Part shown: in pieces, positions 1 to 64,000 of the stretch
How positions within the stretch are numbered: position 1 is the first letter of the stretch
How the letters are laid out: every line of letters starts with the position of its first letter
From: an uncultured delta proteobacterium
Lineage (GTDB): Bacteria > Desulfobacterota > Binatia > UBA9968
DNA length: 64,000 nt
Direction of reading: 5' to 3'
Assembly: GCA_963816145.1 (NCBI GenBank)
Contig: CAWFJP010000014.1
Location: forward strand, 160,001-224,000
Made by a program: the position numbers and the translations under genes
The notes under the pieces: generated by a model
What the model was told of the DNA's origin: nothing
The model's input: the letters and a program-made list of their open reading frames with translations, nothing else
Databases searched by the model: none

Positions 1-1739
1 CTTTGGCGGTGGAGAGTCTCACGCAAAAATCGGATGACAGCGCGGCGGCACGTGCCAACGCCGAAAAGACGCTGAGGGAGGAATTGCGCAGGGAGAAGGA
101 GTTACGCCAAGCCAGGGAGTCAGGCAACAAAGAATTGGAAGCCCGCTACACCGGCGAACTGAAAAACTTGCAGCACCAGCTCACCGAACGAGACGGTCTG
201 CTGCAGACCCGCGGCGCCGAAATCGAAGCGCTCCAAACCCAACTCGCTTCGTTAGCGGAACAACTCAGCAAGGTCGGTTCAGCGAAAGAGCGCGCTGCCA
301 ACCTGCTCCAAGAAAAGCTGCGTAAAGAGAAGGCATTTCTGAGCGCCGGCGACTCGGCCTTGCGTGAATTGGAAGGCAACTTCAGCGCCAAGATCAGCGC
401 TCTCGAGCAGCAATTAGCCGAACGCGAAAAGCTCGTCGGCAGCCGCGACGCGGAGGTCGGCGCCCTGCGAGCGGAGTTGATCGCGGCGCAACAGCAGGCC
501 AGCGAGTGGTCTACAGCCAAACAGCAGGCTGAGAAAATGCTCGAAGAGGCCTTCAAAGAAAAAGCCGCGCTGCTCAGCACCAAGGATAGCGCGGTGCAAA
601 AGCTGCAAGCCGAGATACTGGCAAAACAACATGCGCTGGAAGGCCAGCTCGGGGAGAAAGAAAAGAGCCTCAAAGATCGTGAGGTCGAACTCCAAGCCGT
701 GAAGCGGCAACTGGCCGAGTTGGATGCGGCCAACGATCAGACGGTACGCTTGTTCCAAGCTGACGCCAAAGAAAAGGAAGATCTCTTGCGCGCCCGCGAG
801 GCGGCGCTCAAAGAGCTGGAAAAACGCAGCGAGGATCGTCTGCGTGCGCTCGAAGCGCAATTGGCCGAGAAGCAGGGGCTGGCGGACGCCCGTCACGGCG
901 AAGTCGAAACGCTGCGTTCCAAGCTTAAGGATCTAACCGGTCAGATCGACCTTTTGAGCAATACCAAAGAGGAGTCGGTGCGCGCTCTTGATCGAGAATT
1001 GCGCCAGCGCAACGAAGTACTCCAGGCGAAGGAAGCTGCGCTCGCCAAGCTTGAAATCCACTTCAAAGGCCAGGTGCAGACCCTCGAAGCCAAACTCAGT
1101 GAGCAGCAGAATTTAATGGCGACCCGGGAAGGCGAAGTCGACGCGCTCATGAACAAAGTGCGTGAGATATCGGAAAAGTACAGTTCGCTGGCTTCGGAAA
1201 AAGAACGCAACGACCGGGCGTTACAAGAGGAGCTCAGAGAGAAGACGGCGCTATTGGCGGCCAAGGAATCCTCCGCCGGCGACGTCGAGGAGCGGTTGAG
1301 CGGCAAACTTGAATTCCTGGAACGGCAGATTGCGGAAAAACAAAAACTGCTCGAAAGCGGCGGTACGGAGATGGCTGCCATGAGAGAGCAGATCGCGACG
1401 CTGCAGGAGAAACTCCAGGAAACCGAGGCGGCGAAGGTTCACACCGAACGGTTGCTCGAAGAAGCGCGTGCCAATGGGCCGCATCTGCCAGTGGTGATTC
1501 CGTCCGACGACGACGACGATGGTGTGGCAAGTGGCGACACCAACGGCTTGGATACCCTGCTCAACGAACGCGAAGAACTGCTGAAGGCGCGTGACAACCT
1601 GATTCAGAATCTCATGACGGAATTGAAGGAAAAGAAGACCCAGCTAGCGCGCCATGAAATCGAAGTCTGGCAAGGCATCGAGCGGCGCGGCGTGTGGAAA
1701 CACAGATTGTCCAAGGTCGGTATTCGATTGAAAGATTAG
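1..1739 (+). CDS. Large coiled-coil protein with ~78-aa tandem repeats (5' end outside window)
   Basis: Frame is open from the window edge. E/K/L/Q/A-rich heptads with a recurring LExQLAEKxxL...RxxEV motif every 78 aa. Confidence 0.85.
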   Translation, partial: LAVESLTQKSDDSAAARANAEKTLREELRREKELRQARESGNKELEARYTGELKNLQHQLTERDGLLQTRGAEIEALQTQLASLAEQLSKVGSAKERAANLLQEKLRKEKAFLSAGDSALRELEGNFSAKISALEQQLAEREKLVGSRDAEVGALRAELIAAQQQASEWSTAKQQAEKMLEEAFKEKAALLSTKDSAVQKLQAEILAKQHALEGQLGEKEKSLKDREVELQAVKRQLAELDAANDQTVRLFQADAKEKEDLLRAREAALKELEKRSEDRLRALEAQLAEKQGLADARHGEVETLRSKLKDLTGQIDLLSNTKEESVRALDRELRQRNEVLQAKEAALAKLEIHFKGQVQTLEAKLSEQQNLMATREGEVDALMNKVREISEKYSSLASEKERNDRALQEELREKTALLAAKESSAGDVEERLSGKLEFLERQIAEKQKLLESGGTEMAAMREQIATLQEKLQETEAAKVHTERLLEEARANGPHLPVVIPSDDDDDGVASGDTNGLDTLLNEREELLKARDNLIQNLMTELKEKKTQLARHEIEVWQGIERRGVWKHRLSKVGIRLKD

Positions 1740-1807
1740 CCAACGTTTTAAGTCATTCAGCTCAAGACTATAGTCGCTTGTAGTTCGCACTCAAATTTCG
1801 CTACCCA

Positions 1808-2422
1808 CTACTTCATTAAATAGCTCGCCGATTGGGGGATGCGCAGGATACTTGCGCCTTCGGTGTCTTCAACATAACGGATGAAGCGGTATTTGTTTTC
1901 CAGCTCGTCATACTTGAGCGGCGGCACCTCGGCGCGGCCGGCTTCGATGTTGGCGGCGATGAAATGCGGGCCGTCGCTTTCCAGGGCATGGCTCACTGCG
2001 TCTATGAGTTCTTCGACGGTAGTTACGGCGCGCGCGCTTTCGATGCCGGCGCTGCGGGCGATGCCGGCGAAGTCGATATTGCCGGCGGTGGCCACCGTCG
2101 GTTCGCCGCCGGACGATTCGTATTGTTTGTTATCCCAACAGATGTGAATCAGGTTTTTCGGCCGATGCAGCCCGATGGTGGCGAGCGAGCCCAAGTTCAT
2201 CCACAAGGCGCCGTCGCCGTCGAAGACGAATACTTTGCGTTTGGGCAAACCGAGGGCGAGCCCCAGGCCGATGGAAGAGCACAGCCCCAGGGTTTTGACT
2301 TGGATGTTGCCATCGCTCGGGCGCACGGCGTTCCACTCGTTGGTGGCGCCGCCAGCGGTGGTGACGAACAGTTCGTCTTTGATTAGCGGAGCGATCGCTT
2401 GCAGGCATTCAAAGCGTTTCAT
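1808..2422 (-). CDS. TPP-dependent decarboxylase beta subunit, sulfopyruvate/phosphonopyruvate decarboxylase (ComE)-like
   Basis: TPP-binding motif DGDGALWMN...WDN and YESSGG. Adjacent to the alpha subunit. Start taken at ATG 2422. Confidence 0.85.
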   Translation of the reverse strand: MKRFECLQAIAPLIKDELFVTTAGGATNEWNAVRPSDGNIQVKTLGLCSSIGLGLALGLPKRKVFVFDGDGALWMNLGSLATIGLHRPKNLIHICWDNKQYESSGGEPTVATAGNIDFAGIARSAGIESARAVTTVEELIDAVSHALESDGPHFIAANIEAGRAEVPPLKYDELENKYRFIRYVEDTEGASILRIPQSASYLMK

Positions 2423-2434
2423 AGCGGCTATCAC

Positions 2435-2929
2435 TTATAGTACGGCGCGTGTCAACAGCAGCGCCACCGGTCGTTTGGAGGCATTCGCCAACGTCACCGC
2501 GCCGGCGATTTCCTGCTTCACTTTGGCCGGGTCGCGCATGACGACATACTTGATGCCCAATCCCTGAAGCACGGGCTCGGTGACCAAGCCAACCATGTGG
2601 AATGCGTTGTCGCCGAGGTCGCCGGCATAGTAGATCAAGAGCAACACCGGGATGCCGAATTGCAGCGCCGTGGTGGTAAGTCCGTTGGCGCTGTTGAGCA
2701 AGCCGCCGTTCTGCATCAGCATCGCCGGGGTCTTGCCGGCGAGATGGGCGCCGGTACAAACTCCGATGCCTTCTTCCTCGCGTCCCACTGGCACATGGGC
2801 GATGTCCTTGTCTTGGTAGAGCAAGTTAAGCAGTTGGAGCATGTTAATGTCCGGCACGCTGGCGATCAAGTCGATGCCGGCGCCCTTGAGACCGGCTAGG
2901 ATATTCTGCGCTCCGGCGATGGTTCCCAT
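2435..2929 (-). CDS. TPP-dependent decarboxylase alpha subunit (ComD-like)
   Basis: SVPD, REEEGIGVCTGA and MQNGG motifs of the pyrimidine-binding domain. Confidence 0.85.
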   Translation of the reverse strand: MGTIAGAQNILAGLKGAGIDLIASVPDINMLQLLNLLYQDKDIAHVPVGREEEGIGVCTGAHLAGKTPAMLMQNGGLLNSANGLTTTALQFGIPVLLLIYYAGDLGDNAFHMVGLVTEPVLQGLGIKYVVMRDPAKVKQEIAGAVTLANASKRPVALLLTRAVL

Positions 2930-2980
2930 AGTGGTTCGACCTCTGGTTGGTTCTAGATAACCGGGCCGGTGCTGTCAAGC

Positions 2981-3010
2981 TGCGTGCGGAAAAGATGCGT
3001 GCGGAAAAGA
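2981..3010. repeat. Perfect 15-bp tandem duplication TGCGTGCGGAAAAGA x2, followed directly by TTGACA
   Basis: Read directly; lies in the divergent intergenic region between the ComD-like gene and tctC. Confidence 0.8.
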
Positions 3011-3094
3011 TTGACACTTCCCCGGCGATTCTGTTAGCAGAGGAAGCGGCTTAGAATTGTCAGCGCAAACGATTCCACGCGGAGAGGCATCAAG

Positions 3095-4057
3095 ATGAAG
3101 TTAAATTCCAAGCTTGGCGCATTGGCGTTTGTCGTTTTCTCATTCGCTGCCCCGGCGGCATGGGGGCAGTATCCGACCAAGACCGTGCAAATCATCAATC
3201 CCTTTCCGCCCGGGGCGGTGACCGATATTGTTGCGCGGATTCTCGCGCCGAAAATGTCGCTGGCGCTGGGGCAGCAAGTGGTGATCGTCAACAAGGCCGG
3301 CGGCGGCGGCGCGGTCGGCATCCAAGCGGCGAAGGATTCGGCGCCGGATGGTTACACGATCCTGGTCACACCACCGCCGATTGCGTTGATCCCGATCATC
3401 AACAAGAATTCCAGCTTTACCTTGAAAGACTTCACGCCGCTGGCGCTCGCTACCAGCAGTCCCAACACCACCGTGGTGAAGAGCGACGCGCCGTGGAAAA
3501 CTTTCGAGGAGTTTATCGCCGACGCCAAGAAAAACCCTGGCCAGCTCACCTACGGTTCCGCCGGTCCCGGGACGACACCGCATTTCATCGGCGAGTTGGT
3601 TAAACTCAAGACCGGTATCGACATGACTCATGTGCCGCTCGGTTCCGAGTCGGCGGCCGCGACCGCCGTGTTGGGCGGACATGTGAACGTCGCCTTTTTG
3701 ACCCTGGGAACGACACGCAGCCACATCGAAGCCGGCACCATGCGCGCGCTGGCGGTGGCATCCAATCGCCGTCTGAAAGATTTTCCCAATGTACCGACGA
3801 CGGTGGAGAAGGGTTATCCGGAACTCAATTTGAAAATCTGGGTGGGCTTTTTTGTCCCGGTCAAGACGCCGCCGGCTGCGGTCAAGAGATTGGCCGCGGC
3901 GATTAGCGATAGTTTGAAAGATGCGGAAGCCGGGGCGACTATCGAAAAGGCCCAAGCTTTGATCGAAAATCTCGGTCCCGCCGAGTTTGCCAAGTTCCTC
4001 GCCGACGAGGAGCGTAAGTGGACGGAAGTGGCGCGCGCCGCGAAAATTACCCAGTAG
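3095..4057 (+). CDS. tctC: Tripartite tricarboxylate transporter substrate-binding protein (Bug/TctC)
   Basis: Signal peptide, YPTK..INPFPPGAVTDIVAR, NKAGGGG and PDGYT motifs. Confidence 0.92.
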   Translation: MKLNSKLGALAFVVFSFAAPAAWGQYPTKTVQIINPFPPGAVTDIVARILAPKMSLALGQQVVIVNKAGGGGAVGIQAAKDSAPDGYTILVTPPPIALIPIINKNSSFTLKDFTPLALATSSPNTTVVKSDAPWKTFEEFIADAKKNPGQLTYGSAGPGTTPHFIGELVKLKTGIDMTHVPLGSESAAATAVLGGHVNVAFLTLGTTRSHIEAGTMRALAVASNRRLKDFPNVPTTVEKGYPELNLKIWVGFFVPVKTPPAAVKRLAAAISDSLKDAEAGATIEKAQALIENLGPAEFAKFLADEERKWTEVARAAKITQ

Positions 4058-4093
4058 CCGCGCGAACGCCGTCTTTGCGCCGTTGCGCTTGCC

Positions 4094-4549
4094 ATGAAAC
4101 GACTCGATCTCATTGCCGCGGCGGGGCTTGCTGGTTTGGCGGGTTACATCTTGTTTGAGTCGCGTAAGCTAGCCTTCGGCAGCTTGCGTGTGCCCCAGAC
4201 CGGCTTCTTCCCGAGAGCCCTGGGTATTTTGTTAGTGCTCCTCGCACTTGGTGAACTCCTCCGAGCCCTACGGCATTCCGAGGCGGTGTTTTCGATGGAA
4301 AAAATTGCCGGCGAAGGCTGGATCAGAATCGGCGCAACGCTGGCGACCATGCTTGGCTTTGCGCTTGTCTTGGAGTGGTTGGGGTTCTTGCTGGCAACCT
4401 TTTTGCTGATGGTCTTGCTGCTGCGCGCCATCGAAGCGCCGCGCTGGCCGAAAGTATTCGTTGTCGCGCTGGTAACTGCGTTGCTCTCGTATGGCCTTTT
4501 CGCCTATCTCTTGGGCGTGCCTCTGCCCGCCGGGATCTTAGGGATCTAG
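4094..4549 (+). CDS. tctB: TctB family small membrane subunit
   Basis: Four to five TM segments, GFFP motif, C-terminal LGVPLP; lies between tctC and tctA. Confidence 0.88.
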   Translation: MKRLDLIAAAGLAGLAGYILFESRKLAFGSLRVPQTGFFPRALGILLVLLALGELLRALRHSEAVFSMEKIAGEGWIRIGATLATMLGFALVLEWLGFLLATFLLMVLLLRAIEAPRWPKVFVVALVTALLSYGLFAYLLGVPLPAGILGI

Positions 4550-4550
4550 A

Positions 4551-6032
4551 GTGGAATTGCTGCATAACTTTGCCCTCGGTTTGTCGGTGGCGTTGACGCC
4601 GATGAACTTGCTGTTCTGTTTTATCGGCGCGCTGGTCGGCACCTTGGTCGGCGTGCTGCCGGGGCTCGGACCGGTGGGCGCTGTGGCGTTTCTACTGTCG
4701 ATTACCTTCAAGATGGAGCCGGCCAGCGCGATCATCATGCTCGCGGGAATCTACTACGGCGCTATGTACGGCGGGTCGACGACTTCGATTTTGGTCAACA
4801 TCCCCGGCGAAACTGCGTCTGTCGTCACCTGTCTCGACGGCTACCGCATGGCGCGGCAAGGGCGCGCCGGCGCAGCGCTGGGTATTTCCGCCTTCGGCTC
4901 GTTCATCGCCGGCACGTTCGGTGTGGTCGGCCTGATGTTTCTCGCGCCGCTGCTAGGGAGAGCCGCGCTCAGTTTCGGTCCGGCGGAATATTTCGCTCTC
5001 ACTCTCGCCGGCCTGACTTTAGTCGCCTATTTGTCCCAGGGATCGATGCTCAAAGCGCTGATCATGGCGACTCTCGGTCTGCTTGCCGGCACCGTTGGCA
5101 TGGACCCGATCTCCGGCGAGGAACGGTTCACTTACGCTACACTGACTCTGCGCGATGGCTTTGGCTTGGTGCCGGTGGCGATGGGGCTCTTCGGTATCGC
5201 CGAAGTGCTGGAAAATCTCGTCGTTATCGGCACGCAATCGGTCTATGAAACCAAGATCCAGGGACTGCTGCCGAACCGCCAAGATTGGCGCGATAGCGCG
5301 GCGCCGATCGCTCGCGGCTCAGTGGTGGGATTCTTTCTCGGCATTCTTCCCGGGCCCGGACCGGTGATTGCGTCGTTTGTTTCCTACGCCATGGAGAAAC
5401 GGCTATCGCCCACGCCGGAAAAATTCGGCACCGGCATGATCGAAGGCGTCGCCGGCCCGGAAGCGGCAAACAATGCCGCCACCGCCGGTTCGTTTATCCC
5501 GCTGCTTTCGCTGGGCATCCCCACCAGCGCGATCATGGCGCTGTTCATGGGCGCCTTGATGATCCACGGCATCCAGCCGGGGCCGCTGTTCATCGCCAAG
5601 TATCCCGAGCTGTTCTGGGGATTCATCGCCAGCATGTACGTCGGCAACGCCATGCTGCTGGTGCTCAATTTACCGCTGATTGGTATTTGGGTGCGGTTAT
5701 TGAAAACACCTTACGTGATTCTTTTTCCGCTGATCTTGTTATTCTGTCTGATCGGCGTTTACAGTCTCAATTCTAACGTTGCCGAGATCGTCATCATGCT
5801 CGCCTTCGGCGTCATCGGCTTTTTCCTGCGCCGGGTTGGTTTCGAAGGCGCGCCGTTCATTCTCGCCATGGTGCTCGGGCCGATCATGGAGACTTCGTTG
5901 CGCCAGACGTTGTTGATCTCGCGCGGCAGTTTTTACATTTTTCTGACGCGGCCGATTTGTGCGGTTTTGATAGGATTGACCGTGGCGTTTCTGATTTGGC
6001 CGACCTTCAGGCGGAAGAGCAAAAGCGATTAA
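4551..6032 (+). CDS. tctA: TctA family large membrane subunit
   Basis: GVLPGLG, YYGAMYGGS, GVAGPEAANNA and LGIP motifs. Confidence 0.95.
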   Translation: MELLHNFALGLSVALTPMNLLFCFIGALVGTLVGVLPGLGPVGAVAFLLSITFKMEPASAIIMLAGIYYGAMYGGSTTSILVNIPGETASVVTCLDGYRMARQGRAGAALGISAFGSFIAGTFGVVGLMFLAPLLGRAALSFGPAEYFALTLAGLTLVAYLSQGSMLKALIMATLGLLAGTVGMDPISGEERFTYATLTLRDGFGLVPVAMGLFGIAEVLENLVVIGTQSVYETKIQGLLPNRQDWRDSAAPIARGSVVGFFLGILPGPGPVIASFVSYAMEKRLSPTPEKFGTGMIEGVAGPEAANNAATAGSFIPLLSLGIPTSAIMALFMGALMIHGIQPGPLFIAKYPELFWGFIASMYVGNAMLLVLNLPLIGIWVRLLKTPYVILFPLILLFCLIGVYSLNSNVAEIVIMLAFGVIGFFLRRVGFEGAPFILAMVLGPIMETSLRQTLLISRGSFYIFLTRPICAVLIGLTVAFLIWPTFRRKSKSD

Positions 6033-6077
6033 CCGCAAAGGGCGTAAAATTGATAAGACGGATTTCCTGGCATCGGA

Positions 6078-7079
6078 TTATTTACCATACTGCCGGCCCA
6101 TCTCGTCGAAGAAGCCGGAACTCTCCAACTCATTGACATAGCGCGCTTCGATGAAACCATCCGGATTGGCGCCGGCGACTTGCGGGCTGGAGCGCGACAG
6201 CAGGTAGAGCATCGACTTGGCCACGCTCACCGTCGGCGTCGGTTTGTACATTAATCGTTCTTTGTACAGATTATAGATCGTGTTCAGGACCTCTTGATCC
6301 TGAGTCGCGACGTATTTTTTCAAGACGGTGACAGCGTAGTCGGGCTTGGCTTTGAAAAGATATAGACCTTCGATCCAAGCTTTAAGGAAGCGCAGTGTGG
6401 TATCGGGATTCTTGGCAACGTAGGAGCGGCGCACCAGGATGCCGGAGCCGGCGATTTCGATCGGTAGTTTGGAATAGTCGATGAGCGTGCGAAAGCCCAT
6501 TTTGTTCGCTGTCAGGGTCTGGATGCCGGCGATGATCGCGCCGTGAATTCTACCAATCTGTAAACCGCTCAAGCGGGCGCCGAGATCGCCCACCGGCAGA
6601 ATCGTGACATCTTTCTCAGCGATTCCGTTCAAGCGCAGCCCTTCGCGCAGCAAAATATCGGTGAGCGACCCTTGAGTGCTCATGCCGAGGATCTTGCCGC
6701 GCAGTTGCTCGGTGCTGGTGATGTTTTTTTGGACCACCAGCGAATGCTCCAACTGGTTCATCGGCGTGGCGATGAGCGCCGTGTCGGCGCCGCGCTGATA
6801 GGCTTCCAACGCCGGCATGCCGGAGTGATTGACGAATTGCACGCTGCCGCCGATCAGCGACATGATGCTGCGTGGGCCGCCCGAGATGTAGACGAGATTG
6901 ACGTCGAGGCCATGTTTTTCGAATAACTTAGCTTCCTTGGCCACCCAAGTTTGCCCCATGGAGCCCGAGATGGCGCCGTAGCTGACGTTGATTTTCTCCA
7001 ACGCCGCGGCCAGCGTTGGGCGGGCGAGGCTGCCGATAATCACCAGGGTGATTAGGACGGACGATAAGTGTGTCATCAT
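6078..7079 (-). CDS. ABC-type substrate-binding protein, NMT1/SsuA/TauA family
   Basis: Signal peptide, FEKHGLDVNL and LRGKILG motifs. Confidence 0.88.
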   Translation of the reverse strand: MMTHLSSVLITLVIIGSLARPTLAAALEKINVSYGAISGSMGQTWVAKEAKLFEKHGLDVNLVYISGGPRSIMSLIGGSVQFVNHSGMPALEAYQRGADTALIATPMNQLEHSLVVQKNITSTEQLRGKILGMSTQGSLTDILLREGLRLNGIAEKDVTILPVGDLGARLSGLQIGRIHGAIIAGIQTLTANKMGFRTLIDYSKLPIEIAGSGILVRRSYVAKNPDTTLRFLKAWIEGLYLFKAKPDYAVTVLKKYVATQDQEVLNTIYNLYKERLMYKPTPTVSVAKSMLYLLSRSSPQVAGANPDGFIEARYVNELESSGFFDEMGRQYGK

Positions 7080-7087
7080 AGGATCTC

Positions 7088-8329
7088 CTATTGGGCCGCG
7101 GCGCTGGGGATTCGATAACGCCGCAGCACGGGATAGCCGGCCGTGACCGCCGCTAAAATCACCAACGTCGCCAGACCGCCGGTGAGCGCTGAGGCTTCGG
7201 CGCCGAGCCAGGCGGCGACGAGACCGGATTCGAATTGTCCTAACTGCGGTCCATTGCTGGTGAAGATGCTGTTGATCGACGACATGCGGCCGCGCAATTC
7301 GTCCGGCGTGCTGAGCTGGTTGATGGTCGAGCGCAGTATCGAACTTATGGTGTCACCGGCGCCGGTCAGCGTCAACATGAGCACGGAAAACCAAAAGATC
7401 TCGGATTGCGCAAACAGCGCGGTGGAAAGACCGTAAATTCCAATGCCGATGACGATCCAGCGGCCGCCCCGTCTTACCGGTCCTAGCAAGGTCATACCGA
7501 CGGCGGCAAGCAGCGAGCCGACAGCGCGAGCGGCGTAAAGCAGCCCGAGTCCGGCCGGACCGACGAACAAAATATCGCGCGCGAAGATCGGAAACAATCC
7601 GCGCGCGTTGCCGAAGAAGGTTGCGCTGAAGTCGAGCAACATCAGCGGGAATATTACGCCGTGCGACCAGACGAAGCTCCAGCCTTGGCGCAGCGAGGCG
7701 AGCGAGACGCTTTTCCAACCGCCACCTTCGGGGATCTTGGTGCGGAGCATTCTCAGGGCCGACAGCATCGCCAGCCAGGAGCAGGCATCGACGGCATAAC
7801 AGGCGGCCGGCCCGGAAAAGGCGAGTACCAATCCGGCGATGGATGGACCGGCGATGATCGGCACATAGCGTTGCGTCCCTTGCAGCGCCAATGCTTGCGC
7901 CAAATGATGGCGCGGCACGAGATTGGGAATCATCGATTGGCGCGATGGTTGTTCGAGCGAAGTGAAGATCGCCAGTAGCATAGTCGCGCCGTAAAGCATC
8001 GCCGATGACGCCTGGCCGAAATAACTGAGCAGCGCTAAAGTGGTCGAGACGCAAAACAGGCCGGTCTGGGTGCACATCATGAGTTTGCGCCTATCCATGG
8101 CATCGGCCAGCAAGCCGCCCACCAGTAGTAAAACGATCTGTGGCAAAGCGCGGGCGAGCCCGAGCAGACCGATCTGCATCGGCGAATTGGTTAGCTCGTA
8201 GATCTGCCAGGCCATCGCCACGGTGGTAAATTGCGTGCCCATGCTGGAGAGAAACGAGCCGGTCCAGAAGACGCTAAAATCGCGGTTTCGAAAAGGTAAG
8301 AGATAATCTTTGTCGGTGGATGCGGTCAT
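7088..8329 (-). CDS. MFS transporter (EntS/MFS_3-like)
   Basis: About 12 TM segments, GGLLADAMDRRK and PDELRGR. Start taken at ATG 8329. Confidence 0.88.
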   Translation of the reverse strand: MTASTDKDYLLPFRNRDFSVFWTGSFLSSMGTQFTTVAMAWQIYELTNSPMQIGLLGLARALPQIVLLLVGGLLADAMDRRKLMMCTQTGLFCVSTTLALLSYFGQASSAMLYGATMLLAIFTSLEQPSRQSMIPNLVPRHHLAQALALQGTQRYVPIIAGPSIAGLVLAFSGPAACYAVDACSWLAMLSALRMLRTKIPEGGGWKSVSLASLRQGWSFVWSHGVIFPLMLLDFSATFFGNARGLFPIFARDILFVGPAGLGLLYAARAVGSLLAAVGMTLLGPVRRGGRWIVIGIGIYGLSTALFAQSEIFWFSVLMLTLTGAGDTISSILRSTINQLSTPDELRGRMSSINSIFTSNGPQLGQFESGLVAAWLGAEASALTGGLATLVILAAVTAGYPVLRRYRIPSAAAQ

Positions 8330-8395
8330 GGGAAAGTGTTTGTCTCCAGTATCACGAAAGCCGGTTCGAGCAAATCCAGGCAACGCTTCGATGAG

Positions 8396-9823
8396 CTAGG
8401 ATGGTGCGGTGGCGCGGATGCGGCCGCGCACCAGCGACGTGAAAATACCCGCGGCGCAAATGAGCGCGAGGATCGTCAGCGCGCTGTGCATGCCGCGCAT
8501 GAAGGCATCCGCCGGTAGTTTGGCGCCAGGGCCGCGCGAAACTGCCATGCCGCCGAGATTGGCGGACAACACGGAGGTGGCGACGGCGAGGCTGATCGCT
8601 TGACCGGTGAAACGCATTGTCGAAAGAATTGCTGCGGCGATGCCGTATTGGGTTCGGTCCACCGAGCTCATGGCCGCATTGGTGTTGGGCGAACTGAAAA
8701 AGGCGTAACCGAGGCCGAGTATCATCAGCCGTAGTGCGGTGTCCCACCACGGCGAGTTGGCGTGAAGCAAAGAGAGCGAAAAAATCGCCGCGGCGACAAC
8801 GCTCATGGCAATGGACGAAACGATGCGCGGTTCGATGCGGTCCGAAAGTCGGCCGCCCAACGGCGAAAACAACGCCATCATCACCGGTTGCGTGAGCATG
8901 ATAAGACCGGCTTGCGCCGCGCTGAAGCCCGGCACCAGTTGTAGATAGAGCGACAGAATAAAACCGACGCCGAAGACCGAGCTGTAATTTAAGAGCGAAG
9001 TGAGCACGGTGCAGGCGAATGCGGTGTTCTTAAAGAGGCTTAGGTCCAAAAGTGGCGTCGAGGCGCGCCGTTCGTAACAAACAAAAAACGCCAGGGTGGC
9101 GAGGCCGCCGACGATGAGTGAGACCGACATGGCGGAGGCCCGCCCCTCGGACAGAGTCAAGCCGAGTACGATCATGAACAGCGCCATGCCGTAGGTGATC
9201 ACGCCGACGGGATCGAGCTTTTCGGCTTTGGCGACGATTTGTTCCCGTTTGAGTTTGAATAAGGCTAACAGTATCACCACGGCGCCGATCGGCACATTGA
9301 CATAAAACACCGAGCGCCAGCCCAAATGTTGGACCAGCAATCCGCCTAGCGATGGACCGACCGAAAGACCGACATAAACCGTCGCGGTGTTGATGCCCAA
9401 GACTTTGCCGCGCTCGTTGGCTGGAAAGACGCTGGTGAGGAGCGCGATGGAATTACCCGCCATCATCGCTGCAGCGATGCCTTGCACGACCCGCATGGCG
9501 ATTAGGATTGGCAGCGATGGCGCCAGGCCGCATAGCGCAGACGCCAGTGTAAAGAGCGCCACGCCCAGAGAATAGACGCGGCCCCGGCCGCGAATATCGG
9601 CTAGCCGGCCAAACGGAATCACGCAGACCGTGAGCCCAAGCACGTAGGCCGTCGCCACCCAGCCCAACGAGACGACATCGCCGCCCAACTCTTTGCCGAT
9701 GGATGGCAACGCCAAAGTGACGACACTGCCATCGAAGGGCGTCATGAACGAACCAAAGGTGGCGACGATCAGAGCGATGCGCTTGGCCGCCGGTGTAACG
9801 ATCTCGGGAGTTTCGTCGGGCAT
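8396..9823 (-). CDS. MFS drug:H+ antiporter (DHA2, 14 TM)
   Basis: D.SVV.LALPSI, GRLADIRGR and GPSLGG motifs. Confidence 0.9.
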   Translation of the reverse strand: MPDETPEIVTPAAKRIALIVATFGSFMTPFDGSVVTLALPSIGKELGGDVVSLGWVATAYVLGLTVCVIPFGRLADIRGRGRVYSLGVALFTLASALCGLAPSLPILIAMRVVQGIAAAMMAGNSIALLTSVFPANERGKVLGINTATVYVGLSVGPSLGGLLVQHLGWRSVFYVNVPIGAVVILLALFKLKREQIVAKAEKLDPVGVITYGMALFMIVLGLTLSEGRASAMSVSLIVGGLATLAFFVCYERRASTPLLDLSLFKNTAFACTVLTSLLNYSSVFGVGFILSLYLQLVPGFSAAQAGLIMLTQPVMMALFSPLGGRLSDRIEPRIVSSIAMSVVAAAIFSLSLLHANSPWWDTALRLMILGLGYAFFSSPNTNAAMSSVDRTQYGIAAAILSTMRFTGQAISLAVATSVLSANLGGMAVSRGPGAKLPADAFMRGMHSALTILALICAAGIFTSLVRGRIRATAPS

Positions 9824-10262
9824 CCCGCAATGATAGAGGAAATTGTATTTTACTTCTAATATCGACGGAAAAATTCACGACTGTAGCGCCACGCATAGCC
9901 CCGCAGGCTGATTGATGAGACTCTTGCGGAGGTGTCGGGAATTCTGCTTGACGGCCCGGTTCGACTGGAAGTATTTTCTCCGTGCGCTGCTCTGACGCTC
10001 GGTGTGGCGCAGCGCAGCCGCGACCTAAGCAGAAAAAGCTAATCGCACCGCGAAGTCACAGAGCTCGCAGAGTCTGGAATTATCTTAATCATAAACCTGT
10101 GACTCCCCGTCCTCGGTGCCACTGCGGTGAGTCATTCGAAGGTCTGCGCAGATCGAGCAATTTTCGACGGATCGCAATGCAAAGAACGAAACATGGAATC
10201 GGAACTTGAAGAGTTAGGTTCGGAACTCGCCCTCTCGGATTGAGAACGGAACGGAGAACAGG

Positions 10263-11219
10263 ATGCAAAATCGCTTATTAAATTTTTTACTGTTGACCGC
10301 CCTGGTCTTGGCGCTGGCGCTGTCGACGGTGCACGCGCAATCGGCGGGAAGCTGGACCATGAAAGCGCCGATCCCGACCGCGCGCACCGAGGTGGCGCTG
10401 GCGGCGGTGGGCGGGAAAATTCATGTCATTGGCGGCAGTATGCAGAACAAGGCGGTGACCCTTCATGACGAATACGACCCCGCGACGGACAACTGGCGCA
10501 GCCGCGCACCGCTGCCATTCGCTCTCGACCATATCGGAACGGCGGTTTTGAACGGCAAGATCTACACCGTCGGCGGCTTTGTCGCCTCGGTTCACAAGGA
10601 CGGCCAACCCCATGTGCTTGAGTACGATCCCGCCGTGGACAGTTGGCGCGTGCTGAGCCCGCTCAAGGTCGGTCTGGGCTCGGTGGGCGTCACCGGGCTC
10701 GACGGCAAGATTCATGCGGTCGGCGGACGCACTCCTGCGGGCGATACCGTTACCACGCACCAAGTCTACGATCCGGCGGTCAACAGTTGGAGCGAGCGCG
10801 CCCCTTTGCCAAAGGCGCGTGATCACATGGCGCTGGTCGCCGCCGACGGGAAAATTCATGCGATCGGCGGACGCTTCGGCGCGAGCAATGATATGACCGA
10901 TCTGCACGATATCTACGACCCGGCGAGCAACTCTTGGACCTCGGGGCCGCCGCTGCCGACCGCGCGCAGCGGGCTCGCCGCAACCCTCTATGAAGGCATG
11001 GTGCTGGTGTTGGGCGGCGAGCTCGCGCCCAATACCTTCGCTGAGAATGAGGCCTACAATGCGAAAACAAAAACCTGGAGAACTCTCGCCCCCATGCCCG
11101 GAGGCCGCCACGGCACCGCTGCCGCGACGACCGGCGGCCGTGTATACCTCGCCGCCGGATCGTTGAAACCTGGGGCGGGCGGGGTGACGGATCAAATGAT
11201 TGTATTCAGCTTGCCGTGA
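10263..11219 (+). CDS. Secreted Kelch-repeat beta-propeller protein
   Basis: Signal peptide and six GKI(H/Y)xxGG...YDP..xxW repeats. Confidence 0.92.
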   Translation: MQNRLLNFLLLTALVLALALSTVHAQSAGSWTMKAPIPTARTEVALAAVGGKIHVIGGSMQNKAVTLHDEYDPATDNWRSRAPLPFALDHIGTAVLNGKIYTVGGFVASVHKDGQPHVLEYDPAVDSWRVLSPLKVGLGSVGVTGLDGKIHAVGGRTPAGDTVTTHQVYDPAVNSWSERAPLPKARDHMALVAADGKIHAIGGRFGASNDMTDLHDIYDPASNSWTSGPPLPTARSGLAATLYEGMVLVLGGELAPNTFAENEAYNAKTKTWRTLAPMPGGRHGTAAATTGGRVYLAAGSLKPGAGGVTDQMIVFSLP

Positions 11220-11894
11220 TACGTCGGGGCGTGATGTGATGAAAAGGCGGGCGGTGTTAATCGCATGGTTATGAACTCAATTCCTTGAAAATCGTCGATC
11301 GAGCATTTCGCCGACTGACGGGGAAATTACGTTACTAACCAAGAACATTTGCCCTCCTTGCCGCGGATTTGAAAATCTATACAGCCTGAGTGACCCGGTA
11401 TCGAAAAGGCCATTGCGGGTTAGGAAAAATATAGACTGTTTCGCGGTGACGCGCGGCGAGATCGCGGCTCCAGAGAGCGTCTCCGTTTGGAGGTTTATGG
11501 GTGGCGCAATGCCATCTGACCGCGCCTGGGCGAGCAACATTGGCCTGATGATCGTTCATCGGCACGTTTATTTATGAGTGCGGGAGTCAACATCTTCTTC
11601 CTCAAGATTTCTCTCAACGAGCAAACGCTGCCTGCCAGTGCGCAGGAGTCGCTCGTCCCAAGGCGTGATAAAACCGTAGCTAACAAACGCCTTGAAATTG
11701 ATCTTCGGCCCCGCTTGCTCCGCTCGCTGGTCCCGTCCGTTCGGTGTTCGCGCTGCCCGCAGCTTTAGGACTTTTTCGTTATCCCATGCGGCGAGCTTTC
11801 GGCATCGCTCAGGGTCACCGCGTGGGACTATGGTGGGTGGATGTTTAGACGCGCGCGTTACGGCGAGACGTGCGCTGGTGTGATTTCTTGTAAA

Positions 11895-12869
11895 CTATTT
11901 TCTCAGCTCAGCCAGCACTTCTTTTAACAAGCCATAGTCCACCACTTGGGCCGTGAGTATGGTCGCCTTGATCTTATTTTGCTCCCGGACCAGCTCGATA
12001 TCGGCGCGGATCGCGTCGTCGCTGGTGGTGCCGTCCTTGGAGTAGTGCTTAACGATCTCGCGCAAGGACGCCTCGGCGGTTTTACGGTCAAGCTGAAAGT
12101 CCTCGATGATGTATGGAATGATCTTGTCTTGATTCGCCGGGTCGCGCGCGAAGTCCATGCCGCGCAGCGACGCACGGATGGTGCGTTTGACTTGTGCCGG
12201 ATTGGCTTTAATGCGTACGTCGGAAGTGCCCAGGCCCGACAGCGCCGTGCGCAGAAAATCGGCGGCATTGCCGAGGCTACGGTAGCCCAATTCCTCGGCT
12301 TTCAGGTTAAACGGAATCGACAACATCGCTGCCGCTGCCGAACCGGCTTGCAGCGCCGCAAGCGCGTTGGCGGTATTGCCGGCGCTCAAGAAAACCAAAT
12401 CTTGATCAGGGTTCATGCCGGCGGCCTTAGCCATAGCGCGGGCGCTGAGGGCGTCGGTCGCGGCAAGTGCGGTGACGGCGACCGCCTTGCCTTTGAGATC
12501 CTGGATGCGTCGGGTCTCGGCTTTGACCATCATGAAGAAGATCGGTTTGTCGAGGGCGAACATCACCGCCTTGACCGGCAGACCGCTGGCCGCGCCTCGC
12601 AACACCGTGCCAACCGCGGCGATATATTCCATCTCGCCGGTGACGACCGCGGTGAGTTGCACGTCGGCCTTGCCGACAGGAAAAGTCGCTTCGAGGCCTT
12701 CATTTTTGAACAGGCCGAATCTGTCGGCGAGGTAGTAATTTAGAAACGTCAGGCTTTTGGATGGCATGGCGATGCGAATCGGTTCGCCGAAAGCGCCGCC
12801 GATGGCGAAGCCGATTATTCCCAGGACAATCATTGAGCGTAGAATTGTCATCCGAGACACGGCGATCAA
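11895..12869 (-). CDS. ABC-type substrate-binding protein, NMT1/SsuA family
   Basis: Signal peptide, FKNEGLE and DLKGKAVAV. Exact start uncertain. Confidence 0.85.
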   Translation of the reverse strand: MIAVSRMTILRSMIVLGIIGFAIGGAFGEPIRIAMPSKSLTFLNYYLADRFGLFKNEGLEATFPVGKADVQLTAVVTGEMEYIAAVGTVLRGAASGLPVKAVMFALDKPIFFMMVKAETRRIQDLKGKAVAVTALAATDALSARAMAKAAGMNPDQDLVFLSAGNTANALAALQAGSAAAAMLSIPFNLKAEELGYRSLGNAADFLRTALSGLGTSDVRIKANPAQVKRTIRASLRGMDFARDPANQDKIIPYIIEDFQLDRKTAEASLREIVKHYSKDGTTSDDAIRADIELVREQNKIKATILTAQVVDYGLLKEVLAELRK

Positions 12870-12947
12870 TCTTGCTTAATTTTTGATGACAACCAGGGCA
12901 CGGTGATGGGCGGTTCTCAAACGGATCTGTACGGCTCTGCGCCGGGC

Positions 12948-14540
12948 TTAGCTATTGATCGCCAACCCAGGGTATTCTGTTGCGGCTTTTGGCTGCGTGG
13001 CAATCTTGCTGCGCTCTAGGTAGGAGGCTAAGACCGTGCGCATGAATTCAAGCTCGTTGCCGAAAAGCGCTTTGATTCTGTCGATCAAGAAATTATCGAT
13101 AAAAAACAGTCTGGCAGGATCAATATGAAAGTCGGCCTTCAATGTTTTGCCGAGCTGCTGCTGTCTCATGGCATGAGCGCGGATGGCGACATCCAAGGTG
13201 ATCGCCTGTTGCCGATCGGCCGCCGAGGTCAATCTCTCGGCGATCTTGCGTAAGCGGACGCGGGTTTCTATGGCGTCAGCCAGGCGATGCACTTCTATCG
13301 GTATTAACGGCATGAGTTGTTTTTGGATCGATATCGCTTTAGCGATTCCTTTAGCTAGGTCATCAGCGCGCATGCCGTAACGTGTCGCGCAGATACGCGA
13401 CAGCGAACCGTCCTCGTGAGCTGTGCGGACTTTGGCAATGACACGATCGTTGAGCTCGGGTTGGTTGGGAATGGCCATCGCATGAAACGGGTAGAGCGTC
13501 TTGATCGCCTCGTTTTCACCGATCAAGCCGCGAATCAACAGCCCTGAGTGGACGAGGTGTCCTTGGCATAACTCTTTCATCTCCGTATCGTCATCGGCGA
13601 AGACCACCGTCAGATGGGACAACGTTCTGTCCAATGCGGTGACGGCGCGCGATAGCTTGTCGAGGGTCAAGAACCGGGGTGCGGTCTCGCCGAAATCGTT
13701 GAAACTTTTAGATCGGTCGAAACTCAAGCAGCTAACCTTGTTAATTCCCTCGTGAATCTCACCGACTTCAGCGAAGAAACGCGATTGCGCTTCACAGCCG
13801 ACCAGTTCGTCGAGCCGAGCGTGCCAATCGATGCGGCACGTTTGATCGTCGCATGGGGTTCCCGCACGGATATGCTCCACTGCCCGACGGAGACCGCACT
13901 CTAAAACGTCCCGGTCCTGTGAGCTATCTTTGTCAGCGCAGGGCGGCGCTTGATCCACGACATTGTCGTGCCACAGGTGCAGTGCAAATACTGGATCGAC
14001 GAACAGCGCGAGCCAAAGCATGGTTTCGGTTGCGTAAGCGCCATTGTGAATATAACGATTCATCTTTTGCTTGAACCCGGGTGAAATGTCGCTGTCTTTT
14101 CTCAGGGCGGCGTGGAGCGCGTTCACCAGCGGCGCTAAGTCGCTGGCCGTCAACGGCGCTGTCTCTCGAAGTTTTGCTAAGATCGGATAGAGCGGCGGCC
14201 GGATCAGTCGCTGCGCCGATAAGAATGAGACAAAGATCTGTGCTCGTTTGCGCGCATCGCCCGCCATGGCATCGACGTAGCCGCGCAGGGTGGCGATCTC
14301 TTCGCGCTTTGCGTCACTCGGCTTTTCGCTTCTATCGTGGCTATGACGTAGCAAATGCGCGTCGATGATGCTTTTGGCGCTGCCGAGTCGCACCAGCACT
14401 TTCAAGCCAGCATAGAGTTGGCGGGAGTAAGTCGATACCACCGCAGGCTGGATGGTCTCCGGTAACAGCACCCAGACCGGTTGATCGGTATCGACGGATT
14501 CCGTCGAGGTTTTGCCAATGGTGACAAATGTTTTGGCCAC
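12948..14540 (-). CDS. Hypothetical protein (530 aa, mostly helical, no recognised family)
   Basis: Long ORF with GTG start preceded by GAAGGAG; fills the gap between recognised genes. Confidence 0.7.
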   Translation of the reverse strand: MAKTFVTIGKTSTESVDTDQPVWVLLPETIQPAVVSTYSRQLYAGLKVLVRLGSAKSIIDAHLLRHSHDRSEKPSDAKREEIATLRGYVDAMAGDARKRAQIFVSFLSAQRLIRPPLYPILAKLRETAPLTASDLAPLVNALHAALRKDSDISPGFKQKMNRYIHNGAYATETMLWLALFVDPVFALHLWHDNVVDQAPPCADKDSSQDRDVLECGLRRAVEHIRAGTPCDDQTCRIDWHARLDELVGCEAQSRFFAEVGEIHEGINKVSCLSFDRSKSFNDFGETAPRFLTLDKLSRAVTALDRTLSHLTVVFADDDTEMKELCQGHLVHSGLLIRGLIGENEAIKTLYPFHAMAIPNQPELNDRVIAKVRTAHEDGSLSRICATRYGMRADDLAKGIAKAISIQKQLMPLIPIEVHRLADAIETRVRLRKIAERLTSAADRQQAITLDVAIRAHAMRQQQLGKTLKADFHIDPARLFFIDNFLIDRIKALFGNELEFMRTVLASYLERSKIATQPKAATEYPGLAINS

Positions 14541-14765
14541 GGCCGAACTCCTTCGGCATCGCGAGCTGCAAGCGGTATCTTATGCGGCAGTGAAGCAAGC
14601 TCAAACGTACGAAAGCTGTAGCTGCGGTGCGATGAACTGGTATCGACCATAGCCCTAGCGAGTTGGAATCTCAAGACTTGCTCGCGGCGCTTTTGCGGCG
14701 CGGCGGTTGAGATGGTAATTCTTTGCGCCGGCATCGTGCCCGGCTGTGATTCCAGCGCGTTGCCG

Positions 14766-15896
14766 TCAGCGATCGTACTCGAGTATCTCCAGACCATCGA
14801 GCCGGTCGATCAAATAGAGCAAGCCGTTGGCGCCGCGGTAGACGTCGTTGCTCTTCACGGTCTTTTGTCCGCGCCCTGGATTGGGCACGTAGTAGCCGAT
14901 CTCCTGCAGGCTGTAGGGATTGCTAATATCGACGACGCGCAGACCGCCGCTGAACCAGGTGACGAACATCTTGTTGTCGTAAACTTGTTCGGCCGGTTGA
15001 TGCGCGCCATATTGATTGCCCGGCGCGACGCTGAAGGCGCCGTCCGGATTGAACGTCGAAACCGACACCGGGTGTTTTTCGTCGGTGATGTCGACCATCC
15101 ACATGAACGCCGGCGGCGCCGGCGCGCGTTTGCCGGCTTCCTCATCGACCACCACCATCATATCGCGGCCCATGAGCTTCCAGGGAATCGGCAGCGTCGT
15201 GTGAATTGGCGAAGGGTAGGGCGGTGACCAGTTGAGGCCGCTGATAAATTGCGGCTTGCTCATGTCCGAAATATCGAGGATGACGAAACCGCCGTGCCAA
15301 TAACTCACGTAGAGCCGGTCGCCGTAACGGATCGGATGATGGCATTGATGCGCCGTGCCATCCCAGTTGGGCTTCTCGCCGCCGCCGGTCCATTGACCCG
15401 GCATCCACCAGCGGCCGACTTCCTGCGGCTGCACCGGATCTTTCAGATCCAAAATGATCGGGATGCGTCCGATATACCCTTCGACATGCACCGACAGGTA
15501 GGCGTAGCGGCCATCGAAGGTGAAGCGATGCACGCCGCCGTTGGTTTCGTAAAAGGCGATCTCTCGCGGTTTCTCGCGATTGGCAATGTCGTAGATTTTT
15601 AGTCCCGTCGGTAGTCTTTCCTTTGGCCGGTATCTTTCCAGGTTGACTAACATGATGTCACCGCTGACCCGGACTTTATGCGAATGCACGCCTTGGGGAA
15701 TCTCGATCTGCGCGATGACCTTCGGATGTTTGGGATCTTTGACATCGAGGATGGTCGTGCCGTGGGGCGGGTCCATATGGCCGACATAGGCGTAACCATT
15801 CTCGACCACAACCTGCCCGCCGCCGGCCAGGTCGGTACGGCCGACGAGTTTTACATTCTTGCTGACGCCGAATTGGGGAAGATTGCCTTCGCTCAT
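14766..15896 (-). CDS. LVIVD-repeat beta-propeller protein
   Basis: Repeats ILDVKDP, IYDIAN, ILDLKDP, ILDISD and VVDISNP. ATG 15896 follows AAGGAG. Confidence 0.85.
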   Translation of the reverse strand: MSEGNLPQFGVSKNVKLVGRTDLAGGGQVVVENGYAYVGHMDPPHGTTILDVKDPKHPKVIAQIEIPQGVHSHKVRVSGDIMLVNLERYRPKERLPTGLKIYDIANREKPREIAFYETNGGVHRFTFDGRYAYLSVHVEGYIGRIPIILDLKDPVQPQEVGRWWMPGQWTGGGEKPNWDGTAHQCHHPIRYGDRLYVSYWHGGFVILDISDMSKPQFISGLNWSPPYPSPIHTTLPIPWKLMGRDMMVVVDEEAGKRAPAPPAFMWMVDITDEKHPVSVSTFNPDGAFSVAPGNQYGAHQPAEQVYDNKMFVTWFSGGLRVVDISNPYSLQEIGYYVPNPGRGQKTVKSNDVYRGANGLLYLIDRLDGLEILEYDR

Positions 15897-16206
15897 AGTT
15901 ATACTCCTTGGGTGAGAATAGAGATCTTCTACCAATCTCAACCTGAAGCGGTCAAATGAAAGTTTTCTCTCAAATCAAGCGTAAATTCTCTTAACAGTTT
16001 TTACCGTCCAACATTTTAATCGAGACGATCCGAGGATGGACGGCAATGCCCGGTTCGAAACGTGCTTTTCCTGTGCAGGCAAGTCTGATCGCTTCCTTTG
16101 GGAGCTTTAAAGCAGCTGAATCCCGATCTGAGCCAGAACGACGCGGCATGGCTCTGGCAAATGGTCGCGGTGGAAAACCCATTAATTCAGATGGCCTGGT
16201 GAAGTT

Positions 16207-16518
16207 GTGCAGACTCCCATCGTCAAATTGCTCTTGGCAAACTTATTATTGCAGATCCTGGACGGGGTGGCCTCATACCATATTCTTTCTGCCGGCGTGC
16301 CCGAAGTAAATCCGCTGATGTCTGATTACATAGAGAACTGGGGACTGATGGGCGGCTTGCTGTATGGCAAACTCGTCGGTTGTGCTCTCGTCTGGTTCAT
16401 ATTCTTGCTGCGAAAACGCGTCGGGCCGGTCGTCGTCAAAGGATTGATGCTTGTCGCCTGTTTGTACTCAATTCTCGGTATCTTGTTGATGGCCAAAATA
16501 GTGTCGCTCTACGTTTGA
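16207..16518 (+). CDS. Small membrane protein (DUF5658-like)
   Basis: LQILDG..SY...EVNPLM...K motif with three hydrophobic helices. Confidence 0.7.
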   Translation: MQTPIVKLLLANLLLQILDGVASYHILSAGVPEVNPLMSDYIENWGLMGGLLYGKLVGCALVWFIFLLRKRVGPVVVKGLMLVACLYSILGILLMAKIVSLYV

Positions 16519-16578
16519 GCCGCAGGATCAGCAGGCAGTATCGTGCCGACGGTAATCGCTGTCAGCTTGGCATCTCCT

Positions 16579-18084
16579 CTACAACTCCGCCAGCTTGGTG
16601 CGGTCGATCTTGCCGAGCCCCGTGCGCGGTAAACTCGTGCAGAACTCCACGACTTTGGGCGCTTTGTAGGGCGCCAGGTTGTTTTTGCAGTATTCAATCA
16701 ATGCTTCGCCGCTGGTGCTGGCGCCGCCGCTCAACACCACGAAGGCTTTCACCGCTTCGCCCCATTCTTGGCTCTTGAATCCAACCACGGCAGCATCGGC
16801 GACGTCCGGATGTTTGCGTAGCGATTCCTCGATCTCTTCGGGAAATACGCTGATGCCGCCGCTCTTCACCATGTTTTTCTTGCGCCCGGAGATGTGCAGG
16901 TAGCCTTCTTGGTCGAGAAATCCAATGTCGCCGGTGTGACACCAGCCGTCGGCAAGAAACTCTTCGGTCACGTTTGGATTGCGATAGTAGCCTTGAATGG
17001 CCAGGGGCGTGCGCACGCAAATTTCTCCAGGCACGCCGCGCGGCATTTCAAGGCCGTCATCATCGGCGATGGCCACGAGCACGCACCAGATCGGTTTGCC
17101 GACGGTGTCACCGTGCGTCTCCCAGTCGTCGGCGTCGATGGTGGTGATCTGGCCGCAGTCGGTGGAGGCGTAGGCTTCGAAGATGCCCGGGCTCAAGCGG
17201 CGCCGCGCTTCGCGCGCGAGTTCGCGGGGGAGGTGGCCGCCGGTGATGCCGAGGAAGCGCAGTGAAGTTATTCGATAGTTGTTCATGTGCTCTGAGCGCA
17301 ACAATCGCTCGCACAAGGTCGGCACCAGCATGGTGTAGGTGATCCGCTCACGCTCGATGGTTTGCAGGAAGCGCTCGGCGTCGAACTTTTCCTGAATGAT
17401 GATCGTGCCCCCAAGATACAGGATCGCCAGCACAGAGCCGCGGCCGGCGTTGAAGTGCACCGGCAGCACCATCAAAGCTCGTTCGTTGTGGTTCATGCCT
17501 TTGCTGATGCTGTAGTTCATGCAGCGCAGCGCATAGGTCTGGTGATCGATGCTGCACGCTTTGGGAAATCCCGTAGTGCCGGAGGTGATCATGAGTAGGA
17601 ACGGATCATCGCTTACTACGGTCGCTTCCGGTTCATCGGGCTCGCTTCGCTCGATCGCGCTTTCGATGCCACTGCCGTTTGCGCAAATGGGGTTGCCAAC
17701 GACGACCAATTTCCCAGGGTCCATGCGCTTGTCGGCTAGCGCGTGCAAGGCAGCGGTCTCTTTGCGTGCTTCGACAAAAAACGCTTTGGGTGCAAAGAAG
17801 CTGAGCATAGCCTCGCATTCCTGGGCGCTCCAATTGAAGTCGAAGGGAACGGCGATGGCGCCGATCTTGGCGATGGCGAAGAGCGCTTCGAAGTGCTCGG
17901 CCCGGCTGCCGATCGAAAGGGCGATCAAATCGCCTTGGGCGAGACCTTGTTTGAGCAGATAATTAGCCAGGCGATTAGTCCGCTCGTGCAATTCGGCATA
18001 GGTAACCGATCGGCTGGCGTCGACTATGGCGCGCTTGTCGGGAAAGTGTTGCGCGTTGCGGATTAGGGATTCGCCGATGTTCAT
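16579..18084 (-). CDS. AMP-binding acyl-CoA synthetase
   Basis: TSGTTGFPK, YASTD, HTGDIG and GKIDR motifs. Confidence 0.93.
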   Translation of the reverse strand: MNIGESLIRNAQHFPDKRAIVDASRSVTYAELHERTNRLANYLLKQGLAQGDLIALSIGSRAEHFEALFAIAKIGAIAVPFDFNWSAQECEAMLSFFAPKAFFVEARKETAALHALADKRMDPGKLVVVGNPICANGSGIESAIERSEPDEPEATVVSDDPFLLMITSGTTGFPKACSIDHQTYALRCMNYSISKGMNHNERALMVLPVHFNAGRGSVLAILYLGGTIIIQEKFDAERFLQTIERERITYTMLVPTLCERLLRSEHMNNYRITSLRFLGITGGHLPRELAREARRRLSPGIFEAYASTDCGQITTIDADDWETHGDTVGKPIWCVLVAIADDDGLEMPRGVPGEICVRTPLAIQGYYRNPNVTEEFLADGWCHTGDIGFLDQEGYLHISGRKKNMVKSGGISVFPEEIEESLRKHPDVADAAVVGFKSQEWGEAVKAFVVLSGGASTSGEALIEYCKNNLAPYKAPKVVEFCTSLPRTGLGKIDRTKLAEL

Positions 18085-18092
18085 AATTTGAC

Positions 18093-18158
18093 CGTAAGGG
18101 GTGAAGGGTTAGGGGTTAGGGGTGGGGACGCCTTTCGCCTCACCCTTTACGCTTTACG
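18093..18158. repeat. 7-mer-period inverted repeat (G(T)AAGGG/TTAGGG arm versus CCTCAC/CTTTAC arm); related copy at 20391-20457
   Basis: Short tandem units followed by their reverse complement, located between genes. Confidence 0.7.
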
Positions 18159-18163
18159 TCGTG

Positions 18164-19159
18164 TCACTTCTTCCAGACCGCGTCGATGAAACCGCTCTTG
18201 TCGAGCTCTTGAATGAAACTGGAGTCGACCACGGCGTTGGGGTCGAAGGTTTTGGCGCGCGGGTCGCGCAGTTCTAAAGTCTTAAGCATGAACTCGATGC
18301 CTTTCATGTTGACGTAGGGGACGCGGTCTTGGAATTTGGTGACGATCTCGTAGGTCGGCCGGAGCACTTCGGGGTCGCGGTTCTGGGCGAAGTCGGCGGT
18401 GACTTTCAAGACGAAGTCGCGGTTGTCTTTGTAGTAGCGGAGTCCTTCGACGAATGTTTTCATGACCCGCATGACGGTGTCGCGATGGGTTTTAATGTAG
18501 CTCTTGGTGCTGGCGAAACAGCTGCCGGGATTGTAGAGACCGAGGGTGCTCATATCGATGAGCTCGTGCAGACCGAGTCTTTCGGCCGCAATGTCCTGTG
18601 GTGGAATGAATGTCGATGCGTGGATAACGCCTTTGCTCAAGGCGGCCAGGCGCGTCGGCGCGCCGCCGACGGCAACCATGGCGAAGTCGCGGTCAGGATT
18701 GAGGCCACGTTCCTTCAAGATGTACCGGATGACGCTGTCTTCCTGTGAGCCGATGGTGGTGACGCCGATCTTTTTGCCCTTAAGATCACCAATGGTTTTG
18801 ACATCCGGTGTCGAGAAGACGCGCCAGTAGAGCGTATTGATGCCGCAAGCGAGATAGACCGTATCGGCCCCGCCGACAGCAGAGGCGACGATGGCCGCGC
18901 CGCCGATGAAGCTCAGCGGCACCTGGCCGGAGACCATGGCCGTGGTGAGTATCGGGCTGCCTTGGATGTAGACCAGGTCGACGTCGAGACCGTTCTTTCT
19001 GAATAGCCCGGACTTGCGCATAACCTCGATGATGCCCAAGGAGGCTACCGGCGCGGGATAGCCGATGACGAGCTTTTCCAGTTTTGGCGCGTCGGCTGGC
19101 CATCCGATCCTTGGAAAAATAACTGCAAGTATCAGCGCAACCCTAGCAACGACTCTCAA
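18164..19159 (-). CDS. ABC-type substrate-binding protein, NMT1/SsuA family
   Basis: Signal peptide, FRKNGLDVDL and DLKGKKIGV. Confidence 0.88.
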   Translation of the reverse strand: MRVVARVALILAVIFPRIGWPADAPKLEKLVIGYPAPVASLGIIEVMRKSGLFRKNGLDVDLVYIQGSPILTTAMVSGQVPLSFIGGAAIVASAVGGADTVYLACGINTLYWRVFSTPDVKTIGDLKGKKIGVTTIGSQEDSVIRYILKERGLNPDRDFAMVAVGGAPTRLAALSKGVIHASTFIPPQDIAAERLGLHELIDMSTLGLYNPGSCFASTKSYIKTHRDTVMRVMKTFVEGLRYYKDNRDFVLKVTADFAQNRDPEVLRPTYEIVTKFQDRVPYVNMKGIEFMLKTLELRDPRAKTFDPNAVVDSSFIQELDKSGFIDAVWKK

Positions 19160-19396
19160 ATCATACCTCCGTCGCGCAATTGTTTCGTTTGACGAAATTA
19201 CCCATTGTCGGATGCCGATGTCAAATCATGCGCTGGTTTTTCAAATTGACAGGTTCCAGCTCGGATGTTAGCTAGGGCTAAGCGCGGGAGCCGCGGCGTT
19301 TAAAACATTCAAGCCGTTCAAAATGTTCATATCGTTTCGAACCTCGGATGTTCGGCAAGTCGGCGGCAATCGCATATCTCAGTGGATGGAGCTTAA

Positions 19397-20380
19397 ATGA
19401 AATTACTTCGAATCGCTTCTGCTGTGCTCGCATGGTTCCTCATTGCGAAATCAACGCTTTGGAGCGCAGATGTCGTGCGCGTTGGTTATCCTTCGCTCGC
19501 CACCGGGTTTGCCGCCTCATGGGTGACGGCGGACAAGGGCATCTGGAAAAATCACGGGCTCGACGTCGAGTTGATTTTCCTGCGCGGTGGTTCGCGCACG
19601 GTTTCCGCTCTGATCGGTGGCAGCGTTGATTTCATTCTCGGCTCGGACCTGGGAATCACGACGGCGATTATCCAGGGGGCGAGTTTGACGCGGGTCGGCG
19701 TGACCACCAATACCTTGGGTTATTCCATGGTCGTTCAACCCGGCATCAAAACCGTTCGCGATCTCAAGGGTAAGATCATCGGTATCACCCCTGGTCGCGA
19801 CGCCGCATATGCGCGAGTGGTCAAACTGCTGCGCGACAACGGCATGGACGCGGCCAAAGACGTGACGTTTCTTTCGGTGGGCGATGGCGGCCCGGCGGCG
19901 CGAGTGGCGGCGCTGTCGAGCGGCGTGATTCACGCGACCATGTTTACGCCGCCGTCGGATAAGATCTCCGAAAAGTCGGGCATGAGCATTCTCTCGCGGC
20001 TCGATGTCGCCAACGTTGGCGGCGGTATCAACACGACGCCTGGATTTATCCAGAAGAACCGGCCCCAGGCGCTGCGCTTTCTGCGCGGTTACATGGAAGG
20101 CATTCACTATTTGAAGGCGAACAAGGACGAAAGTCTGAAAATCTTTTCCAAGTACGTGCGCAACCCCGACCTCGGCATCATGGCCTATCTCTACGAAGAA
20201 ATTTCCACCCGCGCGGAAAAAGATTTGCGGCCGCAGTCGGACGCCATGCGCGCCATGCTCGATCTCGCCGCCCTGGACTTTCCGCAGGTGAAAAAATTGA
20301 GCGAGAAAGACAACTGGGATCTGAGCTTGATCGACGAGATTCAACGCTCGGGGTTCTTGGAGCAACTGTATCGGAAGTAG
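19397..20380 (+). CDS. ABC-type substrate-binding protein, NMT1/SsuA family
   Basis: Signal peptide, WKNHGLDVEL and DLKGKIIG. Close paralog of 20463-21440. Confidence 0.88.
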   Translation: MKLLRIASAVLAWFLIAKSTLWSADVVRVGYPSLATGFAASWVTADKGIWKNHGLDVELIFLRGGSRTVSALIGGSVDFILGSDLGITTAIIQGASLTRVGVTTNTLGYSMVVQPGIKTVRDLKGKIIGITPGRDAAYARVVKLLRDNGMDAAKDVTFLSVGDGGPAARVAALSSGVIHATMFTPPSDKISEKSGMSILSRLDVANVGGGINTTPGFIQKNRPQALRFLRGYMEGIHYLKANKDESLKIFSKYVRNPDLGIMAYLYEEISTRAEKDLRPQSDAMRAMLDLAALDFPQVKKLSEKDNWDLSLIDEIQRSGFLEQLYRK

Positions 20381-20462
20381 AGCCGTTGGGTATGAGGAGT
20401 AAGGGGTTAGGCGTTTCGGATGAGTGGGCGCCTTACGCCTCACCTTTTACCCCTGACTATGA

Positions 20463-21440
20463 TTAATTCTTGTACAGCTGTTCGATAAAACCGGAGCGGC
20501 GGATTTCCTCGACTAAGCTGGCATCCCAAAAGGTTTTCTCATTCGCCTGTTTGGCGCGTGGGTCGTCGAGGGCGGCCATGTCGTAATGGAAGGCGATGGA
20601 TTCCGGGCTGGCGCGCAGTTCTTTTTCCAGCCGGCGCGTGGTTTCGTCGTAAAGATAGCCCATCGCCGTCATGTCGGAATTTTGAAAATAGCGTTGGAGA
20701 ATTTTTAAACTCTCGGGCTTGTGGCCGATCATGTAGTGAATGCCTTCGATGTAGCCCTTGAGGAAGTTCAGCACCAGCGGGCGGTTTTGCTTGAGCAGCA
20801 CCGCGGTGGTGTTGATGCCGCCGCCCGGCGTCGGCACGTCGAATTTGCTCAGGACTTTCAAGCCTTCGTTCCTGGCGATCAAATCCAGCGGCGGGAAAAG
20901 CATGGTGCCGTGAATAATCCCGGCTTTCAGTGCGGAAAGCCGGCCGCCTTCACCGCCGCCGATGGAGAGAAATTTCACATCTTCGTTGGGATTGAGACCG
21001 TTATCGCGCAGCAATTTGGCCAGCCGGATATAGCTGGCGTCGCGCCCGCGCGAGATGCCGAGAGTTTTTCCCTTCAAGTCTTGGACGGATTGGACACTTG
21101 CTTGGGTCAGCAGAGAAGATCCCAGAGTGTTCATCGTCACGCCGAGCCGCACGATCGGGATGCCCTGCAACTGCGCCGTGGTCACGCCGGTGTCCGAGCC
21201 GATGAGAAATTGCACGCTGTTACCGATCAAGGCCGGCACGGCGCGCGCGCCGCCGCTGACGAGAATCGGTTCGACATCGAAGCCGTACTTGCGCCAGATA
21301 CCTTTCTCGGCCGTGACCCAGGATGGTGTCGAACCCGGTGCGATGGCCGGGTAGGCGGCGCGAAGTTTTTCGGCGGCTTGAAGTCTGCCCCCCACAGATA
21401 CCAGCCCAAGGGTAATGAAGAGGACGGCCGTCAGCTTCAT
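20463..21440 (-). CDS. ABC-type substrate-binding protein, NMT1/SsuA family
   Basis: Shares SWVTAxKGIW, IGSD.G.TTA and GRDA.Y.R..KLLRDNG with 19397-20380. Confidence 0.88.
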   Translation of the reverse strand: MKLTAVLFITLGLVSVGGRLQAAEKLRAAYPAIAPGSTPSWVTAEKGIWRKYGFDVEPILVSGGARAVPALIGNSVQFLIGSDTGVTTAQLQGIPIVRLGVTMNTLGSSLLTQASVQSVQDLKGKTLGISRGRDASYIRLAKLLRDNGLNPNEDVKFLSIGGGEGGRLSALKAGIIHGTMLFPPLDLIARNEGLKVLSKFDVPTPGGGINTTAVLLKQNRPLVLNFLKGYIEGIHYMIGHKPESLKILQRYFQNSDMTAMGYLYDETTRRLEKELRASPESIAFHYDMAALDDPRAKQANEKTFWDASLVEEIRRSGFIEQLYKN

Positions 21441-22289
21441 CTAAAACCACCTTCCAGTAAGAAACTGATTGATATTTCTTTCCACCATGCGGGTTTTGCC
21501 GAGTGCTGCATAAACGCCGCTTTGCATATGACGCGCGACATCTTCGCGGCTTGCGCGCCCGGAATCGATATCCACGAGATGACCATAAAAGTCTTCAAGG
21601 TAATCGTGCATGCGCTTGAAGTAAGCTCTGCCGGACTGCTCGCCGTCGACGGCAGGTCCGTGTCCGGGAATCAGTTGTTTGTAGTGGCATTTGAACAGCG
21701 GCTTCAACGCCGTCAGCCAGTTGGGAATATTGCCGAAGAAAGTCACCGGGTGAACTTCGGTATAGAGCAGATCGCCGGCAATGAATACTTCTTCTTCATG
21801 AAAATAGATGGTCGTGTCGCCCTTGCTATGGCTGTGGCCGTTCTCGGCCCGGTATTCCAGAGACAGCGTTACGCCCGGCAGTCTAATTTCAGTTGCCTTG
21901 TCGAAGACGACATCGGGCAAGGTCAGACAGAGTCCGGGAAAACGCTCGTAAAACTCCGGCACGGGTTTGAGCATGCGCGCGAAGTCGGCGGGACCGTCGT
22001 CCTGCATTGCTTGCAAGCAACCCGCGCTGGCGACGATGGGGATCTGTTTTTGCGCGAAGTAGAAATTTGCCGAGGTGTGGTCGAAGTGCTCATGGGTGTC
22101 GATCAGGTACCCGACGCGGGCACAACCCGTTTGCCGCAGCGCTTCTTTCACTTCATCGATGCGGCGAATGTCGGCGTCGATCAGCGCGGCGGCGCCGTCG
22201 CCGGCTTTTATGATCGTGAAGTTAGTCGCCCCTTCGGGACCGATGACGGCGAATACGGATTTGCTGACCTGGCGGATAGTGGATTCCAT
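21441..22289 (-). CDS. Metallo-beta-lactamase-fold hydrolase (cyclase/glyoxalase II-like)
   Basis: THEHFDH, HSKGD, AGD and IPGHG motifs; no signal peptide. Confidence 0.85.
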   Translation of the reverse strand: MESTIRQVSKSVFAVIGPEGATNFTIIKAGDGAAALIDADIRRIDEVKEALRQTGCARVGYLIDTHEHFDHTSANFYFAQKQIPIVASAGCLQAMQDDGPADFARMLKPVPEFYERFPGLCLTLPDVVFDKATEIRLPGVTLSLEYRAENGHSHSKGDTTIYFHEEEVFIAGDLLYTEVHPVTFFGNIPNWLTALKPLFKCHYKQLIPGHGPAVDGEQSGRAYFKRMHDYLEDFYGHLVDIDSGRASREDVARHMQSGVYAALGKTRMVERNINQFLTGRWF

Positions 22290-22368
22290 TGGTTACGGGG
22301 ATAGCGGATTGACTTGTAGCTTTCAAGGCAAAAGTAGGTCGCTACGCTTAAGGAGAAGAGTTGGTCTT

Positions 22369-22448
22369 ACCACGAAGGGCACGAAGAGCACGAAGTTCGG
22401 AATTCTATTTATCCGAACCCTTCGTGTCCTTCGTGATCTTCGTGGTGA
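22369..22448. repeat. REP-like palindrome (CACGAAGNN)x3-TTCGGA-spacer-TCCGAA-(CTTCGTGNN)x3
   Basis: Near-identical inverted copy at 55492-55571 and a shorter copy at 25126-25199. Confidence 0.9.
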
Positions 22449-22531
22449 AGGCCTCCTTTCTCACTGGTTGACCGAAACGGATGGCAAGTGTTATTCGCCT
22501 ATGGTACGAGGAATTCAGAAAGGAATTGGCA

Positions 22532-23308
22532 ATGATCAAAGAAGGCAAGTTTACGATATTGGAAAGCCGCGGCGCGGTGGCGAAGTTGACGATCAACCGG
22601 CCGGAGAAGCGCAATGCGTTGAGCCGGGATGCGATTAGAGAGATACTCGCGGTGTTCGAGGAGCTGCGCAACGACGACGAGATCGCCGTGGTGTTGACCA
22701 CCGGCGCGGGCGATGTGGCTTACTGCGCGGGCCGCGATCTGTCCGAATTTCCCACCGAGGGCGGGCAGAATCGCGGCAAAGACCGGCGCAAGGAGCCGCG
22801 CGCTTATCATGTCGCGGAGGTGATTCGGACTTTCCCCAAAGTGACCATTGCAGTAGTAAACGGCTTTTGTCTCGGCGGCGGCATTACGCTGTTGTTGCCC
22901 CACGACCTGGCGATAGCCTCAGACAAGGCGATGTTCGGTTTGCCGGAGATCAAGCGCGGCTTTTTGCCCTATCCGATCATCGCGACCATGTTCAAAACTT
23001 TAATTCCGACCAAGTTGGCTTTCGAACTAATTCTCACTGGGGAAAATTGGGACGCGGTGAAATCGATGAACGCGGGATTGATCAACCGCGTGGTGCCGCA
23101 CGTGCAGTTGCAGGATGAAGCCTGGAAGTGGGGCGAGGAGATCGGCAAGTTCGACAAGACGACGCTCAAATACTGCAAGATGGCGGCGCATTCGTCGATG
23201 GAAGCGGCGAGCGTGCCGATGGCGGCGGAGATCGCCTGGTTGATGCAGGAAGAACATGCTTTGGTCAATCCGCGGGCGTATGCGGGCACTAAGGAGTTTC
23301 ACAAATAG
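22532..23308 (+). CDS. Enoyl-CoA hydratase/isomerase (crotonase) family protein
   Basis: NRPEKRNA, CAGRDL, NGFCLGGG and FGLPEIKRG. ATG 22532 follows AAGGA. Confidence 0.9.
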   Translation: MIKEGKFTILESRGAVAKLTINRPEKRNALSRDAIREILAVFEELRNDDEIAVVLTTGAGDVAYCAGRDLSEFPTEGGQNRGKDRRKEPRAYHVAEVIRTFPKVTIAVVNGFCLGGGITLLLPHDLAIASDKAMFGLPEIKRGFLPYPIIATMFKTLIPTKLAFELILTGENWDAVKSMNAGLINRVVPHVQLQDEAWKWGEEIGKFDKTTLKYCKMAAHSSMEAASVPMAAEIAWLMQEEHALVNPRAYAGTKEFHK

Positions 23309-23535
23309 CGCGCGCTGTGTGTGCGCCGTTCAAGGTTCAAAGTTCAATGTTTCGGAATCGGAGGGGGGCCGCACCTTCGACGTCGCCCAAGGCGGTCGGT
23401 GTGCAAGGAGGTGCAATGAAAGACGGTATTTCTTACCCGATCATTAATGATATTTTCCAGCGCAAAGGACGCTGGATTGGCGACTTAGGAAGTTCAAGAA
23501 TTTAGAACCGCCGTATTTACGGAGGAATATAAACG

Positions 23536-24012
23536 ATGGCTCTTCGACTGCGACGGGTAGTCACAGGACATGATGCGAACGGGAAGGCTGTGGTCAAAAT
23601 CGATGAAGTCTCTCAAAATCTCTCTACGGGCCGGCCCGGACGGTCTGCTTGTGTGGTCTGGACCACCGAAACTTTTCCGGTTGATAATACCGGCGATGCT
23701 GACGAGGGGCTGCGGCAAGTCGGTACGACGCTGAAAAACGGCACCGTCTTTCGCGTTATCGAGTTTTCGCCGGGCGTCGCGCCGCGCAACCATCGGACGG
23801 ATTCCATCGACTATGCCGTCGTAATGTCGGGAGAGATCGATATGGAGCTCGATGACACGGTCGTTCACCTGAAAGCCGGGGACGTGCTGGTGCAGCGCGG
23901 CACGATCCACAACTGGGTCAACCGTGGCACCGAACCGTGCGTGATGGCTTTTATCCTGATTGACGCCAAGCCAGTCGAGGTTGGCGGAAAGGTCTTGAGT
24001 GCTGTGGGCTAG
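23536..24012 (+). CDS. Cupin domain protein
   Basis: RRVVTGH, HRTDSIDY and QRGTIHNW motifs. Confidence 0.88.
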   Translation: MALRLRRVVTGHDANGKAVVKIDEVSQNLSTGRPGRSACVVWTTETFPVDNTGDADEGLRQVGTTLKNGTVFRVIEFSPGVAPRNHRTDSIDYAVVMSGEIDMELDDTVVHLKAGDVLVQRGTIHNWVNRGTEPCVMAFILIDAKPVEVGGKVLSAVG

Positions 24013-24045
24013 ATCGTTAGCGGGAAGAGTTCAACGCGGAACAAA

Positions 24046-25047
24046 ATGATGCGAACTACCTTCATAACAACGCTTCTGATCGCACTCCTGCTCGTTTTTC
24101 CGAGCGCTGAGGGATTTGCGGCCGGTACCAAAACTCAACTCCGCGTCGCCTACAGCTCGATCTCCGGTTCCGCGGTGATTCCGTGGATCGCGGTCGATAA
24201 GGGAATCTTTGCCAAGTACGACCTCGATGTCGAGCTGATCTACGTCGCCGGGTCGCCGGCGATGCAGTCGCTGCTCGGTGGGACGACTCAGGTTAGCATC
24301 CAAGGCATCGAACCGGTGATGCGTGTCAATGCCCAGGGTGGTGATACCGTGATGATCGTCGGGCTGGTGACCAAGCCGCCGTTTTCGATCATCGTGCGGC
24401 CGGAGATTCGCGAGCCCAAGGATCTTAAGGGCAGGGCGATGGGCGTTACCCGGTTCGGTTCGGTCACCGACGCGCTGTTGCGGCTGGCGCTCGACAAGTG
24501 GGGGCTCCGGCCGGAATCCGACGTGCCGATCATTCAGATGGGCGGCGTGCCGCCGATTCTTTCCGGCATGCAGAGCAAGAAGATCTTCGGCGGGCCGATC
24601 TCGCTGCCTACATTGGCCGTCGCCAAGCAGGAAGGCTTTCGCGAGCTGGTGGATCTCGGCGACGTGATTCCCGATTATCAGTCGGCGGGAGTGGTGACGC
24701 GCAAAGCGTTTCTGCGCCAGAATCCGGAGATCGCGCGCAACTTCGTCCGGGCGATGGGCGAAGCGATTGCGGTATTCAAGACTGACGTGTCCTTTTCAAA
24801 GAAGGTCATCAAAGACCGGCTGAAAATCGACGATGCGCTTGTGCAAGAAGAAACCCAGCGAACCTATCTCAACTACGTACCGCGGGTGCCCTATCCGACC
24901 CGCGCCGGCATCGCACTGATCAAAACCTTCCTGGAGAAAAGCGAGCCGCAACTAAAGCCGCTCTCGGTCGACGATCAGATCGATAACTCGTTCGTGCGCG
25001 GACTGGAGCAGAGCGGTTTCTTCAACGCCTTGTATCCCGCGAAGTAA
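24046..25047 (+). CDS. ABC-type substrate-binding protein, NMT1/SsuA family
   Basis: Signal peptide, FAKYDLDVEL and DLKGRAMGVTRFGS. Confidence 0.88.
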   Translation: MMRTTFITTLLIALLLVFPSAEGFAAGTKTQLRVAYSSISGSAVIPWIAVDKGIFAKYDLDVELIYVAGSPAMQSLLGGTTQVSIQGIEPVMRVNAQGGDTVMIVGLVTKPPFSIIVRPEIREPKDLKGRAMGVTRFGSVTDALLRLALDKWGLRPESDVPIIQMGGVPPILSGMQSKKIFGGPISLPTLAVAKQEGFRELVDLGDVIPDYQSAGVVTRKAFLRQNPEIARNFVRAMGEAIAVFKTDVSFSKKVIKDRLKIDDALVQEETQRTYLNYVPRVPYPTRAGIALIKTFLEKSEPQLKPLSVDDQIDNSFVRGLEQSGFFNALYPAK

Positions 25048-25125
25048 TCGGCAGAATAGCTATCAGTTTTGCGCAACATGCATATCCTTGCACGGTCGGG
25101 CTACAGCCATATGAGAAATATTATT

Positions 25126-25199
25126 TTCACCACGAAGATCACGAAGTGCGGAAGTAATCTTGACCGAAACCTTCGCGTCCTTCGTGCCTTCGTGGTGAA
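25126..25199. repeat. REP-like CACGAAG palindrome
   Basis: TTCACCACGAAGATCACGAAG ... CTTCGTGCCTTCGTGGTGAA. Confidence 0.85.
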
Positions 25200-25247
25200 G
25201 GGATCTTCACAGCAAACACGATAATCCAATTCTATTAAGAGGTTGTT

Positions 25248-26174
25248 ATGAGTATAAAACTCACCGGGATTCTTTCCGCCAACGTTACGCCGTTCAAAGA
25301 TAACTACGATCTTGACGAAGCCGGGCTGCGCAAGCTGATCCGGTATCAAGCCAAGCCTGCCGGCATCAACGCCATCGTCTGCAACGCCGGCGCTGGGGAG
25401 GGCGCGACGCTGACGCGCGAGGAGCGCGTGCGCTGCATTGAGATCATCCGCGAGGAGATTCGTCCCGAGCAACATGTCGTAGCCGGCATCGAAGCGTTGT
25501 CGACGCGGGAAGCGATTCAACAGACCCGCGAGGCCAAAGCAGCTGGAGCGGCGGCGATTATGTTGACGCCGCCGCATATTTACGATTGGGATTCGCGGAC
25601 CAATCCGGAATTCGCCGTGCAGTATTTTCACGATATCGCCAAAGCCGTGGATATCCCGATCACGATTTTTCATTATCCGGCGGCGGTCACTTCCGGTTAC
25701 ACACCGGACACGGCAGTTCGCATCGCTCGGGAGGTCGACAATGTCACCGCGGTCAAAGTTGCCAGCGGCGCCAACATCCGGCGCTACGAGCAAGTGCTGC
25801 GCGGCATGCGCGCGCTGCCGCGCCATGTCTCGGTGCTTGCGACTTCGTCGCTGTTCCAACATTTCGTCACCGGTGGCGACGGCGCGTTGACCGGGTTTGC
25901 CAATTTCGCGCCGGATTTTTGTTGCGATCTTTTCAAAGCGGTCGGCGACGGCAAGCTCGACGAGGCGCGCCGCTTGCACGAGATCAACTGGGCGCTGGAA
26001 GCCGCAGTCTACAAGGCACCCAACGTGTACAAGCATAGCCGCTACAAAGTCGCTGCTTACTTCGCCGGCTTGATGGACAACTTCATCGTGCGGGCGCCGC
26101 AGGTGCCGGTGCCGGAAGGCGAAGTGAAATTGATTCACGACGCCATGGCCAAGTTGGGAATGGTTAAACGATAA
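25248..26174 (+). CDS. Dihydrodipicolinate synthase/N-acetylneuraminate lyase family aldolase (not DapA itself)
   Basis: VTPF, Schiff-base Lys in AVKVAS; GAGEG replaces the DapA GTTGE. Confidence 0.85.
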   Translation: MSIKLTGILSANVTPFKDNYDLDEAGLRKLIRYQAKPAGINAIVCNAGAGEGATLTREERVRCIEIIREEIRPEQHVVAGIEALSTREAIQQTREAKAAGAAAIMLTPPHIYDWDSRTNPEFAVQYFHDIAKAVDIPITIFHYPAAVTSGYTPDTAVRIAREVDNVTAVKVASGANIRRYEQVLRGMRALPRHVSVLATSSLFQHFVTGGDGALTGFANFAPDFCCDLFKAVGDGKLDEARRLHEINWALEAAVYKAPNVYKHSRYKVAAYFAGLMDNFIVRAPQVPVPEGEVKLIHDAMAKLGMVKR

Positions 26175-26208
26175 GAGTGAGATAAGGATGAGGGATGAAG
26201 GCGGAAGG

Positions 26209-27204
26209 ATGAACAAGATAATTCGCGTCACGGTGATTTATCGCATTGGACTGTTCATCGGTATTTTTTCGCTGCTATCATGCCTCGCTCCGGCCCGGGC
26301 GCAGGAGCGGCGCAAGATTCGCATCTCCAACGCGACTCTCAGCTATTCGGCCTTGCCGCTGGTGGCGGCGCGCGAGTGGAAGCTGTTTCAAGAACAAGGA
26401 CTTGACGTCGAGATCATTCTCATGCGCTCGGCGGCGGCTGCGGCGGCGCTGGTTTCCGGAGATCTGGACTATCAATCGGGCATCGGCCCGGCGAGCATCA
26501 GCGCGACCTTGAGCGGCGTCGATTCGCGCGCCCTCTGGTCGTCGACCAGTCGCATCACCTATTGGCTCATGGCCAAGCCGGAGGTGAAGAACGTCACGGA
26601 GCTCAGGCGCAAGAAGATCGGCGTCTCGGGGCTGGGTGGCACCAGCCATGTGGCGTTGACGATCGCGTTGGAAAAGCGCGGCATCGGGCCGAAGGATTAT
26701 GTCGCGGTTTCGGTGCCGGGGGGCAATCTGGTGCAGTCGCTGGATTCCGGTTTCGTCGATGCCGCGGCGCTCAATCCACCGACGATGTTTTTCGCCCAGC
26801 GGCGCGGCTTTGTCCGGGTGCTCGATATCGGCTCACTGGTCGAGATGGCCTCCGGCGGTCTGACCGCGATGACGCGGAACATTCGCAGCCGGCCCGATGA
26901 AGTGAAACGCATTATTCGCGCACTTCAACTGGGCAAGAAGGCGATGCTGGCGTCGCGCGAGAAAACTCTCGCGCTCATCACCGGCGTGCTCAAGATGGAT
27001 AAGGACACCGCGTCGGATACCTATAAGATCGTCCAGGAGAGCTTCAATGACACCGGCATCCCGACGCCGGAAGGGATCGCCAACATTATCAGAGCGATCA
27101 AAGCCGAGGGACGCTTCGCCGATCGCAATGTCGCCTACGAGGAAGTCGCCGAGCCGCGCTTCGCTATCGAGGTGGCGAAGGAATTAGGTTACAAGGTGCA
27201 GTGA
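26209..27204 (+). CDS. ABC-type substrate-binding protein, NMT1/SsuA family
   Basis: FQEQGLDVEI and LRRKKIGVS. The upstream ATG at 26188 lies inside a GGATGAA repeat, so ATG 26209 is preferred. Confidence 0.85.
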   Translation: MNKIIRVTVIYRIGLFIGIFSLLSCLAPARAQERRKIRISNATLSYSALPLVAAREWKLFQEQGLDVEIILMRSAAAAAALVSGDLDYQSGIGPASISATLSGVDSRALWSSTSRITYWLMAKPEVKNVTELRRKKIGVSGLGGTSHVALTIALEKRGIGPKDYVAVSVPGGNLVQSLDSGFVDAAALNPPTMFFAQRRGFVRVLDIGSLVEMASGGLTAMTRNIRSRPDEVKRIIRALQLGKKAMLASREKTLALITGVLKMDKDTASDTYKIVQESFNDTGIPTPEGIANIIRAIKAEGRFADRNVAYEEVAEPRFAIEVAKELGYKVQ

Positions 27205-27343
27205 GTCGGAATCGGATTTTCTCCCGCCAAGGCGCAAAGACGCAAAGTTAAACCGGGAAAGAAATTAACCGCAAAAGCAATCCGAGGTAGGGGCGTATGG
27301 CGTACGCCCGCGGGGCGGTGTTGTGCGGCTTTTCCCTCGACGC

Positions 27344-28297
27344 TCAATTTCCCACCGGGGCGAATAATTCGCTGAGCGCCGGGCGGTTCGGAATGTACCC
27401 CTGCTCGTTGGCGTACTGGACGAACTTCTCCAACACGACTTGGTTCTCGGCGGTAAGTCCGTGTCCCCATGGATTCTTGCCGAAAACTTCTTCCTCTTCT
27501 TCCAAGATCAATACCGCCGATGGAAACGCCGAACGTTTGGCGTAGGCGTAAGAGTTGCGGCAAAGTTCTTCAGCTTCGTTGAATGCTTTGAGCAAGCTCG
27601 CCACCAGCCAAGGCTGTTTGTCGAACAGCTCTTGGCGCACCACCAACGTGTGAGTGATCGGAAAGATTCGGGTTTGAAGAAAATAATTATTGACGGTGGC
27701 GCGAATGTCTTTGAAGACACGGCGAATTCGCGGGTCTTGGTTGCGGAACGACGCCACGATGTTGGGCGGGATCAAGGCGTCGAGTTCGCCGTTTAGGAGC
27801 ATTGCTTCAGTGGACTTGTTGGCGCAGGTGATCTCGACATTCGCCGGCAGCCGGAAACCGGCATCCTCTGTTTCAAGCTCGCTGGTGAACCAGCGGCAGT
27901 CTTGCGGCCGTACGCCGTAGTGCTCCTGCAGGATGCCGCGCGCCCACAGACCGACCGTCAAGCGGTATTGGTCCATGCCGATTTTTTTGCCCTTCAAGTC
28001 TTCGGGACTCTCAATGCCGGAAGCCGGCGAGCAAAAAATATAGGGGTGTATCTGCATGCGCAGCGGGAAGATCGGCAGGGCGATCACCGGCTCGTTGCGG
28101 CTGCGCGCCATCACATACCATGACAACGACATTTCGGCGATGTCGTACTCTTCGTAGACCGGCCGCATGCAGGCGACGCCAGTTTCGGCGCGGTGCAGCG
28201 AAAACTCGATGCCCTGTGCTTTAATCTCGCCGTTCAACATGGGCCGCGTGCGGTGGTAGTCGGCGAGGAGCAGACTCAGTTCAATATTTTGTTCCAT
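27344..28297 (-). CDS. 4,5-dihydroxyphthalate decarboxylase (OphC)-like protein
   Basis: DIAEMSLS.Y, LPIFPLR, LWARGILQEHYGV and FPITH motifs. Confidence 0.8.
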   Translation of the reverse strand: MEQNIELSLLLADYHRTRPMLNGEIKAQGIEFSLHRAETGVACMRPVYEEYDIAEMSLSWYVMARSRNEPVIALPIFPLRMQIHPYIFCSPASGIESPEDLKGKKIGMDQYRLTVGLWARGILQEHYGVRPQDCRWFTSELETEDAGFRLPANVEITCANKSTEAMLLNGELDALIPPNIVASFRNQDPRIRRVFKDIRATVNNYFLQTRIFPITHTLVVRQELFDKQPWLVASLLKAFNEAEELCRNSYAYAKRSAFPSAVLILEEEEEVFGKNPWGHGLTAENQVVLEKFVQYANEQGYIPNRPALSELFAPVGN

Positions 28298-28397
28298 GGT
28301 TTCTCCCTCTGTGACATTTGTCTAGGGTTTCGCGTCTAGGGTCCAGGGTTATGGCACCGGAACACGGGACGCAAGACCCGAGACGCTAGACGCGTTC

Positions 28398-29438
28398 TCA
28401 ACGGCTTTGGCCGATGGCTTTGTTTAGAAATTGCCGGGTGAAAAATTTGTCCGCTCCGCCAAGCTTCTTCGCTTCCGCTTCGATGCGCGTGGCGCCGATC
28501 AGCGACTCGATGTCTTCACGGGAGATCGCGATGGAATACTGCTTGGCAAACTGATTGACGACCAGGCGCACCGTCGCCGCATCCCCGAAGCTGTTGTTTT
28601 TCTTGCTCACCGCGGCGGCAACGCGCTCTTGATTGGTGCTCAAAAAGTCCAGACCGCGCTTGATGCCGCGCAACATTTGTACGATGCTGTCGCCGTCGGA
28701 CTCGGCTTTCGCTTTACTGGTGATGATGACGACGAAGGGGAAGCCCGGCAGGACCGCGCCGACGTCATAGAGTGACGGAAAGCCTTTGCGTTCGAGCTCG
28801 AGTTTTTCCAGGAAAGAAAACGGCGAAGCTTGAATCTTTCCGGTTTCCAAGGCTTGGGCGCGCGCCGGGCTATTGCCGACGCCGTAGAGAATTTTGTAGT
28901 CACGATCGCGCACCAGGCCTTTTTTTGCGAGACTCTCCACAGAGGACCATTCGGCGATGCCGCCGGGGCCGGTGACGCCGACGACTTTGCCTTTGAGATC
29001 GTTGACCGTCGTAATTCCCTTCGCGCCCATCATTGTGTAATCCATGTAGGGCTGCATGCCGCTGATGATGGTTATCGGCGCGTTTTGCGCGATGGCGCGC
29101 ACCGAGGCGACGCCCGCGACAAATGCGTACTCGACTCCGCCGCCGACCAGCGCGGCCATGGCCGTCGGCCCGCCGCGGATCAAAACCGTCCTGACATCCA
29201 AACCTTCGGCGGCAAAAAAGCCGAACTCTTGAGCGACAAAGAGGGGCAGCGTGCCGCTCAGTGTCGGCGTGTTCGAGGCGAAGTTGACGATCTTGGCGGC
29301 CGCCATGACCTGCGCGGGCGCGAGACCTAGGACAATCGCGACGACTCCCGCAAGCAGCAACCCGCGGTAGACCGATGTCCGATAACTTCTGCGGTTGTAA
29401 GGTTTTTCGAACGCGAATGGGTTCTGTATGATTCTCAT
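28398..29438 (-). CDS. ABC-type substrate-binding protein, NMT1/SsuA family
   Basis: FAAEGLDV and DLKGKVVGV. ATG 29438 overlaps the upstream TGA (ATGA), so the longer 29768 start is spurious. Confidence 0.85.
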   Translation of the reverse strand: MRIIQNPFAFEKPYNRRSYRTSVYRGLLLAGVVAIVLGLAPAQVMAAAKIVNFASNTPTLSGTLPLFVAQEFGFFAAEGLDVRTVLIRGGPTAMAALVGGGVEYAFVAGVASVRAIAQNAPITIISGMQPYMDYTMMGAKGITTVNDLKGKVVGVTGPGGIAEWSSVESLAKKGLVRDRDYKILYGVGNSPARAQALETGKIQASPFSFLEKLELERKGFPSLYDVGAVLPGFPFVVIITSKAKAESDGDSIVQMLRGIKRGLDFLSTNQERVAAAVSKKNNSFGDAATVRLVVNQFAKQYSIAISREDIESLIGATRIEAEAKKLGGADKFFTRQFLNKAIGQSR

Positions 29439-30448
29439 AGGTCCCGCGTACTCTCCGCGAACAGTTCTTCGATCTTGGGCTTTTTTGCGATCAGTCCCTG
29501 CTCGTGGGAAAAGTCGACGAGCGTTTCCAGCAACTTCCGATTGGCCTTGATGCCGTAGGGAAACGGATCGCTGCCGAAGATTTCCTGCGTCTTGGCCAAA
29601 TACTCTTTGCCGAAGAACATCGCTGACGGGATGCGATCGACCAACCTGGCGTTGAAGTATTCCTTGGCTTTGACGAAGGCGCTGTAAAGATTGAAAGCGA
29701 CCCAGGGATGTTTGCGATAGATGTCGCCGCGAATCGTGTAAGTATGGTTGACCGGCAAGAATCCCCACTTGTCGAAAAACCGCTTGCCTTCGGCGATCCG
29801 GTCGGGAAAGAGCCGCTTGACCTTGCTCCAGTCGCCGTCGGCGCCGGTGATCTGGTGCGACCGGCCCAGCTGGGTGGGGGAGTGTTTCACCGGGCTGTTG
29901 ATGGCGGCGACATCGAGCTCTCGGTGCACGAGCATGGAGGCCAAACTTTTTTCCGGCGGGACGCGCTGGAACGAAATGCCTTGGGGCGGCGTAAAGCCGG
30001 TGACGCCGCCATGGCTCATCTCCTCGGTGCGTTCCATGTACCAGTGGACTTTGTATTGCGACACGCCGAAGTCATGGTCGAGGATGCCGCGCTGCCACAG
30101 CGCGGCGGTCTGTTGATATTCGCTAACGCCGATGCGTTTGCCGACGATGTCCTCCGGTTTGGCGATCCCAGAGGCGGCGTGGATCGAGAGTTCGGTGTGA
30201 AACAGCCGCCGGCTGGGAAAGACCGGCAGCGCGATCATGTCCAAGCCGCGCTCGCGGCCGATCAAGTAAGAGGACATGGACATCTCGCCAACTGGAAATT
30301 CCAAATCTCTTAGCTGGCGCAAAAACGTTTCCGATGGGTGCGAATAGGTCGGTGCGATCTCGATGCCCTCTGCCTTAACGATGCCGTTCATAAGCGGTTC
30401 GACACGCTCGTTGAAGTTGGAAATAAAGTTCAATGTGAGCCTGGCCAT
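29435..30448 (-). CDS. OphC-like decarboxylase-family protein (paralog 2)
   Basis: EMSMSSY, PVFPSRR, EYQQTAALW.RGIL and LPVNH motifs. Confidence 0.8.
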   Translation of the reverse strand: MARLTLNFISNFNERVEPLMNGIVKAEGIEIAPTYSHPSETFLRQLRDLEFPVGEMSMSSYLIGRERGLDMIALPVFPSRRLFHTELSIHAASGIAKPEDIVGKRIGVSEYQQTAALWQRGILDHDFGVSQYKVHWYMERTEEMSHGGVTGFTPPQGISFQRVPPEKSLASMLVHRELDVAAINSPVKHSPTQLGRSHQITGADGDWSKVKRLFPDRIAEGKRFFDKWGFLPVNHTYTIRGDIYRKHPWVAFNLYSAFVKAKEYFNARLVDRIPSAMFFGKEYLAKTQEIFGSDPFPYGIKANRKLLETLVDFSHEQGLIAKKPKIEELFAESTRDL

Positions 30449-30492
30449 TGGGAAGTTCCTTGCGTCTTGGCGCGAGTTTTTTCGCGGTCGAA

Positions 30493-31500
30493 TTACGTAT
30501 CCAGCAGGCTTTCCGCGAACAGTTCTTCGACTTTCATCTGGCGCGGCGTCAAGCCCTGCTCGTGGGAAAAGCCGATGATCATGTCGAGCATGGCGCGATT
30601 GGCTTTGATGCCAAAGGGAAATGGGTCGTCGCCGATGAGCTCGCGGGTCTGAGCCAAGTATTCGGGGCCGAAGATCAGCGCCGCGGGGATTTGTTCGGTT
30701 AGCCTTTCATTCGCAAACGCTTTCGCTTGGACAAATCCATCGTAAAGCTTGGCGGCGAGCCAAGGGTATTGGCGGTGGATGTCGCCGCGGATGATGTAAG
30801 CATGATTGACAGGCAAAAAGCCGTGCTTGCGGTAGAAGCGGGCACCCTCGGCCATGCGGTCGGGAAACAGCGGCCGGATCTTGCTCCAGTCGTCGCCACC
30901 TATGCGGCTCGATCGGTCCAACGCGTTGGCCTGCAGCACCCATGGACTCGCGACATGGGCCACGTCCAGTTCGTGCGCCAACAGGCTTGATTTGAGGCTT
31001 TTGCTCTTGTCGATGCGGCTGAATGAAATTCCCGGCGGCGGCTTGAAGCCGGTAGCACCGCCATGGCTCATCTCTTCGCTTCGCTCCATGTACCAGTGAA
31101 TCTGGTATTGCGACACGCCGAAATCGTGTTCGAGGATGCCGCGCAGCCACAACGCCGCGGTTTGCTGATACTCGGCAACGCCCAAACGCTTGCCCTTGAG
31201 GTCTTGCGGTTTCTCGATGCCTGAGTCGACGTGATAGGACAGCTCGGTTTGAAACAAACGGCGGCTCGGAAAGGCCGGCAGCGCGATCATGTCGGCTCCT
31301 TGCGAGCGGGCGATCAGATACGAGGACATCGACATCTCGGCGACTTCGAATTCGCCGAACTTGAGCTGACGCCAAAATGTTTCGGCGGGATGCGAGTAAG
31401 TTGGGATGAGACTTACGCCCTCGACCTCGATTGTGCCGTTCATCAGCGGCTCGACCCGTTCGTTGAAGGCGGAAATGAATCCTAGGGTGAGTTGTTCCAT
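30493..31500 (-). CDS. OphC-like decarboxylase-family protein (paralog 3, tandem duplicate of paralog 2)
   Basis: Long identical stretches with 29435-30448, e.g. FNERVEPLMNG, PTYSHP and HWYMER. Confidence 0.8.
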   Translation of the reverse strand: MEQLTLGFISAFNERVEPLMNGTIEVEGVSLIPTYSHPAETFWRQLKFGEFEVAEMSMSSYLIARSQGADMIALPAFPSRRLFQTELSYHVDSGIEKPQDLKGKRLGVAEYQQTAALWLRGILEHDFGVSQYQIHWYMERSEEMSHGGATGFKPPPGISFSRIDKSKSLKSSLLAHELDVAHVASPWVLQANALDRSSRIGGDDWSKIRPLFPDRMAEGARFYRKHGFLPVNHAYIIRGDIHRQYPWLAAKLYDGFVQAKAFANERLTEQIPAALIFGPEYLAQTRELIGDDPFPFGIKANRAMLDMIIGFSHEQGLTPRQMKVEELFAESLLDT

Positions 31501-31570
31501 GGTATCTCGATTATAGTCTGTATCGGCTGGGCAAATTCTGTCGCCGGCCGAGCCCCGCTTCCCCGCCCCA

Positions 31571-31672
31571 GGGCGTATGCCATACGCCCCTACAAAGATT
31601 TCCGAACTTTGCGCCCTTTGCGTGCTTGGCGCGAGATATTCCGGGTTTCGCTAGTAGCACTGCCGCGCCGGG
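31571..31672. repeat. Composite intergenic element: GGGCGTATGCCATACGCCC palindrome plus (CTTTGCGNN)n 9-mer arm
   Basis: Related copies at ~27221-27310, 40314-40388, 44147-44194, 56336-56484 and a degenerate one at 60514-60575. Confidence 0.8.
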
Positions 31673-31675
31673 TGT

Positions 31676-32362
31676 TTATTTATCATAGCCGTCGATGGAC
31701 CAAATATCGTAGAGCAGTTCCATGCGGCGAAACGTCGCTTTGTAGGTTTGCTCCTGGAGTGCCGGCGAGTGGAGATAGCGTACGGCGATCTCTTCGGCGA
31801 GGCTGCTGTGATCTTCGTCGGCTTCCGAATGGACGGTGAAGAAGCGCACGTCGTCCGGCTTCATATGGTAATTTTTCAGCAACCCATTACCGATCGCAGC
31901 TGCCGCCGGACCGAAGGTCCCTTCGGCGCCAATCTGGATCGACATGACGACGAACCATGGCAACGTGTGGATGATCAATTCTACATAATAAAGATGCGCC
32001 GCGGTGGACGGCCGCAGCACCGCGTTCTCCAATTGCTGCTGGGTGAGACCGATGGCGTTGGCGAAACGAATCGCCAGCTCGTTGTGACCGGCGCTGCCGG
32101 TGTCCATGCCGCGAGTCTCTTCTTCAACCACGCCCCAGAGCTTTTGCGCGATCTCCGGATCGGTGCAGGCGAGGTAGCGCAGCATCGCGATGCGCGGCAC
32201 GACGGCGCGAAATTGATAGTCTTGAATCGCCCAGGCGCGAATTTGCTCCATGGTGGCGGTGCCTTCGCAGACCGCTTTCAAGAACGGATGCTTGATGCGG
32301 ATCTTGGGGAACGCCTGGATATCTTTCTTCAGTTTTGCGACAAATTCTGCGGATGTGGCCAT
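31676..32362 (-). CDS. Heme-oxygenase-like diiron protein (PqqC/TenA/CADD family)
   Basis: HPF, EEE..G.....H and FF.VH.EADEDH metal-ligand pattern. Confidence 0.85.
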   Translation of the reverse strand: MATSAEFVAKLKKDIQAFPKIRIKHPFLKAVCEGTATMEQIRAWAIQDYQFRAVVPRIAMLRYLACTDPEIAQKLWGVVEEETRGMDTGSAGHNELAIRFANAIGLTQQQLENAVLRPSTAAHLYYVELIIHTLPWFVVMSIQIGAEGTFGPAAAAIGNGLLKNYHMKPDDVRFFTVHSEADEDHSSLAEEIAVRYLHSPALQEQTYKATFRRMELLYDIWSIDGYDK

Positions 32363-32393
32363 TGTGAAATTCCTCCTCTATTGCTTAATCCGA

Positions 32394-32467
32394 TGGGACG
32401 TTGGAGTCATGGAGTGCTGGACTGCGGCAAGGACCACAACTCCAGTGCTCCAATACTCAATTACTCC
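32394..32467. repeat. 8-mer-period inverted repeat (TGGAGTNN)n/(TCCANTAC)n
   Basis: Read directly; overlaps the aldolase stop codon. Confidence 0.7.
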
Positions 32468-33189
32468 GATTGGTCTTTGTTTCGGCTCAGCCGGGTGACG
32501 AAATATTCCCAGCCGCGCAGCGGAAAACGTTGGTCGGCGTTATACACTTCCAACTCTTCAGCAGTGAGATATTTCGGTTGGCCGTGCAAGAGGGCCAAGT
32601 GATTCCACTCGCCCAACATCGCTAACCTGGTGGTGCGCTCGATCATCTGCTCTACGCTTTCGCCGACGACCGCGTCGCCGTGAGCGCGCATGAGGACCGC
32701 CGGTCCGTCGCCGAGCGCGGCTGCCAAGTCGTTGCCGCGCTCGAGCGTGCGCACTAAGCCAACGCCCTCGTACACCGGCGGGCCGTCGGCGGAGAGAAAC
32801 TTGCCATAATGGTGCAGCGGTTTGAGCTTGATCGGCAGCACGCTGAAGATCGTGCTCCATTTCGAGTGGGTATGGGCCACGCTGACGATTTCCGGACGGG
32901 CTTTGAAAATGCAGGCGTGGATCGGCCATTCGTTGGGCGGGGTGGTGGCACCGTCGAGGTGGTTGCCGGTGAAATCCTGCATGATCAAGCGGTCGCGCGT
33001 GACCGATCCAGGGCTGATATTGGCGATGGTGATAAACGCGTCGGCGCCAGGCACGCGCACGCCGACGTGGCCGTATCCGTCAGTAACCCCTTCATGATCG
33101 AGAATATGACAGGCGGTAATCAGTTTGTCGGTGAGCTCTTTGAGCTCGGCGGAGTCGATGGTGGGAACATCTTTGCGATTGGTGGCCAT
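32461..33189 (-). CDS. Class II aldolase/adducin family protein
   Basis: GHV.VR, EWPIH, HTHS and RAHG Zn ligands. Start taken at ATG 33189. Confidence 0.88.
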   Translation of the reverse strand: MATNRKDVPTIDSAELKELTDKLITACHILDHEGVTDGYGHVGVRVPGADAFITIANISPGSVTRDRLIMQDFTGNHLDGATTPPNEWPIHACIFKARPEIVSVAHTHSKWSTIFSVLPIKLKPLHHYGKFLSADGPPVYEGVGLVRTLERGNDLAAALGDGPAVLMRAHGDAVVGESVEQMIERTTRLAMLGEWNHLALLHGQPKYLTAEELEVYNADQRFPLRGWEYFVTRLSRNKDQSE

Positions 33190-33262
33190 GCCGGTTCCTT
33201 CACGCGGATTGCGCGATAAAATCATCTGTTCGCCGCGACTCTAGTTGCGGTTATTCTAGCTG

Positions 33263-33985
33263 TCAAGCACCGCGCCGCTCACCCAAGCGGCTCAAAAAAT
33301 ATTCCCATGGGCGGGCGGGAAACGATCGGTCGCCGGCGAAAGTCGCCAACTCTTCTTCGGTCAAGTAATCCGGTCCGCCGTGGACCGCCGCCAAGTGCGC
33401 CAACTCGCCGAGAAACGCGAGCTGAACCGTGCGCAGAATCGCCTGCTCGACGCTGGCGCCGACGACGGCGTCGCCATGAGCGCGCAGCAAAGTGGCTGCG
33501 CCGTCTTTCAAGGTGTCGGCCAGCGCCTGGCCTCGCTCAACGGATGTGATCAGTCCGGCTTTGGGATAGATCGGCGCGCCGCCAACGGGAAGAAATCGGC
33601 CGTACATATGCGCGGGGCGCAGCCCTTTCTTGAGCACGCTGAAAAGCGCGCTCCATTTCGAATGGGTGTGGCACACGCTCATGACGTCGGGCCGCGCGCG
33701 CATGATGCAAGCGTGGATCGGCCATTCGTAAGGCGCCGGTTTGGCGCCGCCGAGATAGTTGCCGTCGAAGTCGAGCAAGACGAGCTTGTCGAGCGCCGCA
33801 CAGCCGGGGCTGACTTGAGCGATCGTGAGAAGCGCCGACTGTTCCGGAATCCGCACGCTGACATGGCCGAATCCGTCTGTGATGCCTTCGCGATCGAGGA
33901 TCAGACAGCCATTGACGACTTTCGCTTTGAGTTCTTTGAGCTCGCTGGAATCGAAAGCAGGTCCTTTGTACTCACTCGCAGCCAT
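33263..33985 (-). CDS. Class II aldolase/adducin family protein (tandem paralog)
   Basis: GHVSVR, EWPIH, HTHSKWS and RAHG. Confidence 0.88.
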   Translation of the reverse strand: MAASEYKGPAFDSSELKELKAKVVNGCLILDREGITDGFGHVSVRIPEQSALLTIAQVSPGCAALDKLVLLDFDGNYLGGAKPAPYEWPIHACIMRARPDVMSVCHTHSKWSALFSVLKKGLRPAHMYGRFLPVGGAPIYPKAGLITSVERGQALADTLKDGAATLLRAHGDAVVGASVEQAILRTVQLAFLGELAHLAAVHGGPDYLTEEELATFAGDRSFPARPWEYFLSRLGERRGA

Positions 33986-34123
33986 CGTTACTCCTTGAGT
34001 TATTCGTTTCGTGGTCTCATGGTTCTAATCGCGGGCGAACAGGGAGTCAAGGAGAGTCTTTGTATGCTGGTGTAATGACTCCTGATCGGTTAGTTTTCGT
34101 AACGAGCATGGCAGCACCCGACT

Positions 34124-34690
34124 ATGAATGACTCGATGACCTCGCTAAAACCTTTTACTCTTGGCCATGGTGGCGCGGAAACCATTCAAGTCAAGCGTTG
34201 GTTACGTTGAACAGAATCTTTTGCGGATCTACTTATCTGGTGAAAGGTGACATTCGCACGCTGAAGATTCCGGAAAAGTGTTCATCTCATCGTGTCGATC
34301 GACTGTGGGAGCATACATGTTTCGAGGCGTTCATCCGTGCCGATCGGCGATCCGTCGTATTACGAGTTCAATTTTTCACCGTCGGGTGAGTGGGCGGTGT
34401 ATTCGTTTCGCGGTTATCGCGATGGCGGGCCGATTCAGGACGAGGAGCTGGCCCCTGATATTGTCGTTTGTTGCATGTCGATCGAATCGAGATCGATGCA
34501 GTCGTGCACTTGGATCGATTGTCGATGATTCGAACCGGTTCGATTGCTGCGGATCGGTCTGTCGGCGGTTATCGAAGCCACCGACGGCACGTTTTCCTAC
34601 TGGGCGCTGAAACATCCCGCGGCGAAGCCCGACTTTCACCACCCCGATTCTTTTGCTCTTGAGCGAGCTTTTCCTAGCCAGGGCGCGTGA
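34124..34690 (+). pseudogene. DOMON-like domain protein with several frameshifts
   Basis: LWEHTCFEAF, YYEFNFSPSGEWAVYSF.GYR and LSAVIE..DG..SYWAL.HP..KPDFH lie in different frames. Confidence 0.75.
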
Positions 34691-34711
34691 TTGCGTTTAA
34701 AATAGATTTCT

Positions 34712-35917
34712 ATGAGATTTGGCATCGACCGACTGCTAGAAGAACCGGCGTTGCGCAAACCGCTCTCCGGCAAGCGCGTGGCCTTACTCGCCCATCCGGC
34801 ATCGGTGACGCGGGATCTGGTCCATTCGCTTGACGCCTTGACGGCACTTTCGGGTATCAAGCTAAGCGCTGCTTTCGGCCCGCAGCATGGGCTGCGCGGC
34901 GACAAACAGGACAACATGATCGAGTCGCCTGATTTTCTCGATCCGGTACATAATATTCCAGTTTTCAGCCTCTACGGCGAAGTACGCCGGCCGACGGCGG
35001 CGATGATGGATAGCTTCGATGTCTTGCTCGTCGATCTGCAGGACGTGGGTTGCCGCATTTACACGTTTATCACCACGCTTCGCTACGTTCTCGAAGCGGC
35101 GGCGCATTTTAGGAAGTCTGTTTGGGTGCTTGACCGGCCCAACCCTGTGGGCCGGCCAGTTGAGGGATTGCTGCTCCGGCCCGGTTGGGAGAGTTTTGTC
35201 GGCGCCGGCCCGCTGACCATGCGTCATGGCCTGACGCTCGGTGAATTGGCGCAGTGGTTCGTTAAAACTTTGAGGCTCGATGTCGATTGCCAAGTCGTAC
35301 AGATGGAGGGATGGAATCCAGACGGCGGTCCCGGCTTTGGCTGGCCGCTCGGTGAGCGAAGTTGGGTCAATCCCAGTCCCAATGCGTCCAATCTATCGAT
35401 GGCACGCTGCTACGCCGGCACCGTCATGCTCGAAGGCACGACGCTTTCCGAAGGGCGCGGCACGACCAGGCCCTTGGAGCTGTTCGGCGCACCGGGCCTC
35501 GACCCGCCCGCGCTGCTGCAGAAGATGGAATCCCTCGCCCCCGATTGGCTGCGCGGTTGCCGGCTGCGAGAGTGCTGGTTCGAGCCGACCTTCCACAAAC
35601 ACGCCGGCAAACTCTGCGCTGGCATTCAGATCCACGTCGACGATCCGCATTACGATCACGGTGCGTTCAAGCCCTGGCGCTTGATGGCGCTGGCGTTCAA
35701 AGCGCTGCGCTTGTTACAACCGGATTACGAGCTCTGGCGGGATTTTCCCTATGAGTACGAGAAGGACCGGTTGGCGATCGATCTGATCAATGGCGGAGAG
35801 GTGCTGCGACGATGGGTGGATGATCCAACCGCGGTTGTAGCGGATATTGACGCACTTGCGGCTGTCGACGAATTGGCGTGGGCCGATGAGCGGCGATCAT
35901 GCGAATTGTACAAGTGA
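34712..35917 (+). CDS. DUF1343 / exo-beta-N-acetylmuramidase NamZ family protein
   Basis: FGPQHG, DLQDVGCRIYTF, LDRPNP, RHGLTLGE and SEGRGTTRP motifs. Confidence 0.9.
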   Translation: MRFGIDRLLEEPALRKPLSGKRVALLAHPASVTRDLVHSLDALTALSGIKLSAAFGPQHGLRGDKQDNMIESPDFLDPVHNIPVFSLYGEVRRPTAAMMDSFDVLLVDLQDVGCRIYTFITTLRYVLEAAAHFRKSVWVLDRPNPVGRPVEGLLLRPGWESFVGAGPLTMRHGLTLGELAQWFVKTLRLDVDCQVVQMEGWNPDGGPGFGWPLGERSWVNPSPNASNLSMARCYAGTVMLEGTTLSEGRGTTRPLELFGAPGLDPPALLQKMESLAPDWLRGCRLRECWFEPTFHKHAGKLCAGIQIHVDDPHYDHGAFKPWRLMALAFKALRLLQPDYELWRDFPYEYEKDRLAIDLINGGEVLRRWVDDPTAVVADIDALAAVDELAWADERRSCELYK

Positions 35918-36048
35918 TGTTATCGAAGACTTCTGGAATTTTGGTCGTGTCGGTTCGGTGCAAGGCGACGTCCGGTATTGTGCGGCGAACTTAAAATGAA
36001 GATGGATGCCGGCGTCCGCCGGCATGACAGTCTTGCACTGATCCGTAT

Positions 36049-37047
36049 TTATTTCAGCCCCAGACTCCTGACGAAGCCGCTCTCGTCCAATTCCTTCACG
36101 ATACTGTCGTCGAGAATTTCTTCCACCTTGACGTCCTTGACCTTGGGATTGTCGCGGGCGGTAAAGTCGATCAGGGTTTTCCAGCCGCGGTTGACCGGGT
36201 AGGGGACTTTAGCGCGGATCTTGTTCACGTAGATGTCGTAGGCGACTTCCAGGATTTCGTCGTCGTTGACGCCGCCGTGGCTGGCCAGCAATTTTTTCGA
36301 CAGCGGTTTGTTTTCTAGGTTTACCTTGATCGCTTCGAGGTAGGCTTTCATGAAGCTGACAACCACCGGTCTCTTGGACTGCATGAACCGGCGCGTGGTG
36401 GCGACGCCGTTGAACGGGAAGTCGCCGCCGAGTTTCGAGATATCGATGAGCGTGTTGTAGCCCTGGCGCGCAAGCAGTTGCGCGAAGGAGTTGCCAAGAC
36501 CCATGGCTGCCGCGGAGATTTGGCCGGCCTGGAGCGCCGTGTAAGTTTCGCGCAGGCCGCCGGTGTAGATGACTTTCACGTCTTTGTCCGGCACCAGCCC
36601 ATGATGGCTGAGGCCGAAGCGCGCCCAATAGTCTGTGTTGGCGCCGCGCCGGGTGACGCCCACCGCTTTGCCTTTGAGATCATTCGGTTGCTTGATCTCG
36701 GGGCGCGACATGATTTGCGCCGCCATGCTGTTGATGATGGTGGCGATGAACACTGCGTCGACGCCCGCGGCTTTGCCGAAGAGCACGGCGGAGCCACCGA
36801 TCTGGCCGATCTGCACGTCGCCCGAGATCATCGCCTGGATGATTCTTGTGCTGCCGCCGAGATAGACTGTGCTGACATCGAGGCCGTACTTTTCGAACAA
36901 GCCGGTTTTTGACGCGGTGATCAGGGTCAGTTCGGACGGGCTGATCGATGAATAACCGGCGACGAGTTTTTCCGCGGCGGAACCATGCCGCGTCAGGGCA
37001 GTGCTGAGTATGACGAGGGCGACGAACGCAATGGATAGTTGTCTCAT
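36049..37047 (-). CDS. ABC-type substrate-binding protein, NMT1/SsuA family
   Basis: Signal peptide, FEKYGLDV and DLKGKAVGV. Confidence 0.88.
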   Translation of the reverse strand: MRQLSIAFVALVILSTALTRHGSAAEKLVAGYSSISPSELTLITASKTGLFEKYGLDVSTVYLGGSTRIIQAMISGDVQIGQIGGSAVLFGKAAGVDAVFIATIINSMAAQIMSRPEIKQPNDLKGKAVGVTRRGANTDYWARFGLSHHGLVPDKDVKVIYTGGLRETYTALQAGQISAAAMGLGNSFAQLLARQGYNTLIDISKLGGDFPFNGVATTRRFMQSKRPVVVSFMKAYLEAIKVNLENKPLSKKLLASHGGVNDDEILEVAYDIYVNKIRAKVPYPVNRGWKTLIDFTARDNPKVKDVKVEEILDDSIVKELDESGFVRSLGLK

Positions 37048-37130
37048 CGATTCCCTCCCATCGATCGTACCGGTCCTATCAGAGTGGCGGCGGAACCGTC
37101 AATTGCTTTATGCCATCGGCTAGAATCACG

Positions 37131-37159
37131 TTGACGGCGAATCGTTGCCGCATTATAAG
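37131..37159 (+). promoter_or_regulatory. Putative sigma70 promoter TTGACG-N17-TATAAG
   Basis: Near-consensus boxes with 17-bp spacing, upstream of the GGAGG RBS of 37188. Confidence 0.55.
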
Positions 37160-37187
37160 CGAGCTAGCAAATCACCGGAGGTGATCC

Positions 37188-37955
37188 ATGGGCAAGCTCA
37201 GACATATCGCCTTTATTTCCAACGAACCGAAAGTGCAAAGCGATTTTTACCAAAAGTATTTCGGTTTCGAGGAATGCAAGGTCTTTCCCAGCGGCTCGCG
37301 CATGGTGATCGACCCGTTGTTCAATCTCGCCTTCTTGCAGCAGGCGGCCGTGTCGGTGGCGGTTTCCGGGACGCATCGAGCCGATGGCAGCGAGACCGAG
37401 TTGACGGTGGGAATACATCACTACGGTTTCCTGGTGGACAATTTGGAGCAAGCGGTCGCCAAATTGCCGGCGGGCGTAACCCGCGGTGCCAACCCGCAGA
37501 TCTCCGCCGGCGTCTCTGGCCCCGAAGCGGCGCGGCCAGCCGAAGTGCGTTTCATCGACCCCTGGGGCAACAACGTCGATCTGTCGTCGCGCGGTTATTT
37601 GGGGCGAGAAGAAAAGAAACTTCCCGCCGTGCGTCTACTCGCTGTGCAGGTGCCCGATTTGGCCGCGGCGTGCGAGTTTTACCAGCAACAGTTCGGTCTC
37701 GAGATCGCCGGCTGGACCGATGACGGGACAATTCGCTTGAGCGACGGCACGCTGACGCTGATGTTGACCAAGTCACAAGTGCGTCCAAAGGGTGGCGTGC
37801 AGTATTTTGGCATTCAGGTGAGCGATATTACCGGTCTCAAGAAGCGCTTACAGGACGGCGGTGTGGCAGTTTCGGATAACACCAATGGGCAGATTCAGTT
37901 TAACGATCCGGAAGGGAATCGGGTTGTGGTATCGGAAACTGGGTGGGCGAATTGA
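37188..37955 (+). CDS. VOC/glyoxalase family protein (two domains)
   Basis: LRHIA..FY..FG, HHYGF, DPWGN and DPEGN. Confidence 0.85.
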   Translation: MGKLRHIAFISNEPKVQSDFYQKYFGFEECKVFPSGSRMVIDPLFNLAFLQQAAVSVAVSGTHRADGSETELTVGIHHYGFLVDNLEQAVAKLPAGVTRGANPQISAGVSGPEAARPAEVRFIDPWGNNVDLSSRGYLGREEKKLPAVRLLAVQVPDLAAACEFYQQQFGLEIAGWTDDGTIRLSDGTLTLMLTKSQVRPKGGVQYFGIQVSDITGLKKRLQDGGVAVSDNTNGQIQFNDPEGNRVVVSETGWAN

Positions 37956-37996
37956 AATAGTTTTCTGCCAGCATTCCGTGATCGCAAAGTAAAATC

Positions 37997-38103
37997 TGGA
38001 TGCCGGTTTTCACCGGCATGACGACTATGGGCGCTCTCCAGTTCTCCCTCGAATCTCTTATCCTTTTCCGTCATTCCGGCATGTTTTAAGCCGGAATCCA
38101 GGG
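37997..38103. repeat. REP-like TGGATGCCGG..CCGGCATGAC / GTCATTCCGG..CCGGAATCCA pair; single copy at 36003-36029
   Basis: Inverted pair between convergent genes. Confidence 0.7.
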
Positions 38104-38161
38104 GAGGCGGGGAGGTTCAGCACGGCTGCTTCTCATCCCGTAAGTTTTGTTCGCGCGCTGT

Positions 38162-40075
38162 TCAGGTTTTTGCGCCAAGTGCCCGCGCGATATAATCGCG
38201 CCGAACCTTGGTGCGCGGAACTTTGCCGGTAAACCAGCTCCGCACATCGGCGTCGAGGCCGATGCCGTGCATGTAGTTGTACAACGCCTTGTTCAGGGCT
38301 GTGCCGAGGGCGTCGTGGTCGACGCCGATGGGGTCGAGGAAGCCGACGTCGTTTTTGGCGAACGAGATCTCCGGCAAAGGGACGAGCGTGACGCCGTATT
38401 GTTCGGGATGCTTGCCCACCGGTGAATGCACCGTGCAGGCAAAGCGGTGGAAGAAGCCTGACTGGATGCAGCCGGCTATGAACAATTGCCGGACATATTC
38501 GAGGGCATCAACCGTGTCTTGCACGGTTTGGGTCGGGAAGCCGTACATCAAATAGGCGTGGACGAGAATGCCGGCGTCGGAAAATGCGCGCGTGACTCTG
38601 GCGACTTGCTCGACGCTGACGCCCTTCTTCATTAAATTGAGCAGGCGGTCGGAGGCGACCTCGAGCCCGCCGGATACCGCGATGCAGCCGCTGTCGACGA
38701 GTTCTTGGCAGAGCTGCGGCGTGAAAGATTTCTCGAAGCGAATGTTGCCCCACCATGAAATGGCCAGCTTGCGTTTCTTGATCTCGGCGGCGAGTGCTTT
38801 CAAGGTTTTTGGCGGTGCGGCCTCGTCGACGAAATGAAATCCGGTCTGTTGGGTTTCGGCGATGACGGTCTCGATGCGGTCGGCCAGGGTTGCGGCGGCG
38901 AGGTCGTCGTAGCGCGAGATGTAGTCGAGGGTGACGTCGCAGAAACTGCACTTTTTCCAGTAGCAGCCGTGGGCGACGGTGAGTTTGTTCCAGCGGCCGT
39001 CGGACCACAGCCGATGCATCGGGTTGAGCATGTCCAGTAGCGACAAGTAGCCGTCGAGCGGCAGTCCGTCCCAAGTCGGCGTGCCTACTTCCGCGAATGG
39101 AATGTCGGGCTCGCGTGCGTCGATGTAGCGGATTGTGGATTTATCGGCAGTGCGCCGGAAGGTGCGAACCAAATTGCTTTCGGGCCGGTTGCCGCCCAGA
39201 TATTCTAATAACGCCAACAGCGGCCGCTCGCCGTCATCCAAGGTGACATAGTCGAAATAATCGAACACCCGCGGCTCGCTCAGTTCGCGCAGCTCGGTGT
39301 TGACATAGCCGCCGCCGAGCGCGGTGATTATCGATGAATCGCGGGCTTTGATCGCCTGGGCGATGCGAAACGCGGCGTACACCGAGCCTGGGAACGGCAC
39401 CGAGAGCAGCACCAGATTCGGCGCATGGCGCGCCAGCGCCGCCAGCGTTAGGTCACGCAGTGTGCTGTCGACCAGATTGAGCGGCGCGGCCAGCGCTTCG
39501 GCGAGGGGATCGAAGGTCGGTTGGCTTTGCGCTAGAGACTCGGCATAGCGGACGAACTCAAAGCGCGGGTCGACGGCCTCGCGCAACACGTCGGCGAGAT
39601 CATCGAGGTAAAGAGTCGCCAAGTGTTTAGCGCGGTCTTCTATCCCAAGCGCTCCGAACGCCCAAGCCAGTGGATCGTCGGTGCCGCCTTGCAGATAAAA
39701 ATCTATTGGCTTGAAGCGCGGCCCTTCGGGAAGGAATTGCCGTCCACAAATGCGATGCGCCAGGGTCGGATCACGCCCCTGCAGGAACGCGATGGCGGGG
39801 GTGATCGTCGAGAGATAACGGTCGAATTTCTGGAGAAATGCTTTGGCGATCGGCGAACGCTTGCGCTGCGGGATCGCCTCGGCACGGTCCCGGATGGCTA
39901 ACAGCCCGTCAGTGGAAAAAAGCTTTAAGACTAGAGCCAATGCAAGATCTTCCTGCACAGCATCGAAACCCCGCGAGCGCAAGAAGCCGGTGAGATATGC
40001 CGTTGACGGATATGGCGTATTTAGCTGAGTCATCGGTGGGATTAGCGACAGCACGCGAATAGAATTGGTCGACAT
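38162..40075 (-). CDS. B12-binding-domain radical SAM protein
   Basis: CYWKKCSFC (CxxxCxxC), N-terminal PP.TQLNTPYP and GGGY.NTELR. Confidence 0.9.
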   Translation of the reverse strand: MSTNSIRVLSLIPPMTQLNTPYPSTAYLTGFLRSRGFDAVQEDLALALVLKLFSTDGLLAIRDRAEAIPQRKRSPIAKAFLQKFDRYLSTITPAIAFLQGRDPTLAHRICGRQFLPEGPRFKPIDFYLQGGTDDPLAWAFGALGIEDRAKHLATLYLDDLADVLREAVDPRFEFVRYAESLAQSQPTFDPLAEALAAPLNLVDSTLRDLTLAALARHAPNLVLLSVPFPGSVYAAFRIAQAIKARDSSIITALGGGYVNTELRELSEPRVFDYFDYVTLDDGERPLLALLEYLGGNRPESNLVRTFRRTADKSTIRYIDAREPDIPFAEVGTPTWDGLPLDGYLSLLDMLNPMHRLWSDGRWNKLTVAHGCYWKKCSFCDVTLDYISRYDDLAAATLADRIETVIAETQQTGFHFVDEAAPPKTLKALAAEIKKRKLAISWWGNIRFEKSFTPQLCQELVDSGCIAVSGGLEVASDRLLNLMKKGVSVEQVARVTRAFSDAGILVHAYLMYGFPTQTVQDTVDALEYVRQLFIAGCIQSGFFHRFACTVHSPVGKHPEQYGVTLVPLPEISFAKNDVGFLDPIGVDHDALGTALNKALYNYMHGIGLDADVRSWFTGKVPRTKVRRDYIARALGAKT

Positions 40076-40415
40076 AGATATTTGGGATGTTTAAGGTCTA
40101 TATCCCTGTTTCAACTAACCCAGCATTAGCACGCACAACAGGAAAATAAACGGAGATCTTGCACAAGCCGGGTGTCCGAGTTTTTCGATCAGCCCGGCTC
40201 GTCTAATGAAACGCTGTACCGTGACGATCTTGAAAAACGAACACGAGCCACGATCGCGCGGCAACCCCTTGACGCTTTCGGCGTGACCGGTGTAGTTGTG
40301 ACGATGCCAAGACGGGCGTATGCCATACGCCCCTACGGCGGATTTAACAATAGTCTTGCTTTGCGCCTTTTGCGTTCTTTGCGGTTAAATCGTTCCGAGT
40401 CCAAGGAGGTCAATA

Positions 40416-40790
40416 ATGCGCGTGCTCAAAATCAACGATCTTAAGGAAACCCCGATGGACACGGCAACGCCGATCGCCGGCTGGACCGGCGGGGCGGTGA
40501 GCCGGACGCGGCAGGCGGTCATCGGCGATGGGCAGTCGGACAACTTCCGCTGTAACGTGGTCAACTTTCGCGTCGGCGCCACCACCGGCTGGCATGTCCA
40601 TGACTGCGATCAGATTCTCGTGGTCACGGCCGGCAAAGGCTTCGCCGCGACGGAGAGTGAACAGCGCGAGATCACCGTCGGCGATATCGTGCATATTAAA
40701 TCTGGCGAGCGCCACTGGCACGGCGCTTCGGCGGATTCGCCGCTGTCGCATATCACGGTGACGACGGTGGGCAGCACTTCGAAGCATTAG
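40416..40790 (+). CDS. Cupin domain protein
   Basis: WHVHDCDQ and GERHWHGA; AAGGAGG RBS. Confidence 0.88.
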   Translation: MRVLKINDLKETPMDTATPIAGWTGGAVSRTRQAVIGDGQSDNFRCNVVNFRVGATTGWHVHDCDQILVVTAGKGFAATESEQREITVGDIVHIKSGERHWHGASADSPLSHITVTTVGSTSKH

Positions 40791-40850
40791 CCGGTCGGTT
40801 ATGATTTTGGGCGAAGGTTTGGTATCGGGACCGTTCCAAGGAGGATTTTC

Positions 40851-41741
40851 ATGGAAATTATCCGCGGCAACTTGAGCGATATCAAAGGCATCCCGCCGAG
40901 CGGTTTATGCGTCGGTGTGCACCGCGCCGGCGCGGTGCATAAGAAGATGGTCGCCAAGCATGGCGACGGTCTGGCGGTCTGGTCGCTTAGGCCCGATCTC
41001 GATTTCATCGCGTTCAAAAAGGAAGGCCTTGGTGAACAGGGGATTCGCTCGACCAACGACATGGCATCGATCGACGGCAATGAAAAACTGATTTATGGCG
41101 TGCGCGGCGCGCCGCCCGAGGTGCGCGAAACGGCGCGCGAGAAAGGTCTGACGCTGCTCGCCGACGCGACCTGTCCCTTTGTTTTACAGCAGGAAGAGGC
41201 CGAGATCGAGCTACTCAACGACGGGCGCCACTTGGTGTTACTCAGTAGTCCTACCCATCACGGCGTGCCGAGGATTCAAGGCATCGCGCGGACCAAGGGT
41301 AAAGAAGTCTTTATCGTCGAGCATGAGGACCAGGTCGACTCGATCCATCTGACTCGATTCGAACCCATCGGCGTGATCGTGCAGACGACTTTCTGGGTGG
41401 AAACCTACAAGAAAATCGTCGCCCGTTTACTGGAGCATTTCGCCAACGTGCAAATTCGCAACACTTCCTGCATCGACTCGCTGCAGCGCCTTCCCGAAGT
41501 CGAGAAGCTCGCCAAGCAAGTCGAAGCGATCGTTATTTTTGGCTGGACCGAAGGGATGACCACCCGGATGCTCGAAGTGGCGCGCGCTTTCAATCCGAAT
41601 GTTTACAAAATCGAGAAGGTGGACGATCTCCGGCTCGACTGGCTGCGCGGCAAGGAAACGGTCGGTATCATCGGTGCCAACGAGACACCCGAATGGATGA
41701 TGAACGATGCCATCGAGCGTATGAAGAGCATGGTGGCCTGA
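40851..41741 (+). CDS. Divergent IspH/LytB-fold [4Fe-4S] protein
   Basis: Three cluster Cys in IspH contexts (GLCVGV.RA, DATCPFV, NTSC) and QTT; VHN, AHG, HPE and SSN substrate motifs are absent. Confidence 0.85.
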   Translation: MEIIRGNLSDIKGIPPSGLCVGVHRAGAVHKKMVAKHGDGLAVWSLRPDLDFIAFKKEGLGEQGIRSTNDMASIDGNEKLIYGVRGAPPEVRETAREKGLTLLADATCPFVLQQEEAEIELLNDGRHLVLLSSPTHHGVPRIQGIARTKGKEVFIVEHEDQVDSIHLTRFEPIGVIVQTTFWVETYKKIVARLLEHFANVQIRNTSCIDSLQRLPEVEKLAKQVEAIVIFGWTEGMTTRMLEVARAFNPNVYKIEKVDDLRLDWLRGKETVGIIGANETPEWMMNDAIERMKSMVA

Positions 41742-41744
41742 ACC

Positions 41745-42026
41745 GTGCCGAAGATCACTTTCATTCCAGCGGAAAAATCGTTCGATGTCGCGCCAGGCAC
41801 GACCATCCTGGTTGCCGCAGTGCAAAACGGATTGCACCTGCGCCATGATTGCACCGAAGCGGTTTGCGGCACCGACCGGGTGAAGATCCTTTCCGGTGCG
41901 GAGCAGCTGAGTGCAATAACCGACAACGAGGAATTGACCCTCGAGATGATGAACGCGGGGCCCAACGAAAGGCTGGCTTGCGTCGCACGGATCGCCGGCG
42001 ATGTGATTGTCGAAATGCCCGAATAA
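41745..42026 (+). CDS. 2Fe-2S ferredoxin with CxxxxCxxD...C motif
   Basis: G.TIL.AA, HDCTEAVCGTD and RLAC. Confidence 0.85.
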   Translation: MPKITFIPAEKSFDVAPGTTILVAAVQNGLHLRHDCTEAVCGTDRVKILSGAEQLSAITDNEELTLEMMNAGPNERLACVARIAGDVIVEMPE

Positions 42027-42045
42027 GCGACTCTAAGGAGAATTA

Positions 42046-43152
42046 ATGCCGGCACCTGTGGCAATTCTAGCAAAACCGGACGATCACCGCGGCATTCTCA
42101 CCATGGCAGAAGCGGTCGACGCGATGCTCGATGCATTTCGCAATTGGGCGAATGACCCGCTGGTGGCGGAGCTGCGGCGACGCACGCACACGCCGAAGAA
42201 CGTGCGCATTACCCTACATCAGGGCGCGGCACCGGCTTATGGCACGACGGGCATCATGACCCATGCGGAGCTTGTGCGCATTTTCGGCGACAAACAAAAA
42301 TATCCGCGCCGCGGCCGCCCGGTTCTGGTGCTTTATGACAGCGACACGGCGGCTTTGAAGCTCATTCTCGTCGGCGAAATGCATCCCAAGGAGCTGCCGG
42401 ACGCCAACAGCGTGGTGGCGATGCCGACGGCCTGTGCCTCGATGGTCGGCACCGATTTGCTCGCGCGCAAAGACTGCCGGGTCGCCGGGGTTTTCGGTGC
42501 TGGAGATCAAGCGAAGATGCATCTCCTGGCGCTCACCTGTATTCGCAAGTCGATTGACAAGGCGCGCGTCTTCAGTCCGACCCGCGAGACTCGCGAAAAC
42601 TTTGCCGCGGAAATGAGCGCCGTATTGGGCATCGCAGTGACCGCCGCGGAGAGCGCTGCAGATGTTGTCGACGGCGCCGACGTAATCCTGTGCGCGACCA
42701 ATTCAAATGTTCCGGTATTCGACGGCAATTGGCTGGTTCCCGGCCAACATGTCACCTCGATCGTTTCGAGCAATATCGGATTGAAAAAGCGCGGCCACGT
42801 CATTGAAATGCGCCGCGAGATCGACGAGAGGACTCTGGAGCGGGCCGATATTTTGCTGACCAACGTTTGGGGACAGGAAGAGCTGGACAAGACCGCGGTG
42901 TTCTGGGAAGCCTCTCTCGATCGCCCAAACATCGCGGGCAAGATTGTCGATAGCGGAGAGCTCATCCGCGGTGAAAAAAGCGGACGAACCGACGCTGCTC
43001 AAATTACCTATTTCAAAAACTGCGCGTTTTGGGGTATTGGCGCGGCGGCCATCGGCGGACTGATCTATGACAAACTCTTGCAGCAGCGCAAGGGTTTGGC
43101 GCTCGACTTCAACCCGCATGAGTTCTATGACGATACTTGGGCGGAGGATTAG
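42046..43152 (+). CDS. Ornithine cyclodeaminase/mu-crystallin family protein
   Basis: FGAGDQA Rossmann motif, ADVILCATNS, GQHVTSI, REID and ITYFK. Confidence 0.88.
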   Translation: MPAPVAILAKPDDHRGILTMAEAVDAMLDAFRNWANDPLVAELRRRTHTPKNVRITLHQGAAPAYGTTGIMTHAELVRIFGDKQKYPRRGRPVLVLYDSDTAALKLILVGEMHPKELPDANSVVAMPTACASMVGTDLLARKDCRVAGVFGAGDQAKMHLLALTCIRKSIDKARVFSPTRETRENFAAEMSAVLGIAVTAAESAADVVDGADVILCATNSNVPVFDGNWLVPGQHVTSIVSSNIGLKKRGHVIEMRREIDERTLERADILLTNVWGQEELDKTAVFWEASLDRPNIAGKIVDSGELIRGEKSGRTDAAQITYFKNCAFWGIGAAAIGGLIYDKLLQQRKGLALDFNPHEFYDDTWAED

Positions 43153-43218
43153 ATTTGTTTGAATGAGCGGGAAGCCTGGGTTACAGCGCGAAGATGATCG
43201 CAAGGAGGATTGGATAGC

Positions 43219-44124
43219 ATGCGCGGTATAACACCGAGACGAGAACAGGGCATGGCCGATCCGGTGTTGGCCGAGATGGTTCATGCCACCGGGGCGACGG
43301 AGTCGCGTCACTACGCGGCGGTGAAGCCGATCATTCAAGCCTATCGCGCCAGTTGGGTGAAGTTGGCGCCGTTTCGCGACGGGCCGGTCAACCCCCAGCG
43401 CGTGCCGGTCGACGATCCGGCGGCGATGACGGCGCAGATCAAGGCGAAGGCGAGCGAGTGGGGCGCCAACTTGGTCGGCGTCTGCCGCCTGCAGCCGCAT
43501 ATGATCGATCTCGGCTCGGAAGTGTCCCACGAGTTTGTCATCGCCTGCTGCGTCGCCGAAGACTACGAAAAGGTGCTTCAAGGCCCGGACGCCGTCGAGG
43601 AAGAGGCGATGCGGACGTACGCGAAGTGCACCGAGATATCCACTGCGTTAGCTGCCTACGTCCGTGAGATGGGATATCCCGCCATCGCGCACCACAACGG
43701 CGCCAGCGAGGTGCAGGCGATCCCAATTTTCTACCAAGTCGGATTCGGCGAGCTCGGCCGGCATGGCAGTCTGATCAATGAAAAGTATGGCGCGAGCTTT
43801 CGCCCTGGTTTCGTCACCACCGATTTGCCGCTCGTCGAAGACCAGCCGCGAGAGTTCGGCGTTCAGGACTTCTGCATGAACTGCAACGTTTGCCAGCGCA
43901 ACTGCCCGGGCGACGCGATCCCGCAAGACCATGTCATGACCCATGGCATCAAGCGCTGGCTGATCGATTTGGAGAAGTGCTATCCGTATTCCCGCCTGCG
44001 CGAGGAGTATTGCCATCTCTGCGTCGACGTCTGCCCGTACAACGTGAAGTCGCATCCGGACACGTACAAAGCGCTTATGAAAGAGCGTAAACAGGTTGGC
44101 TATAAGACACCAAAGACTTATTGA
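43219..44124 (+). CDS. Reductive-dehalogenase/QueG-like 2x[4Fe-4S] protein (probably cobalamin-binding, no TAT signal)
   Basis: GANLVG, GFGELGRHG, VTTDLPL, FCMNCNVCQRNCP and C..CHLCVDVCP. ATG 43219 follows AAGGAGG. Confidence 0.85.
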   Translation: MRGITPRREQGMADPVLAEMVHATGATESRHYAAVKPIIQAYRASWVKLAPFRDGPVNPQRVPVDDPAAMTAQIKAKASEWGANLVGVCRLQPHMIDLGSEVSHEFVIACCVAEDYEKVLQGPDAVEEEAMRTYAKCTEISTALAAYVREMGYPAIAHHNGASEVQAIPIFYQVGFGELGRHGSLINEKYGASFRPGFVTTDLPLVEDQPREFGVQDFCMNCNVCQRNCPGDAIPQDHVMTHGIKRWLIDLEKCYPYSRLREEYCHLCVDVCPYNVKSHPDTYKALMKERKQVGYKTPKTY

Positions 44125-44203
44125 AGCGAGTTTGCACTAAGAGATCTCGGAAAAGAATATTTTCCCGCAAAGGCGCAAAGGCGCTAAGTTCGGAAAGGTT
44201 GGG

Positions 44204-44401
44204 ATGGAAAAGCTTTACGTCAATGCCATCGGACCCGACGGTGATGTCAGCACTGTCGGTTTGTTTTACTCGCAACCTGAAGCGCAAAAAACTGTTGACA
44301 TGCTGGGAACCAATCCCGAGCGAGTCGGTTATCGCTACGAAATCGTCGAAGCGGTGCGGCATGTGCTTTCAGAAAAAAATCCGCCAACCAGCAAGGAGTA
44401 G
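44204..44401 (+). CDS. Small hypothetical protein (65 aa)
   Basis: ATG start; stop lies 2 nt before the next ATG, and the ORF contains that gene's AAGGAG RBS. Confidence 0.5.
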   Translation: MEKLYVNAIGPDGDVSTVGLFYSQPEAQKTVDMLGTNPERVGYRYEIVEAVRHVLSEKNPPTSKE

Positions 44402-44403
44402 CC

Positions 44404-44955
44404 ATGCCCTATATCAAGACGATTCCGCCCACAGAGGCGACCGGAAAACTGAAGGAAGTCTATGAAACGGCGGGCGGCCCTTCGGCGGCGCGCGGCAAGG
44501 TCGCGATGGTGCGCCAGGTGCAAAGCCTCAATGCCGACGCGCTCGCCGCCTGGAGCGATCTTGGCGCAGCGATCATGCACGGCCCGTCGCGCCTGAGCAG
44601 GCGCCAGCGCGAGATGATCGCCACGGTGGTGTCGGCGACCAATCATTGCAGCTATTGAACGACTGCGCACGGAGAGGCTCTCCGTAGCGAAACCCACGAC
44701 GATCCGTTCGTCAAAGCGATTAAACAGGATTACACCAAGATTGATTTAACGGCAGCGGAGCGGGCCATGCTCGATTACGCGGTGAAACTGACGGTGACGC
44801 CGTCGAGCGTAACGGCAGAAGATGTTTTGATATTGCGCGCTCATGGGTTCGACGACCGCGATATACTCGACATCATCTACGTTGTTTGTTTGTACAATTT
44901 TAACGACCGGCTGGCCGACGCGACCGGCATCAAAGGGCATGATTTTCTTAGTTGA
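44404..44955 (+). CDS. AhpD/carboxymuconolactone-decarboxylase-like peroxidase selenoprotein (CxxU), 183 aa
   Basis: REMIATVVS..NHCSY-TGA(44656-44658)-TTAHGEAL continues in frame into ORF 44767-44955 (AMLDYA.KLT..P...NRLAD-like C-terminus). Confidence 0.9.
44666..44689 (+). promoter_or_regulatory. Bacterial SECIS-like hairpin
   Basis: CGC-ACGGAGA-[GGC]-TCTCCGT-A-GCG; G-initiated loop starts 17 nt after the UGA. Confidence 0.8.
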
Positions 44956-44994
44956 CATCGTCCGCCGCCGGGTGTGACGCACAGGTTGGCCATT

Positions 44995-45876
44995 ATGCCG
45001 TTCAGCTACGCCGAGTTCATGACTCAACTGATGGCGCCCAAGCCCTATCCAGCGCAGGCGGTTTTTACCGCGCCCCGGATAACGGCACTGCGCAAGCCGG
45101 TTGCAGAATGCACCCTCGGTGTCTTTACCAGCTGTGGCGCACAGCTGAAGGACGACCGACCGCTGGCCGAGACCAACGATCTTTCCTACCGGCTGCTGCA
45201 CCGTGACGTAGCGCTCTCGGAGCTGAAGATCAATCACATGACGCCGTCGCGCAAGTGGGCGCTGGAGGACTTGAACGTCGCTTATCCGCGCGACCGGCTG
45301 ATCGAGTTGGAGGCGGAGGGGGTTTTCAAGAAGCTTGCGCCCAGCGCCGTTTCCATGGTCGGTTCGATCACGTTGTACACGGAGCTTTTGAGCGATGCCG
45401 TGCCGCGGATCAAGCAAGAATTCGACCGGCAGGAAGTCGACCTGGTGCTGATCGTGCCGTTTTGACCGCAATGCCATCGGTCCGTGGGACTGATCGCAAG
45501 AGGACTGGAAGCGAGAGGTTTGCCGACCGTGAGCCTGAGCACCGTATGGGACATCACTCTGGCGGTAAAACCGCCGCGGCCATGCTTCCTGGATTTCCCG
45601 ATCGGCTGTCCGGTCGGCAAGCCGGGCATGCCGGAATTGCAGCGGCAAATACTGAAAGCGGTCTTCTCCCAGGCGGAGAAATTTACCGGTGATTGGGCGC
45701 TGCATGAGCTGCCCTTCCAGTGGGCAAAGGATGGCAGCCGTCATTGGGAGGAAGAGCTCAAGGATCTCTACCGGCGAGGCCTCGGCACGGTGGAGGCGCA
45801 TGTTGCGGATCATCGCCGTCGCGGTGAGGCGCTGATCGGTCAAGAGGAAGCGTTTGCGCTGCGCTGCAATTGCTAG
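44995..45876 (+). CDS. Glycine/sarcosine/betaine/D-proline reductase selenoprotein B (GrdB/PrdB)-like protein (UxxC), ~293 aa
   Basis: VDLVLIVPF-TGA(45463-45465)-PQCHRSVGLIARGLEARGLPTV joins ORFs 44974-45465 and 45484-45876 in one frame; also D.N..YP.DRL.ELE.EG and PPR..F..FP.G.P.G. Confidence 0.92.
45472..45498 (+). promoter_or_regulatory. Bacterial SECIS-like hairpin
   Basis: TGC-C-ATCGGTCC-[GTG]-GGACTGAT-C-GCA; GU loop starts 18 nt after the UGA. Confidence 0.8.
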
Positions 45877-45933
45877 CGTCCTGTCCACCCACTGACCGCC
45901 AGCCAATGAACGTATGAAAAGGAAGGTGCTGCG

Positions 45934-46719
45934 ATGATCGAACTCTATCACAACGACATGTCGGTGTGCGCGCAAAAGGTGCGTTTTACCCTGGCCGAGA
46001 AGAAACTTGCTTGGGACAGCCACCATATGAATCTGCGCGCCGGCGATCAGCAAAAGCCGGAATATTTGAAACTCAATCCCAACGCCCTGGTGCCTACCCT
46101 GGTCGACGATGGCACCGTTATTATCGAATCCACCGTGATCAACGAATATCTCGATGACGCGTATCCCGACCTGCCGCTGCGTCCGGCGGCCGCGACCGCG
46201 CGGGCGCGCATGCGTCTATGGACCAAACAGTTGGATGAAGGCGTTCACGCCGCGACCAGCGTGGTCAGCTCGGCGATCGCCTTTCGCTATCAAAAGCTCG
46301 CCATCGGCATGGAAGCGCTCGAAGAATTTCACAGGAAGATGCCCGACCCGGTGAAGCGCGAGAAGAGCTGGGAGAATGTCACCAAGGGCGTCGAGTCGCG
46401 CTTTTTCCCCGAGGCGGTCATGCGCTTCGACAAATTGCTTGGCGACATGGAGTCGGCCTTGAAAGACTCTCCGTGGCTCGCCGGCAAAGAGTTCTCGCTG
46501 GCCGATATCGGCTACGCGCCCTATGTTACCCGGCTCGATCACCTGCAACTGCAATTTCTCTGGGACAAGCGGCCGCACATTCCAGAATGGTACGATCGGC
46601 TGCGCGAACGGCGCGCGTATGGTGAGGCGCTGGAAAACTGGTTCAATCCCGCCTATTTGCCGCTGATGAAGGAAAAAGGATCGGAAGCGCGAGCCCGGGT
46701 CAAAGAGATCGTCGGCTAA
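45934..46719 (+). CDS. Glutathione S-transferase family protein (N-terminal SVC motif)
   Basis: LYH..MSVCAQKVR, LNP...VPTL, ES..I.EYLD and FSLADI. Confidence 0.9.
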   Translation: MIELYHNDMSVCAQKVRFTLAEKKLAWDSHHMNLRAGDQQKPEYLKLNPNALVPTLVDDGTVIIESTVINEYLDDAYPDLPLRPAAATARARMRLWTKQLDEGVHAATSVVSSAIAFRYQKLAIGMEALEEFHRKMPDPVKREKSWENVTKGVESRFFPEAVMRFDKLLGDMESALKDSPWLAGKEFSLADIGYAPYVTRLDHLQLQFLWDKRPHIPEWYDRLRERRAYGEALENWFNPAYLPLMKEKGSEARARVKEIVG

Positions 46720-46916
46720 AGAATTAGAGCATTGGAATCGAGACGAGACGATACGAGGCAAACTCCGGATCGGTTCTGGCTACTTTGGGCGGCGCCGGAA
46801 ACAAGGTGCGCGGCGCGACAGGTTGTTTGGCGACGGTGAAAAATGAAGTCCAGCGGCCGGTTCCCTGGAGTGGAGGAAGGTAACGAAGGCTAACACTCCG
46901 GTTAGACCGCTTGGTT

Positions 46917-47774
46917 TTAGGTAGTCGCCACCAGCAGTTCCTCTGAATTCTTTGGCGGAAGAAGGCCATCTGTCCTGCCCGCGAAGTAGCGTTGGGCAAG
47001 CGTAGCTGCCGATACGTGCTCAACCTCTCTAAAGCCGGCATCGCGGGCCAGTGTCAGCATCTCTGTTGGCGTGAAGAAGCTGATGAACGGCGTGCCGTTT
47101 GCTCGCGCCCCCGCTAGCGCTCGCTCAATCCCGGGACGCACCTCGGGGTCCGTCATCTCGATCGGAAGCAGGAATGACATGGCGAGTGTGGAGCCGGGAG
47201 CGAGCGCCGCGACCTGGCGCAGCGTCGCCGTAATCGCGTCCTTGGTCAGGTACATGCTGACACCGGTCGACGCCACGACCGCGGGCCGCTCAGGGTCGAA
47301 TCCCGACGCAGCCAGCCGCTCGCACCATGGATCGCCTGCCTCGAAGTCGACTGGCACGAGCCGCAAGAACGACGGAATGCCGAAGCCGAGTTCGACGAGG
47401 CGCTGGCGCTTCCACATCTGAGGGCCGGGCTGATCGATCTCGAACACGACCAGACGGGAGGCAAGCTCCGGCCGACGCTGGGCGAAGGTGTCCAAGCCCG
47501 CTCCAAGGATGACGTACTGCCCGACGCCACGGGCAGCTTGCTCCGCGACGAGATCTTCGATGAAGCGGGCGCGGGCCACGATGGAGGCGCGGAATGGCCG
47601 CGTGAACGGGCTCATGTCCGGACGGCTGCGCCATCCGTCGTCTGGAGCCGCCAGCTTCAAGCCGACTTCGTCTTCGAGTACGTGCGGCGGCGAGTCGACT
47701 TCGACATGCAGCGCCCGCCACAAGGCGACCCGCACCGCCGTGTTGTCTGGCGCCGCCACTTGCGTATCATGCAC
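46917..47774 (-). CDS. SAM-dependent methyltransferase (LCM/TcmP-like), cassette gene
   Basis: TA..VA..RA, R.RFIED, QYVILGAGLDT, FEIDQP and VDF. Confidence 0.9.
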   Translation of the reverse strand: MHDTQVAAPDNTAVRVALWRALHVEVDSPPHVLEDEVGLKLAAPDDGWRSRPDMSPFTRPFRASIVARARFIEDLVAEQAARGVGQYVILGAGLDTFAQRRPELASRLVVFEIDQPGPQMWKRQRLVELGFGIPSFLRLVPVDFEAGDPWCERLAASGFDPERPAVVASTGVSMYLTKDAITATLRQVAALAPGSTLAMSFLLPIEMTDPEVRPGIERALAGARANGTPFISFFTPTEMLTLARDAGFREVEHVSAATLAQRYFAGRTDGLLPPKNSEELLVATT

Positions 47775-47806
47775 GACATTCTCTCTCTTGGTTTTCGGCG
47801 TTGTCG

Positions 47807-47866
47807 GTCTAACGTTTTCGGTGAGAGGCGCGAATTTCAGCGTCCTTCTCGACCCAATGGTTAGGT
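47807..47866 (-). mobile_element. attC site (60 bp)
   Basis: Minus strand ACCTAAC (contains the toxin TAA)...GTTAGAC; inner stem with unpaired G and T on the opposite strand. Confidence 0.9.
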
Positions 47867-48199
47867 TCCGATAATCTCGTTCAATCCTTCAACAACCTGA
47901 GCCAATTCCTCTGGAGACGCCCGACCCATCACCTTTCCAATCCGTTCGACCGCGAGTGTTCGGATCTGGCTGATTTTCACCCACGACTTTTTCGGTAGCC
48001 CCCGTACATGAAGTTCGAGTGTTAAGGGGAACCCAGCGCGTTGAGGTTGACTCGTGAGCGCAACAGCAATCACCGTTCCGGAACGTTCATTGAAAACGTC
48101 CTGGCTTAGAATCAAAACCGGACGTAATCCGGCCTGTTCACGTCCCCGTACCGGATTCAAGTCGGCCCAGCGGATTTCACCCCTCAGTATTCGGGCCAT
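47861..48199 (-). CDS. mazF: Type II toxin, PemK/MazF family endoribonuclease
   Basis: RGEI.WADL.P..G.EQ.G.RP.LILS and QIRT..ER motifs. Confidence 0.93.
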
Positions 48200-48426
48200 T
48201 CCGCTAGATCCTCGGACAGCCCTTCTTCTGCAAGCGCCTTCTCAAAGGTAGGATCGAGCTTGGCGCACTCTTGGGCTAGACGACTTTTCTCAAGCCGCGC
48301 GAGTTTCTCCGCAACAGCTTCCTCGATGGCCTGACTACGGTTGGGAAAGACTTGTTTCTTAACCAGTTGATCGAGACGAGCGAGGGTAGATTCATCTAAA
48401 GAAATTGCAACCTTGGATCTTGCCAT
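48184..48426 (-). CDS. Ribbon-helix-helix (CopG) antitoxin
   Basis: KVAISLD...LD.LV....NRS.AI and an acidic tail; overlaps the toxin start. Confidence 0.88.
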
Positions 48427-48491
48427 GACTCACCTCGTGGTATGACATTACTTCATACCAGAAACTGCGTCAAGGACAATGCAACTTTCAA

Positions 48492-48562
48492 ACCTAACGC
48501 CCCGCATCACCTGCCAGCGGAAGTGGGCAAGGCCCGCTGTAGCCGGTCAGGTGCATGCGGCA
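48492..48562 (-). mobile_element. Degenerate attC site (R' GTTAGGT and inner stem intact, R'' not recognisable)
   Basis: ACCTAAC-GCCCGCATCACCTG...CAGGTGCATGCGG on the plus strand; the expected closing GTTATGC is missing. Confidence 0.65.
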
Positions 48563-48637
48563 CTATTGATTGAAGCAGTGTCTAATCGACCTATTTCGAT
48601 CCTACGCTGCCCTTGGCCGACAAGCCGAGACTCGCAA

Positions 48638-49594
48638 TCAGCGCTTTGCCCCATTGGCGACCTTCATCTCGGCGTCCACTTCGTCCTCGAATGCGCGACG
48701 CTTCGACGCAACAAACTGCCGGTAGCCCTCGGGGTCCATCCACGCGTTGACGCCCTCGTTCACGGCGCGCTTGCGCTTCGCCTCCATGCCGAAGTACTCG
48801 GTGTGGTGTGCAAGCCAGATGTCCGGCTTGAGCATCTCCCAGGTATGGAGCGTCCGCCGGTAGTCGTCCTCGACGCCGGGGTACGAGGGATCTCGTGCCG
48901 CGACCCGGTAACCCGGATTGAACCCGCCGCCGTCTGGAAACACGACGGCGTAGGCCTTGCCAGTCTCGAAGAGTGTTGTGGTCCACGTCGTCGCACCGCG
49001 TGTATGGCCGGGCGTATGGAGAGCCGTGAGCAGCACGTCACCGAGCCGGACCTGGACGCCATCGCGGAGCACACGGTCGACCTTCACGGGCGGCTGGCCC
49101 ATGACCTGCCAGTCCTTGCCGTAGTGAAAGTCGCTCTTGCCTCCGTCCTCAACCATCGCGACGTCTTCCTGCATGATCGCGACCTGCGCGCCTGACAACT
49201 GCTTCAGGTAGGCGAACGCGCCCGCGTGGTCGGAATGGCCATGGCCATTGATAATGATCTTGATGTCTTCAGGCGTGAAGCCGAGCTTGCGAATCGACCC
49301 GACGATCATCGGGCCGGATTTCGGCGTGCCTGTATTCAGCAGGATGTGGCCCTCGCGTGTCGCGAACAGCCACGAGCTCAACCCCTGTGTACCGACGAAG
49401 TACAGTGGTCCGACGATATGGATCGGCTCCGCAGGTTCGTCCCACTTCAGGTATTTCGTGGCGAGTTCGATGAACAGCTTGTTGTCGTTCGCGAGCTGTT
49501 CCTTCGTCGGGGCGTTCGGCGGCAGCTCCTGCGCACCGGCCGAGAGCACTAGCGAGGCTGCGAGCGAAACGGCAATGAACCAACGCTTCTTCAT
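48638..49594 (-). CDS. Subclass B3 metallo-beta-lactamase, cassette gene
   Basis: Signal peptide, P..IVG.LYFVGT, HGHSDH, TPGHTRG.TTW and WLAHH. ATG 49594 follows GAGGGAG. Confidence 0.88.
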   Translation of the reverse strand: MKKRWFIAVSLAASLVLSAGAQELPPNAPTKEQLANDNKLFIELATKYLKWDEPAEPIHIVGPLYFVGTQGLSSWLFATREGHILLNTGTPKSGPMIVGSIRKLGFTPEDIKIIINGHGHSDHAGAFAYLKQLSGAQVAIMQEDVAMVEDGGKSDFHYGKDWQVMGQPPVKVDRVLRDGVQVRLGDVLLTALHTPGHTRGATTWTTTLFETGKAYAVVFPDGGGFNPGYRVAARDPSYPGVEDDYRRTLHTWEMLKPDIWLAHHTEYFGMEAKRKRAVNEGVNAWMDPEGYRQFVASKRRAFEDEVDAEMKVANGAKR

Positions 49595-49667
49595 GGCGAT
49601 GCTCTCCCTCGGCAGCAATCACTGCACCACCGGTTTCGAGGACGACTGCAATGCGGCGTCCAATGCC

Positions 49668-49747
49668 GCATAACGCAAAGGCTGAGAGGGCGAGACCAGC
49701 GAGCGAAGCGAGCGGGTTGAAGATCCTTCTCAAGCCGTTTGTTATGC
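49668..49747 (-). mobile_element. attC site (80 bp)
   Basis: GCATAAC...GTTATGC, starting 3 nt after the upstream stop; inner GGCTGAGAGG/CCTTCTCAAGCC stem with bulged bases. Confidence 0.9.
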
Positions 49748-49750
49748 GCC

Positions 49751-50344
49751 TCACGGTGCCGACACACGCGCTTGCAGAGTTCGGAGAAATGCTGGCGCGA
49801 TATCATGTCCCGAAAACCATTTGCCTCGAGAACGACCTACGGTGGCCAGCCGGAAACAGCCGAGACAGTAGGGTCCGTCCGCTGGCCTCTTTTTGATAAG
49901 ACCTTTGACTGTGAAATAGGTGCACGACAGGCAAAGTTGAGTTCCGCACCTTTTGCAGCTGAATGCTTGTGGCATTTCTCTGTGTCTTATGCAGTAGTTC
50001 TTCGTTACGACAGCCTTGAGAAAATCCGCCTCAATCTTGTTTGACGCCTCAACACACTCGTGACAATGCCAGAGTGGTCCGGCAGCGGTAAAGGGATTCG
50101 TTTCGCGAGCGCAGCAAACCTTGCATATTGGTCGCTGACAGAGGCAGCACGTCCACTCGGCAGCGCTGTTGGTGTGGAAAGAGCACCGTTCCCCATTTTC
50201 TAGTGGCAGCGAATTAAAGGCGAGCGAAACATGTCCACACGTCACACAGTACGCAATGTCGTGCGTGAGAGGCGTCCAGCACCGCGTACAGCGATCCAAT
50301 GGGCCAACGACGTTCGGATCCCAAGAAGAGCCGTGATTATTCAT
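49751..50344 (-). CDS. Cys-rich zinc-finger protein (zinc ribbon plus two B-box-like modules), cassette gene
   Basis: CxxC..CxxC, then CxxH..CxxC...CxxC..CxxC twice. Confidence 0.75.
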   Translation of the reverse strand: MNNHGSSWDPNVVGPLDRCTRCWTPLTHDIAYCVTCGHVSLAFNSLPLENGERCSFHTNSAAEWTCCLCQRPICKVCCARETNPFTAAGPLWHCHECVEASNKIEADFLKAVVTKNYCIRHREMPQAFSCKRCGTQLCLSCTYFTVKGLIKKRPADGPYCLGCFRLATVGRSRGKWFSGHDIAPAFLRTLQARVSAP

Positions 50345-50618
50345 GGTGTCTCAGGCGCTCTACCTTGCCGCCTAACCTATTAAGTGAGCCGCCATAGCCG
50401 CCGACAATTGCTGGTCGGCTTATTCCGGCAATGGCTCGGACAACAAAAAAGTTCAAATCGACTGCAATATCGTTCAGGTAACTGAGCATGTCAACGTCAA
50501 GTTTTCCGGCAATAGCGGACCGGCGCGGCGGGTTATTCCAGCGAGTGGCGCGGCAACTGGGAATCGTTATCGGCGAACTTTGCTTGCAGGTCTGGCTTCC
50601 TTCGTGCTCGCTATCCCG

Positions 50619-51650
50619 CTACCGCCCGGATTGCAAAGCCACTCGTTTCCTCGCTTCCGCCAGGTAGCCGTTTTCTTCGAGCGCTTTCACGACGCTCATG
50701 TTGATGGATTCGTTGACGTCGACTTGGCCGGCCTTGGGATTGACCCGGGCGATGAATCTTTGGATATTCTTCCACGCCGCCGGGTCCGGCGCGATGTCGA
50801 GGCTGGTCATCGAACGCACGGAAAGATACGAGGTCTCGGCATCCTCGTCGGTGGTCAGGCGCAGGTGTTTTTTCATAACCTCGGCGACTTCCCGTTTGTT
50901 GCGCGGATCGAGAATGTAAACGATGCCGTCGATCATGCCTTTGGTGAGGCGCATGATCAGGTCGGGAGAAGCGGCCAGTCGCTCAGCCCGTCCACAGATA
51001 CCCACAGTCTGCAGCGGGATGCGCAGATCCGACGAGTTGACCAACGAGCGCATGCCGCCGCGCTTGGCCACCGCCGCGGAGGGCAAGGTCACGACCGCGG
51101 CATCTATGTTCGCACTGAGCAGTGCTTGGACGATGGTCGGTTCATCGCCGATGACGCGAATTTTCATGCCCAACTTGTCGGGGTCGAGGCCGAGACCGTC
51201 CAGGACCATCATAGTCTGGAGCCAGAATCCGCCGCCGATGCTTTGCACTCCGATAGTCTTGCCGCGCAGCGCCGCCACCGAGTCAATATCCTTGCGCACC
51301 ACCAGTTCGCGCGAAATCCCCTTGATCGGGAACGCGACGCAACCGATCTTCACCCCGGCCGACACGCCGCTCAGTACATTGCCGACCGACGGTAGAAAAA
51401 TCGGCACCTCGCCCGACACCAGCGCCGCCAAACTGATCTGCGCGTTACGCACCTGCAGCAAGCGCGCGTCGATCCCGTGCTTTTGATAGAGCCCTTTGTC
51501 GATCGCCACCCAATAGGGGCCGATGGTTTCGTTATGGCCGCCGTAGGCCATCAGCACAACGTCATCGGCGTGGGCTCGCCCTAGGAGCGAGAAAAACAGA
51601 ACGATGGAAATGCATCGACAAAGTCTCCAGGGTAGAAGCGCCAAATACAT
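50619..51650 (-). CDS. ABC-type substrate-binding protein, NMT1/SsuA family
   Basis: Signal peptide, YQKHGID and LRGKTIGV. Confidence 0.88.
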   Translation of the reverse strand: MYLALLPWRLCRCISIVLFFSLLGRAHADDVVLMAYGGHNETIGPYWVAIDKGLYQKHGIDARLLQVRNAQISLAALVSGEVPIFLPSVGNVLSGVSAGVKIGCVAFPIKGISRELVVRKDIDSVAALRGKTIGVQSIGGGFWLQTMMVLDGLGLDPDKLGMKIRVIGDEPTIVQALLSANIDAAVVTLPSAAVAKRGGMRSLVNSSDLRIPLQTVGICGRAERLAASPDLIMRLTKGMIDGIVYILDPRNKREVAEVMKKHLRLTTDEDAETSYLSVRSMTSLDIAPDPAAWKNIQRFIARVNPKAGQVDVNESINMSVVKALEENGYLAEARKRVALQSGR

Positions 51651-52063
51651 GCAATACCTCCGGCGAGCAGCGGAGATGCTAGGCCAGCGGCAATCCGGCT
51701 GTCAATCGCTTTGTTGTGTCACGCTGACGATTACCACTGGGGTCAACCCGCAAAGGGTCGGGCCAACAGTTTAACCTGCCATCGTTGCCGGGTTCGCTTT
51801 GTACCGTTGATGGCCAGACTATGCTCGGGGTCGTGGTCTCATGACAAATAAACGAAGGGTACACCCAGGGTCTGAGAATTTTCACGGTTCCGCATGCATC
51901 GTCCGACCGGAGCGTCCATTCTCCATTTTCGACCGGCCACTGCGCCGCGCCATCTGACAGATATTCTGGTGGGCTTGAATTCGCAGCCCGACTTGAAAAT
52001 AGCGCCGCACCTTGGTGCTTGAGGCAAAATCGTGTAGCTTTTTGCCCTGATAGGGGAGTCCGA

Positions 52064-53959
52064 ATGAACGCCGCACATTCATTTCTGCCGCTTCTAGTAG
52101 TTTTGCTGATCGCTGTGACCGTGCCGATCTTACTTGCGCGGGTCATACGCGTCGCGATCCCGATCGTGGTCGGTGAAATTCTCGCCGGCATGGTAGTGGG
52201 CCGCAGTGGCTTGGCCTGGGTGGCTGCCGGCGACCCGCTGATCAGTATCCTTGCCGATTTTGGCATCGTGTTTTTGATGTTTCTCTCCGGCATGGAGATC
52301 GATTTCAGCAGCCTGCGCATCAACCCGCCTTCCACACAGCGGTCCGACGGCGGACGAGTCGGCGTGCTGCCGCTGGCATTGTTGCATTTTGCCCTTACGC
52401 TGCTGTTGGCTAGCGCCGCGGCCTACGCATTGTTTCATTTCGGGCTGGTGAAAAACATTTGGATCGGAGCGCTCATCTTATCGACGACATCCCTAGGCGT
52501 TGTCGTTCCGGTACTCAAAGAGCGCAATCTCATCACTCAACGGTTAGGCCAATGCATCCTCGTGACGGCGGTCATCGCCGATTTTGCAACCATGCTGCTG
52601 ATCACCGTCGCAGTGGCGATCGTGTCGCAGGGTTTGACCGCCGAAATTTTGCTGATCAGTCTGCTCTTCGTGGTGTTTTTCCTGATGTACCGCTTCGGCA
52701 CGATCCTCAATCGCGTGGTGGCGCTGCGCCGCACCATCGAGGAGCTAAGCCACGCCACGGCGCAGATCAAGGTGCGGGCGGCGTTTGCGGTGATGATTGC
52801 GTTCGTCGGTCTGTCCGAAACGCTGGGCTCGGAAATTATTCTCGGCGCCTTTCTCGCCGGCGCCATCATCGGCTTGCTGCGCACTGCCGATGACGCCGAG
52901 CTGTCGCGGCAACTCGAAGCGATCGGATTCGGTTTTTTCATTCCGATTTTTTTTATTAAAGTCGGGGTTGATTTCAATTTGCCGGTGCTGCTGGCGTCGT
53001 CAGGGGCGCTGTTGCTGGTGCCCTTTCTGCTGGCGGCTGCCATCCTCGTGAAAGTGATTCCGGCCTTAAGCTTCACGGCGAATTTTCCGTTGCGCCAGGC
53101 CCTGGCTGCGGGGATCCTGTTGTCGGCGCGCTTGTCGCTGATTATCGCCGCAGCAGCCATCGGCAAGCGTCTCGGCGTGATCGGCGAAGCGGTCAATGGG
53201 GCGATCATTTTGGTTGCCGTCGTCACCGTTACCGTCGCGCCAATGATCTTTGTGCGTCTGGTTCCGGGCCGCCGGCACAGTAAGCTCGACCGCATCGTTG
53301 TCGTCGGCGCTGAAGATCTGGGAATGCAAGTGGCGAAACGGCTCAAAGCCCATCTGGAGCCAGTGACGATTGTCGATACGGCTCCCGTGCTGATCGCGCG
53401 CGCGAAGCGCAACGGCTTTGACTCTGTCTGCTGTGATCTCGATCAGGACGAGGGAAAATTCAAGGAAGTCTGCGATACGGCACGCGCTCTCGTGTGCACC
53501 TACGACGACGCGGAATCGGCCTATAGGATATGCTCGCTGGCCAAAGGAGTTTATAAAGTTCCTCATGTGGTGGCGCAGGTGGCGGATCCGACCGCGCGTG
53601 CCCGCTTCGACGCGCTCGGTGTGACCTCTATGAATGCCGCGCTGGATCGTCCCGCCCTGCTCGCACTGTTGACCCGAACGCCGGCGCTTTTTGCGCTGCT
53701 TTCGCGCACCGATGACGATAAGGAAGTCTTCGAGGTCGTAGTCGCAAATGACCGGGACCTGGATCGGCCGCTGCGCGAACTCGATCTCCCCGGAGGGTTG
53801 CTTGCCTTGGCGGTGCGCCGGGACGGCGAGCTGTTGCTGCCCAATGGCAACACCCGGCTATGCCGTAACGACCGCCTCACGATAGCGGGCTCCGTCGCCG
53901 ATATCGAACTGGCAAAGCAAAGATTCGGGGAAGTCGCGGCGCCGCGTTCGGAAAGCTAG
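52064..53959 (+). CDS. CPA2 cation(K+/Na+):proton antiporter with TrkA-N and TrkA-C domains
   Basis: P.VVGEI.AG, FLMFLSGMEID, STTSLGVV and ILGAF.AG; C-terminal RCK domains. ATG 52064 follows GGGGAG. Confidence 0.9.
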   Translation: MNAAHSFLPLLVVLLIAVTVPILLARVIRVAIPIVVGEILAGMVVGRSGLAWVAAGDPLISILADFGIVFLMFLSGMEIDFSSLRINPPSTQRSDGGRVGVLPLALLHFALTLLLASAAAYALFHFGLVKNIWIGALILSTTSLGVVVPVLKERNLITQRLGQCILVTAVIADFATMLLITVAVAIVSQGLTAEILLISLLFVVFFLMYRFGTILNRVVALRRTIEELSHATAQIKVRAAFAVMIAFVGLSETLGSEIILGAFLAGAIIGLLRTADDAELSRQLEAIGFGFFIPIFFIKVGVDFNLPVLLASSGALLLVPFLLAAAILVKVIPALSFTANFPLRQALAAGILLSARLSLIIAAAAIGKRLGVIGEAVNGAIILVAVVTVTVAPMIFVRLVPGRRHSKLDRIVVVGAEDLGMQVAKRLKAHLEPVTIVDTAPVLIARAKRNGFDSVCCDLDQDEGKFKEVCDTARALVCTYDDAESAYRICSLAKGVYKVPHVVAQVADPTARARFDALGVTSMNAALDRPALLALLTRTPALFALLSRTDDDKEVFEVVVANDRDLDRPLRELDLPGGLLALAVRRDGELLLPNGNTRLCRNDRLTIAGSVADIELAKQRFGEVAAPRSES

Positions 53960-54314
53960 CATGGGCGAGCGCGCCGCTCCCCAACCGACGATCTGCTCGC
54001 CTGAGAGACACAGCCAAAACTAAAGGCGGCAATGTTCACGCCGAGTGACCGCGCCGCCGGGGGAAAATCATACTCGATCTCGATCAGGCGGAGCGCTGCT
54101 ATGATTGCTCAATCAACCGGGGATTTCGCGATCGGGGTATCAACCCCGCTCGCGACCAAAGGGGATGTTCAACTCTCTTTGCAAACCCCAGCAATTTTGT
54201 GCCCGCAGCAAGTTGCAGGGAATATTAGGTTGAACCGACCTGGGGCTGACCCCGGTGCTCTTGCCCGCTGCCGTGCTTCGGGCGTAGAAATAGCCATCGA
54301 CTTGCGAGGTTGCT

Positions 54315-55458
54315 ATGAAATTTTCCTTATTCATGATGCCGCTGCACCATCCGACGGAGAGTCCGTCGCTGGCGTTCGACCGCGACATTTCGCTGATCCA
54401 TCTCGCCGACGAACTCGGTTACGACGAGTGTTTCATCGGCGAGCACCACTCCGGCGGCTGGGAGACCATGCCGGCACCGGAGATGGCGTTGGCGAAGGCT
54501 TCGGCTTTGGCGCACCGGATTCGTCTCGGCACGTCGGTGATCAGTGTGCCGTTTCATCATCCTTACTATGTCGCCGAGCGCATGGCGTTTCTCGACCACT
54601 TGACGCGCGGGCGGGCGATCCTCGGTGTCGGGCCCTGTGCTTTGGTGACGGACAAAGTGCTTTTCGGTCTGCCCACTGAAAAACTCTATCCGATGATGGC
54701 GGAGTCGGTGGATATTATTGTCCGCCTGCTGGAATCGACCGAGCCGATCGACTACGACGGCCAGTTTTGGAAGTTCAAACAAATGCGTTTGCAGCTGCGC
54801 TCGTACCAGCAGCCGCGCCTGCCGATGGCGATCGCTTCATCGGGTAATCCCATTAGCCTCGAACTCGCCGGCAAATACGGCATGCTGTTCTTATCGCCGG
54901 CCGGGAAGAATGTCAGAAACAACCAGACCAAAGCCGAGCAGTGGAACAAGGTCGAAGCGATCGCCGCCCAGCACGGCACGGCGACGAGCCGCGACAACTG
55001 GCGCATTGCCACTTGCGTTTATCTCGCCGACAGCAAAGAAGAGGCGTGGCGGGACGTCGAGGCGAGCATCGGTCGCGACATGGAATATTTCGCTGCCATC
55101 GGTTTGAAAGCGCCCTACGAATCCTACCCTGGGCAACCGTTCAGCGAAATCACTCCCCGTTCTGGCGCCGACCGGCGCGACTGGATCATCGGCACGCCGG
55201 ACGATGCCATCCAAGCAGATCGAACGGATGCAGCTGGAGACCGGCGGCTTTGGCGGCTTGTTATTCTCGACCCATGAATGGACCGGCACCGAGAAGATCC
55301 GCCGCTCTTATGAATTATTCGCGCGCTACGTCATGCCGCACTTCCGCGGCCACACCGCCGGCTATCACGACGAATGGCGGCGCATTCAACACGCCAATGC
55401 TAACGGCGGATTCAAATTGGAAGACTTCGGTGCGCGCAGCAATCTGGCGGCGAAATGA
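54315..55458 (+). pseudogene. LLM-class (luciferase-like) flavin monooxygenase with one frameshift at ~55211
   Basis: GEHHSGG and RI.LGT motifs; IGTPDDAI continues as KQIERMQ..GGFGGLL if one extra C is removed. Confidence 0.85.
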
Positions 55459-55491
55459 AATGGAATTCTGTGTTTGCGGGCACGATGATCA

Positions 55492-55571
55492 CACCCCGAA
55501 GGTCACGAAGGACACGAAGGGTTCGGATATCTAAAACTCCGAACTTCGTGCTCTTCGTGTCCTTCGTGGTG
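55492..55571. repeat. REP-like CACGAAG palindrome (inverted copy of 22369-22448)
   Basis: Direct sequence comparison. Confidence 0.9.
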
Positions 55572-55615
55572 AGAAAAAACAAGCTCGTTGGATATGCTAC
55601 TGATTAAGGATCGAT

Positions 55616-56329
55616 ATGACCATTGCGACAGGCGTTCATGATTGGGAACAAGCGATCGGCGCGCGTGTGCACGCCACGATGGCGTCGTCGGAAATGGAAC
55701 GTTACTTCGCGGTCAAGATGACGCCGGCACGTGCGCGGGTGGCGCTATTGCAGCTAAGTCTGTTCGTCAGTTGCCGGCGCGATGGCTGGGCCAATTTGAT
55801 CGCCAACTGCGACGCGCCGGCGATGCGCCAGCGCTTGATGACGCACGAGTATGACGAACTAGTCGAAGACGAGTATAGCTCGAAAGGGCACTACGATTTG
55901 CTGATTCGCCAAGGGGCGTTGATCGGTCTCACGGCGGACGACTTCGCTCGGGTCGAGCCGCTGCGCACGAGCATGGCGACGTTTTACGGTTGGAAGTGGA
56001 TCACGCGCGCGGCACCTTGGCAGGATGGTCTGATCGCCATGATGGCCACCGAGTGGGTAAACGACGATCGTCGCCTGCTCGATCAAGGCGGCGGTCTTTC
56101 GCGCCGCGACGGACTGCGGTGGATCCGAGACTTCGGCTTCAAATGGGAGGAGATGCCCAACTTCGCCGCCCATGCTGTAGCCGACGAAAAGCATAGTGAT
56201 TTATTCGTGCCGTTGCTCGACAAATTCATCACGAATCCCGAGAGTGCGCTCAAGGCGGCGGACGATGCGCTGGAGCTATTCAAGTTGTATCACTTGGGCG
56301 TGGCGGAGGAGATGGAGCGATTGGATTAA
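55616..56329 (+). CDS. Heme-oxygenase-like diiron protein (PqqC/TenA/CADD family)
   Basis: HEYDEL..D....GH, TE and NFAAHAVADEKH. Confidence 0.8.
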   Translation: MTIATGVHDWEQAIGARVHATMASSEMERYFAVKMTPARARVALLQLSLFVSCRRDGWANLIANCDAPAMRQRLMTHEYDELVEDEYSSKGHYDLLIRQGALIGLTADDFARVEPLRTSMATFYGWKWITRAAPWQDGLIAMMATEWVNDDRRLLDQGGGLSRRDGLRWIRDFGFKWEEMPNFAAHAVADEKHSDLFVPLLDKFITNPESALKAADDALELFKLYHLGVAEEMERLD

Positions 56330-56537
56330 AAGATTTAACCACAAAGGGCACAAAGTTCACAAATTTAGAATGTTTCGGAATCGGACATTGGCCGCAAAGG
56401 CCGCAAAAAACGCATAGAATATGCGCAGCAATCTGCGCCGTTGGAATAGGACATTAACCGCAAAAAGCGCAAAGGGCGCAAAAGAGAATTCTGACGCGCG
56501 AGTCGACGCGTCCGTCTTCCGTTGAACGTTTGAACCC

Positions 56538-57773
56538 TTGAACCTTGAATTTTTGAACTCTCGTCTCCACCGCTCGTTTCCCCGCGTCCCCCTCGCCGTG
56601 CCGTTCTGGAGCGGCGAGACCTATCGCAATATTCTGCGCTGTATCGTTACCGGCGAAATTATCGTCGGTCCCGACCTTGTAGAGTTAAAGAGTCAACTTC
56701 TCGCACACTTCGGCGTTCCCGATCTAGTTCTTTGTGGGTCGGGCAGCTTGGCGCTTGAGCTCGCCCTGCGTGTGTGCGACTTGCGCGCCGGCGATGAAGT
56801 GATCATTCCTACACTGTGTTGTAGTGCCGTGGTGGCACCGATCTTAGCGCTGGGCGCGACACCGGTGTTGGCCGATGCCGGCAGCGAACTCAATGTTACT
56901 GTTGAAACCGTCGACGCTGTGCGCACGCGCAAGACCCGGGCGGTTATCGTACCCCATTTGTTCGGCAATCCAGCGGACATTGGACTAATCGCAGAGCTCG
57001 GTAACGCGAATAACATAGTTGTCATCGACGATGCCGCACAGGCTCTTGGGGCGACGATCGACGATCAACCGGTGGGGAGCTGCGGCGACATGGGCGTCAT
57101 CAGCTTCGGCGCCGAGAAAATCTGTTTTGGCCTTGGTGGCGGAGTCTTGGTTGCCCACAGCGGCGGCGTGCTCGACGCGGCTCGACAATTTGTTCTTGGC
57201 TACCCGAGCGTCGGTCACACGCTCGCGAGAATGACTTCGACGCTAATTCGACGCCGCTGGCGCCGTTGGACTTTGCCGTTTCAACGCTTGCACGCTTTCG
57301 GACATGAAAGAAGCCCCGAAGCGCTGCCTGAGCAGTATCGACAGGAAAGTATGGCGAACCTAAACGCCGCGGTGACGCGCAGTCTCGTCGCTTCGTTGCC
57401 GAAGAATCTCCAAGCGCGCCGCGCCCGGGTTCAGGCTTACCGGGAACTACTGGGAAACCACGCGGGTGTCGAGTTAATTGGCCATCGGCCGGGATCGGCT
57501 TGTCTGACCCAGGTCCTGCGCGTATTGTCGAAGCGCAGCGGTGACGATGCGGCAGCACGGATCATTGGCGCCCTCGGCCAAGCCGGCTACGAGGTGCAAG
57601 GAAGCTACCTGCCGATTCACTTGCTAGCGCAATTTCCCCAGTGTGTTTGGGATACCTTGCCTTATGCCGAACGGGTATGGGCCGATCTGGTCGAGTTGCC
57701 TTGCGAGCCCAGCGTGAGCATGGCCGATGTGGAAAGCATCGCCGCCCTCGTCAAGCGAGTCTTGACGGCTTAG
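56538..57773 (+). CDS. DegT/DnrJ/EryC1/StrS PLP-dependent aminotransferase family protein (start uncertain)
   Basis: SGS.AL.LAL, GDEVI.P, HLFG.P, DDAAQA.G and SFGAEK. Confidence 0.85.
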   Translation: MNLEFLNSRLHRSFPRVPLAVPFWSGETYRNILRCIVTGEIIVGPDLVELKSQLLAHFGVPDLVLCGSGSLALELALRVCDLRAGDEVIIPTLCCSAVVAPILALGATPVLADAGSELNVTVETVDAVRTRKTRAVIVPHLFGNPADIGLIAELGNANNIVVIDDAAQALGATIDDQPVGSCGDMGVISFGAEKICFGLGGGVLVAHSGGVLDAARQFVLGYPSVGHTLARMTSTLIRRRWRRWTLPFQRLHAFGHERSPEALPEQYRQESMANLNAAVTRSLVASLPKNLQARRARVQAYRELLGNHAGVELIGHRPGSACLTQVLRVLSKRSGDDAAARIIGALGQAGYEVQGSYLPIHLLAQFPQCVWDTLPYAERVWADLVELPCEPSVSMADVESIAALVKRVLTA

Positions 57774-57918
57774 ATTCTCCGCCCGATGCAATTTAGGGTT
57801 GAGCAATGAAGGTCGTATACCGACGCCGCTCGACCGAAAAGGCGCACTTGTGATATTGGTCGCAGCCGTGAGTAATTTTCTACGAGCAGAGTTGCGCAGC
57901 GTTTTTGCTTGCTGCGTC

Positions 57919-60430
57919 ATGCTCTCGACGGCGGGCGGTTTTACGGCTTGCGCTTTGTCTCCGGATGGCTCGGCGCAGCGGCAGCGACCATTTGTTTCCG
58001 CGCCATCGGATGGCTTTACCAATTTTGAAACCGAACCGGTGCGCCCATTGGCGCTGTCGGCGGACGGTCGCTATCTCTACGCACTCAACACCGCTGACGA
58101 CCGCTTGGAGATCTTTGAAACGCAGGGCGACGAGCTGCGTTCAATCGGCGAAACCGGAGTCGGCCTGCGCCCGGTGGCGCTCGTCGTGCGCGGGCAACAA
58201 GTTTGGGTCGTTAACCATTTGTCCGACTCGGTGAGCGTCGTCGATGTCGGTGATCCGGCGCGCCCCCGTGTCATCCACACACTGCAAGTGGGCGACGAGC
58301 CGCGCGGCATAGTGGTTGGCGGGCCGAAGCGGGATCGCGTGTTCGTCGCCACGGCGCGGCGCGGCGAAACCCTGACCCCTGGCATTGGACGGGCACAGCT
58401 CTGGGTCTTCGACGCGGCGCGGCCGGAGGCGCCGCCGCGGATCGTGACGCTGTTCGGCGCCAAGCCGCGCGCCCTTGCGGCGTCCGCCGACGGCAGGCGT
58501 ATTTATGCCGCGGTGTTTCTTTCCGGCAACCGCACCGCTTCAGTCTCTGGCGAAGACGCCGTGCGCCTCGGCCGGGCGCGGCAAATCTATTTCGATAATA
58601 TTCCGTATGCCGCTGTGCCCAAACAGGGCGTCATTGTGAAGCGAACCGAGCGCGGTTGGCGCGACTACGACGGTCGCGACTGGAGCGCCGCGGTGGCGTT
58701 CGATTTGCCGGATTACGATGTCTTCGTCATCGATGCCGAGGTGGAGCAGCCTAGGGTCGTCCAGACCATCAGCGATGTCGGCACGGTGCTGTTCAACATG
58801 GCGGTGCAGCCCGGCACTGGCGAGATTTGGGTATCCAACACCGAGGCGTTCAATCTCATCCCGTTCGAATCCCGGCTCAACGGTCGATTCGCCGAGAATC
58901 GCATTACGCGGGTGGTCCCGGATCAGTCGAACGATTACCGGACGGTGGTGGTTGATTTGAATCCGCATATCGCGTCCGCTGCGGGACGCGCCGCTGGCGA
59001 GATCGGACTAGCGCAACCGTTGGATTTGGTTTTTCAACCCGATGGGGGCGAAGCCTACGTCGCTGCGTTCGGTTCGCGCAAGGTCGGCGTGCTCGATGGC
59101 AGCGGCACCATCATTGATCACATCAACGTTGGTTTCGGCCCCGGCGGCTTGGCCCTCGACCCAAAGCGCCGGCGGCTGTATGTGCTCAACCATCTCGCTG
59201 CGACGATCTCGATCGTTGATCCTGGCAAGCGCCGGAGCATTGGAGAAGTCGCCTTGCGCCACGATCCGACGCCCGCGACGATCAAGGAAGGACGGCGTTT
59301 TTTTTACGACGCCGCCTTGACTTCGCGCTTCGGCGATTTGTCCTGCGCCACCTGTCATGTGTTCGGAGATGTCGATGGATTGGCCTGGGACCTGGGCGAT
59401 CCCAGCGGGCCGACGTTGGATATTCCGGTCGGCTTGCGCAACACCGGGCTCTCCACGCCGCGGCAAAACCTCCACCCTCTCAAAGGTCCCATGGTGACGC
59501 AGAGTTTGCGCGGGCTTGCCGGCAACGCGCCGTATCATTGGCGCGGCGACCGTTTCGGCGATGCGGCGGCGCCGGGCGGCGACGTCGCAGGCTTCAAAGA
59601 CTTCAATCCGGCCTTTGTCGATCTGCTCGGCCGCGCCGAAGAGATTACCGATGCGGCGATGGAGGCATTCGCCCGCTATATTTTCACCATCCGTTTCCCG
59701 CCCAATCCGCTGCAGCGGCTCGATCGCTCTTTCGATGCGCAGCAACAAGCCGGCTTCGAGTTTTTTACCGGGCCGTTCCTTTCCGGCTCCGGACAACAAA
59801 ATTGCGAGAACTGTCACCAACTCCCGGCAGGCACCAATCGTTTGGTCAATTTCGAAGGGCCGCAGATCGGCCGCGATATGAAGACAGCGCAGCTGCGCAA
59901 CGTCTACGACAAAATCGGCCGCTTCAATGCCGCCGGACCGCAAGTGTCGGGCTTCGGTCTGCTGCACGACGGCACCTTCGAAAGCGTGGCGAGTTTTTTG
60001 CGCTTGGACGTGTTCTTTTTCCCCGGAAACTCCGAGACGGAGAAAGATGTGATTCGGCGCCAGCTGCATGATTACGTTATGGCATTTGATACCGGCATGG
60101 CGCCGGCGGTGGGACGGCAGCTGACCATCAACGGCGCATTGACAGGCGATGAGCGGCCGACCTTCGAACTGCTTACGAACCGAGCCGGGGCTGGCGATTG
60201 CGACCTCATCGCCCGCGGCTGGGAAGGAAAAGCTCTGCGCGGCTGGTTGTATAAAAGCGGCGCATTCCAAGGGGATCGCAGCGGCGAACCGGCGCTGGCC
60301 CCGGATGCGCTGCTCGAGCGTTTCATTAATTACGGCGAACCGTTGACGCTGACCTGCGTGCCGCCGGGGGACGGCCGGCGCAGCGCCCTCGATCGCGCCT
60401 TGGATGGAAATCTCGACGGCGACGCGAAGG
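57919..60430 (+). CDS. YVTN/YncE-type beta-propeller fused to a di-heme cytochrome c peroxidase-like domain (N-terminal part of ORF 57799-61758; both ends approximate)
   Basis: Propeller repeats (WVVNHLSDSVSVVD, VGDEP); CATCH at 59344-59358, CENCH at 59803-59817 and PYHWRGD. Confidence 0.85.
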
Positions 60431-60573
60431 CGCGCCGGCGGCGCTCGGGCGGGGCATCGCAGCTTTGTGCGGCAAGCGGAATTCAACCCATGAGATGGTC
60501 AGAACTTGACATGCCGCGGCGGAGCCGCCGGTGCAATTCGGAATCTCCCGCGCAAACACGCAAGGTCGTAAAG

Positions 60574-61758
60574 TTGTCGACTCGATTTCGAAGACTGGCG
60601 TCATGTCGAGATCGCTGCGGATTTGCCGGGCGATATTTCAATTTCAATCAATCGATCGTCGCGATGCTCACGGCGATCTCGTTGGCCGCTTGCGCCGGTC
60701 TTCCCGTGCACGGCCTGGTCGGCGGACAGAGTTTCGACACCCGAGTCGATGCCGAAGTAGCGCAGTATTATCTGGCGAGCTATCTTTCCGGCCGCCGCAC
60801 CGACCCGGTGCTCGACCAGCGAATCGCCAAACTCTACCAGAACCCTTCCGGACTGCTACCCGACCGCGCCGAGCTCAAGCGTCTGAGCGATGAATTTTCC
60901 GTCGATTTCGCCGCGGCGTATTTCGCCGACCGCGTCGCCGAGATGCCCGACAATCGGCAATTCAGACGTGTGTTCAGCGAGAACCGCCGCGCCTTTGCCC
61001 AAGGCCACTTGAAACTGCCGGCGGTTGCGGCCCAGTACGAGGTGATGTTCGTGCCGACATATCTTTATAAGAGAGTGCCGTTGATCGGCTCGGATCTCGC
61101 CGTGCCCAAAAAGGCGTTGGAGAAAGCCGGCATGGCGGTGCATTTCGTCGAGACGGTGGAAGACGGCGCCGTCGAGGCCAACGCGGAGATTGTCGCCGCC
61201 GCGATCGTGTCACGGACGTCGAGCGGGCGGCGTTTGATTCTCGTCAGCGCGAGCAAATCCGGACCCGAAGTGGCGCTCGCCTTGACGCAGCTGGGACCGG
61301 TGCGGTCGCGCCATGTCGCCGGCTGGGTCAATGTGGTCGGCGCCCTGCAAGGAACGCCGCTTGCCGACGAGAAGGCGCTGTCCGACGCGGAGAGCCTGAT
61401 CGGCGCGGTCGATCCGGCCGGCATGGAAAGTTTGACGACCGAGCGGAGCCGGCGCCGCTTTAGACGATTTCGCCTCCCCGACCACATCATGGTCGTGAAC
61501 TACTTCGGCATCCCGCTCTCGGGTGATTTGTCGTCCTGGGCTCGGGTTGGATTCAAACCCTTGTCCAGGTATGGCCCCAATGACGGCATTCTTTTGCTCC
61601 CCGATATGATTTTCCCGGGCGGCATCAGCGTTGCCGAGATCGGTTTGGATCATTTCTTATTGGATCGAAATACCGATGCGGCCACGGTCGGCCTGGTGGC
61701 GGCGATGATGCAATGGATCGGGCAGGCGCCCGGCACGTTCATGCCGGTCTCAAACTGA
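60574..61758 (+). CDS. Alpha/beta-hydrolase-like lipoprotein (C-terminal part of ORF 57799-61758; start uncertain)
   Basis: Lipobox LAAC (Cys codon 60691), SASKSG nucleophile elbow, GTP.AD, NDG and DH. Confidence 0.7.
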   Translation: MSTRFRRLASCRDRCGFAGRYFNFNQSIVAMLTAISLAACAGLPVHGLVGGQSFDTRVDAEVAQYYLASYLSGRRTDPVLDQRIAKLYQNPSGLLPDRAELKRLSDEFSVDFAAAYFADRVAEMPDNRQFRRVFSENRRAFAQGHLKLPAVAAQYEVMFVPTYLYKRVPLIGSDLAVPKKALEKAGMAVHFVETVEDGAVEANAEIVAAAIVSRTSSGRRLILVSASKSGPEVALALTQLGPVRSRHVAGWVNVVGALQGTPLADEKALSDAESLIGAVDPAGMESLTTERSRRRFRRFRLPDHIMVVNYFGIPLSGDLSSWARVGFKPLSRYGPNDGILLLPDMIFPGGISVAEIGLDHFLLDRNTDAATVGLVAAMMQWIGQAPGTFMPVSN

Positions 61759-61811
61759 TCGGCTACACACTTGCAGCTGGGATTTTCAAGATAAGGAAAG
61801 CGAAGCGCGCG

Positions 61812-63346
61812 ATGAAGGAAATTCGTTTTGTCGATACGACGGTCCGCGATGGCTCCTTGAGTTTGTGGGCGTTGGGCATGCGCACCGGCGCCATGCTGGC
61901 GATCGCCGAGCAGATGGACCGCTGTGGTTTTGAGTCCATGGAGTTCTTCGGTTTCGCCGGCTACATCAAGTACGTCAAGGAGCATAAGGAAAATCCCTGG
62001 ACCTGGATGGGCGAGGGCGCCAAGAAATTCCGCCGCACGCGCCTGCGCTACCATGGCGGGCTGGCGTCGGGTTTCGAGAAAATCCCGCGTTCGGTGCGCC
62101 TATTGATGATCGAGCGGGTGGTGGCCCATGGCATCACGCTGACGCGTTCGTCCGATCCGTGGAACGATTACGATGCCGCCGCGCTAGAGATTGCCGCGCT
62201 GCAAAAGCTCGGCATGGAGGTGATCATCAACATCATCTATTCCGTGTCGCCGCGCCATACCGATGAATACTTCGCGACCCGGGCGCGCCAGGCGGCTGCG
62301 ATCATGCCGTATCGGATTTGTTTCAAGGACGTTGCCGGGCTGCTGACCCCGGATCGAACACGGACGTTGATTCCGCTGATCAAGCAAAATATCGGCGCCA
62401 TTCCGCTGGAATTTCACGCCCACTGCAACAACGGCATGGCGCCGTTCAATTATCTCGAGGCGATGAAGCTCGGCGTCGACACCTTTCACACCGGCGTGCC
62501 GCCGCTGGCCAACGGTTCCGGCCAGCCATCGATTTTCAACGTGGCGCGCAATGCTCAAGCGCTCGGGTTCAAACCGCAAATCGACTTGGAAGCGGTCAAG
62601 CCGGTGGAAAGACATTTCACGACCATCGCCAAGCTCGAAGGCCACCCAGTGGGCGCGCAGCGCGAGTACGATCATGCGCAGTATTTGCATCAAGTGCCCG
62701 GCGGCATGATCTCCAATCTGCGCTTTCAGTTGACCAAGTTGGGCATGGCGAACCGGATCGAGGAAACGCTCGAGGAATGCGGCAGGGTGCGCGCCGAGTT
62801 CGGCTATCCGATCATGGTGACGCCGCTGGCGCAGTTCGTCGGCAGCCAGGCGGCGATCAACGTGATCACCGGCGAGCGCTACAAAGAGGTCACCGACCAG
62901 GCGATTCAATACGCGCTGGGCTACTGGGGCAAGGAAGCGCCGACGGTGATGGACGCCAGCGTCAAGGACAAGATTCTCAGCCGGCCGCGCGCCAAAGAGT
63001 GGGCTAACTGGTCCGTGCCGGACTTGTCGCTGGCAGAAGTGCGGCGCAAAATCGGCGGCTGAACGTTTCCGACGAGGAATTAGTCCTGCGCGTCATCGCC
63101 GGCGACCCCGCCGTCGATGCCATGCTCGCCGCCGGCGCACCGCAGGAATATCTGAGCGCGACGCAACCGCTGGTCCAGCTCATCGGTGAGCTCGTCAAGC
63201 GCAAAGACTGCAGCCAGGTGTTCATTGAGAAGAAAGGTTTGAAGTTGCGGCTGGAGAGGAGTCGGCCGGTGCCGGCCGTTGAAGAGTCCGTCCGCGCCAC
63301 CATTGAACAGTTTGCTCCAACAGCAGGGCCAATGGCAGACCGCTGA
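61812..63346 (+). pseudogene. Pyruvate/oxaloacetate carboxyltransferase-like (PycB/OadA CT domain) gene with a frameshift at ~63059
   Basis: DTTVRDG, KDVAG, HAH, HQVPGGMISN and MVTP; continues as NVSDEELVLR in the frame of ORF 63122-63346. Confidence 0.82.
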
Positions 63347-64000
63347 GGATAATTACCGGGAACAGAAAACGATTGCCGTAGTGGCTAGTGTCCCAGAAGC
63401 GATACGCGGCGAAAAAGCCGTAAAGTAACAAAATGGATGCGCCGAGAGCGGCGCCAAGACGCCACCGTATCCGCACCAAGTAGACAAGTCCCACCAGCGA
63501 CGGCACGGTAATCGGACTTGTCCAGAGCAAGCCATGCCGACGGTCCAGTAGTTGCCCGACCAGACCACGTGGAAAGATCGCCGCCGAGAAGTCGCCGCGG
63601 TGGGTCGCTACATGCCATGCGCCTGCCTCGAAGATGGCGATGCGGTCGTAGGAAGTCACCAGCGGATGGCCAAACATTGCGCTGTTATACCCCAGCAAGA
63701 GCGCGACCGGACCGGCGAATCCAACGCCGAAATAGACCCAGCGCAAGGGTTTCGCTGGCAGCAGAAACATCAATGCCGGCAGCACTACGAGGTAGGGAAA
63801 TTTGGCAACGCAAGCGATGCCGAATGAAACGCCGGCTAAAAGCAGCCCGATCCGGCGATCGCTACGGCGATCGAGGCAGATAAAAGCGCCCAGCAGGAAC
63901 GCGGTGGCAAGAATGTCTTGGGAATAATTGTAAACATAGTGCGGCGCGAACGACGCCACGCCGACGAGAAATGTCGCCACGGAAGCGGCACCCGGCGAGC
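63222..64000 (-). CDS. Polytopic membrane glycosyltransferase-like protein (GT-C/ArnT-like; 5' end outside window)
   Basis: Many TM helices, YN..MFG.P, GL..SP and YG.RFL.P motifs. Confidence 0.7.
   Translation of the reverse strand, partial: SPGAASVATFLVGVASFAPHYVYNYSQDILATAFLLGAFICLDRRSDRRIGLLLAGVSFGIACVAKFPYLVVLPALMFLLPAKPLRWVYFGVGFAGPVALLLGYNSAMFGHPLVTSYDRIAIFEAGAWHVATHRGDFSAAIFPRGLVGQLLDRRHGLLWTSPITVPSLVGLVYLVRIRWRLGAALGASILLLYGFFAAYRFWDTSHYGNRFLFPVIILSGLPLALLLEQTVQWWRGRTLQRPAPADSSPAATSNLSSQ

Follow-up and report, generated by a model that had tools for sequence, protein, structure and literature searches.

Gene content of the cluster

The open reading frame listing, together with Pfam and NCBIfam scans, places nine co-oriented genes on the + strand at positions 40416-46719 of the window (the whole 64-kb stretch of DNA analysed), and bears out the orientation and the families named in an earlier note on this DNA. 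The intergenic gaps are, in order, 60, 3, 19, 57, 79, 2, 39 and 57 nt, and no terminator is predicted in any of them. The first gene (40416..40790) encodes a small monocupin protein of 124 aa (Pfam Cupin_2, 37.7 bits), whose best NCBIfam match, (R)-mandelonitrile lyase, gives 80 bits where the cut-off is 140. It is followed by a 296 aa IspH/LytB-fold [4Fe-4S] protein (40851..41741; Pfam LYTB, E 3.9e-44), in which the sole cysteines, C20, C108 and C207, align to the three cluster ligands of 3DNF. A role as HMBPP reductase was ruled out, as this protein falls under every NCBIfam IspH cut-off (138.6 against 276) and, relative to 3DNF, H-P-E is changed to H-H-G, H-N to D-F, and the N-S-x-N motif is gone. 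The third gene (41745..42026) encodes a 93 aa 2Fe-2S ferredoxin (Pfam Fer2; C36, C41, D44, C79), and alignment with PDB 9I2A puts an Asp (D44) at the third Cys ligand position, in keeping with its earlier description as atypical. The product of the fourth (42046..43152) is a 368 aa NAD(P)-dependent enzyme of the ornithine cyclodeaminase/mu-crystallin (OCD) family (Pfam OCD_Mu_crystall, 113.5 bits) that reaches no NCBIfam equivalog. The ninth gene (45934..46719) encodes a glutathione S-transferase (GST) of 261 aa (Pfam GST_N and GST_C; N-terminal S10-V-C12), whose best NCBIfam matches, FzlA and maleylacetoacetate isomerase, are both under their cut-offs.

The fifth gene (43210-44124) encodes an RdhA/QueG-like corrinoid/2x[4Fe-4S] reductase of 301-304 aa. 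It matches TIGR02486 (RDH; E 3.3e-34, 119 bits) below the NCBIfam cut-off of 160, and its closest solved relative is NpRdhA (4RAS, E 3.6e-55, NpRdhA residues 345-573), to which its B12-binding core and two [4Fe-4S] motifs are homologous. Eight Cys are invariant across 34 homologs. The catalytic, proton-donor Tyr is kept (Y137, aligned to NpRdhA Y426), whereas NpRdhA K488 is replaced by Arg (R198), the substrate-binding S422 by Ala, and R552 falls in an alignment gap; the lack of S422 and R552, with the score below the TIGR02486 cut-off, counts against asserting dehalogenation. Unlike NpRdhA (> 700 aa), the protein has no fused reductase domain, and a vestigial second core is missing too, as it is in the 'simplified cytosolic' RdhA-like class without a vestigial domain that is described in PMC12219181 and averages 395 aa. 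By eye, there is no hydrophobic TAT-type stretch at the N-terminus, and no membrane-anchor gene follows. Judged from these alignments, which uphold the earlier IspH-fold and RdhA-like assignments, the enzyme is a predicted simplified cytosolic type with one NpRdhA-type B12-binding core and two [4Fe-4S] motifs. Its gene context also sets it apart from NpRdhA and the simplified class: the next gene encodes a conserved 65-aa protein, and selenoprotein genes come after it in this clade.

This 65-aa protein is encoded by orf65 (44204-44401), which always lies directly downstream of the RdhA-like gene and belongs to no Pfam or NCBIfam family. There are 304 homologs, with 70-98% identity among the 120 matches listed, and 37 representative clusters match among 1.84 billion. 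The organism is given by four source names of the matches listed (Candidatus Binatia, three; Deltaproteobacteria, one), and orf65 occurs mainly in Binatia-type metagenomic bacteria. Its AF2 model (pLDDT 83.5) has a beta-beta-alpha-beta core with no PDB match at E <= 0.001 in Foldseek. In the database ORF P0393 the RdhA C-terminus is fused to orf65, and in P0366 orf65 continues straight into the N-terminus of a GST, without an intervening PrdB-like gene. An intergenic repeat at 44147-44194, upstream of orf65, had been suggested to split the cluster into two transcripts. The spacer holds just an 8-nt tandem duplication (CGCAAAGG x2, 44166..44181) adjoined by a 6-bp palindrome; it folds no better than shuffled sequence (z +0.29) and has no terminator-like site. 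The duplication is imperfect in one related locus (L059) and the entire spacer is missing in another (L001), so there is no evidence for a split at this position.

Selenocysteine codons in the PrdB-like and AhpD-like genes

The eighth gene (44995..45876) encodes a PrdB-like protein of 293 aa with the motif U157-P-Q-C160 and a C-terminal C291-N-C293. It matches TIGR04483 (PrdB) over model positions 17-236 of 238 (E 2.5e-33, 115.5 bits), below the NCBIfam cut-off of 300. Its AF2 model has a pLDDT of 94.7, and no PDB match was found by sequence or by fold. In an alignment of its homologs, of which there are 297, the motif F-[C/U]-P-x-C-H is invariant, and the in-frame UGA (45463-45465) aligns with the invariant Cys. 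At 79 related loci this codon is TGC/TGT in 63 and TGA in 16; with the window, this gives 17 Sec forms, which come from several phyla. The frame stays open for 136 more codons 3′ of the UGA, and the encoded protein is conserved. A SECIS hairpin (45472-45498) lies ~10 nt downstream of the UGA, with a core 8-bp stem (AUCGGUCC/GGACUGAU) common to 17/17 Sec forms, a GUN loop and, when folded, three outer pairs beyond the core. From nucleotide 13 to 35 after the UGA the sequence hardly varies across 17/17 Sec forms, third codon positions included, and third positions 15, 18, 21, 27 and 30 are 100% conserved, compared with 41-63% among Cys forms. The mean MFE is -12.4 kcal/mol in Sec forms and -5.7 in the 63 Cys forms. 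A G-to-A change in L016 and L040 turns a G-U pair into A-U. The exchange of TGA and Cys at the catalytic site, the conserved downstream frame and the Sec-specific hairpin together show that the UGA encodes selenocysteine, and that the product is a UxxC selenoprotein.

The seventh gene (44404-44955) encodes an AhpD-like protein of 183 aa with the motif C82-S-Y-U85, scoring 143.6 bits against TIGR01926, above the NCBIfam cut-off of 81.8. A SECIS-like hairpin (44666-44689) starts 10 nt past the first base of its UGA (44656-44658), and the 60-nt stretch has an MFE of -20.7 kcal/mol (z -2.17). The L001 ortholog (76% identity) has TGA at the same codon and an identical hairpin core. Since the family score is above cut-off and both TGA and hairpin are kept in L001, this UGA too encodes selenocysteine, and the product is a CxxU selenoprotein. 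Homolog comparison and conserved hairpins thereby uphold both of the hidden selenoproteins proposed earlier.

That the in-frame TGAs are instead true stops, in split genes or pseudogenes encoding no selenoproteins, is highly improbable. Pfam scanning of the 9 cluster proteins and 48 further window ORFs detected no sel gene families, no tRNA, including tRNA-Sec, was found within the 64-kb window, and Rfam returned no SECIS family at the gathering threshold, all of which would fit true stops. Against this reading, TGA occupies precisely the codon of the catalytic Cys in 17 sequences with conserved protein downstream, the hairpin with invariant wobble positions is specific to TGA forms, the L001 AhpD-like gene carries the same TGA and hairpin, and both proteins belong to known selenoprotein families. 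These families have long been catalogued in non-clostridial bacteria and ocean metagenomes (AhpD-like CxxU, TIGR01926, and PrdB UxxC; PMC1088965, PMC2398784, PMC1794560 and PMC13188914), and the earlier term 'undescribed' does not apply to them. The AhpD-like protein, which has the motif of the catalogued CxxU family (TIGR01926/COG2128), is itself unremarkable; only its neighbours are unusual.

Compared with PrdB of the Clostridium sticklandii and Clostridioides difficile PrdA/PrdB systems, the PrdB-like protein is homologous across nearly the whole of TIGR04483, shares the UxxC motif, its Sec occupying the corresponding place in the active site, and has a Sec UGA followed by a hairpin. Unlike PrdB, it is extended at the C-terminus by about 45 aa that end in CxC, and no PrdA, PrdC or PrdH lies near its gene. 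The PrdA/GrdE, GrdA, GrdC and GrdD families were not found by Pfam among the same 57 window ORFs, as the earlier note had claimed, and neither PrdA nor GrdE occurs beside the PrdB-like family among 84 neighbour proteins scanned at related loci. Hosts of the family are soil Binatia, Acidobacteriota and Actinomycetota, whereas those of D-proline reductase are Stickland fermenters. C. difficile PrdB U151C is reported as inactive on D-proline (PMC11229817), whereas most PrdB-like family members are natural Cys forms. Since it scores below the equivalog cut-off, lacks PrdA and belongs to a family dominated by natural Cys forms, the PrdB-like protein is presumably not a proline reductase. Another known counterpart is the 'proline reductase PrdB' UxxC family of selenoproteome surveys (Sargasso Sea, GOS, Anaeromyxobacter, Geobacter), which is likewise non-clostridial and includes Sec forms with Cys homologs (42 Sec sequences in Sargasso Sea; 235 Sec and 110 Cys in GOS); the survey passages that present it give neither function nor gene context (PMC1088965, PMC2398784, PMC1794560). 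The window protein and these sequences likely belong to the same subfamily.

Conservation and modularity at related loci

Homologs of the cluster genes adjoin the PrdB-like gene at only 2/79 related loci, L001 and L059, both from the same 4-member clade as the window. L001 contains cupin (84% identity, directly upstream of the RdhA-like gene), RdhA-like, orf65, AhpD(U), OsmC-like(U) and PrdB(U) genes, the last three being consecutive selenoprotein genes. L059 contains IspH-fold (89%), ferredoxin (83%, D44 kept), RdhA-like, orf65, PrdB(U) and, directly after it, GST (86%) genes. Cupin is absent from L059, the IspH-fold and ferredoxin genes from L001, and the OCD-family gene from both. The RdhA-like gene (90-92% protein identity), orf65 and the PrdB-like selenoprotein gene are common to all three loci, while cupin, IspH-fold and ferredoxin, OCD, AhpD-like(U), OsmC-like(U; in L001) and GST genes vary. 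The earlier note had named, as refuting its reading, the outcome that homologs of these genes are not neighbours in relatives, and this is for the most part what the comparison shows: only L001 and L059 share neighbours, each lacks modules, and 77/79 loci share none. In L059, the AhpD-like gene is reduced to a 5′ remnant of about 12 codons, only about 190 nt separate orf65 from the PrdB-like gene, and exactly the OCD segment is missing (breakpoints at window positions 42044 and 43196). The remnant and the exact gap suggest that a larger ancestral cluster has lost genes.

It is improbable that all nine genes serve a single undescribed pathway with the PrdB-like protein as its terminal reductive bond-cleaving enzyme, fed by ferredoxin and Fe-S/B12 proteins and recycled by the AhpD-like protein and GST. 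Such a pathway would be consistent with nine co-oriented genes separated by 2-79 nt without a predicted terminator, with similar nucleotide identity of the shared blocks to the window (80-82% in L059, 75-85% in L001), with the larger ancestral cluster suggested by the L059 AhpD remnant, and with the Sec-dependent C-N bond cleavage described for canonical PrdB and GrdB (PMC11229817, PMC13188914). However, no related locus has the complete set, with OCD missing from both L001 and L059, IspH-fold and ferredoxin from the former and AhpD from the latter, and none of these neighbours occurs at the other 77. The PrdB-like family also lacks a pyruvoyl partner for holding a substrate, and an RdhA-type enzyme is a terminal reductase itself, with no known role as electron carrier to another enzyme.

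A separation into two unrelated adjacent units with no shared substrate, an RdhA-like/orf65 catabolic unit with Fe-S partners and a thiol/selenol island for stress defence comprising AhpD-like(U), OsmC-like(U), PrdB-like(U) and GST genes, is less improbable, though still doubtful. Such an island would suit AhpD, OsmC and GST, families typical of defence against peroxides or electrophiles. Selenoprotein genes tend toward clustering, as in the three consecutive genes of L001, and PrdB-like genes are found in many unrelated contexts. At 5/16 Sec-form loci a GST-family gene is found no more than about 3.5 kb from the PrdB-like gene, and at L004, L005, L007 and L008 GST genes are near it in the absence of an RdhA-like gene. 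Operons reviewed in PMC13188914 (grdAB, prdBC, Prx-like with AhpD-like, and the SAO system) resemble the adjacent same-direction selenoprotein genes seen here (two in the window, three in L001), and the Prx-like/AhpD-like pair also speaks for this separation. It is opposed by the 2 nt gap between orf65 and the AhpD-like gene and the short gaps all along the cluster, by the L059 arrangement, in which orf65 leads to the PrdB-like gene across the AhpD remnant only, and by the presence of RdhA-like, orf65 and PrdB-like genes together in 3/4 clade members while flanking genes change.

Proposed function

The picture that emerges is of an operon-like redox cluster in a Binatia-type soil bacterium, not a fixed nine-gene pathway. 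Our preferred, still tentative reading (probability about 0.4) is a lineage-specific, modular cytoplasmic operon for reductive catabolism or detoxification, centred on the RdhA-like enzyme and served by exchangeable thiol/selenol redox partners. The RdhA-like enzyme would be the catalyst, reductively cleaving a carbon-heteroatom bond of a cytoplasmic substrate, perhaps by dehalogenation-type or QueG-type chemistry. Electrons, drawn ultimately from NAD(P)H, would reach it through two Fe-S proteins of the cluster, the 2Fe-2S ferredoxin and the one with the IspH fold. Against this reading, the cluster has no evident NAD(P)H:ferredoxin reductase, and no genes for cobalamin uptake, cobalamin synthesis or the Sec machinery were found within the window. 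The PrdB-like selenoprotein would not reduce D-proline and may work through U157/C160, perhaps with the C-terminal CxC as a relay, as a selenol/thiol reductase or lyase whose target is an intermediate or partner linked to a thiol or to glutathione; GST, AhpD-like and OsmC-like proteins would be exchangeable thiol-redox or detoxification helpers.

The earlier interpretation stands as regards the selenoproteins, a PrdB-like protein free of PrdA/GrdE, the ferredoxin and the IspH and RdhA calls, and is not supported as regards 'undescribed' and, for the most part, a conserved neighbourhood. Its choice of the PrdB-like protein as bond-cleaving enzyme is weakened, the RdhA-like enzyme, in the core of all three loci, being the more plausible catalyst. 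A literature search found no published description of AhpD-like(U), PrdB-like(U) and RdhA-like corrinoid enzymes together. As the RdhA-like and PrdB-like genes are co-located only in three closely related genomes, the window's included, all within one 4-member clade, this arrangement could be inherited synteny without functional coupling.

In the fourth clade member, L002 (PrdB-like identity 75%), the context is unrelated to the window and the PrdB-like(U) gene sits among LysR, luciferase-like, CmcJ/NvfI-family and MFS genes, an observation that runs against an RdhA-centred arrangement. Across the wider PrdB-like family the commonest neighbour is Amidohydro_2 (25/79 loci), not a corrinoid enzyme, which speaks against a corrinoid link.

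Selenocysteine decoding of the two in-frame UGA codons

The nine + strand ORFs at 40416-46719 are separated by gaps of 60, 3, 19, 57, 79, 2, 39 and 57 nt (ORF listing), and a promoter and terminator scan of the window returned fewer sites than in shuffled sequence. Pfam and NCBIfam scans of the nine ORFs agreed with every gene family named in the earlier note. In order, the cluster encodes a cupin (Cupin_2), an IspH-fold protein (LYTB, E 3.9e-44; under all NCBIfam IspH equivalog cut-offs), a 2Fe-2S ferredoxin (41745-42026; Fer2), an OCD-family protein (OCD_Mu_crystall), an RdhA-like protein (4Fe-4S dicluster; TIGR02486, E 3.3e-34, with a weaker QueG match), a 65-aa protein (orf65, 44204-44401) that belongs to no Pfam or NCBIfam family, an AhpD-like protein (in-frame TGA at 44656-44658; TIGR01926 'peroxidase-related enzyme' upon read-through), a PrdB-like protein (44995-45876, in-frame TGA at 45463-45465; TIGR04483 PrdB, E 2.5e-33, upon read-through) and a GST (Pfam/NCBIfam).

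Comparative analysis identified both in-frame UGAs as selenocysteine (Sec) codons, and the two hidden selenoproteins proposed earlier were borne out by Cys/TGA swaps (PrdB-like gene), downstream hairpins and conserved protein past the UGA. Upon read-through, the AhpD-like and PrdB-like proteins contain the motifs H-C-S-Y-U (C82-S-Y-U85) and F-U-P-Q-C-H (U157-P-Q-C160), respectively. A single GTDB genome scan yielded 79 loci with a PrdB-like gene, in which the Sec-site codon is TGA in 16 (L001-L013, L016, L040 and L059) and TGC or TGT in the other 63. The motif F-C-P-x-C-H, with Cys replacing the UGA of the window, is invariant in PrdB-like alignments of 16 and 50 sequences.

Among the 17 PrdB-like UGA forms (the window and the 16 loci), nucleotides 13-35 past the UGA are near-invariant. 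Third codon positions 15, 18, 21, 27 and 30 are 100% conserved in the 17 Sec forms versus 41-63% in the 63 Cys forms, and position 33 is 94% conserved versus 43%. The conserved bases 3′ of the UGA build the hairpin AUCGGUCC-GUN-GGACUGAU, which is kept, wobble bases included, in all 17 Sec forms but not in the 63 Cys forms; a G-to-A change in L016 and L040 converts a G-U pair to A-U. Folding of nucleotides 11-36 gives a mean MFE of -12.4 kcal/mol for the Sec forms (-14.5 to -9.6) and of -5.7 kcal/mol for the Cys forms (-11.8 to 0). In the AhpD-like gene a hairpin lies 10 nt past the UGA (z -2.17), and the AhpD-like ortholog of L001, a locus of the window's own clade, is 76% identical and has TGA at the same codon followed by an identical hairpin core. 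The stem of the PrdB-like hairpin begins approximately 10-11 nt past its UGA and has GU in the loop, which matches bacterial SECIS geometry. An Rfam search of the whole window at the gathering threshold, SECIS families included, gave 0 matches, and neither sel genes (selA, selB, selC, selD) nor tRNA genes were found within the 64 kb.

Standard gene callers truncate both Sec genes, and re-annotation is due; for the PrdB-like family, the hairpin provides a very clean SECIS signature for this purpose. A tabulation in PMC13188914 includes both AhpD-like (TIGR01926, CxxU) and D-proline reductase (TIGR04483, UxxC) proteins as selenoproteins, and according to PMC1088965, PMC2398784 and PMC1794560 the most abundant Sec families of the Sargasso Sea, GOS and some Deltaproteobacteria include PrdB and AhpD-like proteins. 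Both selenoproteins are new members of known families, and full-text literature searches found no combination of them with an RdhA-like enzyme; the cluster, a candidate undescribed one in the earlier note, would be new as a combination and not as selenoprotein families.

Family membership of the AhpD-like and PrdB-like proteins

The AhpD-like protein, with its CxxU motif, passes TIGR01926 (143.6 bits, cut-off 81.8). The PrdB-like protein carries the UxxC redox motif expected of PrdB; it fails the TIGR04483 D-proline reductase equivalog (115.5 bits, cut-off 300) as well as the models for glycine/sarcosine/betaine reductase protein B (PF07355, 17.5 versus 22; TIGR01917, 27 versus 602). The pyruvoyl proprotein PrdA, along with PrdC/PrdH, was found neither among the 57 window proteins nor among 84 neighbour proteins of related loci, and a Pfam scan of the 57 window proteins likewise detected no GrdA, GrdC, GrdD or GrdE, consistent with the absence of these partners from the window as originally stated.

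When the read-through PrdB-like protein was used as a database query, 297 homologs were returned at E <= 0.001; the best 120 of these have lengths of 267-314 aa and identities of 50-59%. Its AF2 model is of high confidence (pLDDT 94.7, pTM 0.93); Foldseek comparison of the model with the PDB gave 0 matches at E <= 0.001 and a profile search of PDB sequences gave 0 matches at E <= 1, and the GrdB/PrdB fold appears to be without a solved structure. The U151C variant of C. difficile PrdB has no activity on D-proline (PMC11229817), yet natural Cys forms dominate the present family, which argues indirectly that the PrdB-like protein is not a proline reductase. An ornithine-to-proline-to-aminovalerate route formed by the OCD-family and PrdB-like proteins was considered and rejected, as OCD is absent from L001 and L059 (a second locus of the window's clade) and PrdA is absent from the window. 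PrdB-type selenoproteins are abundant in organisms incapable of Stickland proline reduction. The window is one of few contexts that tie a PrdB-type protein to recognisable chemistry, namely an RdhA-like corrinoid reductase, Fe-S proteins and a GST.

The RdhA-like enzyme, orf65 and the iron-sulphur proteins

The RdhA-like protein (304 aa) scores below the TIGR02486 reductive dehalogenase cut-off (119.2 versus 160.35 bits); a predicted corrinoid-binding core and two [4Fe-4S] motifs, homologous to those of RdhA, were found in it, and eight of its Cys occur in every one of 34 homologs. Among proteins of solved structure, the catabolic dehalogenase NpRdhA (4RAS, E 3.6e-55) is nearest and matches in two stretches. 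The stronger match, to NpRdhA residues 345-573, spans the functional core and Fe-S region; PceA and QueG are far more distant. In the catalytic dyad of NpRdhA, Tyr426 is kept (Y137) and Lys488 is replaced by Arg (R198); of the substrate-binding residues, Ser422 is replaced by Ala and Arg552 falls in a gap (roles of these four residues, Tyr426 being the proton donor, as given in PMC7565698). Inspection by eye showed no hydrophobic TAT-type stretch at the N-terminus, and the product of the next gene, orf65, is not hydrophobic; the protein therefore corresponds to the 'simplified cytosolic' type without vestigial second core (PMC12219181), although it is shorter still. A divergent B12-binding radical SAM gene (class B methyltransferase-like; 38162-40075, - strand) lies upstream of the cluster and represents a second putative cobalamin enzyme near the RdhA-like gene; it has no counterpart in L001 or L059.

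The search with the RdhA-like protein returned 758 homologs at E <= 0.001 (best 120 of 758, 75-94% identical), and the matches listed have the source names 'ferredoxin' or 'epoxyqueuosine reductase', with one entry from Candidatus Binatia. For orf65 there were 304 homologs (best 120 of 304, 70-98% identical), and four of the matches listed have an organism in the source name, three being Candidatus Binatia and one Deltaproteobacteria. Among the closest RdhA-like and orf65 matches listed, no phylum other than Binatia is named. A profile search with orf65 found 37 representative clusters among 1.84 billion proteins; three long matches (NACHT-LRR, coiled-coil and CarboxypepD_reg) look like chance repeat matches and were set aside. 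The matches that the ESM Atlas gave for orf65 are all Binatota hypothetical-protein clusters. The ORF is under clear purifying selection. AF2 models its product with a beta-beta-alpha-beta core (pLDDT 83.5), for which Foldseek against the PDB gave 0 matches at E <= 0.001, the top match, PaaB (E 0.58), being a lead only. The searches show that RdhA-like enzymes of approximately 300 aa, accompanied by a dedicated 65-aa partner, occur commonly in metagenomes, which bears on estimates of soil dehalogenation potential.

The IspH-fold protein fails the IspH/LytB HMBPP reductase equivalog (138.6 versus 276 bits). Its Cys number exactly three and coincide, in an alignment to 3DNF, with the ligands of the cluster there; in the same alignment H-H-G stands in place of H-P-E, and neither H-N nor N-S-x-N is retained. 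These three motifs presumably hold the catalytic Glu and the diphosphate-binding residues of IspH, and their loss indicates that the substrate is not HMBPP. The ferredoxin has C36, C41, D44 and C79, with Asp44, conserved in L059, at the position of the third Cys ligand.

Conservation of the neighbourhood and readings of the cluster

Eleven window proteins were compared by tblastn with the 79 PrdB-like loci. This comparison, of the kind suggested in the earlier note, gave shared neighbours in only 2 of the 79 loci, L001 and L059, so the cluster is kept narrowly. The order in L001 is cupin, RdhA-like, orf65, AhpD-like (Sec form), an extra gene and PrdB-like (Sec form), followed by the contig end; in L059 it is IspH-fold, ferredoxin, RdhA-like, orf65, PrdB-like (Sec form) and GST. 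The extra gene of L001 (3951-4499, + strand), which has no counterpart in the window, is OsmC-related (NF041052, PF02566). Its codon 84 is an in-frame TGA (motif G-F-U-M), and it is a third selenoprotein, located between the AhpD-like and PrdB-like Sec genes. Block alignment showed that L059 is without exactly the OCD segment and that, between orf65 and the PrdB-like gene, the 5′ end of AhpD survives as approximately 12 codons; a short ORF at L059:9890-9945 (MPYFRTIAPAEG...) repeats the AhpD-like N-terminus there. This remnant indicates that at least the AhpD absence in L059 arose when a larger cluster suffered a deletion. In a gap of L001 (1880-2240), matches to IspH, ferredoxin and OCD were at noise level only.

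These comparisons showed two Sec proteins, a shared core of the RdhA-like, orf65 and PrdB-like (Sec form) genes, accessory genes that vary, and no pyruvoyl partner. The best reading, to which we give a probability of roughly 40%, is a core RdhA-like reductase and a PrdB-like selenol/thiol enzyme with exchangeable thiol-redox helpers. The RdhA-like enzyme would carry out reductive carbon-heteroatom cleavage, with electrons delivered by the Asp-ligated ferredoxin and the IspH-fold protein; the PrdB-like protein would be a selenol/thiol redox enzyme rather than a proline reductase, and the GST, AhpD-like and OsmC-like proteins may act as the exchangeable helpers. The unified nine-gene selenium/Fe-S/cobalamin pathway of the earlier note, in which the PrdB-like protein cleaves bonds, is improbable given this variation in accessory genes.

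In the main rival, which we consider unlikely, the RdhA-like unit simply lies next to an island of selenoprotein and thiol-defence genes. The core is shared with L001 and L059; L002, which forms one clade with these two loci and the window (SH-aLRT 100, quick tree) and is 75% identical in the PrdB-like protein, has this gene among LysR, luciferase-like, CmcJ/NvfI-family and MFS genes instead. GST-family genes lie within approximately 3.5 kb of the PrdB-like gene in 5 of the 16 Sec-form loci, and the most recurrent neighbour across the family is Amidohydro_2 (PF04909; 25 of 79 loci). A block that recurs in Acidobacteriota (L017, L018, L023, L031, L034, L036, L043, L044 and others) consists, in this order, of a gene of approximately 250 aa without known identity, a Cys-form PrdB-like gene, Amidohydro_2, a dihaem-type cytochrome c and a PQQ dehydrogenase.

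Within the reading of a core RdhA-like reductase with a selenol/thiol enzyme, a bolder version, in our view a long shot, is that the orphan PrdB-like family, which has UxxC and a C-terminal CxC but no PrdA, acts as a selenol/thiol reductase in its own right and that in Binatia it works in functional coupling with a minimal RdhA-like corrinoid enzyme and the 65-aa subunit of that enzyme. If true, Stickland-type selenoenzyme chemistry would here be linked for the first time to B12-dependent chemistry of the reductive dehalogenase type, and this in bacteria from aerobic soil.

Three mis-called database ORFs that match the orf65 region join other genes of the cluster: in P0393 the RdhA C-terminus is fused to orf65, in P0371 the OCD N-terminus is fused to orf65, and in P0366 orf65 runs straight into the GST N-terminus with no PrdB-like gene between. 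Their junctions suggest further natural rearrangements of the cluster, or assembly artefacts. Downstream of the cluster, on the opposite strand, are a MazF/RHH toxin-antitoxin pair (47861-48426) and a TIGR00027 methyltransferase gene. Elsewhere the window has TctABC and MFS transporters and many NMT1/THI5-type binding proteins, with at least 12 genes for such solute-binding proteins scattered over the 64 kb. A 1319-aa protein (57799-61755, + strand) contains both a CCP_MauG dihaem peroxidase segment and beta-propeller repeats with a weak resemblance to the beta/gamma subunits of hydrazine synthase.

Follow-up and report, generated by a model that had tools for sequence, protein, structure and literature searches.

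Organization of the gene array

The stretch of DNA analysed here (the window; 64,000 nucleotides) comes from a soil bacterium of the little-studied group Binatia. At positions 40416..46719 we confirmed nine co-oriented genes on the + strand, separated by gaps of 2-79 nt with ribosome-binding sites (Table 1), and the nine-gene cluster with short gaps described in a first-pass annotation of this DNA is thus present in full. The neighbourhood in relatives, which that annotation had proposed to check, was conserved as well: among 106 loci examined, 58 (partly redundant) held at least three array genes, and 55 of these 58 kept the array order. We therefore consider the clustering to be non-random. 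Gene content varied freely among loci, with many subsets occurring, and locus L174 carries an almost complete array. The array is confined to one Binatia genus. Among 31 genomes of this genus, seven held both the IspH paralogue described below (IspH*) and the reductive-dehalogenase-like (RDase-like) gene, five held IspH* alone, six held the RDase-like gene alone, and in 13 neither was found.

Table 1. Features of the array and its surroundings (positions in the window)
Feature	Position	Strand	Basis or remark
VOC/glyoxalase gene	37188..37955	+	Often upstream of the array
Cupin_2 protein (124 aa), opening the array	40416..40790	+	PF07883, 37.7 bits
IspH/LytB-fold [4Fe-4S] paralogue with rebuilt pocket (IspH*)	40851..41741	+	LytB PF02401
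[2Fe-2S] ferredoxin; ligand positions C36, C41, D44, C79, the third being Asp	41745..42026	+	Fer2
OCD/mu-crystallin-family reductase	42046..43152	+	PF02423, 113 bits
Minimal, putatively cytoplasmic reductive-dehalogenase-family enzyme (B12 + 2x[4Fe-4S]), 301 aa	43219..44124	+	NpRdhA match
Dispersed CGCAAAGGCGCAAAG-type intergenic repeat, between rdh and orf65	44160..44195	.	Genome copy counts
Orf65, 65-aa soluble protein of no family	44204..44401	+	Genome co-occurrence, complex model
AhpD-like (TIGR01926) selenoprotein, C82xxU85	44404..44955	+	Sec codon 44656-44658
SECIS hairpin of AhpD-like gene, GGC loop	44666..44689	+	Folding and codon conservation
Short stand-alone PrdB-like selenoprotein, U157xxC160	44995..45876	+	Sec codon 45463-45465
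SECIS hairpin of PrdB-like gene, GTG loop	45476..45494	+	Pairing comparison, TGA versus Cys genes
Glutathione S-transferase (GST), N-terminal S10-V11-C12	45934..46719	+	GST family match
Luciferase-like monooxygenase gene	54315..55455	+	Comes after GST in relatives

A cupin heads the array in relatives as well, and the nearest PDB chains to the protein encoded here are 4bif and 4uxa (E ~1e-13). The OCD-like protein scored below the cut-off of every NCBIfam equivalog. The family Arg of ornithine cyclodeaminase and ketimine reductase has a carboxylate-binding role; this Arg of the 'RT(A/G)A' motif is absent from the OCD-like protein, where Pro127 stands at a position that is Pro in 20/22 orthologue hits versus Arg in 14/15 paralogue hits. 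The gene is accessory, and in relatives it has often shrunk to a stub (as in L144-L147). The SVC motif of the GST was present in 15/15 sequences; its best PDB match, LigF (E 7e-21), is an etherase and not a dehalogenase, a point against a halogen-related reading. The luciferase-like gene lies 7.6 kb downstream of the GST gene, behind an inserted block, and is spread over two reading frames.

The first-pass annotation had suggested that a repeat at ~44147-44194 may split the cluster. The 15-mer of this repeat has 40 exact and 140 one-mismatch copies in the genome, compared with 0-5 for five shuffled 15-mers. Nineteen loci of relatives were compared, and in ten of them rdh and orf65 stand 8-19 nt apart and the repeat is missing. 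It is an insertion that this site may have or lack, and a search for a + strand promoter-like site in connection with it found none, which speaks against a split.

Two selenocysteine codons

Two genes of the array contain an internal TGA, and both TGAs are almost certainly selenocysteine codons, since selA/B/C/D are present in the genome, the TGAs are conserved, some homologues carry Cys, and the SECIS elements are under selection. The Sec machinery found comprised selA (616 bits), selB (417), selD (380; the gene contains one TGA itself) and tRNA-Sec, so that the set which the first-pass annotation had listed for verification is complete.

With the TGA read through, the AhpD-like protein matched TIGR01926 at 143.6 bits, above the cut-off of 81.8. 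The TGA was present in 25/25 aligned orthologue sequences, while PDB homologues carry Cys; within and beyond the motif C82-S-Y-U85, residues C82, U85 and H89 are invariant. The SECIS hairpin forms in 19/19 orthologues, and invariant residues were encoded by a single codon only in 4/6 cases inside the hairpin versus 1/28 outside. Both SECIS hairpins follow closely behind their TGA and have a G in a small apical loop; their single-sequence z-scores are weak by themselves (-0.2 to -1.8). Family, motif and SECIS type are the same as in the AhpD-like CxxU selenoproteins of the Sargasso Sea/GOS surveys (PMC1088965, PMC2398784, PMC13188914); only the context differs, with as many as four paralogues sharing an array. 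Peroxidase-related AhpD structures match the AhpD-like protein much better (E 1e-39) than the debrominase Bmp8 does (E 1e-5), which does not favour a halogen-related reading.

In the PrdB-like gene (293 aa; motif U157-P-Q-C160), homologues at ≥40% identity carried TGA in 13 cases and Cys in 22. In its SECIS hairpin, 95% of cells were paired in 33 TGA genes versus 48% in 22 Cys genes, and two-sided changes occurred at 4/8 pairs in the 33 TGA genes. The proposal of two hidden selenoproteins was thus borne out by TGA conservation, Cys homologues and both SECIS elements.

The PrdB-like gene is accessory

With its TGA read through, the PrdB-like protein scored 115.6 bits against TIGR04483 (PrdB), below the cut-off of 300. 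It is homologous to PrdB and to GrdB component B, including FarB, over most of its length, shares their UxxC motif and is 27-31% identical to clostridial PrdB; it differs by a C-terminal extension of ~40 residues, by having no proprotein neighbour, and by its place in a subfamily of its own, shared with actinobacterial Cys proteins. No PrdA above the cut-off was found in the 99.5% complete genome (best TIGR04480 match 27.6 bits versus a cut-off of 700), where the first-pass annotation had proposed to look for it, and no GrdE-like gene lay beside the PrdB-like gene in 44 PrdB-like loci. Given these two results and the sub-cut-off score, we rejected a clostridial D-proline reductase. A component B of glycine, sarcosine or betaine reductase was likewise rejected: PF07355 gave 17.5 bits versus a cut-off of 22, the protein is too short (293 aa versus about 430 aa in GrdB), and no GrdE-type gene is adjacent. 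Some of the partners that the first-pass annotation did not see in the window are nevertheless encoded on other contigs, where we found nine PF09338 (GrdE-like) matches, six full-length GrdB-type selenoproteins and GrdA. Each of the six GrdBs adjoins its own GrdE-like gene, and two GrdE-like genes are unpaired, with which the PrdB-like protein might conceivably pair in trans.

Among 29 loci with an AhpD or GST orthologue, the slot between these two genes held the PrdB-like gene in four, an OsmC-like selenoprotein gene in ten, neither in 15 and both in none. The PrdB-like gene is therefore an accessory occupant of the AhpD-GST slot.

A minimal RdhA-type enzyme and its putative small subunit

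For the RDase-like gene, ATG 43219 is the more probable start, because homologues begin there. Its product matched TIGR02486 (RDH) at 119.2 bits, below the cut-off of 160.35, a point against a dehalogenase reading. The best PDB match was NpRdhA (4RAS, E 4e-55), and the top Foldseek matches, obtained from a low-confidence model (pLDDT 58), were also to NpRdhA. NpRdhA is a catabolic and PceA a respiratory reductive dehalogenase. With NpRdhA (4RAS, 6ZY1) and PceA (4UQU), the protein shares the B12 core, two [4Fe-4S] motifs and an RdhA-type Tyr plus Lys/Arg pair: it keeps the functional Tyr426 of NpRdhA and has Arg for Lys488 (numbered from the title of 6ZY0), presumably as in PceA. Tyr134, Asn160, Arg195 and eight Cys are invariant in 34-35 aligned sequences. 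It differs in size (301 versus 704 aa), since the N-terminal duplication and additional C-terminal domains are absent, in lacking RdhB and a TAT signal, and in its constant 65-aa partner with predicted binding. No TAT consensus was seen by eye, and no hydrophobic segment was present in Rdh or Orf65 (maximum KD19 1.21 and 0.63, respectively), consistent with a cytoplasmic protein; on these grounds a respiratory RdhAB was rejected. QueG was rejected on a score of 43 bits against TIGR00276 (cut-off 200), the true QueG being encoded at C14:650k (399 bits). The genome contains CobS and btuB/F/C-like genes; CbiC was sought in it and not found.

In complex modelling, Rdh-Orf65 scored 0.87 in two of three runs and 0.00 in the third, with 0.00 for the best control; the mark applied was reached by 116/157 solved pairs and 2/215 mismatched pairs, the runs agreed in at least 3% of contacts and the partner pLDDT was at least 65. 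The modelled interface is built from residues invariant in both alignments, and Orf65 is predicted to be the small subunit of the RDase-like enzyme.

IspH* and an Asp-ligated ferredoxin form a second module

Databases name IspH* as ordinary IspH. It scored 130 bits against TIGR00216, below the cut-off of 188, and a canonical ispH is present elsewhere in the genome (C17). With the IspH/LytB HMBPP reductases (3DNF, 3KE8) it shares the cloverleaf fold and the three-Cys cluster site (TM ~0.8 to E. coli IspH). IspH uses the catalytic E126 and a pocket of H41, H74, H124, Q166, T168, S225, N227 and S269 (PMC8837944). IspH* keeps C20, C108, C207, H136 and Q178-T179-T180, so that equivalents of H124, Q166, T167 and T168 are retained, while H74 is replaced by R85, E126 by G138, N227 by M236 and S269 by E278. 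These four replacements were found in 120/120 homologues. H41 is replaced by an acidic stretch, and neither H41 nor S225 is kept, the exact column being alignment-dependent. IspH* homologues formed a separate clade (support 99), whereas the other 90 rows kept E126, N227 and S269 in 90/90. With the catalytic E126 and most diphosphate ligands lost, an HMBPP reductase appears unlikely on residues.

The ferredoxin has D44 in 81/81 distinct sequences and adjoins IspH* in 74 of 80 metagenome loci, these loci having been chosen by presence of an IspH-like gene. Linkage within modules was nearly perfect: the Asp-ligand ferredoxin occurred in 37/38 genomes with IspH* and 0/23 without, and orf65 in 35/35 genomes with an RDase orthologue (36 in all). 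This held also for genes that do not lie together (family f3; G041). At all three f3 loci read, UbiD and TIGR00725 genes come after IspH*, and the ferredoxin has kept its place next to the MBL-fold gene, which in f2 stands ahead of ispH*-fdx, suggesting that IspH* has moved in f3. We infer that the ferredoxin is the dedicated electron donor of IspH*. The earlier proposal that it feeds the B12 and Sec enzymes does not agree with this distribution, in which the ferredoxin tracks IspH* and six genomes of the genus hold the RDase with neither of these two found. Outside the array, the modules also persist alone in f2 and f3; the array may therefore be a late assembly within one genus, a point against the reading proposed below.

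Discussion

Alongside the observed genes, Sec signals, gene order, module linkage and residue changes, we put forward a reading to which we give about an even chance: the array would be an operon restricted to one Binatia lineage and presumably co-transcribed, constant in gene order and variable in content, and its independent reductive modules would serve detoxification or dehalogenation. The modular architecture itself we hold to be quite probable; that the targets are halogenated or otherwise electrophilic small molecules is a finely balanced proposition. The modules would be under shared control and act as a toolbox rather than one pathway. In module A, electrons would pass from the Asp-ligated [2Fe-2S] ferredoxin to IspH*, which would cleave a leaving group from a non-diphosphate substrate at the open iron. 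Since the proton-donor Glu is lost, the leaving group may need none (e.g. halide), or His137 may serve as acid. The OCD-like enzyme, without the family Arg, may reduce the resulting non-carboxylate imine. In module B, the minimal RdhA-type enzyme, with salvaged cob(I)alamin, two [4Fe-4S] clusters and a Tyr/Arg proton relay, would cleave a C-halogen bond, while Orf65 would bind as small subunit, adding a strand to the hairpin beside the first cluster. Module C would consist of interchangeable Se/S nucleophiles, namely one to four AhpD-like proteins, an OsmC-like or PrdB-like selenoprotein and the Cys-GST, acting on peroxides, hypohalites or alkyl halides by reduction or conjugation. Three families offer precedents that we counted for the halogen theme: the GrdB-type FarB/FarE, for which defluorination without a pyruvoyl group was proposed (PMC10838667), the AhpD-fold homologue Bmp8, a debrominase (PMC5577590), and the AhpD-like RcsA, which breaks down HOCl (PMC9751292). 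A bolder version, which we regard as rather unlikely, would have three chemistries of dehalogenation, with IspH* and its Asp-ferredoxin as a new, IspH-derived class of cobalamin-independent reductive Fe-S lyase (C-halogen/N-O), the RDase-like enzyme together with Orf65 as the smallest RdhA, made of two subunits, and the AhpD-like and PrdB-like proteins as deiodinase-like selenol dehalogenases, of which the PrdB-like one would need no proprotein.

Conceivably, though with a probability well short of even, the array is an oxidative or reactive-chlorine stress operon, in which the AhpD-, OsmC- and PrdB-like proteins and the GST reduce peroxides or hypochlorite, and the B12 and Fe-S enzymes mend the cell's own metabolites after oxidation or chlorination instead of degrading outside compounds. 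Most genes of the full array indeed belong to thiol/selenol redox families, with up to four AhpD-like CxxU, the OsmC-like protein matches NF041052 (151 bits), RcsA and a cupin are tied to reactive chlorine (PMC9751292), and interchangeable gene content fits. However, this would give no account of genes that turn up repeatedly in array loci (substrate-binding protein, VOC, OCD-like, luciferase-like), and IspH-type clusters are oxygen-sensitive (PMC8837944); it also overlaps our preferred reading, differing mainly in the origin of the substrate. Quite improbable is a role in cofactor servicing, with IspH* making or repairing a prenyl unit for the prenylated FMN of UbiD and the RDase-like enzyme processing cobalamin. 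The 45 PF01977 matches in the genome, the UbiD and TIGR00725 genes behind IspH* in f3, and the retained part of the phosphate pocket would suit it, but the UbiD link is limited to f3, where IspH* appears relocated, a chance neighbour is likely with ~43 UbiD genes, and IspH* was not found in 19/31 genus genomes.

That the array is a mere landing site that gathers selenoprotein and redox genes of no shared function seems very improbable: variable content, frequent stubs and the unrelated insert after the GST gene agree with it, whereas the constant order, the short gaps with ribosome-binding sites and a pattern of loss from a longer array, not random gain, do not. Slimmer still is the chance of a linear reductive bond-cleavage pathway as in the first-pass annotation, with the PrdB-like protein at its core, the ferredoxin and Fe-S/B12 proteins as its supply of electrons, and AhpD and GST for recycling. 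Its selenoproteins, Sec machinery and conserved neighbours stand; the pathway itself is largely refuted by the gene-content data. In its favour, the genes here share one orientation, the array includes the PrdB-like gene in three distinct arrangements (the window; L060 and its near-identical counterpart L165; L168), a separate branch unites the copies of the window, L060 and L165 (support 98; L168 was too short to include), and none of 44 loci has a GrdE-like neighbour. Yet the gene occupies the array in 4/29 loci and is replaced there by the OsmC-like gene in ten, it occurs without AhpD (L060) or without Rdh (L168), 8/9 of its close orthologues in relatives sit where no array orthologue is present, and 22 actinobacterial Cys homologue rows have no array genes nearby. 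In this genome its usual locus (C5) lacks the gene, which fits relocation.

Both selenoproteins belong to families already known since 2005. The SAO and Tso operons likewise hold several selenoprotein genes, of different families, and the part of PMC13188914 that we cite for them (section 9) describes no operon joining AhpD-/PrdB-like to RdhA-/IspH-like genes.

To our knowledge, IspH has one known reaction. The IspH* clade, with its rebuilt pocket and atypical ferredoxin, is thus an expressible candidate for new Fe-S chemistry. If our reading is true, the 301-aa soluble RdhA-type enzyme and its small partner would serve as a minimal model that is easy to work with, and would indicate that a lineage widespread in soil and freshwater carries out reductive dehalogenation.

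Array order and module content

The nine genes lie on the + strand with intergenic gaps of 2–79 nt and form a real array, and the family labels assigned to them in the first-pass annotation were borne out by agreeing Pfam and NCBIfam matches. The source genome (7.8 Mb) has a completeness of 99.5% and a contamination of 6.7%, and close homologues of the array proteins carry the source names Candidatus Binatia or Binatota, on which the assignment to this lineage rests. Large paralogue expansions are found across many contigs of this genome, with 45 UbiD-domain, 22 OCD-family and 19 GST matches. The unpublished genomes G005 and G035 were counted in our tallies (orthologues, alignments, gene order and the PrdB-like tree), and no conclusion rests on either of them.

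The neighbourhood, whose conservation had been proposed as a check, was retained in relatives. At least three array genes were present in 58 of the 106 loci examined, a partly redundant set in which 80 loci were chosen for carrying the IspH-like gene, and the order was kept in 55 of these 58. Array content, on the other hand, varied widely between loci. In the genus, these genes are part of a longer array, which opens with a cupin gene and a trio of AhpD-like genes, two of which encode CxxU, and continues with the IspH-like gene, the ferredoxin, the OCD-like gene, the RDase-like gene (rdh), orf65, an AhpD-like gene, one slot gene, the GST and a luciferase-like gene. Among 31 genomes of the genus, of which several are incomplete, Modules A (IspH-like variant and ferredoxin) and B (Rdh and Orf65) were both present in seven, A only in five, B only in six, and neither in 13. 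Modules A and B are thus separable.

Additional features in and around the array are listed in the table. The metallo-beta-lactamase-family gene sits in a block inserted between the GST and the luciferase-like gene, and the 237-aa ORF downstream of the latter had no match in an NCBIfam search.

Coordinates of features in the window and at related loci (L-numbers)
Feature	Location	Strand	Observation
Nine-gene array	40416..46719	+	
IspH-like variant	40851..41741	+	Module A
Dispersed repeat	44160..44195		Between rdh and orf65
AhpD-like gene	44404..44955	+	CxxU
PrdB-like gene	44995..45876	+	Slot gene of the window
GST gene	45934..46719	+	
B12-binding radical SAM gene	38162-40075	-	Divergent from array; also adjoins array in L130, L137, L157, L164, L166
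MazF-like gene	47861-48426	-	E 8e-14; small gene upstream resembles its antitoxin by eye
Subclass B3 metallo-beta-lactamase-family gene	48638-49618	-	299.5 against NCBIfam cut-off 240
Luciferase-like (two frames), 237-aa ORF, aminotransferase-like	54315-57773	+	Array resumes; same three consecutive in L125
Second short PrdB-like selenoprotein	L069:9010-9840 (source genome, C4:264 kb)		32% identical to window copy; SECIS compensated
Cytoplasmic RdhA-like gene	L261:5895-7091 (source genome)		TIGR02486, 168 bits
Cytoplasmic RdhA-like gene	L262:5720-6955 (source genome)		TIGR02486, 158 bits
orf65–AhpD-like fusion	L169:3646-4017		In frame, apparently via deletion; one metagenome contig
Methyltransferase-like gene	L129:12169-14419		Downstream of array; presumably akin to arsenic-metabolism genes; followed by a radical SAM gene; unpublished genome
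Methyltransferase-like gene	L131:3024-4253		As in L129, downstream of array
Methyltransferase-like gene	L132:3911-5122		As in L129, downstream of array

We found no ground for the earlier suggestion that the repeat between rdh and orf65 splits the cluster into two transcripts, since the element occurs 40 times as an exact copy across the genome and the corresponding gap measures 8–19 nt at 10 of the 19 loci compared in relatives. Four of eight candidate RNA runs were compared with the array; all four consisted of contigs, matches were limited to short pieces and no contig bridged several genes, so that these data were uninformative on transcription. A promoter/terminator scan remained at chance level (1 against 2.6 expected and 6 against 7.9 expected).

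An IspH variant with an Asp-ligand ferredoxin

In its structural model (pLDDT 88.6), the IspH-like protein shows the fold of IspH (TM about 0.8), and the three cluster cysteines are present. According to the available text of PMC8837944, E126 mutants of IspH are nearly inactive; in the variant, E126 is replaced, as are five of the eight residues given there for the diphosphate pocket. All 120 homologues share R85, G138, M236 and E278, and in the alignment W232/E234 face S222/N224 of the E. coli enzyme while M236 faces N227. The genome also carries a canonical ispH at another locus. A quick tree placed the variant in one branch with four distant relatives that share 'RG...HHG' (support 99), and E126, N227 and S269 were kept in all 90 rows outside it. 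The distant members of this clade are P0125, P0130, P0141 and P0143, and P0125 is strongly acidic, an acidity that may be of the halophile type. A plasmid search for the distant relatives matched solely ordinary ispH, and the ESM Atlas returned LytB clusters and nothing else for the variant.

The third ligand position of the ferredoxin is Asp in 81 of 81 sequences. This ferredoxin was present in 37 of 38 variant-bearing genomes and in none of 23 others, although these genomes are kin and represent fewer than 61 independent observations. In family f3, where the module lies outside the array, the variant and ferredoxin genes are apart, with the ferredoxin still co-present and the variant preceding a UbiD gene. 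The OCD-like gene comes next in 25 of 80 metagenome loci, and its product has Pro where the family has Arg.

An RDase-like enzyme and its predicted small partner

The 301-aa Rdh protein is closest to the catabolic NpRdhA (E 4e-55). Compared with NpRdhA, the Tyr426 position is kept, Lys488 is replaced by Arg, and both Fe-S motifs are retained. No membrane or export signal was detected in a scan of the protein, and its identification as QueG was rejected. The AlphaFold model was poor (pLDDT 58) and served for the fold search only. The source genome looks like a B12 salvager, because CobS and btu-like genes were found whereas CbiC was sought and not found.

Orf65 was present in 35 of 35 genomes with an Rdh orthologue, and one further genome gave a weak partial match. 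The Rdh-Orf65 complex model scored 0.87, as compared to 0.00 for the best of three controls, and passed in two of three runs, with a contact agreement between runs of at least 3% and a partner pLDDT of at least 65. Of 157 solved pairs 116 reach the score mark, as do 2 of 215 mismatched pairs; for the alignments used here, these figures are only rough. At the modelled interface, Rdh 239-252 pairs with Orf65 residues 15-23, both stretches being largely invariant. The model therefore supports, short of proof, a binding of Orf65 to Rdh. No solved complex of this type surfaced in our searches, and the ESM Atlas matched Orf65 solely to Binatota clusters lacking a protein name.

Two predicted selenoproteins in the array

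The Sec machinery that hidden selenoproteins would need was found in a genome search: selA, selB and selD scored over the cut-off in one cluster, and the genome has a tRNA-Sec. The TGA of the AhpD-like gene was kept in all 25 orthologue sequences aligned and lies opposite Cys in solved homologues. The SECIS hairpin of this gene folds in 19 of 19 orthologues. Within the hairpin, synonymous sites are frozen, with one codon only at four of six invariant-residue codons as against 1 of 28 outside. The PrdB-like TGA is kept in nine of nine close orthologues (60 relatives surveyed), and actinobacterial homologues with 46-51% identity have Cys. Among 33 TGA genes, an 8-pair stem in the PrdB-like gene was paired in 95% of cells, and four of the eight pairs showed two-sided changes. 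As the stem was read from these same, related sequences, shuffle counts for it should not be taken as probabilities; across 22 Cys genes, the fairer control, it was formed in just 48% of cells. AhpD-like CxxU (TIGR01926) and PrdB UxxC proteins are long known selenoproteins (available text of PMC13188914, sections 7 part 1 and 9; PMC2398784; PMC1088965).

The PrdB-like protein is an accessory member

Of 29 loci, 10 had an OsmC-like selenoprotein (NF041052, 151 bits) in the slot and four the PrdB-like protein; 15 loci lacked the two, and at no locus did they occur together. Furthermore, eight of nine close PrdB-like orthologues are at loci without array orthologues, and at five of these eight the gene is flanked by a binding-protein gene and by a gene that is, judging from a motif, probably amidohydrolase-like. 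The source genome carries this locus without a PrdB-like gene. We therefore conclude that the PrdB-like protein is an accessory and not a core array member, and that its gene was probably relocated into the array. The second PrdB-like copy of the genome (L069) is commoner across the order than that of the window.

Of the Prd/Grd partners sought in the genome, PrdA was not found, whereas GrdE-like genes, GrdA and a grdC-like gene are present. The nine PF09338 matches represent eight genes, one being in two pieces. Loci L254-L260 (contigs C8, C1, C4, C29, C31, C5 and C27 of the source genome) hold eight GrdE-like genes and six genes for Sec GrdB-like proteins, along with one Sec GrdA gene and a fragmented grdC-like gene. 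Each of the six full-length GrdB-type selenoproteins adjoins its own GrdE-like gene. A Cys motif that we take to be of the pyruvoyl-forming type was absent from six of seven GrdE-like stretches inspected, the seventh being out of register. In lacking it, these genes resemble FarE/GrdI as described in the available text of PMC10838667. Since two of the GrdE-like genes lack an accompanying GrdB and the genome has two short PrdB-like genes, these proteins may pair in trans. A GrdE-like gene was found at none of 44 PrdB-like loci, clustering of the neighbours of actinobacterial homologues gave no common partner gene, and a search of solved structures with the PrdB-like protein gave no match at E<=1.

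Interpretation of the array

The open-access literature searched left the array, the IspH variant and the small partner undescribed, and gave no match on Binatota selenoproteins or reductive dehalogenases. The main text of the Binatota genome paper (PMC8262859), the supplements of which may list such genes, lacks selen, ispH, glycine reductase and cobalamin.

The first-pass annotation had interpreted the cluster as a single pathway centred on the PrdB-like protein. With this protein in the slot at so few loci and its close orthologues mostly off-array, that centre is not supported, and we regard a single pathway as the least probable account. Hardly more probable is an array of genes with no shared function, while a role in cofactor servicing appears unlikely. 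An operon against oxidative or reactive-chlorine stress is the more serious alternative, and still a doubtful one.

A halogen theme is suggested by the RdhA residues and by the family precedents FarB/FarE, Bmp8 and RcsA. FarB/FarE provide the halogen precedent for the GrdB-type family in the available text of PMC10838667, and the likeness of the AhpD-like proteins to Bmp8 is weak. A PDB search with the GST did not support a resemblance to PcpC. We give an even chance to the favoured interpretation, that the array would constitute a co-regulated toolbox of reductive modules, with halogenated or electrophilic compounds as its presumed substrates.

Follow-up and report, generated by a model that had tools for sequence, protein, structure and literature searches.

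A LytB/IspH-fold paralogue of Binatia-type bacteria keeps the iron-sulfur ligands, has a remodelled diphosphate pocket and is paired with a ferredoxin gene

IspH serves as a model for organometallic Fe-S chemistry and is also investigated as a drug target; to our knowledge it is known for a single reaction. A LytB-like gene on contig CAWFJP010000014.1 (assembly GCA_963816145.1), within the 64,000-nucleotide stretch analyzed here (the window), raises the question of whether the IspH fold has been put to another use. An earlier note on this DNA had proposed an IspH-fold enzyme that keeps its Fe-S ligands and has lost the binding site for HMBPP. No published description of this IspH-like family was found in the literature.

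The features of the locus are collected in Table 1. The LytB-like ORF (GC3 = 0.72) ends in a TGA stop at 41739-41741, and its product matched the Pfam profile PF02401 (LYTB) with 151.4 bits (E 3.9e-44; Pfam cut-off 24.5) over residues 16-292, corresponding to profile positions 6-267 of 267. The AF2 model (pLDDT 94.9, pTM 0.89) was compared with known structures using Foldseek, which gave TM values of 0.82-0.85 (about 0.83) to E. coli IspH structures; among the matches listed (11 of 12 with E <= 0.001), all were IspH/LytB structures, including the top ranks, and ESM Atlas returned LytB-named clusters only. The IspH fold claimed in the earlier note was thus recovered, with its three domains, and Pfam score, fold and three Cys residues place the protein in the LYTB superfamily. 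By equivalog score it falls outside IspH proper (HMBPP reductase, EC 1.17.7.4), being below the cut-off in all seven NCBIfam IspH equivalog models matched, with TIGR00216 the closest in ratio (130.4 vs 187.85).

Table 1. Features of the LytB-like gene, its product and its neighbours in the window
Feature	Position	Strand	Basis
Cupin, 124 aa, frequent upstream neighbour	40416..40790	+	PF07883; NF049940 80 bits, below the 140 cut-off
Shine-Dalgarno-like AGGAGG, with the ATG of the LytB-like gene 6 nt further	40839..40844	+	Sequence reading
LytB/IspH-fold paralogue, 296 aa	40851-41741	+	ORF, PF02401, AF2, Foldseek
C20, predicted first [4Fe-4S] ligand (E. coli C12)	40908..40910	+	Alignment; 106/106 invariant
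D51-F52, replacing H41 of VHN	41001..41006	+	HMMER and MAFFT alignments; invariant
R85, replacing H74 (AHG to VRG)	41103..41105	+	HMMER alignment; family counts
C108, predicted second cluster ligand (E. coli C96)	41172..41174	+	Alignment; invariant
H136-H137-G138-V-P-R141, replacing H124-P-E126	41256..41273	+	Alignments; conservation
Q178-T179-T180, retained Q166-T167-T168	41382..41390	+	Alignment; conservation
C207 (predicted third ligand, E. coli C197), I208, D209 (A199), S210 (T200)	41469..41480	+	Alignment
E234-G235-M236, replacing S225-S226-N227	41550..41558	+	Alignments; conservation
N277-E278, at A268-S269	41679..41684	+	Alignments; conservation
[2Fe-2S]-type ferredoxin, 93 aa, GTG start	41745..42026	+	PF00111, conservation, PDB alignment
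Ornithine cyclodeaminase/mu-crystallin family protein	42046..43152	+	PF02423 113 bits
Short reductive-dehalogenase-like protein, 304 aa, two 4Fe-4S motifs	43210..44124	+	TIGR02486
Terminator-like hairpin with T tail, possible transcription-unit end	44235..44269	+	Consensus scan only

Sites were mapped by aligning the protein with HMMER to E. coli IspH 3SZU, in which chain numbers exceed native numbers by 12, and the pocket positions of the LytB-like protein are those assigned by alignment to the E. coli enzyme. C20, C108 and C207, the predicted cluster ligands, align to C12, C96 and C197 and are present in all 106 sequences, and the QTT motif is retained, as the earlier note had read. The diphosphate pocket of IspH is described as H41, H74, H124, S225, S269, T168, N227 and Q166 in the available text of PMC8837944, which also reports E126 mutants to be almost inactive, with E126Q at 0.3% activity. 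Three of these eight residues are kept (H124, T168 and Q166) and five are changed (H41, H74, S225, S269 and N227 to F/D, R, E, E and M, respectively). HMMER aligned H41-N42 to F52-I53, MAFFT placed D51 at the H41 position, and no VHN motif occurs anywhere in the 296-aa protein. In the segment replacing H124-P-E126 the His is retained, the catalytic Glu is gone and an invariant Arg is new; the E126 column holds G138 (HMMER) or R141 (MAFFT), and a Glu was found in the H-H-G-V/I-P-R segment of none of the 106 sequences. The protein therefore has neither the eight-residue pocket nor the proton donor E126 of IspH proper, and the motif readings in the earlier note (no VHN; VRG, HHG and EGM for the others) were correct by alignment, as was its claim that the HMBPP site is lost. 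T167 and H124 of the hydroxyl/proton network are retained as the invariant T179 and H136. Taken as a whole, the alignment shows that the pocket half nearest the cluster is retained (V23, V111, H136, Q178-T179-T180 and S210), and the diphosphate half together with the proton-donor Glu is swapped for D51/F52, R85, H137-G138, R141, D209, E234-G-M236 and N277-E278.

As a control, the same columns were read in 71 canonical IspH rows (alignment A3): H41 and E126 were each present in 70 rows, H74 in 69, and N42, H124, S225, N227 and S269 in all 71. The deviations of the LytB-like protein are therefore not ordinary family variation. The replacement pocket residues are invariant in 106 distinct relatives, among which 105 of 296 positions are invariant overall, and by alignment this invariance is clustered at positions lining the IspH substrate pocket. 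Values of dN/dS were 0.05-0.10 in all seven pairs (dS 0.8-1.5), which, together with the invariant replacements, indicates that the pocket was remodelled and not decayed. When both proteins were compared between the same genomes, the paralogue was better conserved than canonical IspH (85/89/73/73/71% against 73/80-86/63/62/48%).

In a quick IQ-TREE reconstruction of 19 family, 4 distant and 71 canonical rows, a branch with SH-aLRT 99 set the 23 family and distant rows apart from the 71 canonical ones; the comparison with the LytB family suggested in the earlier note thus yielded a separate clade. The H74 column is R in 19/19 family and 4/4 distant rows and H in 69/71 canonical rows. The four distant relatives (P0123, P0128, P0142 and P0143), 29-45% identical to the target in alignment A1 and 35-46% over matched stretches, resemble the paralogue in carrying R at the H74 and E126 columns and D-S after the third Cys, and in having lost VHN and SxN. 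R85, R141, D209 and S210 are common to all four, with D209 and S210 invariant in the family as well, but the E234-G-M236 and N-E278 motifs of the paralogue are missing from them. A metagenome scan with the alignment of these four relatives returned 80 loci, all of the Binatia-type family and 72-88% identical to the target.

Within its order the paralogue is carried by 59 of 123 genomes, whereas a sample of 200 other genomes from the phylum contained no carrier. It is missing from congeners of 98-100% completeness and is an accessory gene. The same genome encodes a canonical IspH (328.9 bits, G000:C17:133311-134150), IspG (410 bits) and Dxr (510 bits), so that the paralogue is neither the only nor the main ispH. 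The earlier note had said that its reading would be refuted if this were the only IspH in a genome with a complete MEP pathway, which is not the case. The MEP pathway is served by the canonical IspH of the genome. Of 18 paralogue-carrying genomes, 16 also have a canonical copy; in addition, a split canonical copy is present in G204. All named carrier records are MAGs, with no cultured carrier among them, and a search of sequencing runs gave 20 DNA data sets with the locus, from 18 studies of wetland, soil and sediment, with no RNA data set among those listed. A tblastn search of plasmids gave 76 records, none of which reached 60% identity; identity was 26-28% in the 12 listed, of which six are annotated as ispH or HMBPP reductase and six are unannotated.

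The GTG start of the downstream ferredoxin gene lies 3 nt beyond the TGA of the LytB-like gene, as the earlier note had seen. Its product matched PF00111 (Fer2) with 43 bits against a cut-off of 21, and a 23-sequence ferredoxin profile matched the PDB ferredoxins 1I7H and 9I2A with E about 1e-11. Its only Cys residues are C36, C41 and C79, so that the four-Cys pattern (C-x4/5-C-x2-C ... C) is incomplete; D44 occupies the third-ligand position (CGTD, where 9I2A has CGTC), and the 76 distinct ferredoxin sequences all have Asp there. With the third Cys ligand lacking, the cluster of this ferredoxin is putative. Of 131 loci, 94 have the ferredoxin gene directly downstream of the paralogue and 23 have a UbiD-like decarboxylase gene there; in 5 loci with room downstream neither was next. 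Among the 59 genomes that carry the paralogue, 53 also have the ferredoxin (6 gave no match), against 0 of the 64 that lack it, 123 related and hence not independent genomes in all. In family f87, which represents one genus, it co-occurs with the paralogue though encoded far away. By adjacency and co-occurrence, the ferredoxin is a fixed partner of the paralogue. Complex prediction for the paralogue (A3) with the ferredoxin (A4) gave scores of 0.12 and 0.27 (threshold 0.32), values that count neither for nor against a complex.

The other neighbours vary, and their family scores are mostly under curated cut-offs. Some related loci also have a cupin gene upstream of the paralogue (e.g. L005, L006, L013, L077, L088, L099 and L111). 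The ornithine cyclodeaminase-like protein has delta1-pyrroline-2-carboxylate reductase 6T3E as its best PDB match (E 7e-27), and its gene is a frequent but dispensable cassette member. The RdhA-like protein, another frequent member, scored 119 bits against TIGR02486, under the cut-off of 160, and aligned to NpRdhA 4RAS with E 3.6e-55 (residues 66-280 vs 345-573 of 704); both genes are present, absent or truncated across related loci. Across loci the neighbourhoods include genes for RdhA-like proteins, UbiD-like phenolic-acid decarboxylases, bicupin dioxygenase-like proteins, GSTs, IclR regulators and Amidohydro_2 proteins, which is a loose hint at the degradation of aromatic acids bearing hydroxyl groups or halogens; because the neighbours vary, this pathway assignment is soft. 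A cytokinin- or zeatin-type substrate, suggested by a SLOG/TIGR00725 neighbour in family f87, was set aside because that neighbour is absent from ferredoxin-type loci, and a hydroxyproline-type substrate, suggested by the Pyr2C-reductase-like gene, is not favoured, since many loci lack that gene or carry it truncated. The terminator consensus scan found 6 sites with 7.9 expected, which gives the hairpin in Table 1 weak support. At gathering scores Rfam gave no match in the whole window, and there is therefore no riboswitch hint to the ligand.

The reading of the earlier note, with a non-diphosphate substrate and a reductase or dehydratase activity, is supported by the analysis and stays an inference. 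We consider it probable that the paralogue is a neofunctionalised [4Fe-4S] reductase fed by the ferredoxin, with a substrate that carries no diphosphate and probably bears a carboxylate. Judged from the ligands and the fold, C20, C108 and C207 would hold a [4Fe-4S] cluster whose fourth iron is open to substrate as in IspH, and IspH-type chemistry at this unique iron would be retained. Most likely, the C-O bond of an allylic or benzylic hydroxyl would be cleaved reductively with two electrons, presumably passing from the co-encoded 93-aa ferredoxin. Retention of H124, Q166 and T168 together with the gain of two invariant Arg residues makes an anionic group, a carboxylate or even a single phosphate, possible; the handle would probably be a carboxylate gripped by the two arginines, and a cationic group of the substrate might lie near the new acidic residues. 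In the absence of E126 the IspH proton relay must be replaced, for which D209, H137 and E234 are only guesses.

The open iron might instead act as a Lewis acid in a redox-neutral (de)hydratase or isomerase, after the model of aconitase-type enzymes and the acetylene-hydratase side reaction of IspH, with the ferredoxin merely reducing or repairing the cluster. The loss of the catalytic Glu of the reductive mechanism would agree with this, as would the conversion of alkyne inhibitors to an aldehyde or ketone by IspH described in the available text of PMC8837944, and the loci and genomes in which the ferredoxin is missing. However, T167 and H124 of the reductive mechanism are retained, and the restriction of the ferredoxin to paralogue-carrying genomes and its frequent adjacency fit a stoichiometric donor better than occasional repair, so that we regard a redox-neutral enzyme as unlikely. 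Quite improbable, in our estimate, is a C5 hydroxy-methyl-butenyl unit with another handle, for instance a monophosphate giving dimethylallyl phosphate for the prenylated FMN made by UbiX and thereby feeding a large UbiD complement. The hydrocarbon-binding half near the cluster is retained (V23, V111, QTT and S210), the two invariant arginines could hold one phosphate, the UbiD-like gene is the downstream neighbour in some loci, and UbiD-family matches number 46 in the genome, alongside a single UbiX. That UbiX is not adjacent to the paralogue, however, and UbiD matches are just as numerous in three congeners without the paralogue (41, 48 and 43; 98-99% complete) as in two that have it (36 and 52); the invariant acidic residues E234, E278 and D51 at former phosphate-binding Ser/His sites, and the absence of E126, also argue against it.

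A second, divergent and still functional HMBPP reductase (IspH2), as in bacteria with two LytB copies, we rate lower again. Fold, cluster ligands, H124 and T167 would all allow it, and the duplicate LytB genes of Mycobacterium tuberculosis are both related to HMBPP reduction in the available text of PMC4550268. Yet the residue whose change to Gln leaves so little activity in IspH is replaced by G or R in every one of the 106 sequences here, most diphosphate ligands are changed, the score lies under every IspH equivalog cut-off, and the patchy, accessory gene always occurs beside a canonical copy where assemblies allow. Least weight of all is given to a non-enzymatic role as an Fe-S redox or oxygen sensor, or as a scaffold with a leftover cluster, in line with the sensor-like roles for IspH clusters proposed by Oldfield's group (available text of PMC4746011). 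Against such a role stand the concentration of invariance at substrate-pocket positions, the genomic company of metabolic enzymes, and the domain architecture: in Pfam searches the 296-aa protein stands alone, without a DNA-binding or signalling domain, and a search of 519-2000 aa proteins (E <= 1e-40) showed no fused form (weak evidence).

The paralogue shares with E. coli IspH the three-domain trefoil fold, the three Cys that would hold a [4Fe-4S] cluster with one iron left open, and equivalents of H124, Q166, T167, T168 and V99, and a ferredoxin-type electron supply is plausible for both. It differs, at 21-26% structure-based identity, in the replacement of H41, H74, E126, S225, N227 and S269, in a 3-residue insertion after H124 (MAFFT alignment), in not being the MEP-pathway copy of its genome and in having a dedicated ferredoxin gene. 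In M. tuberculosis, too, the main LytB-family gene is accompanied by a second one (LytB1/LytB2), and both are treated as IspH homologues in the available text of PMC4550268; compared by that description, they differ from the paralogue, in which the defining residues of HMBPP reduction are lost. The IspH-RPS1 and IspH-UbiA fusions are likewise IspH-family variants, from sequence networks (PMC4746011, available text); an active HMBPP-reducing IspH domain is kept there, as stated for IspH-RPS1, whereas the paralogue is unfused and its pocket changed.

Tentatively, and with clearly less confidence than in the reductase as such, the clade may represent the first IspH-fold family outside isoprenoid synthesis: a ferredoxin-driven [4Fe-4S] reductive dehydroxylase keeping the organometallic chemistry of IspH, acting on a hydroxy-carboxylate of allylic or benzylic type (perhaps a hydroxy-methyl-butenyl unit with a new handle) in the breakdown of hydroxylated or halogenated aromatics by soil and wetland Binatia-type bacteria, with electrons donated by its own [2Fe-2S] ferredoxin, in which an Asp would serve as ligand. 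The annotation label of the paralogue could mislead MEP-pathway reconstruction in Binatia-type MAGs. The paralogue and its three-Cys/Asp ferredoxin form a compact pair of genes (296 and 93 aa) that could be expressed to look for the substrate, and a clade with a kept cluster side and a swapped diphosphate site would show a rare chemistry recruited for another substrate.

The LytB/IspH-fold gene, hereafter the paralogue, has AGGAGG 6 nt 5' of its ATG and a GC3 of 0.72. Its product was matched end to end by Pfam LYTB (151.4 bits), and it scored under the curated cut-off of each of the seven NCBIfam IspH models that it matched (TIGR00216, 130.4 versus 187.85; NF002187, 138.6 versus 276). An HMMER alignment to E. 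coli IspH (3SZU, in which the native number plus 12 gives the chain number) confirmed every motif that the earlier note had read: VHN is absent, three others read VRG, HHG and EGM, and QTT is retained. The accessible text of PMC8837944 lists the diphosphate pocket as H41, H74, H124, S225, S269, T168, N227 and Q166, and gives an activity of 0.3% for E126Q, with E126D and E126A almost inactive. Set against that pocket list and those E126 data, the site map showed 5 of the 8 pocket residues and the proton donor E126 to be altered in the paralogue. As a control, the altered positions were conserved in 69–71 of the 71 canonical IspH rows of our alignment, which are a selection picked by length from the representative search.

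IspH site residues in E. coli IspH and in the paralogue
E. coli IspH	Paralogue	Status
C12, C96, C197	C20, C108, C207	kept
V99	V111	kept
H124	H136	kept
Q166-T167-T168	Q178-T179-T180	kept
H41-N42	F52-I53 (D51 opposite H41 by MAFFT)	changed
H74	R85	changed
P125-E126	H137-G138	changed
A199-T200	D209-S210	changed / conservative
S225-S226-N227	E234-G235-M236	changed
S269	E278	changed

An AlphaFold2 model of the paralogue built from the alignment with the canonical rows reached a pLDDT of 94.9 and a pTM of 0.89. The matches listed by Foldseek at E ≤ 0.001 were all IspH structures, with TM scores of 0.82–0.85 against closed E. coli IspH and 0.62–0.68 against the Aquifex enzyme. Statements on the pocket rest on the alignment to E. 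coli IspH.

A word-indexed protein search with the paralogue returned 360 proteins (E ≤ 0.001), the best 120 of which are 72–92% identical to it, bar one at 58%. When 1.84 billion cluster representatives were searched exhaustively, only 26 proteins came up at E ≤ 1e-30: a single full-length representative of the family (P0016, 553 bits), fragments, four to five full-length intermediates (P0123, 46%; P0128, 39%; P0142 and P0143, 35–36%; P0145, 33%) and, below these, canonical IspHs at ∼30% identity and ∼120 bits. The 131 fetched loci gave 118 full-length members; 105 were distinct, and the paralogue itself brings the set to 106 sequences. Within this set, 105 of the 296 positions do not vary, among them D51, F52, R85, H136-H137-G138, R141, QTT, C207-x-D209-S210, W232-T-E-G-M236 and A276-N-E-T279. 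The dN/dS values against seven orthologues were 0.05–0.10 (dS 0.8–1.5), and purifying selection on the gene is strong. In five genome pairs the paralogue was 85, 89, 73, 73 and 71% identical, and canonical IspH 73, 80–86 (two pieces), 63, 62 and 48%; the essential canonical enzyme is less conserved than the paralogue across the same pairs. The alignment and tree proposed in advance as a check set the family apart: in a quick, arbitrarily rooted IQ-TREE of 94 rows, a branch with SH-aLRT 99 separated 19 family rows and four distant relatives (P0123, P0128, P0142, P0143) from 71 canonical rows, including the canonical IspH of the source genome. All four distant relatives have R at H74, R at E126 (MAFFT column) and D-S following the third Cys; the E-G-M and N-E motifs are absent from them.

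A canonical ispH elsewhere in the source genome (7.8 Mb, 31 contigs, 99.5% complete), the search for which had also been proposed, was found on contig C17 (328.9 bits, above the cut-off), alongside IspG (410 bits) and Dxr (510 bits). It has VHN, AHG, H-D-E, S-E-N and GAS, and it, not the paralogue, is the IspH of this genome. The paralogue was detected (E ≤ 1e-60) in 59 of 123 genomes of the order: 26 of 89 in its own family plus the source genome, 4 of 5 in family f86 and 28 of 28 in family f87. These tallies take in the unpublished genomes G205 (no match), G277 and G297 (a match each). Among genomes with completeness of at least 90% and contamination of at most 5%, 37 of 58 carried it. It was not found in the 98–100% complete congeners G205, G206, G207, G208 and G286, nor in a phylum-wide sample of 200 other genomes, whose best match (32% identity, E 7e-36) was a canonical IspH. 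In one comparison, 16 of 18 paralogue-carrying genomes also had a canonical-type match. In G209 (93% complete, 670 contigs) the query used found no canonical IspH, and in G204, which carries the paralogue, canonical IspH appears as two overlapping pieces, which could reflect a frameshift or an assembly error. Named records with the family are MAGs. The usual labels are Candidatus Binatia, Deltaproteobacteria and Thermodesulfobacteriota; the labels Verrucomicrobiia, Udaeobacter and Gaiellaceae, on a few records, may be due to binning.

We classed the gene that immediately follows the paralogue in 131 loci (51 genome, 80 metagenome). It was the 93-aa ferredoxin in 94 (23 and 71, respectively), a UbiD-like gene in 23 (all genome), and neither in five (3 and 2; L023, L033, L034, L068, L069); nine (2 and 7) had a contig end or broken match. 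Within the order the ferredoxin (E ≤ 1e-25) occurred in 53 of 123 genomes: in 53 of the 59 that carry the paralogue and in 0 of the 64 that do not. These counts are not independent, since the genomes are related to one another and all of f87 falls in one genus. The proposal that the paralogue has its own ferredoxin is borne out by this adjacency and by this absence. In f87 the two genes lie far apart (2.98 and 1.44 Mb in G220); there the ferredoxin adjoins an ORF resembling, by eye, the isocitrate-lyase/PEP-mutase family, with LigB-like and SDR-like ORFs near. The ferredoxin matches Fer2 and PDB ferredoxins. Its only cysteines are C36, C41 and C79, and the third [2Fe-2S] Cys-ligand position is D44 (CGTD versus CGTC in PDB 9I2A), invariant in 76 of 76 distinct sequences and in all 23 rows of the ferredoxin alignment.

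Downstream of the ferredoxin lie an OCD/mu-crystallin gene (best PDB match delta1-pyrroline-2-carboxylate reductase, E 7e-27) and a 304-aa RdhA-like gene. The latter corresponds to the cobalamin/Fe-S half of NpRdhA, a catabolic reductive dehalogenase (E 3.6e-55), of which it spans only residues 345–573; it contains two Fe-S motifs, lacks a reductase domain and recurs beside paralogue and ferredoxin. Each of the two genes is found again in many loci at 82–93% identity. The OCD gene is missing from L003, L017, L084, L111, L114 and L134, and fragments between ferredoxin and RdhA-like genes in three other loci suggest that this cassette member is being lost. Other recurrent neighbours are a cupin, VOC/glyoxalase, several GSTs, IclR and GntR regulators, Amidohydro_2, and a bicupin with weak likeness to 5-aminosalicylate or gentisate dioxygenases. 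In f87 (L025–L053) a conserved string runs VOC-like (346 aa), LytB-like, UbiD-like, SLOG/TIGR00725 and AI-2E transporter; the VOC-like gene directly precedes the LytB-like gene in eight f87 loci, and SLOG/TIGR00725 follows UbiD in 25 loci. The models nearest to the f87 UbiD, phenylphosphate carboxylase beta and VdcC, match under their cut-offs. The neighbourhood points loosely to hydroxy- or halo-aromatic acid catabolism, without a single defined pathway.

The surroundings hold further features. Two genes with in-frame TGA codons likely encode selenoproteins, the second a stand-alone B-type reductase subunit; read through, the first scores 143.6 bits with TIGR01926, the second scores 115.5 bits with TIGR04483 PrdB (cut-off 300), and SelB is present in the genome (417 bits). 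The radical SAM protein has PhpK-type P-methyltransferase and RiPP C-methyltransferase as best NCBIfam models, far under cut-off, and L111 has an 84% identical copy at the corresponding place. The window contains nine NMT1/THI5-like solute-binding protein genes, and more adjoin the paralogue in related loci. The UbiD complement is very large, with 46 matches to one UbiD query in the source genome and 36–52 PF01977 matches in congeners G204, G206, G207, G208 and G218; the source genome yielded a single UbiX above cut-off.

Coordinates of features in the window, the genomes and the fetched loci
Feature	Sequence	Position	Strand	Remark
B12-binding radical SAM gene	window	38162-40075	-	637 aa; divergent, 5' of cupin and LytB-like genes
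Paralogue	window	40851-41741	+	296 aa
Ferredoxin	window	41745-42026	+	93 aa
Ferredoxin D44 codon	window	41874-41876		
RdhA-like gene	window	43210-44124	+	304 aa
Terminator-like hairpin	window	44235		weak
AhpD/CMD-like peroxidase-related gene	window	44404-44955	+	in-frame TGA, C82-S-Y-U85-T-T-A-H (CxxU form of CxxC)
PrdB/GrdB-like gene	window	44974-45876	+	in-frame TGA, U164-P-Q-C167 (UxxC)
NMT1/THI5-like genes	window	6078-7079, 11895-12869, 18164-19159, 19397-20380, 24046-25047, 26188-27204, 30493-31500, 36049-37047, 50619-51650		
Canonical IspH	source genome, C17	133311-134150		
UbiX	source genome, C4	390943-391488		
Split canonical IspH	G204, C9	878821-879757		query residues 2-127, 120-313
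OCD fragment	L094	2288-2671		88-128 aa, as are the next two
OCD fragment	L096	9459-9842		
OCD fragment	L097	5187-5450		
f87 gene string	L026	6915-12092		example

We consider it probable that the paralogue is a neofunctionalised, ferredoxin-fed redox enzyme acting on a non-diphosphate substrate, and are far less confident of any particular substrate; the earlier reading of a neofunctionalised IspH fold holds as far as sequence goes. In the alignment, the ligands of the cluster and the half of the pocket next to it are retained, and the diphosphate half and E126 are exchanged for an invariant new residue set. The substrate would bind through a hydroxyl or a comparable ligand to the open iron of a predicted [4Fe-4S] cluster, and the ferredoxin would give two electrons driving C-O cleavage, as in IspH. 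R85 and R141, kept even in the distant relatives, would grip an anionic group, in the simplest case a carboxylate, and proton delivery may pass to D209, H137 or E234. E234, E278 and D51 would speak against a diphosphate; the part of the substrate facing them may be cationic or neutral.

A redox-neutral (de)hydratase is an unlikely alternative; the ferredoxin is a fixed partner of the paralogue. A role in C5-monophosphate/prFMN supply is quite improbable, weakened because UbiD genes are no fewer in congeners without the paralogue (41, 48, 43) than in those with it (36, 52). Public sources label the family HMBPP reductase; this is a mislabel, and we regard a second HMBPP reductase as very improbable. 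A non-enzymatic Fe-S protein is the least credible of these readings.

A 2016 paper reportedly distinguished four IspH classes. No description of an IspH-like family with an altered substrate site was found in the full-text literature outside subscription journals. A sequence-network study of 15,660 IspHs mentions fusions and, in its accessible text, no clade of this kind (PMC4746011). The paralogue belongs to a clade that is distinct, constrained, accessory and new within a known fold, with its own unusual ferredoxin, and its function is testable with two small genes.

Follow-up and report, generated by a model that had tools for sequence, protein, structure and literature searches.

A split AhpD-like gene and its neighbours

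The gene considered here lies on the forward strand of the window, by which we mean the whole 64,000-nucleotide stretch of DNA that was analysed. From an ATG at position 44404, preceded by a Shine-Dalgarno-like AAGGAG (44393..44398, 5 nt 5' of the ATG, as read from the sequence), the reading frame runs into an in-frame TGA at 44656-44658, within the local motif N-H-C-S-Y-TGA-T-T-A-H, and continues for 98 open codons to a TGA at 44953-44955. The listing of open reading frames under table 11 gives two pieces, one of 84 aa (44404..44658) and one of 62 aa (44767..44955). With the internal TGA read as selenocysteine (Sec), the complete coding sequence is 44404..44955 and comprises 183 residues followed by the terminal TGA, and the internal codon supplies residue U85 at the second Cys position of a CxxC motif. 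An earlier note on this DNA had described the frame as staying open for about 99 codons past the TGA; the openness holds, but the exact count is 98.

Profile searches were done with the read-through protein (P0001), in which C was written in place of U. This protein matched the NCBIfam model TIGR01926, 'peroxidase-related enzyme' (TIGR01926/COG2128), with 143.6 bits against a cut-off of 81.8, and the match extends across the TGA, aligning residues 11-176 to profile positions 10-173 of 178; a six-frame search of the genome with the same model gave 135.6 bits for the gene. The Pfam domain CMD (PF02627) was matched with an E value of 3.9e-13 and the AhpD core domain model TIGR00778 with 37 bits. 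Two models for related (seleno)proteins scored under their cut-offs, i.e. NF041238 (AhpD_rel_CFYUT (seleno)protein, model length 357 positions) with 63.3 bits against 175 and NF053654 (GroundWater_YciW YciW-related (seleno)protein) with 25.7 bits against 310. Based on these below-cut-off scores, the protein is a member of the broad family that falls outside both subfamilies; its motif reads C-S-Y-U-T, and that of NF041238 reads C-F-Y-U-T.

Five solved AhpD-like structures (PDB 2pfx, 3c1l, 2oyo, 6k40 and 2prr) match the protein by sequence similarity with E values from 1e-27 to 4e-20 and are alignable over 131-172 residues. They belong to the TIGR01926-type 'uncharacterized peroxidase-related proteins' (3c1l being Mlr4105 and 6k40 AhpD), and the word 'uncharacterized' stands in three of the five depositor names. 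Of these, 2pfx and 3c1l have the motif C-x-Y-C-x-x-A-H-G in common with the protein described here, and in both alignments the second Cys of C-x-Y-C stands opposite residue 85, so that these proteins carry Cys at the position of Sec here.

Upstream on the same strand lie an ornithine cyclodeaminase family gene (42046-43152) and a gene for a homologue of NpRdhA-type reductive dehalogenases (43210..44124, 304 aa, two 4Fe-4S motifs), which matches PDB 4ras with an E value of 3.6e-55 and scores 119.2 bits with TIGR02486, under the cut-off of 160.35. Between the dehalogenase homologue and the AhpD-like gene there is a 65-aa ORF on the same strand (44204..44401), beginning M-E-K-L-Y-V-N-A-I-G-P-D-G, for which the profile search gave no family match. 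Downstream, and also on the forward strand, follow a PrdB-like gene (44974-45876) and a glutathione S-transferase gene (45934-46719). No AhpC was present among the five neighbouring genes scanned.

The PrdB-like gene, directly downstream and in the same reading frame, is a second candidate selenoprotein gene (UxxC). It has an in-frame TGA at 45463-45465 within V-P-F-U-P-Q-C, scores 115.5 bits with TIGR04483, under the cut-off of 300, and has no Pfam match. By eye, a 6-bp hairpin (45478-45483 with 45487-45492, loop GTG) can be drawn 12 nt past this TGA, but the minimum-energy fold given by RNAfold differs from it. One database fragment, P0004, reads on into a PrdB-like start. We also considered a conserved pairing of the AhpD-like and PrdB-like genes and rejected it, because a PrdB-like gene lies downstream in none of 13 relatives' loci and in only one (L071) of 25 close loci from a genome collection.

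The internal TGA in homologues and relatives

A protein search returned 118 hits, of which 29 were aligned with the query (alignment A1) and 19 further ones were fetched. At the column of the internal TGA, 24 of the 29 aligned homologues have Cys and three have W, one ends exactly at Y84 and one is scrambled. Of the 24 rows with Cys, 23 belong to more distant homologues with lengths of about 180-225 aa and 28-51% identity; the other is a close fragment, P0005 (72% identity), which is either a true Cys form or a protein in which U was stored as C. The three W entries are all close, and most likely they represent TGA translated as Trp owing to the genetic code chosen by the annotating pipeline. 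Among the 19 further hits, four are N-terminal pieces that end at ...C-S-Y and 12 begin directly after the column, seven with M-T-A-H-G-E-A-L-R and five with M-T/A/V-H-H, the latter pointing to other clades whose copies are split at this point as well; of the remaining three, one has its start further downstream and the other two are truncated or chimeric. Because 16 of these 19 database entries are pieces that end or start at the TGA, selenoprotein counts for these soil bacteria are too low.

In a six-frame search of 60 relatives, an in-frame TGA was found in all 15 orthologue rows (66-85% identity, 14 genomes), the orthologue of G024 having two, and dozens of paralogue rows at 35-49% identity contain exactly one TGA each. 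Wherever the locus was read, the TGA occupies one and the same codon: this was so for the window's genome, for 13 loci of published relatives (L021-L030, L032-L034) and for the degraded copy L039. Two unpublished loci, L031 (G005) and L035 (G035), appear in the six-frame search and in the reading of the loci and their codons but were left out of the covariation, neighbourhood (13 relatives), dN/dS, entropy and terminal-stop counts, and none of our claims depends on them. Two copies look degraded, with a second TGA and a scrambled N-terminus in L034 (G024:C96) and extra stops in L039 (G025:C33), as a result of either gene decay or errors in the draft assemblies. Searching the genome collection gave 80 loci; 25 of these are close (70-84% identity), most of them in metagenome-assembled genomes with the title Candidatus Binatia or the older labels Deltaproteobacteria or Syntrophobacter. 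At the column, each of the 25 has TGA; among 75 matches that are more distant and span the column, the codon is TGA in 65, TGC or TGT in four and another codon in six. Because the same species representatives lie behind both, the count among the 60 relatives and the count in the genome collection are not independent. In 14 orthologues the gene ends with TGA ten times, with TAA three times and with TAG once, whereas neither TAA nor TAG ever stands at the internal codon. The earlier note had placed the TGA at 44656 at the second Cys of the AhpD CxxC..H motif and had expected homologues to have Cys or TGA in this column, and the aligned homologues and solved structures, on the one hand, and the close genome loci, on the other, agree with both statements.

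For 13 intact published sequences in a gap-free alignment (78 pairs), the median pairwise dN/dS is 0.123 over codons 1-84 and 0.100 over codons 86-183, with mean synonymous differences per site of 0.58 and 0.65, respectively. Because purifying selection is similar on both sides of the TGA, we conclude that the part after the TGA is translated in this frame.

The codon was also looked up in Logan contigs from three runs belonging to three studies, one of which may be the source sample. These contigs are X3 (1707 nt, covering 44204-45398), X9 (702 nt, 44204-44712) and X1 (151 nt, 44602-44712); run X1 has the largest word share and gave only short pieces at the locus. No difference is listed at 44656-44658 in any of the three, and the TGA, which the earlier note had wanted verified as a possible assembly error, is thus kept in all three runs. 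At 44590-44604, contigs of three runs share five substitutions and also a one-base insertion offset by a one-base deletion, as compared with the window, without loss of the frame; this variant appears to encode R-I-T, which is nearer to the relatives, instead of R-L-S, and the discrepancy reflects either variation between strains or a slip in the local assembly. The RNA-library run X15 contains 151-nt contigs, at least 99% alike, at 44417-44567, 45239-45389 and 45528-45678, with the TGA of the AhpD-like gene outside them. These contigs, which lie over parts of both candidate selenoprotein genes, are a weak hint of expression, as DNA carry-over is possible and contig depth cannot rank expression.

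The downstream hairpin and the selenocysteine machinery

Within the coding sequence, a SECIS-like hairpin (44666..44689, forward strand) follows the internal TGA. Its upper stem consists of seven perfect base pairs (44669-44675 with 44679-44685) around the loop GGC (44676-44678), and a lower 3-bp extension (44666-44668 with 44687-44689) is set off by the bulged A44686. Counted from the TGA, the extension lies at 7 nt, the perfect stem at 10 nt and the apical loop at 17 nt. Under the geometry rules for bacterial SECIS elements, the apical loop lies 16-37 nt past the UGA and has a G among its first bases. The earlier note was right about the 7-bp stem, the 3-bp extension and the G-initiated loop, but the distance of 17 nt at which it let the stem start is that of the apical loop. 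RNAfold, which it had suggested as a check, returns the hairpin, but the fold of this single sequence does not stand out from chance (z -1.63; 15 of 200 shuffles did equally well) and we did not use it as evidence.

The evidence that the hairpin matters is comparative. The upper stem and loop, 17 nt in all, hardly differ between any of the orthologues, while flanking synonymous sites vary freely. Specifically, in 14 sequences the third-position entropy of codons 89-94 (H-G-E-A-L-R) is 0.124 bits, compared with 1.017 bits for the remaining 98 conserved degenerate codons. Six codons drawn at random gave no value this low in 100000 draws, and among 46 contiguous windows this one ranks lowest. The codon before the TGA (TAT) is likewise invariant in 15/15 orthologues. 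Among the orthologues, neither the place nor the sequence of the lower 3-bp extension is conserved, and in the two long near-identical contigs, X3 and X9, the hairpin shows no differences from the window.

Covariation was tested for the 7-bp upper stem in 40 distinct sequences including paralogues (gap-free alignment A2). Over these sequences 97.9% of the stem cells are paired, compared with 27-65% when the partner strand is slid, and the covariation score was reached by none of 500 shuffles. At one position of the stem, 28 sequences have GC and 11 have CG; at another, 37 have AU and two have GC; and GU wobbles occur at three other pairs. The loop opens with G in 39 rows out of 40, and L059, the row that differs, is without this hairpin; in the paralogues the hairpin stands at the same place in different letters. 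This covariation is modest, in that it consists of two pairs in related sequences and probably reflects few independent events, and it agrees with the result for synonymous sites. A search of Rfam at the gathering threshold gave no match anywhere in the window; because, to our knowledge, Rfam holds no bacterial SECIS family, this null result says little.

The window's genome has the complete Sec machinery within 15 kb on contig C30, with all components above their cut-offs. The genes occur in the order selA (C30:562492-563823, 616.5 bits), selB (C30:563896-565779, 417.4 bits, full-length match) and selD (C30:565877-566803, 380.1 bits), and tRNA-Sec lies ~10 kb further on (C30:576761-576851, 74.2 bits; anticodon tca according to ARAGORN). 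selD is itself of the Sec form, with an in-frame TGA at codon 11 within K-A-A-G-U-A-A-K. The earlier note had made its reading depend on tRNA-Sec and SelB, and the genome contains both in addition to selA and selD. TGA is not a general sense codon in this genome, because selA, selB and nine other matches of the selB search are without internal stops. Elsewhere in the same genome (C13:117122-117598) there is a second AhpD-like gene with an in-frame TGA (C-P-Y-U), which scores 54 bits with TIGR01926, below the cut-off.

Interpretation and relation to known AhpD-like proteins

We considered several other explanations for the internal TGA. The gene could be a pseudogene in which a nonsense mutation changed the catalytic Cys codon (TGC or TGT) to TGA and the downstream frame is decaying. 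Such a mutation requires one base change only and the copies in G024 and G025 do look degraded; however, the same TGA is found in 25/25 close loci and 65/75 more distant matches, the codons past the TGA have a dN/dS of 0.10 at nearly saturated synonymous divergence, and the hairpin is constrained, making this explanation exceedingly improbable. We assign an equally minute probability to a sequencing or assembly error in place of TGC, TGT or TGG: even though the genome is a metagenome-assembled draft of 31 contigs with 6.72% contamination, the codon is kept in contigs from three runs and three studies, and the orthologues from other assemblies all have TGA. Only a little more credible, and still very unlikely, is a recoding of UGA that does not involve Sec, either by near-cognate read-through with Trp or Cys or by termination and re-initiation giving two polypeptides. 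An ATG directly after the TGA in 8/15 orthologues would allow a restart in principle, and the W in three database entries would fit read-through; but the codon after the TGA is ACG in the window and ACC or GTG in other orthologues, and the W readings most likely have the origin given above. Moreover, the codon aligns with the redox Cys, which is the classic position of Sec, the constrained hairpin lies at SECIS distance and the genome has the complete machinery.

Another possibility accepts that Sec insertion is real but holds that it is inefficient, with the 84-residue N-terminal fragment as the main product and the selenium supply setting the amount of full-length protein. Bacterial decoding of UGA as Sec competes with release factor 2, and the invariant TAT before the UGA hints at selection on codon context; on the other hand, the 84-residue fragment would be without half of the fold, including Sec itself, and we consider this scenario unlikely, albeit less so than the preceding ones.

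We conclude that the mid-gene TGA almost certainly encodes selenocysteine and that the locus is a genuine CxxU selenoprotein gene split by ORF callers. With a probability of roughly 93%, 44404-44955 is one gene for an AhpD-like (TIGR01926/COG2128) putative thiol/selenol oxidoreductase, with a predicted all-helical CMD fold, in which UGA is decoded as Sec. The conservation of the TGA, the coding constraint after it, the hairpin and the machinery thus support what the earlier note had inferred about the UGA, and nothing that it had named as counter-evidence was found.

By analogy to the established bacterial pathway, SelB-GTP with Sec-tRNA(Sec, anticodon UCA) would bind the hairpin at 44666-44689 during translation. 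Because the apical loop starts 17 nt past the UGA, the UGA would then be in the ribosomal A site, Sec would be inserted and translation would continue. The product would have a C82-x-x-U85 redox centre in which Sec stands for the motif's second Cys, and Sec would presumably alternate between the selenol form and a selenenylsulfide formed with the resolving thiol, C82, the presumed outcome being reduction of a peroxide, a peroxiredoxin or a protein disulfide. In AhpD of Mycobacterium tuberculosis, the attacking residue is the second Cys. For TIGR01926 proteins, any biochemical function is putative rather than established.

Judging from the alignments, E70, C82, Y84, U85 and H89 are putative relay residues; E70, C82, Y84 and H89 are at least 90% conserved in alignment A1, and E70, Y84 and H89 may assist U85. 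The spacing of E70-C82-Y84-U85-H89 is identical to that of the published AhpD proton relay of M. tuberculosis (Glu118-Cys130-His132-Cys133-His137) and to that of the relay in PA0269 of Pseudomonas aeruginosa (Glu36-Cys48-Tyr50-Cys51-His55), as these are given in the cited passages (PMC3141380), and the protein described here has the Tyr variant. Unlike in M. tuberculosis AhpD, which is an AhpC reductase, and PA0269, the second Cys is Sec here, and among the AhpD models the core domain TIGR00778 alone is matched.

This kind of protein is not new, as AhpD-like CxxU selenoproteins have been in print since 2005. AhpD-like (COG2128) CxxU selenoproteins were reported with 27 sequences from the Sargasso Sea in 2005 (PMC1088965) and, with 299 sequences, ranked fourth by number among the selenoprotein families of the GOS survey of 2008 (PMC2398784); they are also listed in a review of 2022 (PMC9312934), and BSepDB used the family as a worked example in 2026 (PMC13326102). 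The statement in the earlier note that CxxU AhpD-like selenoproteins are known from computational surveys agrees with the cited parts of the first three of these sources. As described there, the published family (COG2128/YciW; 'AhpD-like 1') belongs to the same domain family, is CxxU with Sec at the second Cys position as here, has widespread Cys homologues and, like the gene described here, has a SECIS hairpin just past the UGA with a guanosine in a small apical loop. In comparison with the family as presented in these sources, the present member comes from a soil or wetland lineage whose relatives are titled Candidatus Binatia and is part of a module with a dehalogenase homologue. We found no paper naming this subgroup, and a literature search for Binat- together with selenocysteine gave nothing relevant among the matches listed, as judged by titles and the start of abstracts.

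The genes for the dehalogenase homologue, the 65-aa ORF and the AhpD-like protein are directly adjacent in 17 of the 25 close loci; in two of the remaining eight, the upstream sequence is too short for a decision. In the 17 loci, the dehalogenase homologue (79-95% identity) is more conserved than the selenoprotein gene (71-76%), and the 65-aa ORF has 57-81% identity. We considered that the 65-aa ORF and the AhpD-like gene might be fused, because the fragments P0020, P0053 and P0057 run through both in one frame, but rejected this idea because an intervening stop is present in 17/17 genome loci; the three fusion-like fragments may be variants or miscalls.

In the relatives, up to three further AhpD-like genes, most of them with a TGA, flank the trio, and the window's genome is without extra AhpD-like copies at this locus. 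The locus G004:C9:614850-618895 (L040) contains five AhpD-like copies within 4 kb, of which four have a single in-frame TGA, and tandem AhpD-like paralogues around the dehalogenase homologue were also observed in G017:C41, G014:C2, G019:C16 and G012:C316. The hairpins of the tandem paralogues have compensatory changes relative to that of the gene described here.

A genetic tie between an AhpD-family protein and a reductive dehalogenase has a precedent in SMUL_1530 of Sulfurospirillum multivorans, which is encoded in the organohalide-respiration gene region and was detected only in cells grown with tetrachloroethene; in the cited passages, its authors proposed that it protects proteins of the pathway from oxidative stress (PMC4585668). 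SMUL_1530, which has the AhpD-family motif CxxCxxxH and is likened here by description and not by sequence, differs in being a Cys form, in its association with a respiratory dehalogenase and in belonging to another phylum. Tentatively, and with the odds leaning well against the idea, we speculate that the Sec-containing AhpD-like protein is a dedicated redox partner or protector of the NpRdhA-like cobalamin/iron-sulfur enzyme rather than a general antioxidant, and that the two form, together with the 65-aa protein, a three-gene selenium-dependent module peculiar to soil bacteria of the Binatia type.

The gene adds one more case in which Sec replaces the second Cys of the AhpD CxxC motif, and annotation in this lineage reports it either in two pieces or as a 'peroxidase-related enzyme' cut short. 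Heavy use of Sec among relatives of this genome shows in the tandem arrays of TGA-bearing AhpD-like genes that several of them have, and in the window a second selenoprotein gene adjoins the first. The conserved link to the dehalogenase homologue provides a testable lead to a substrate of the family.
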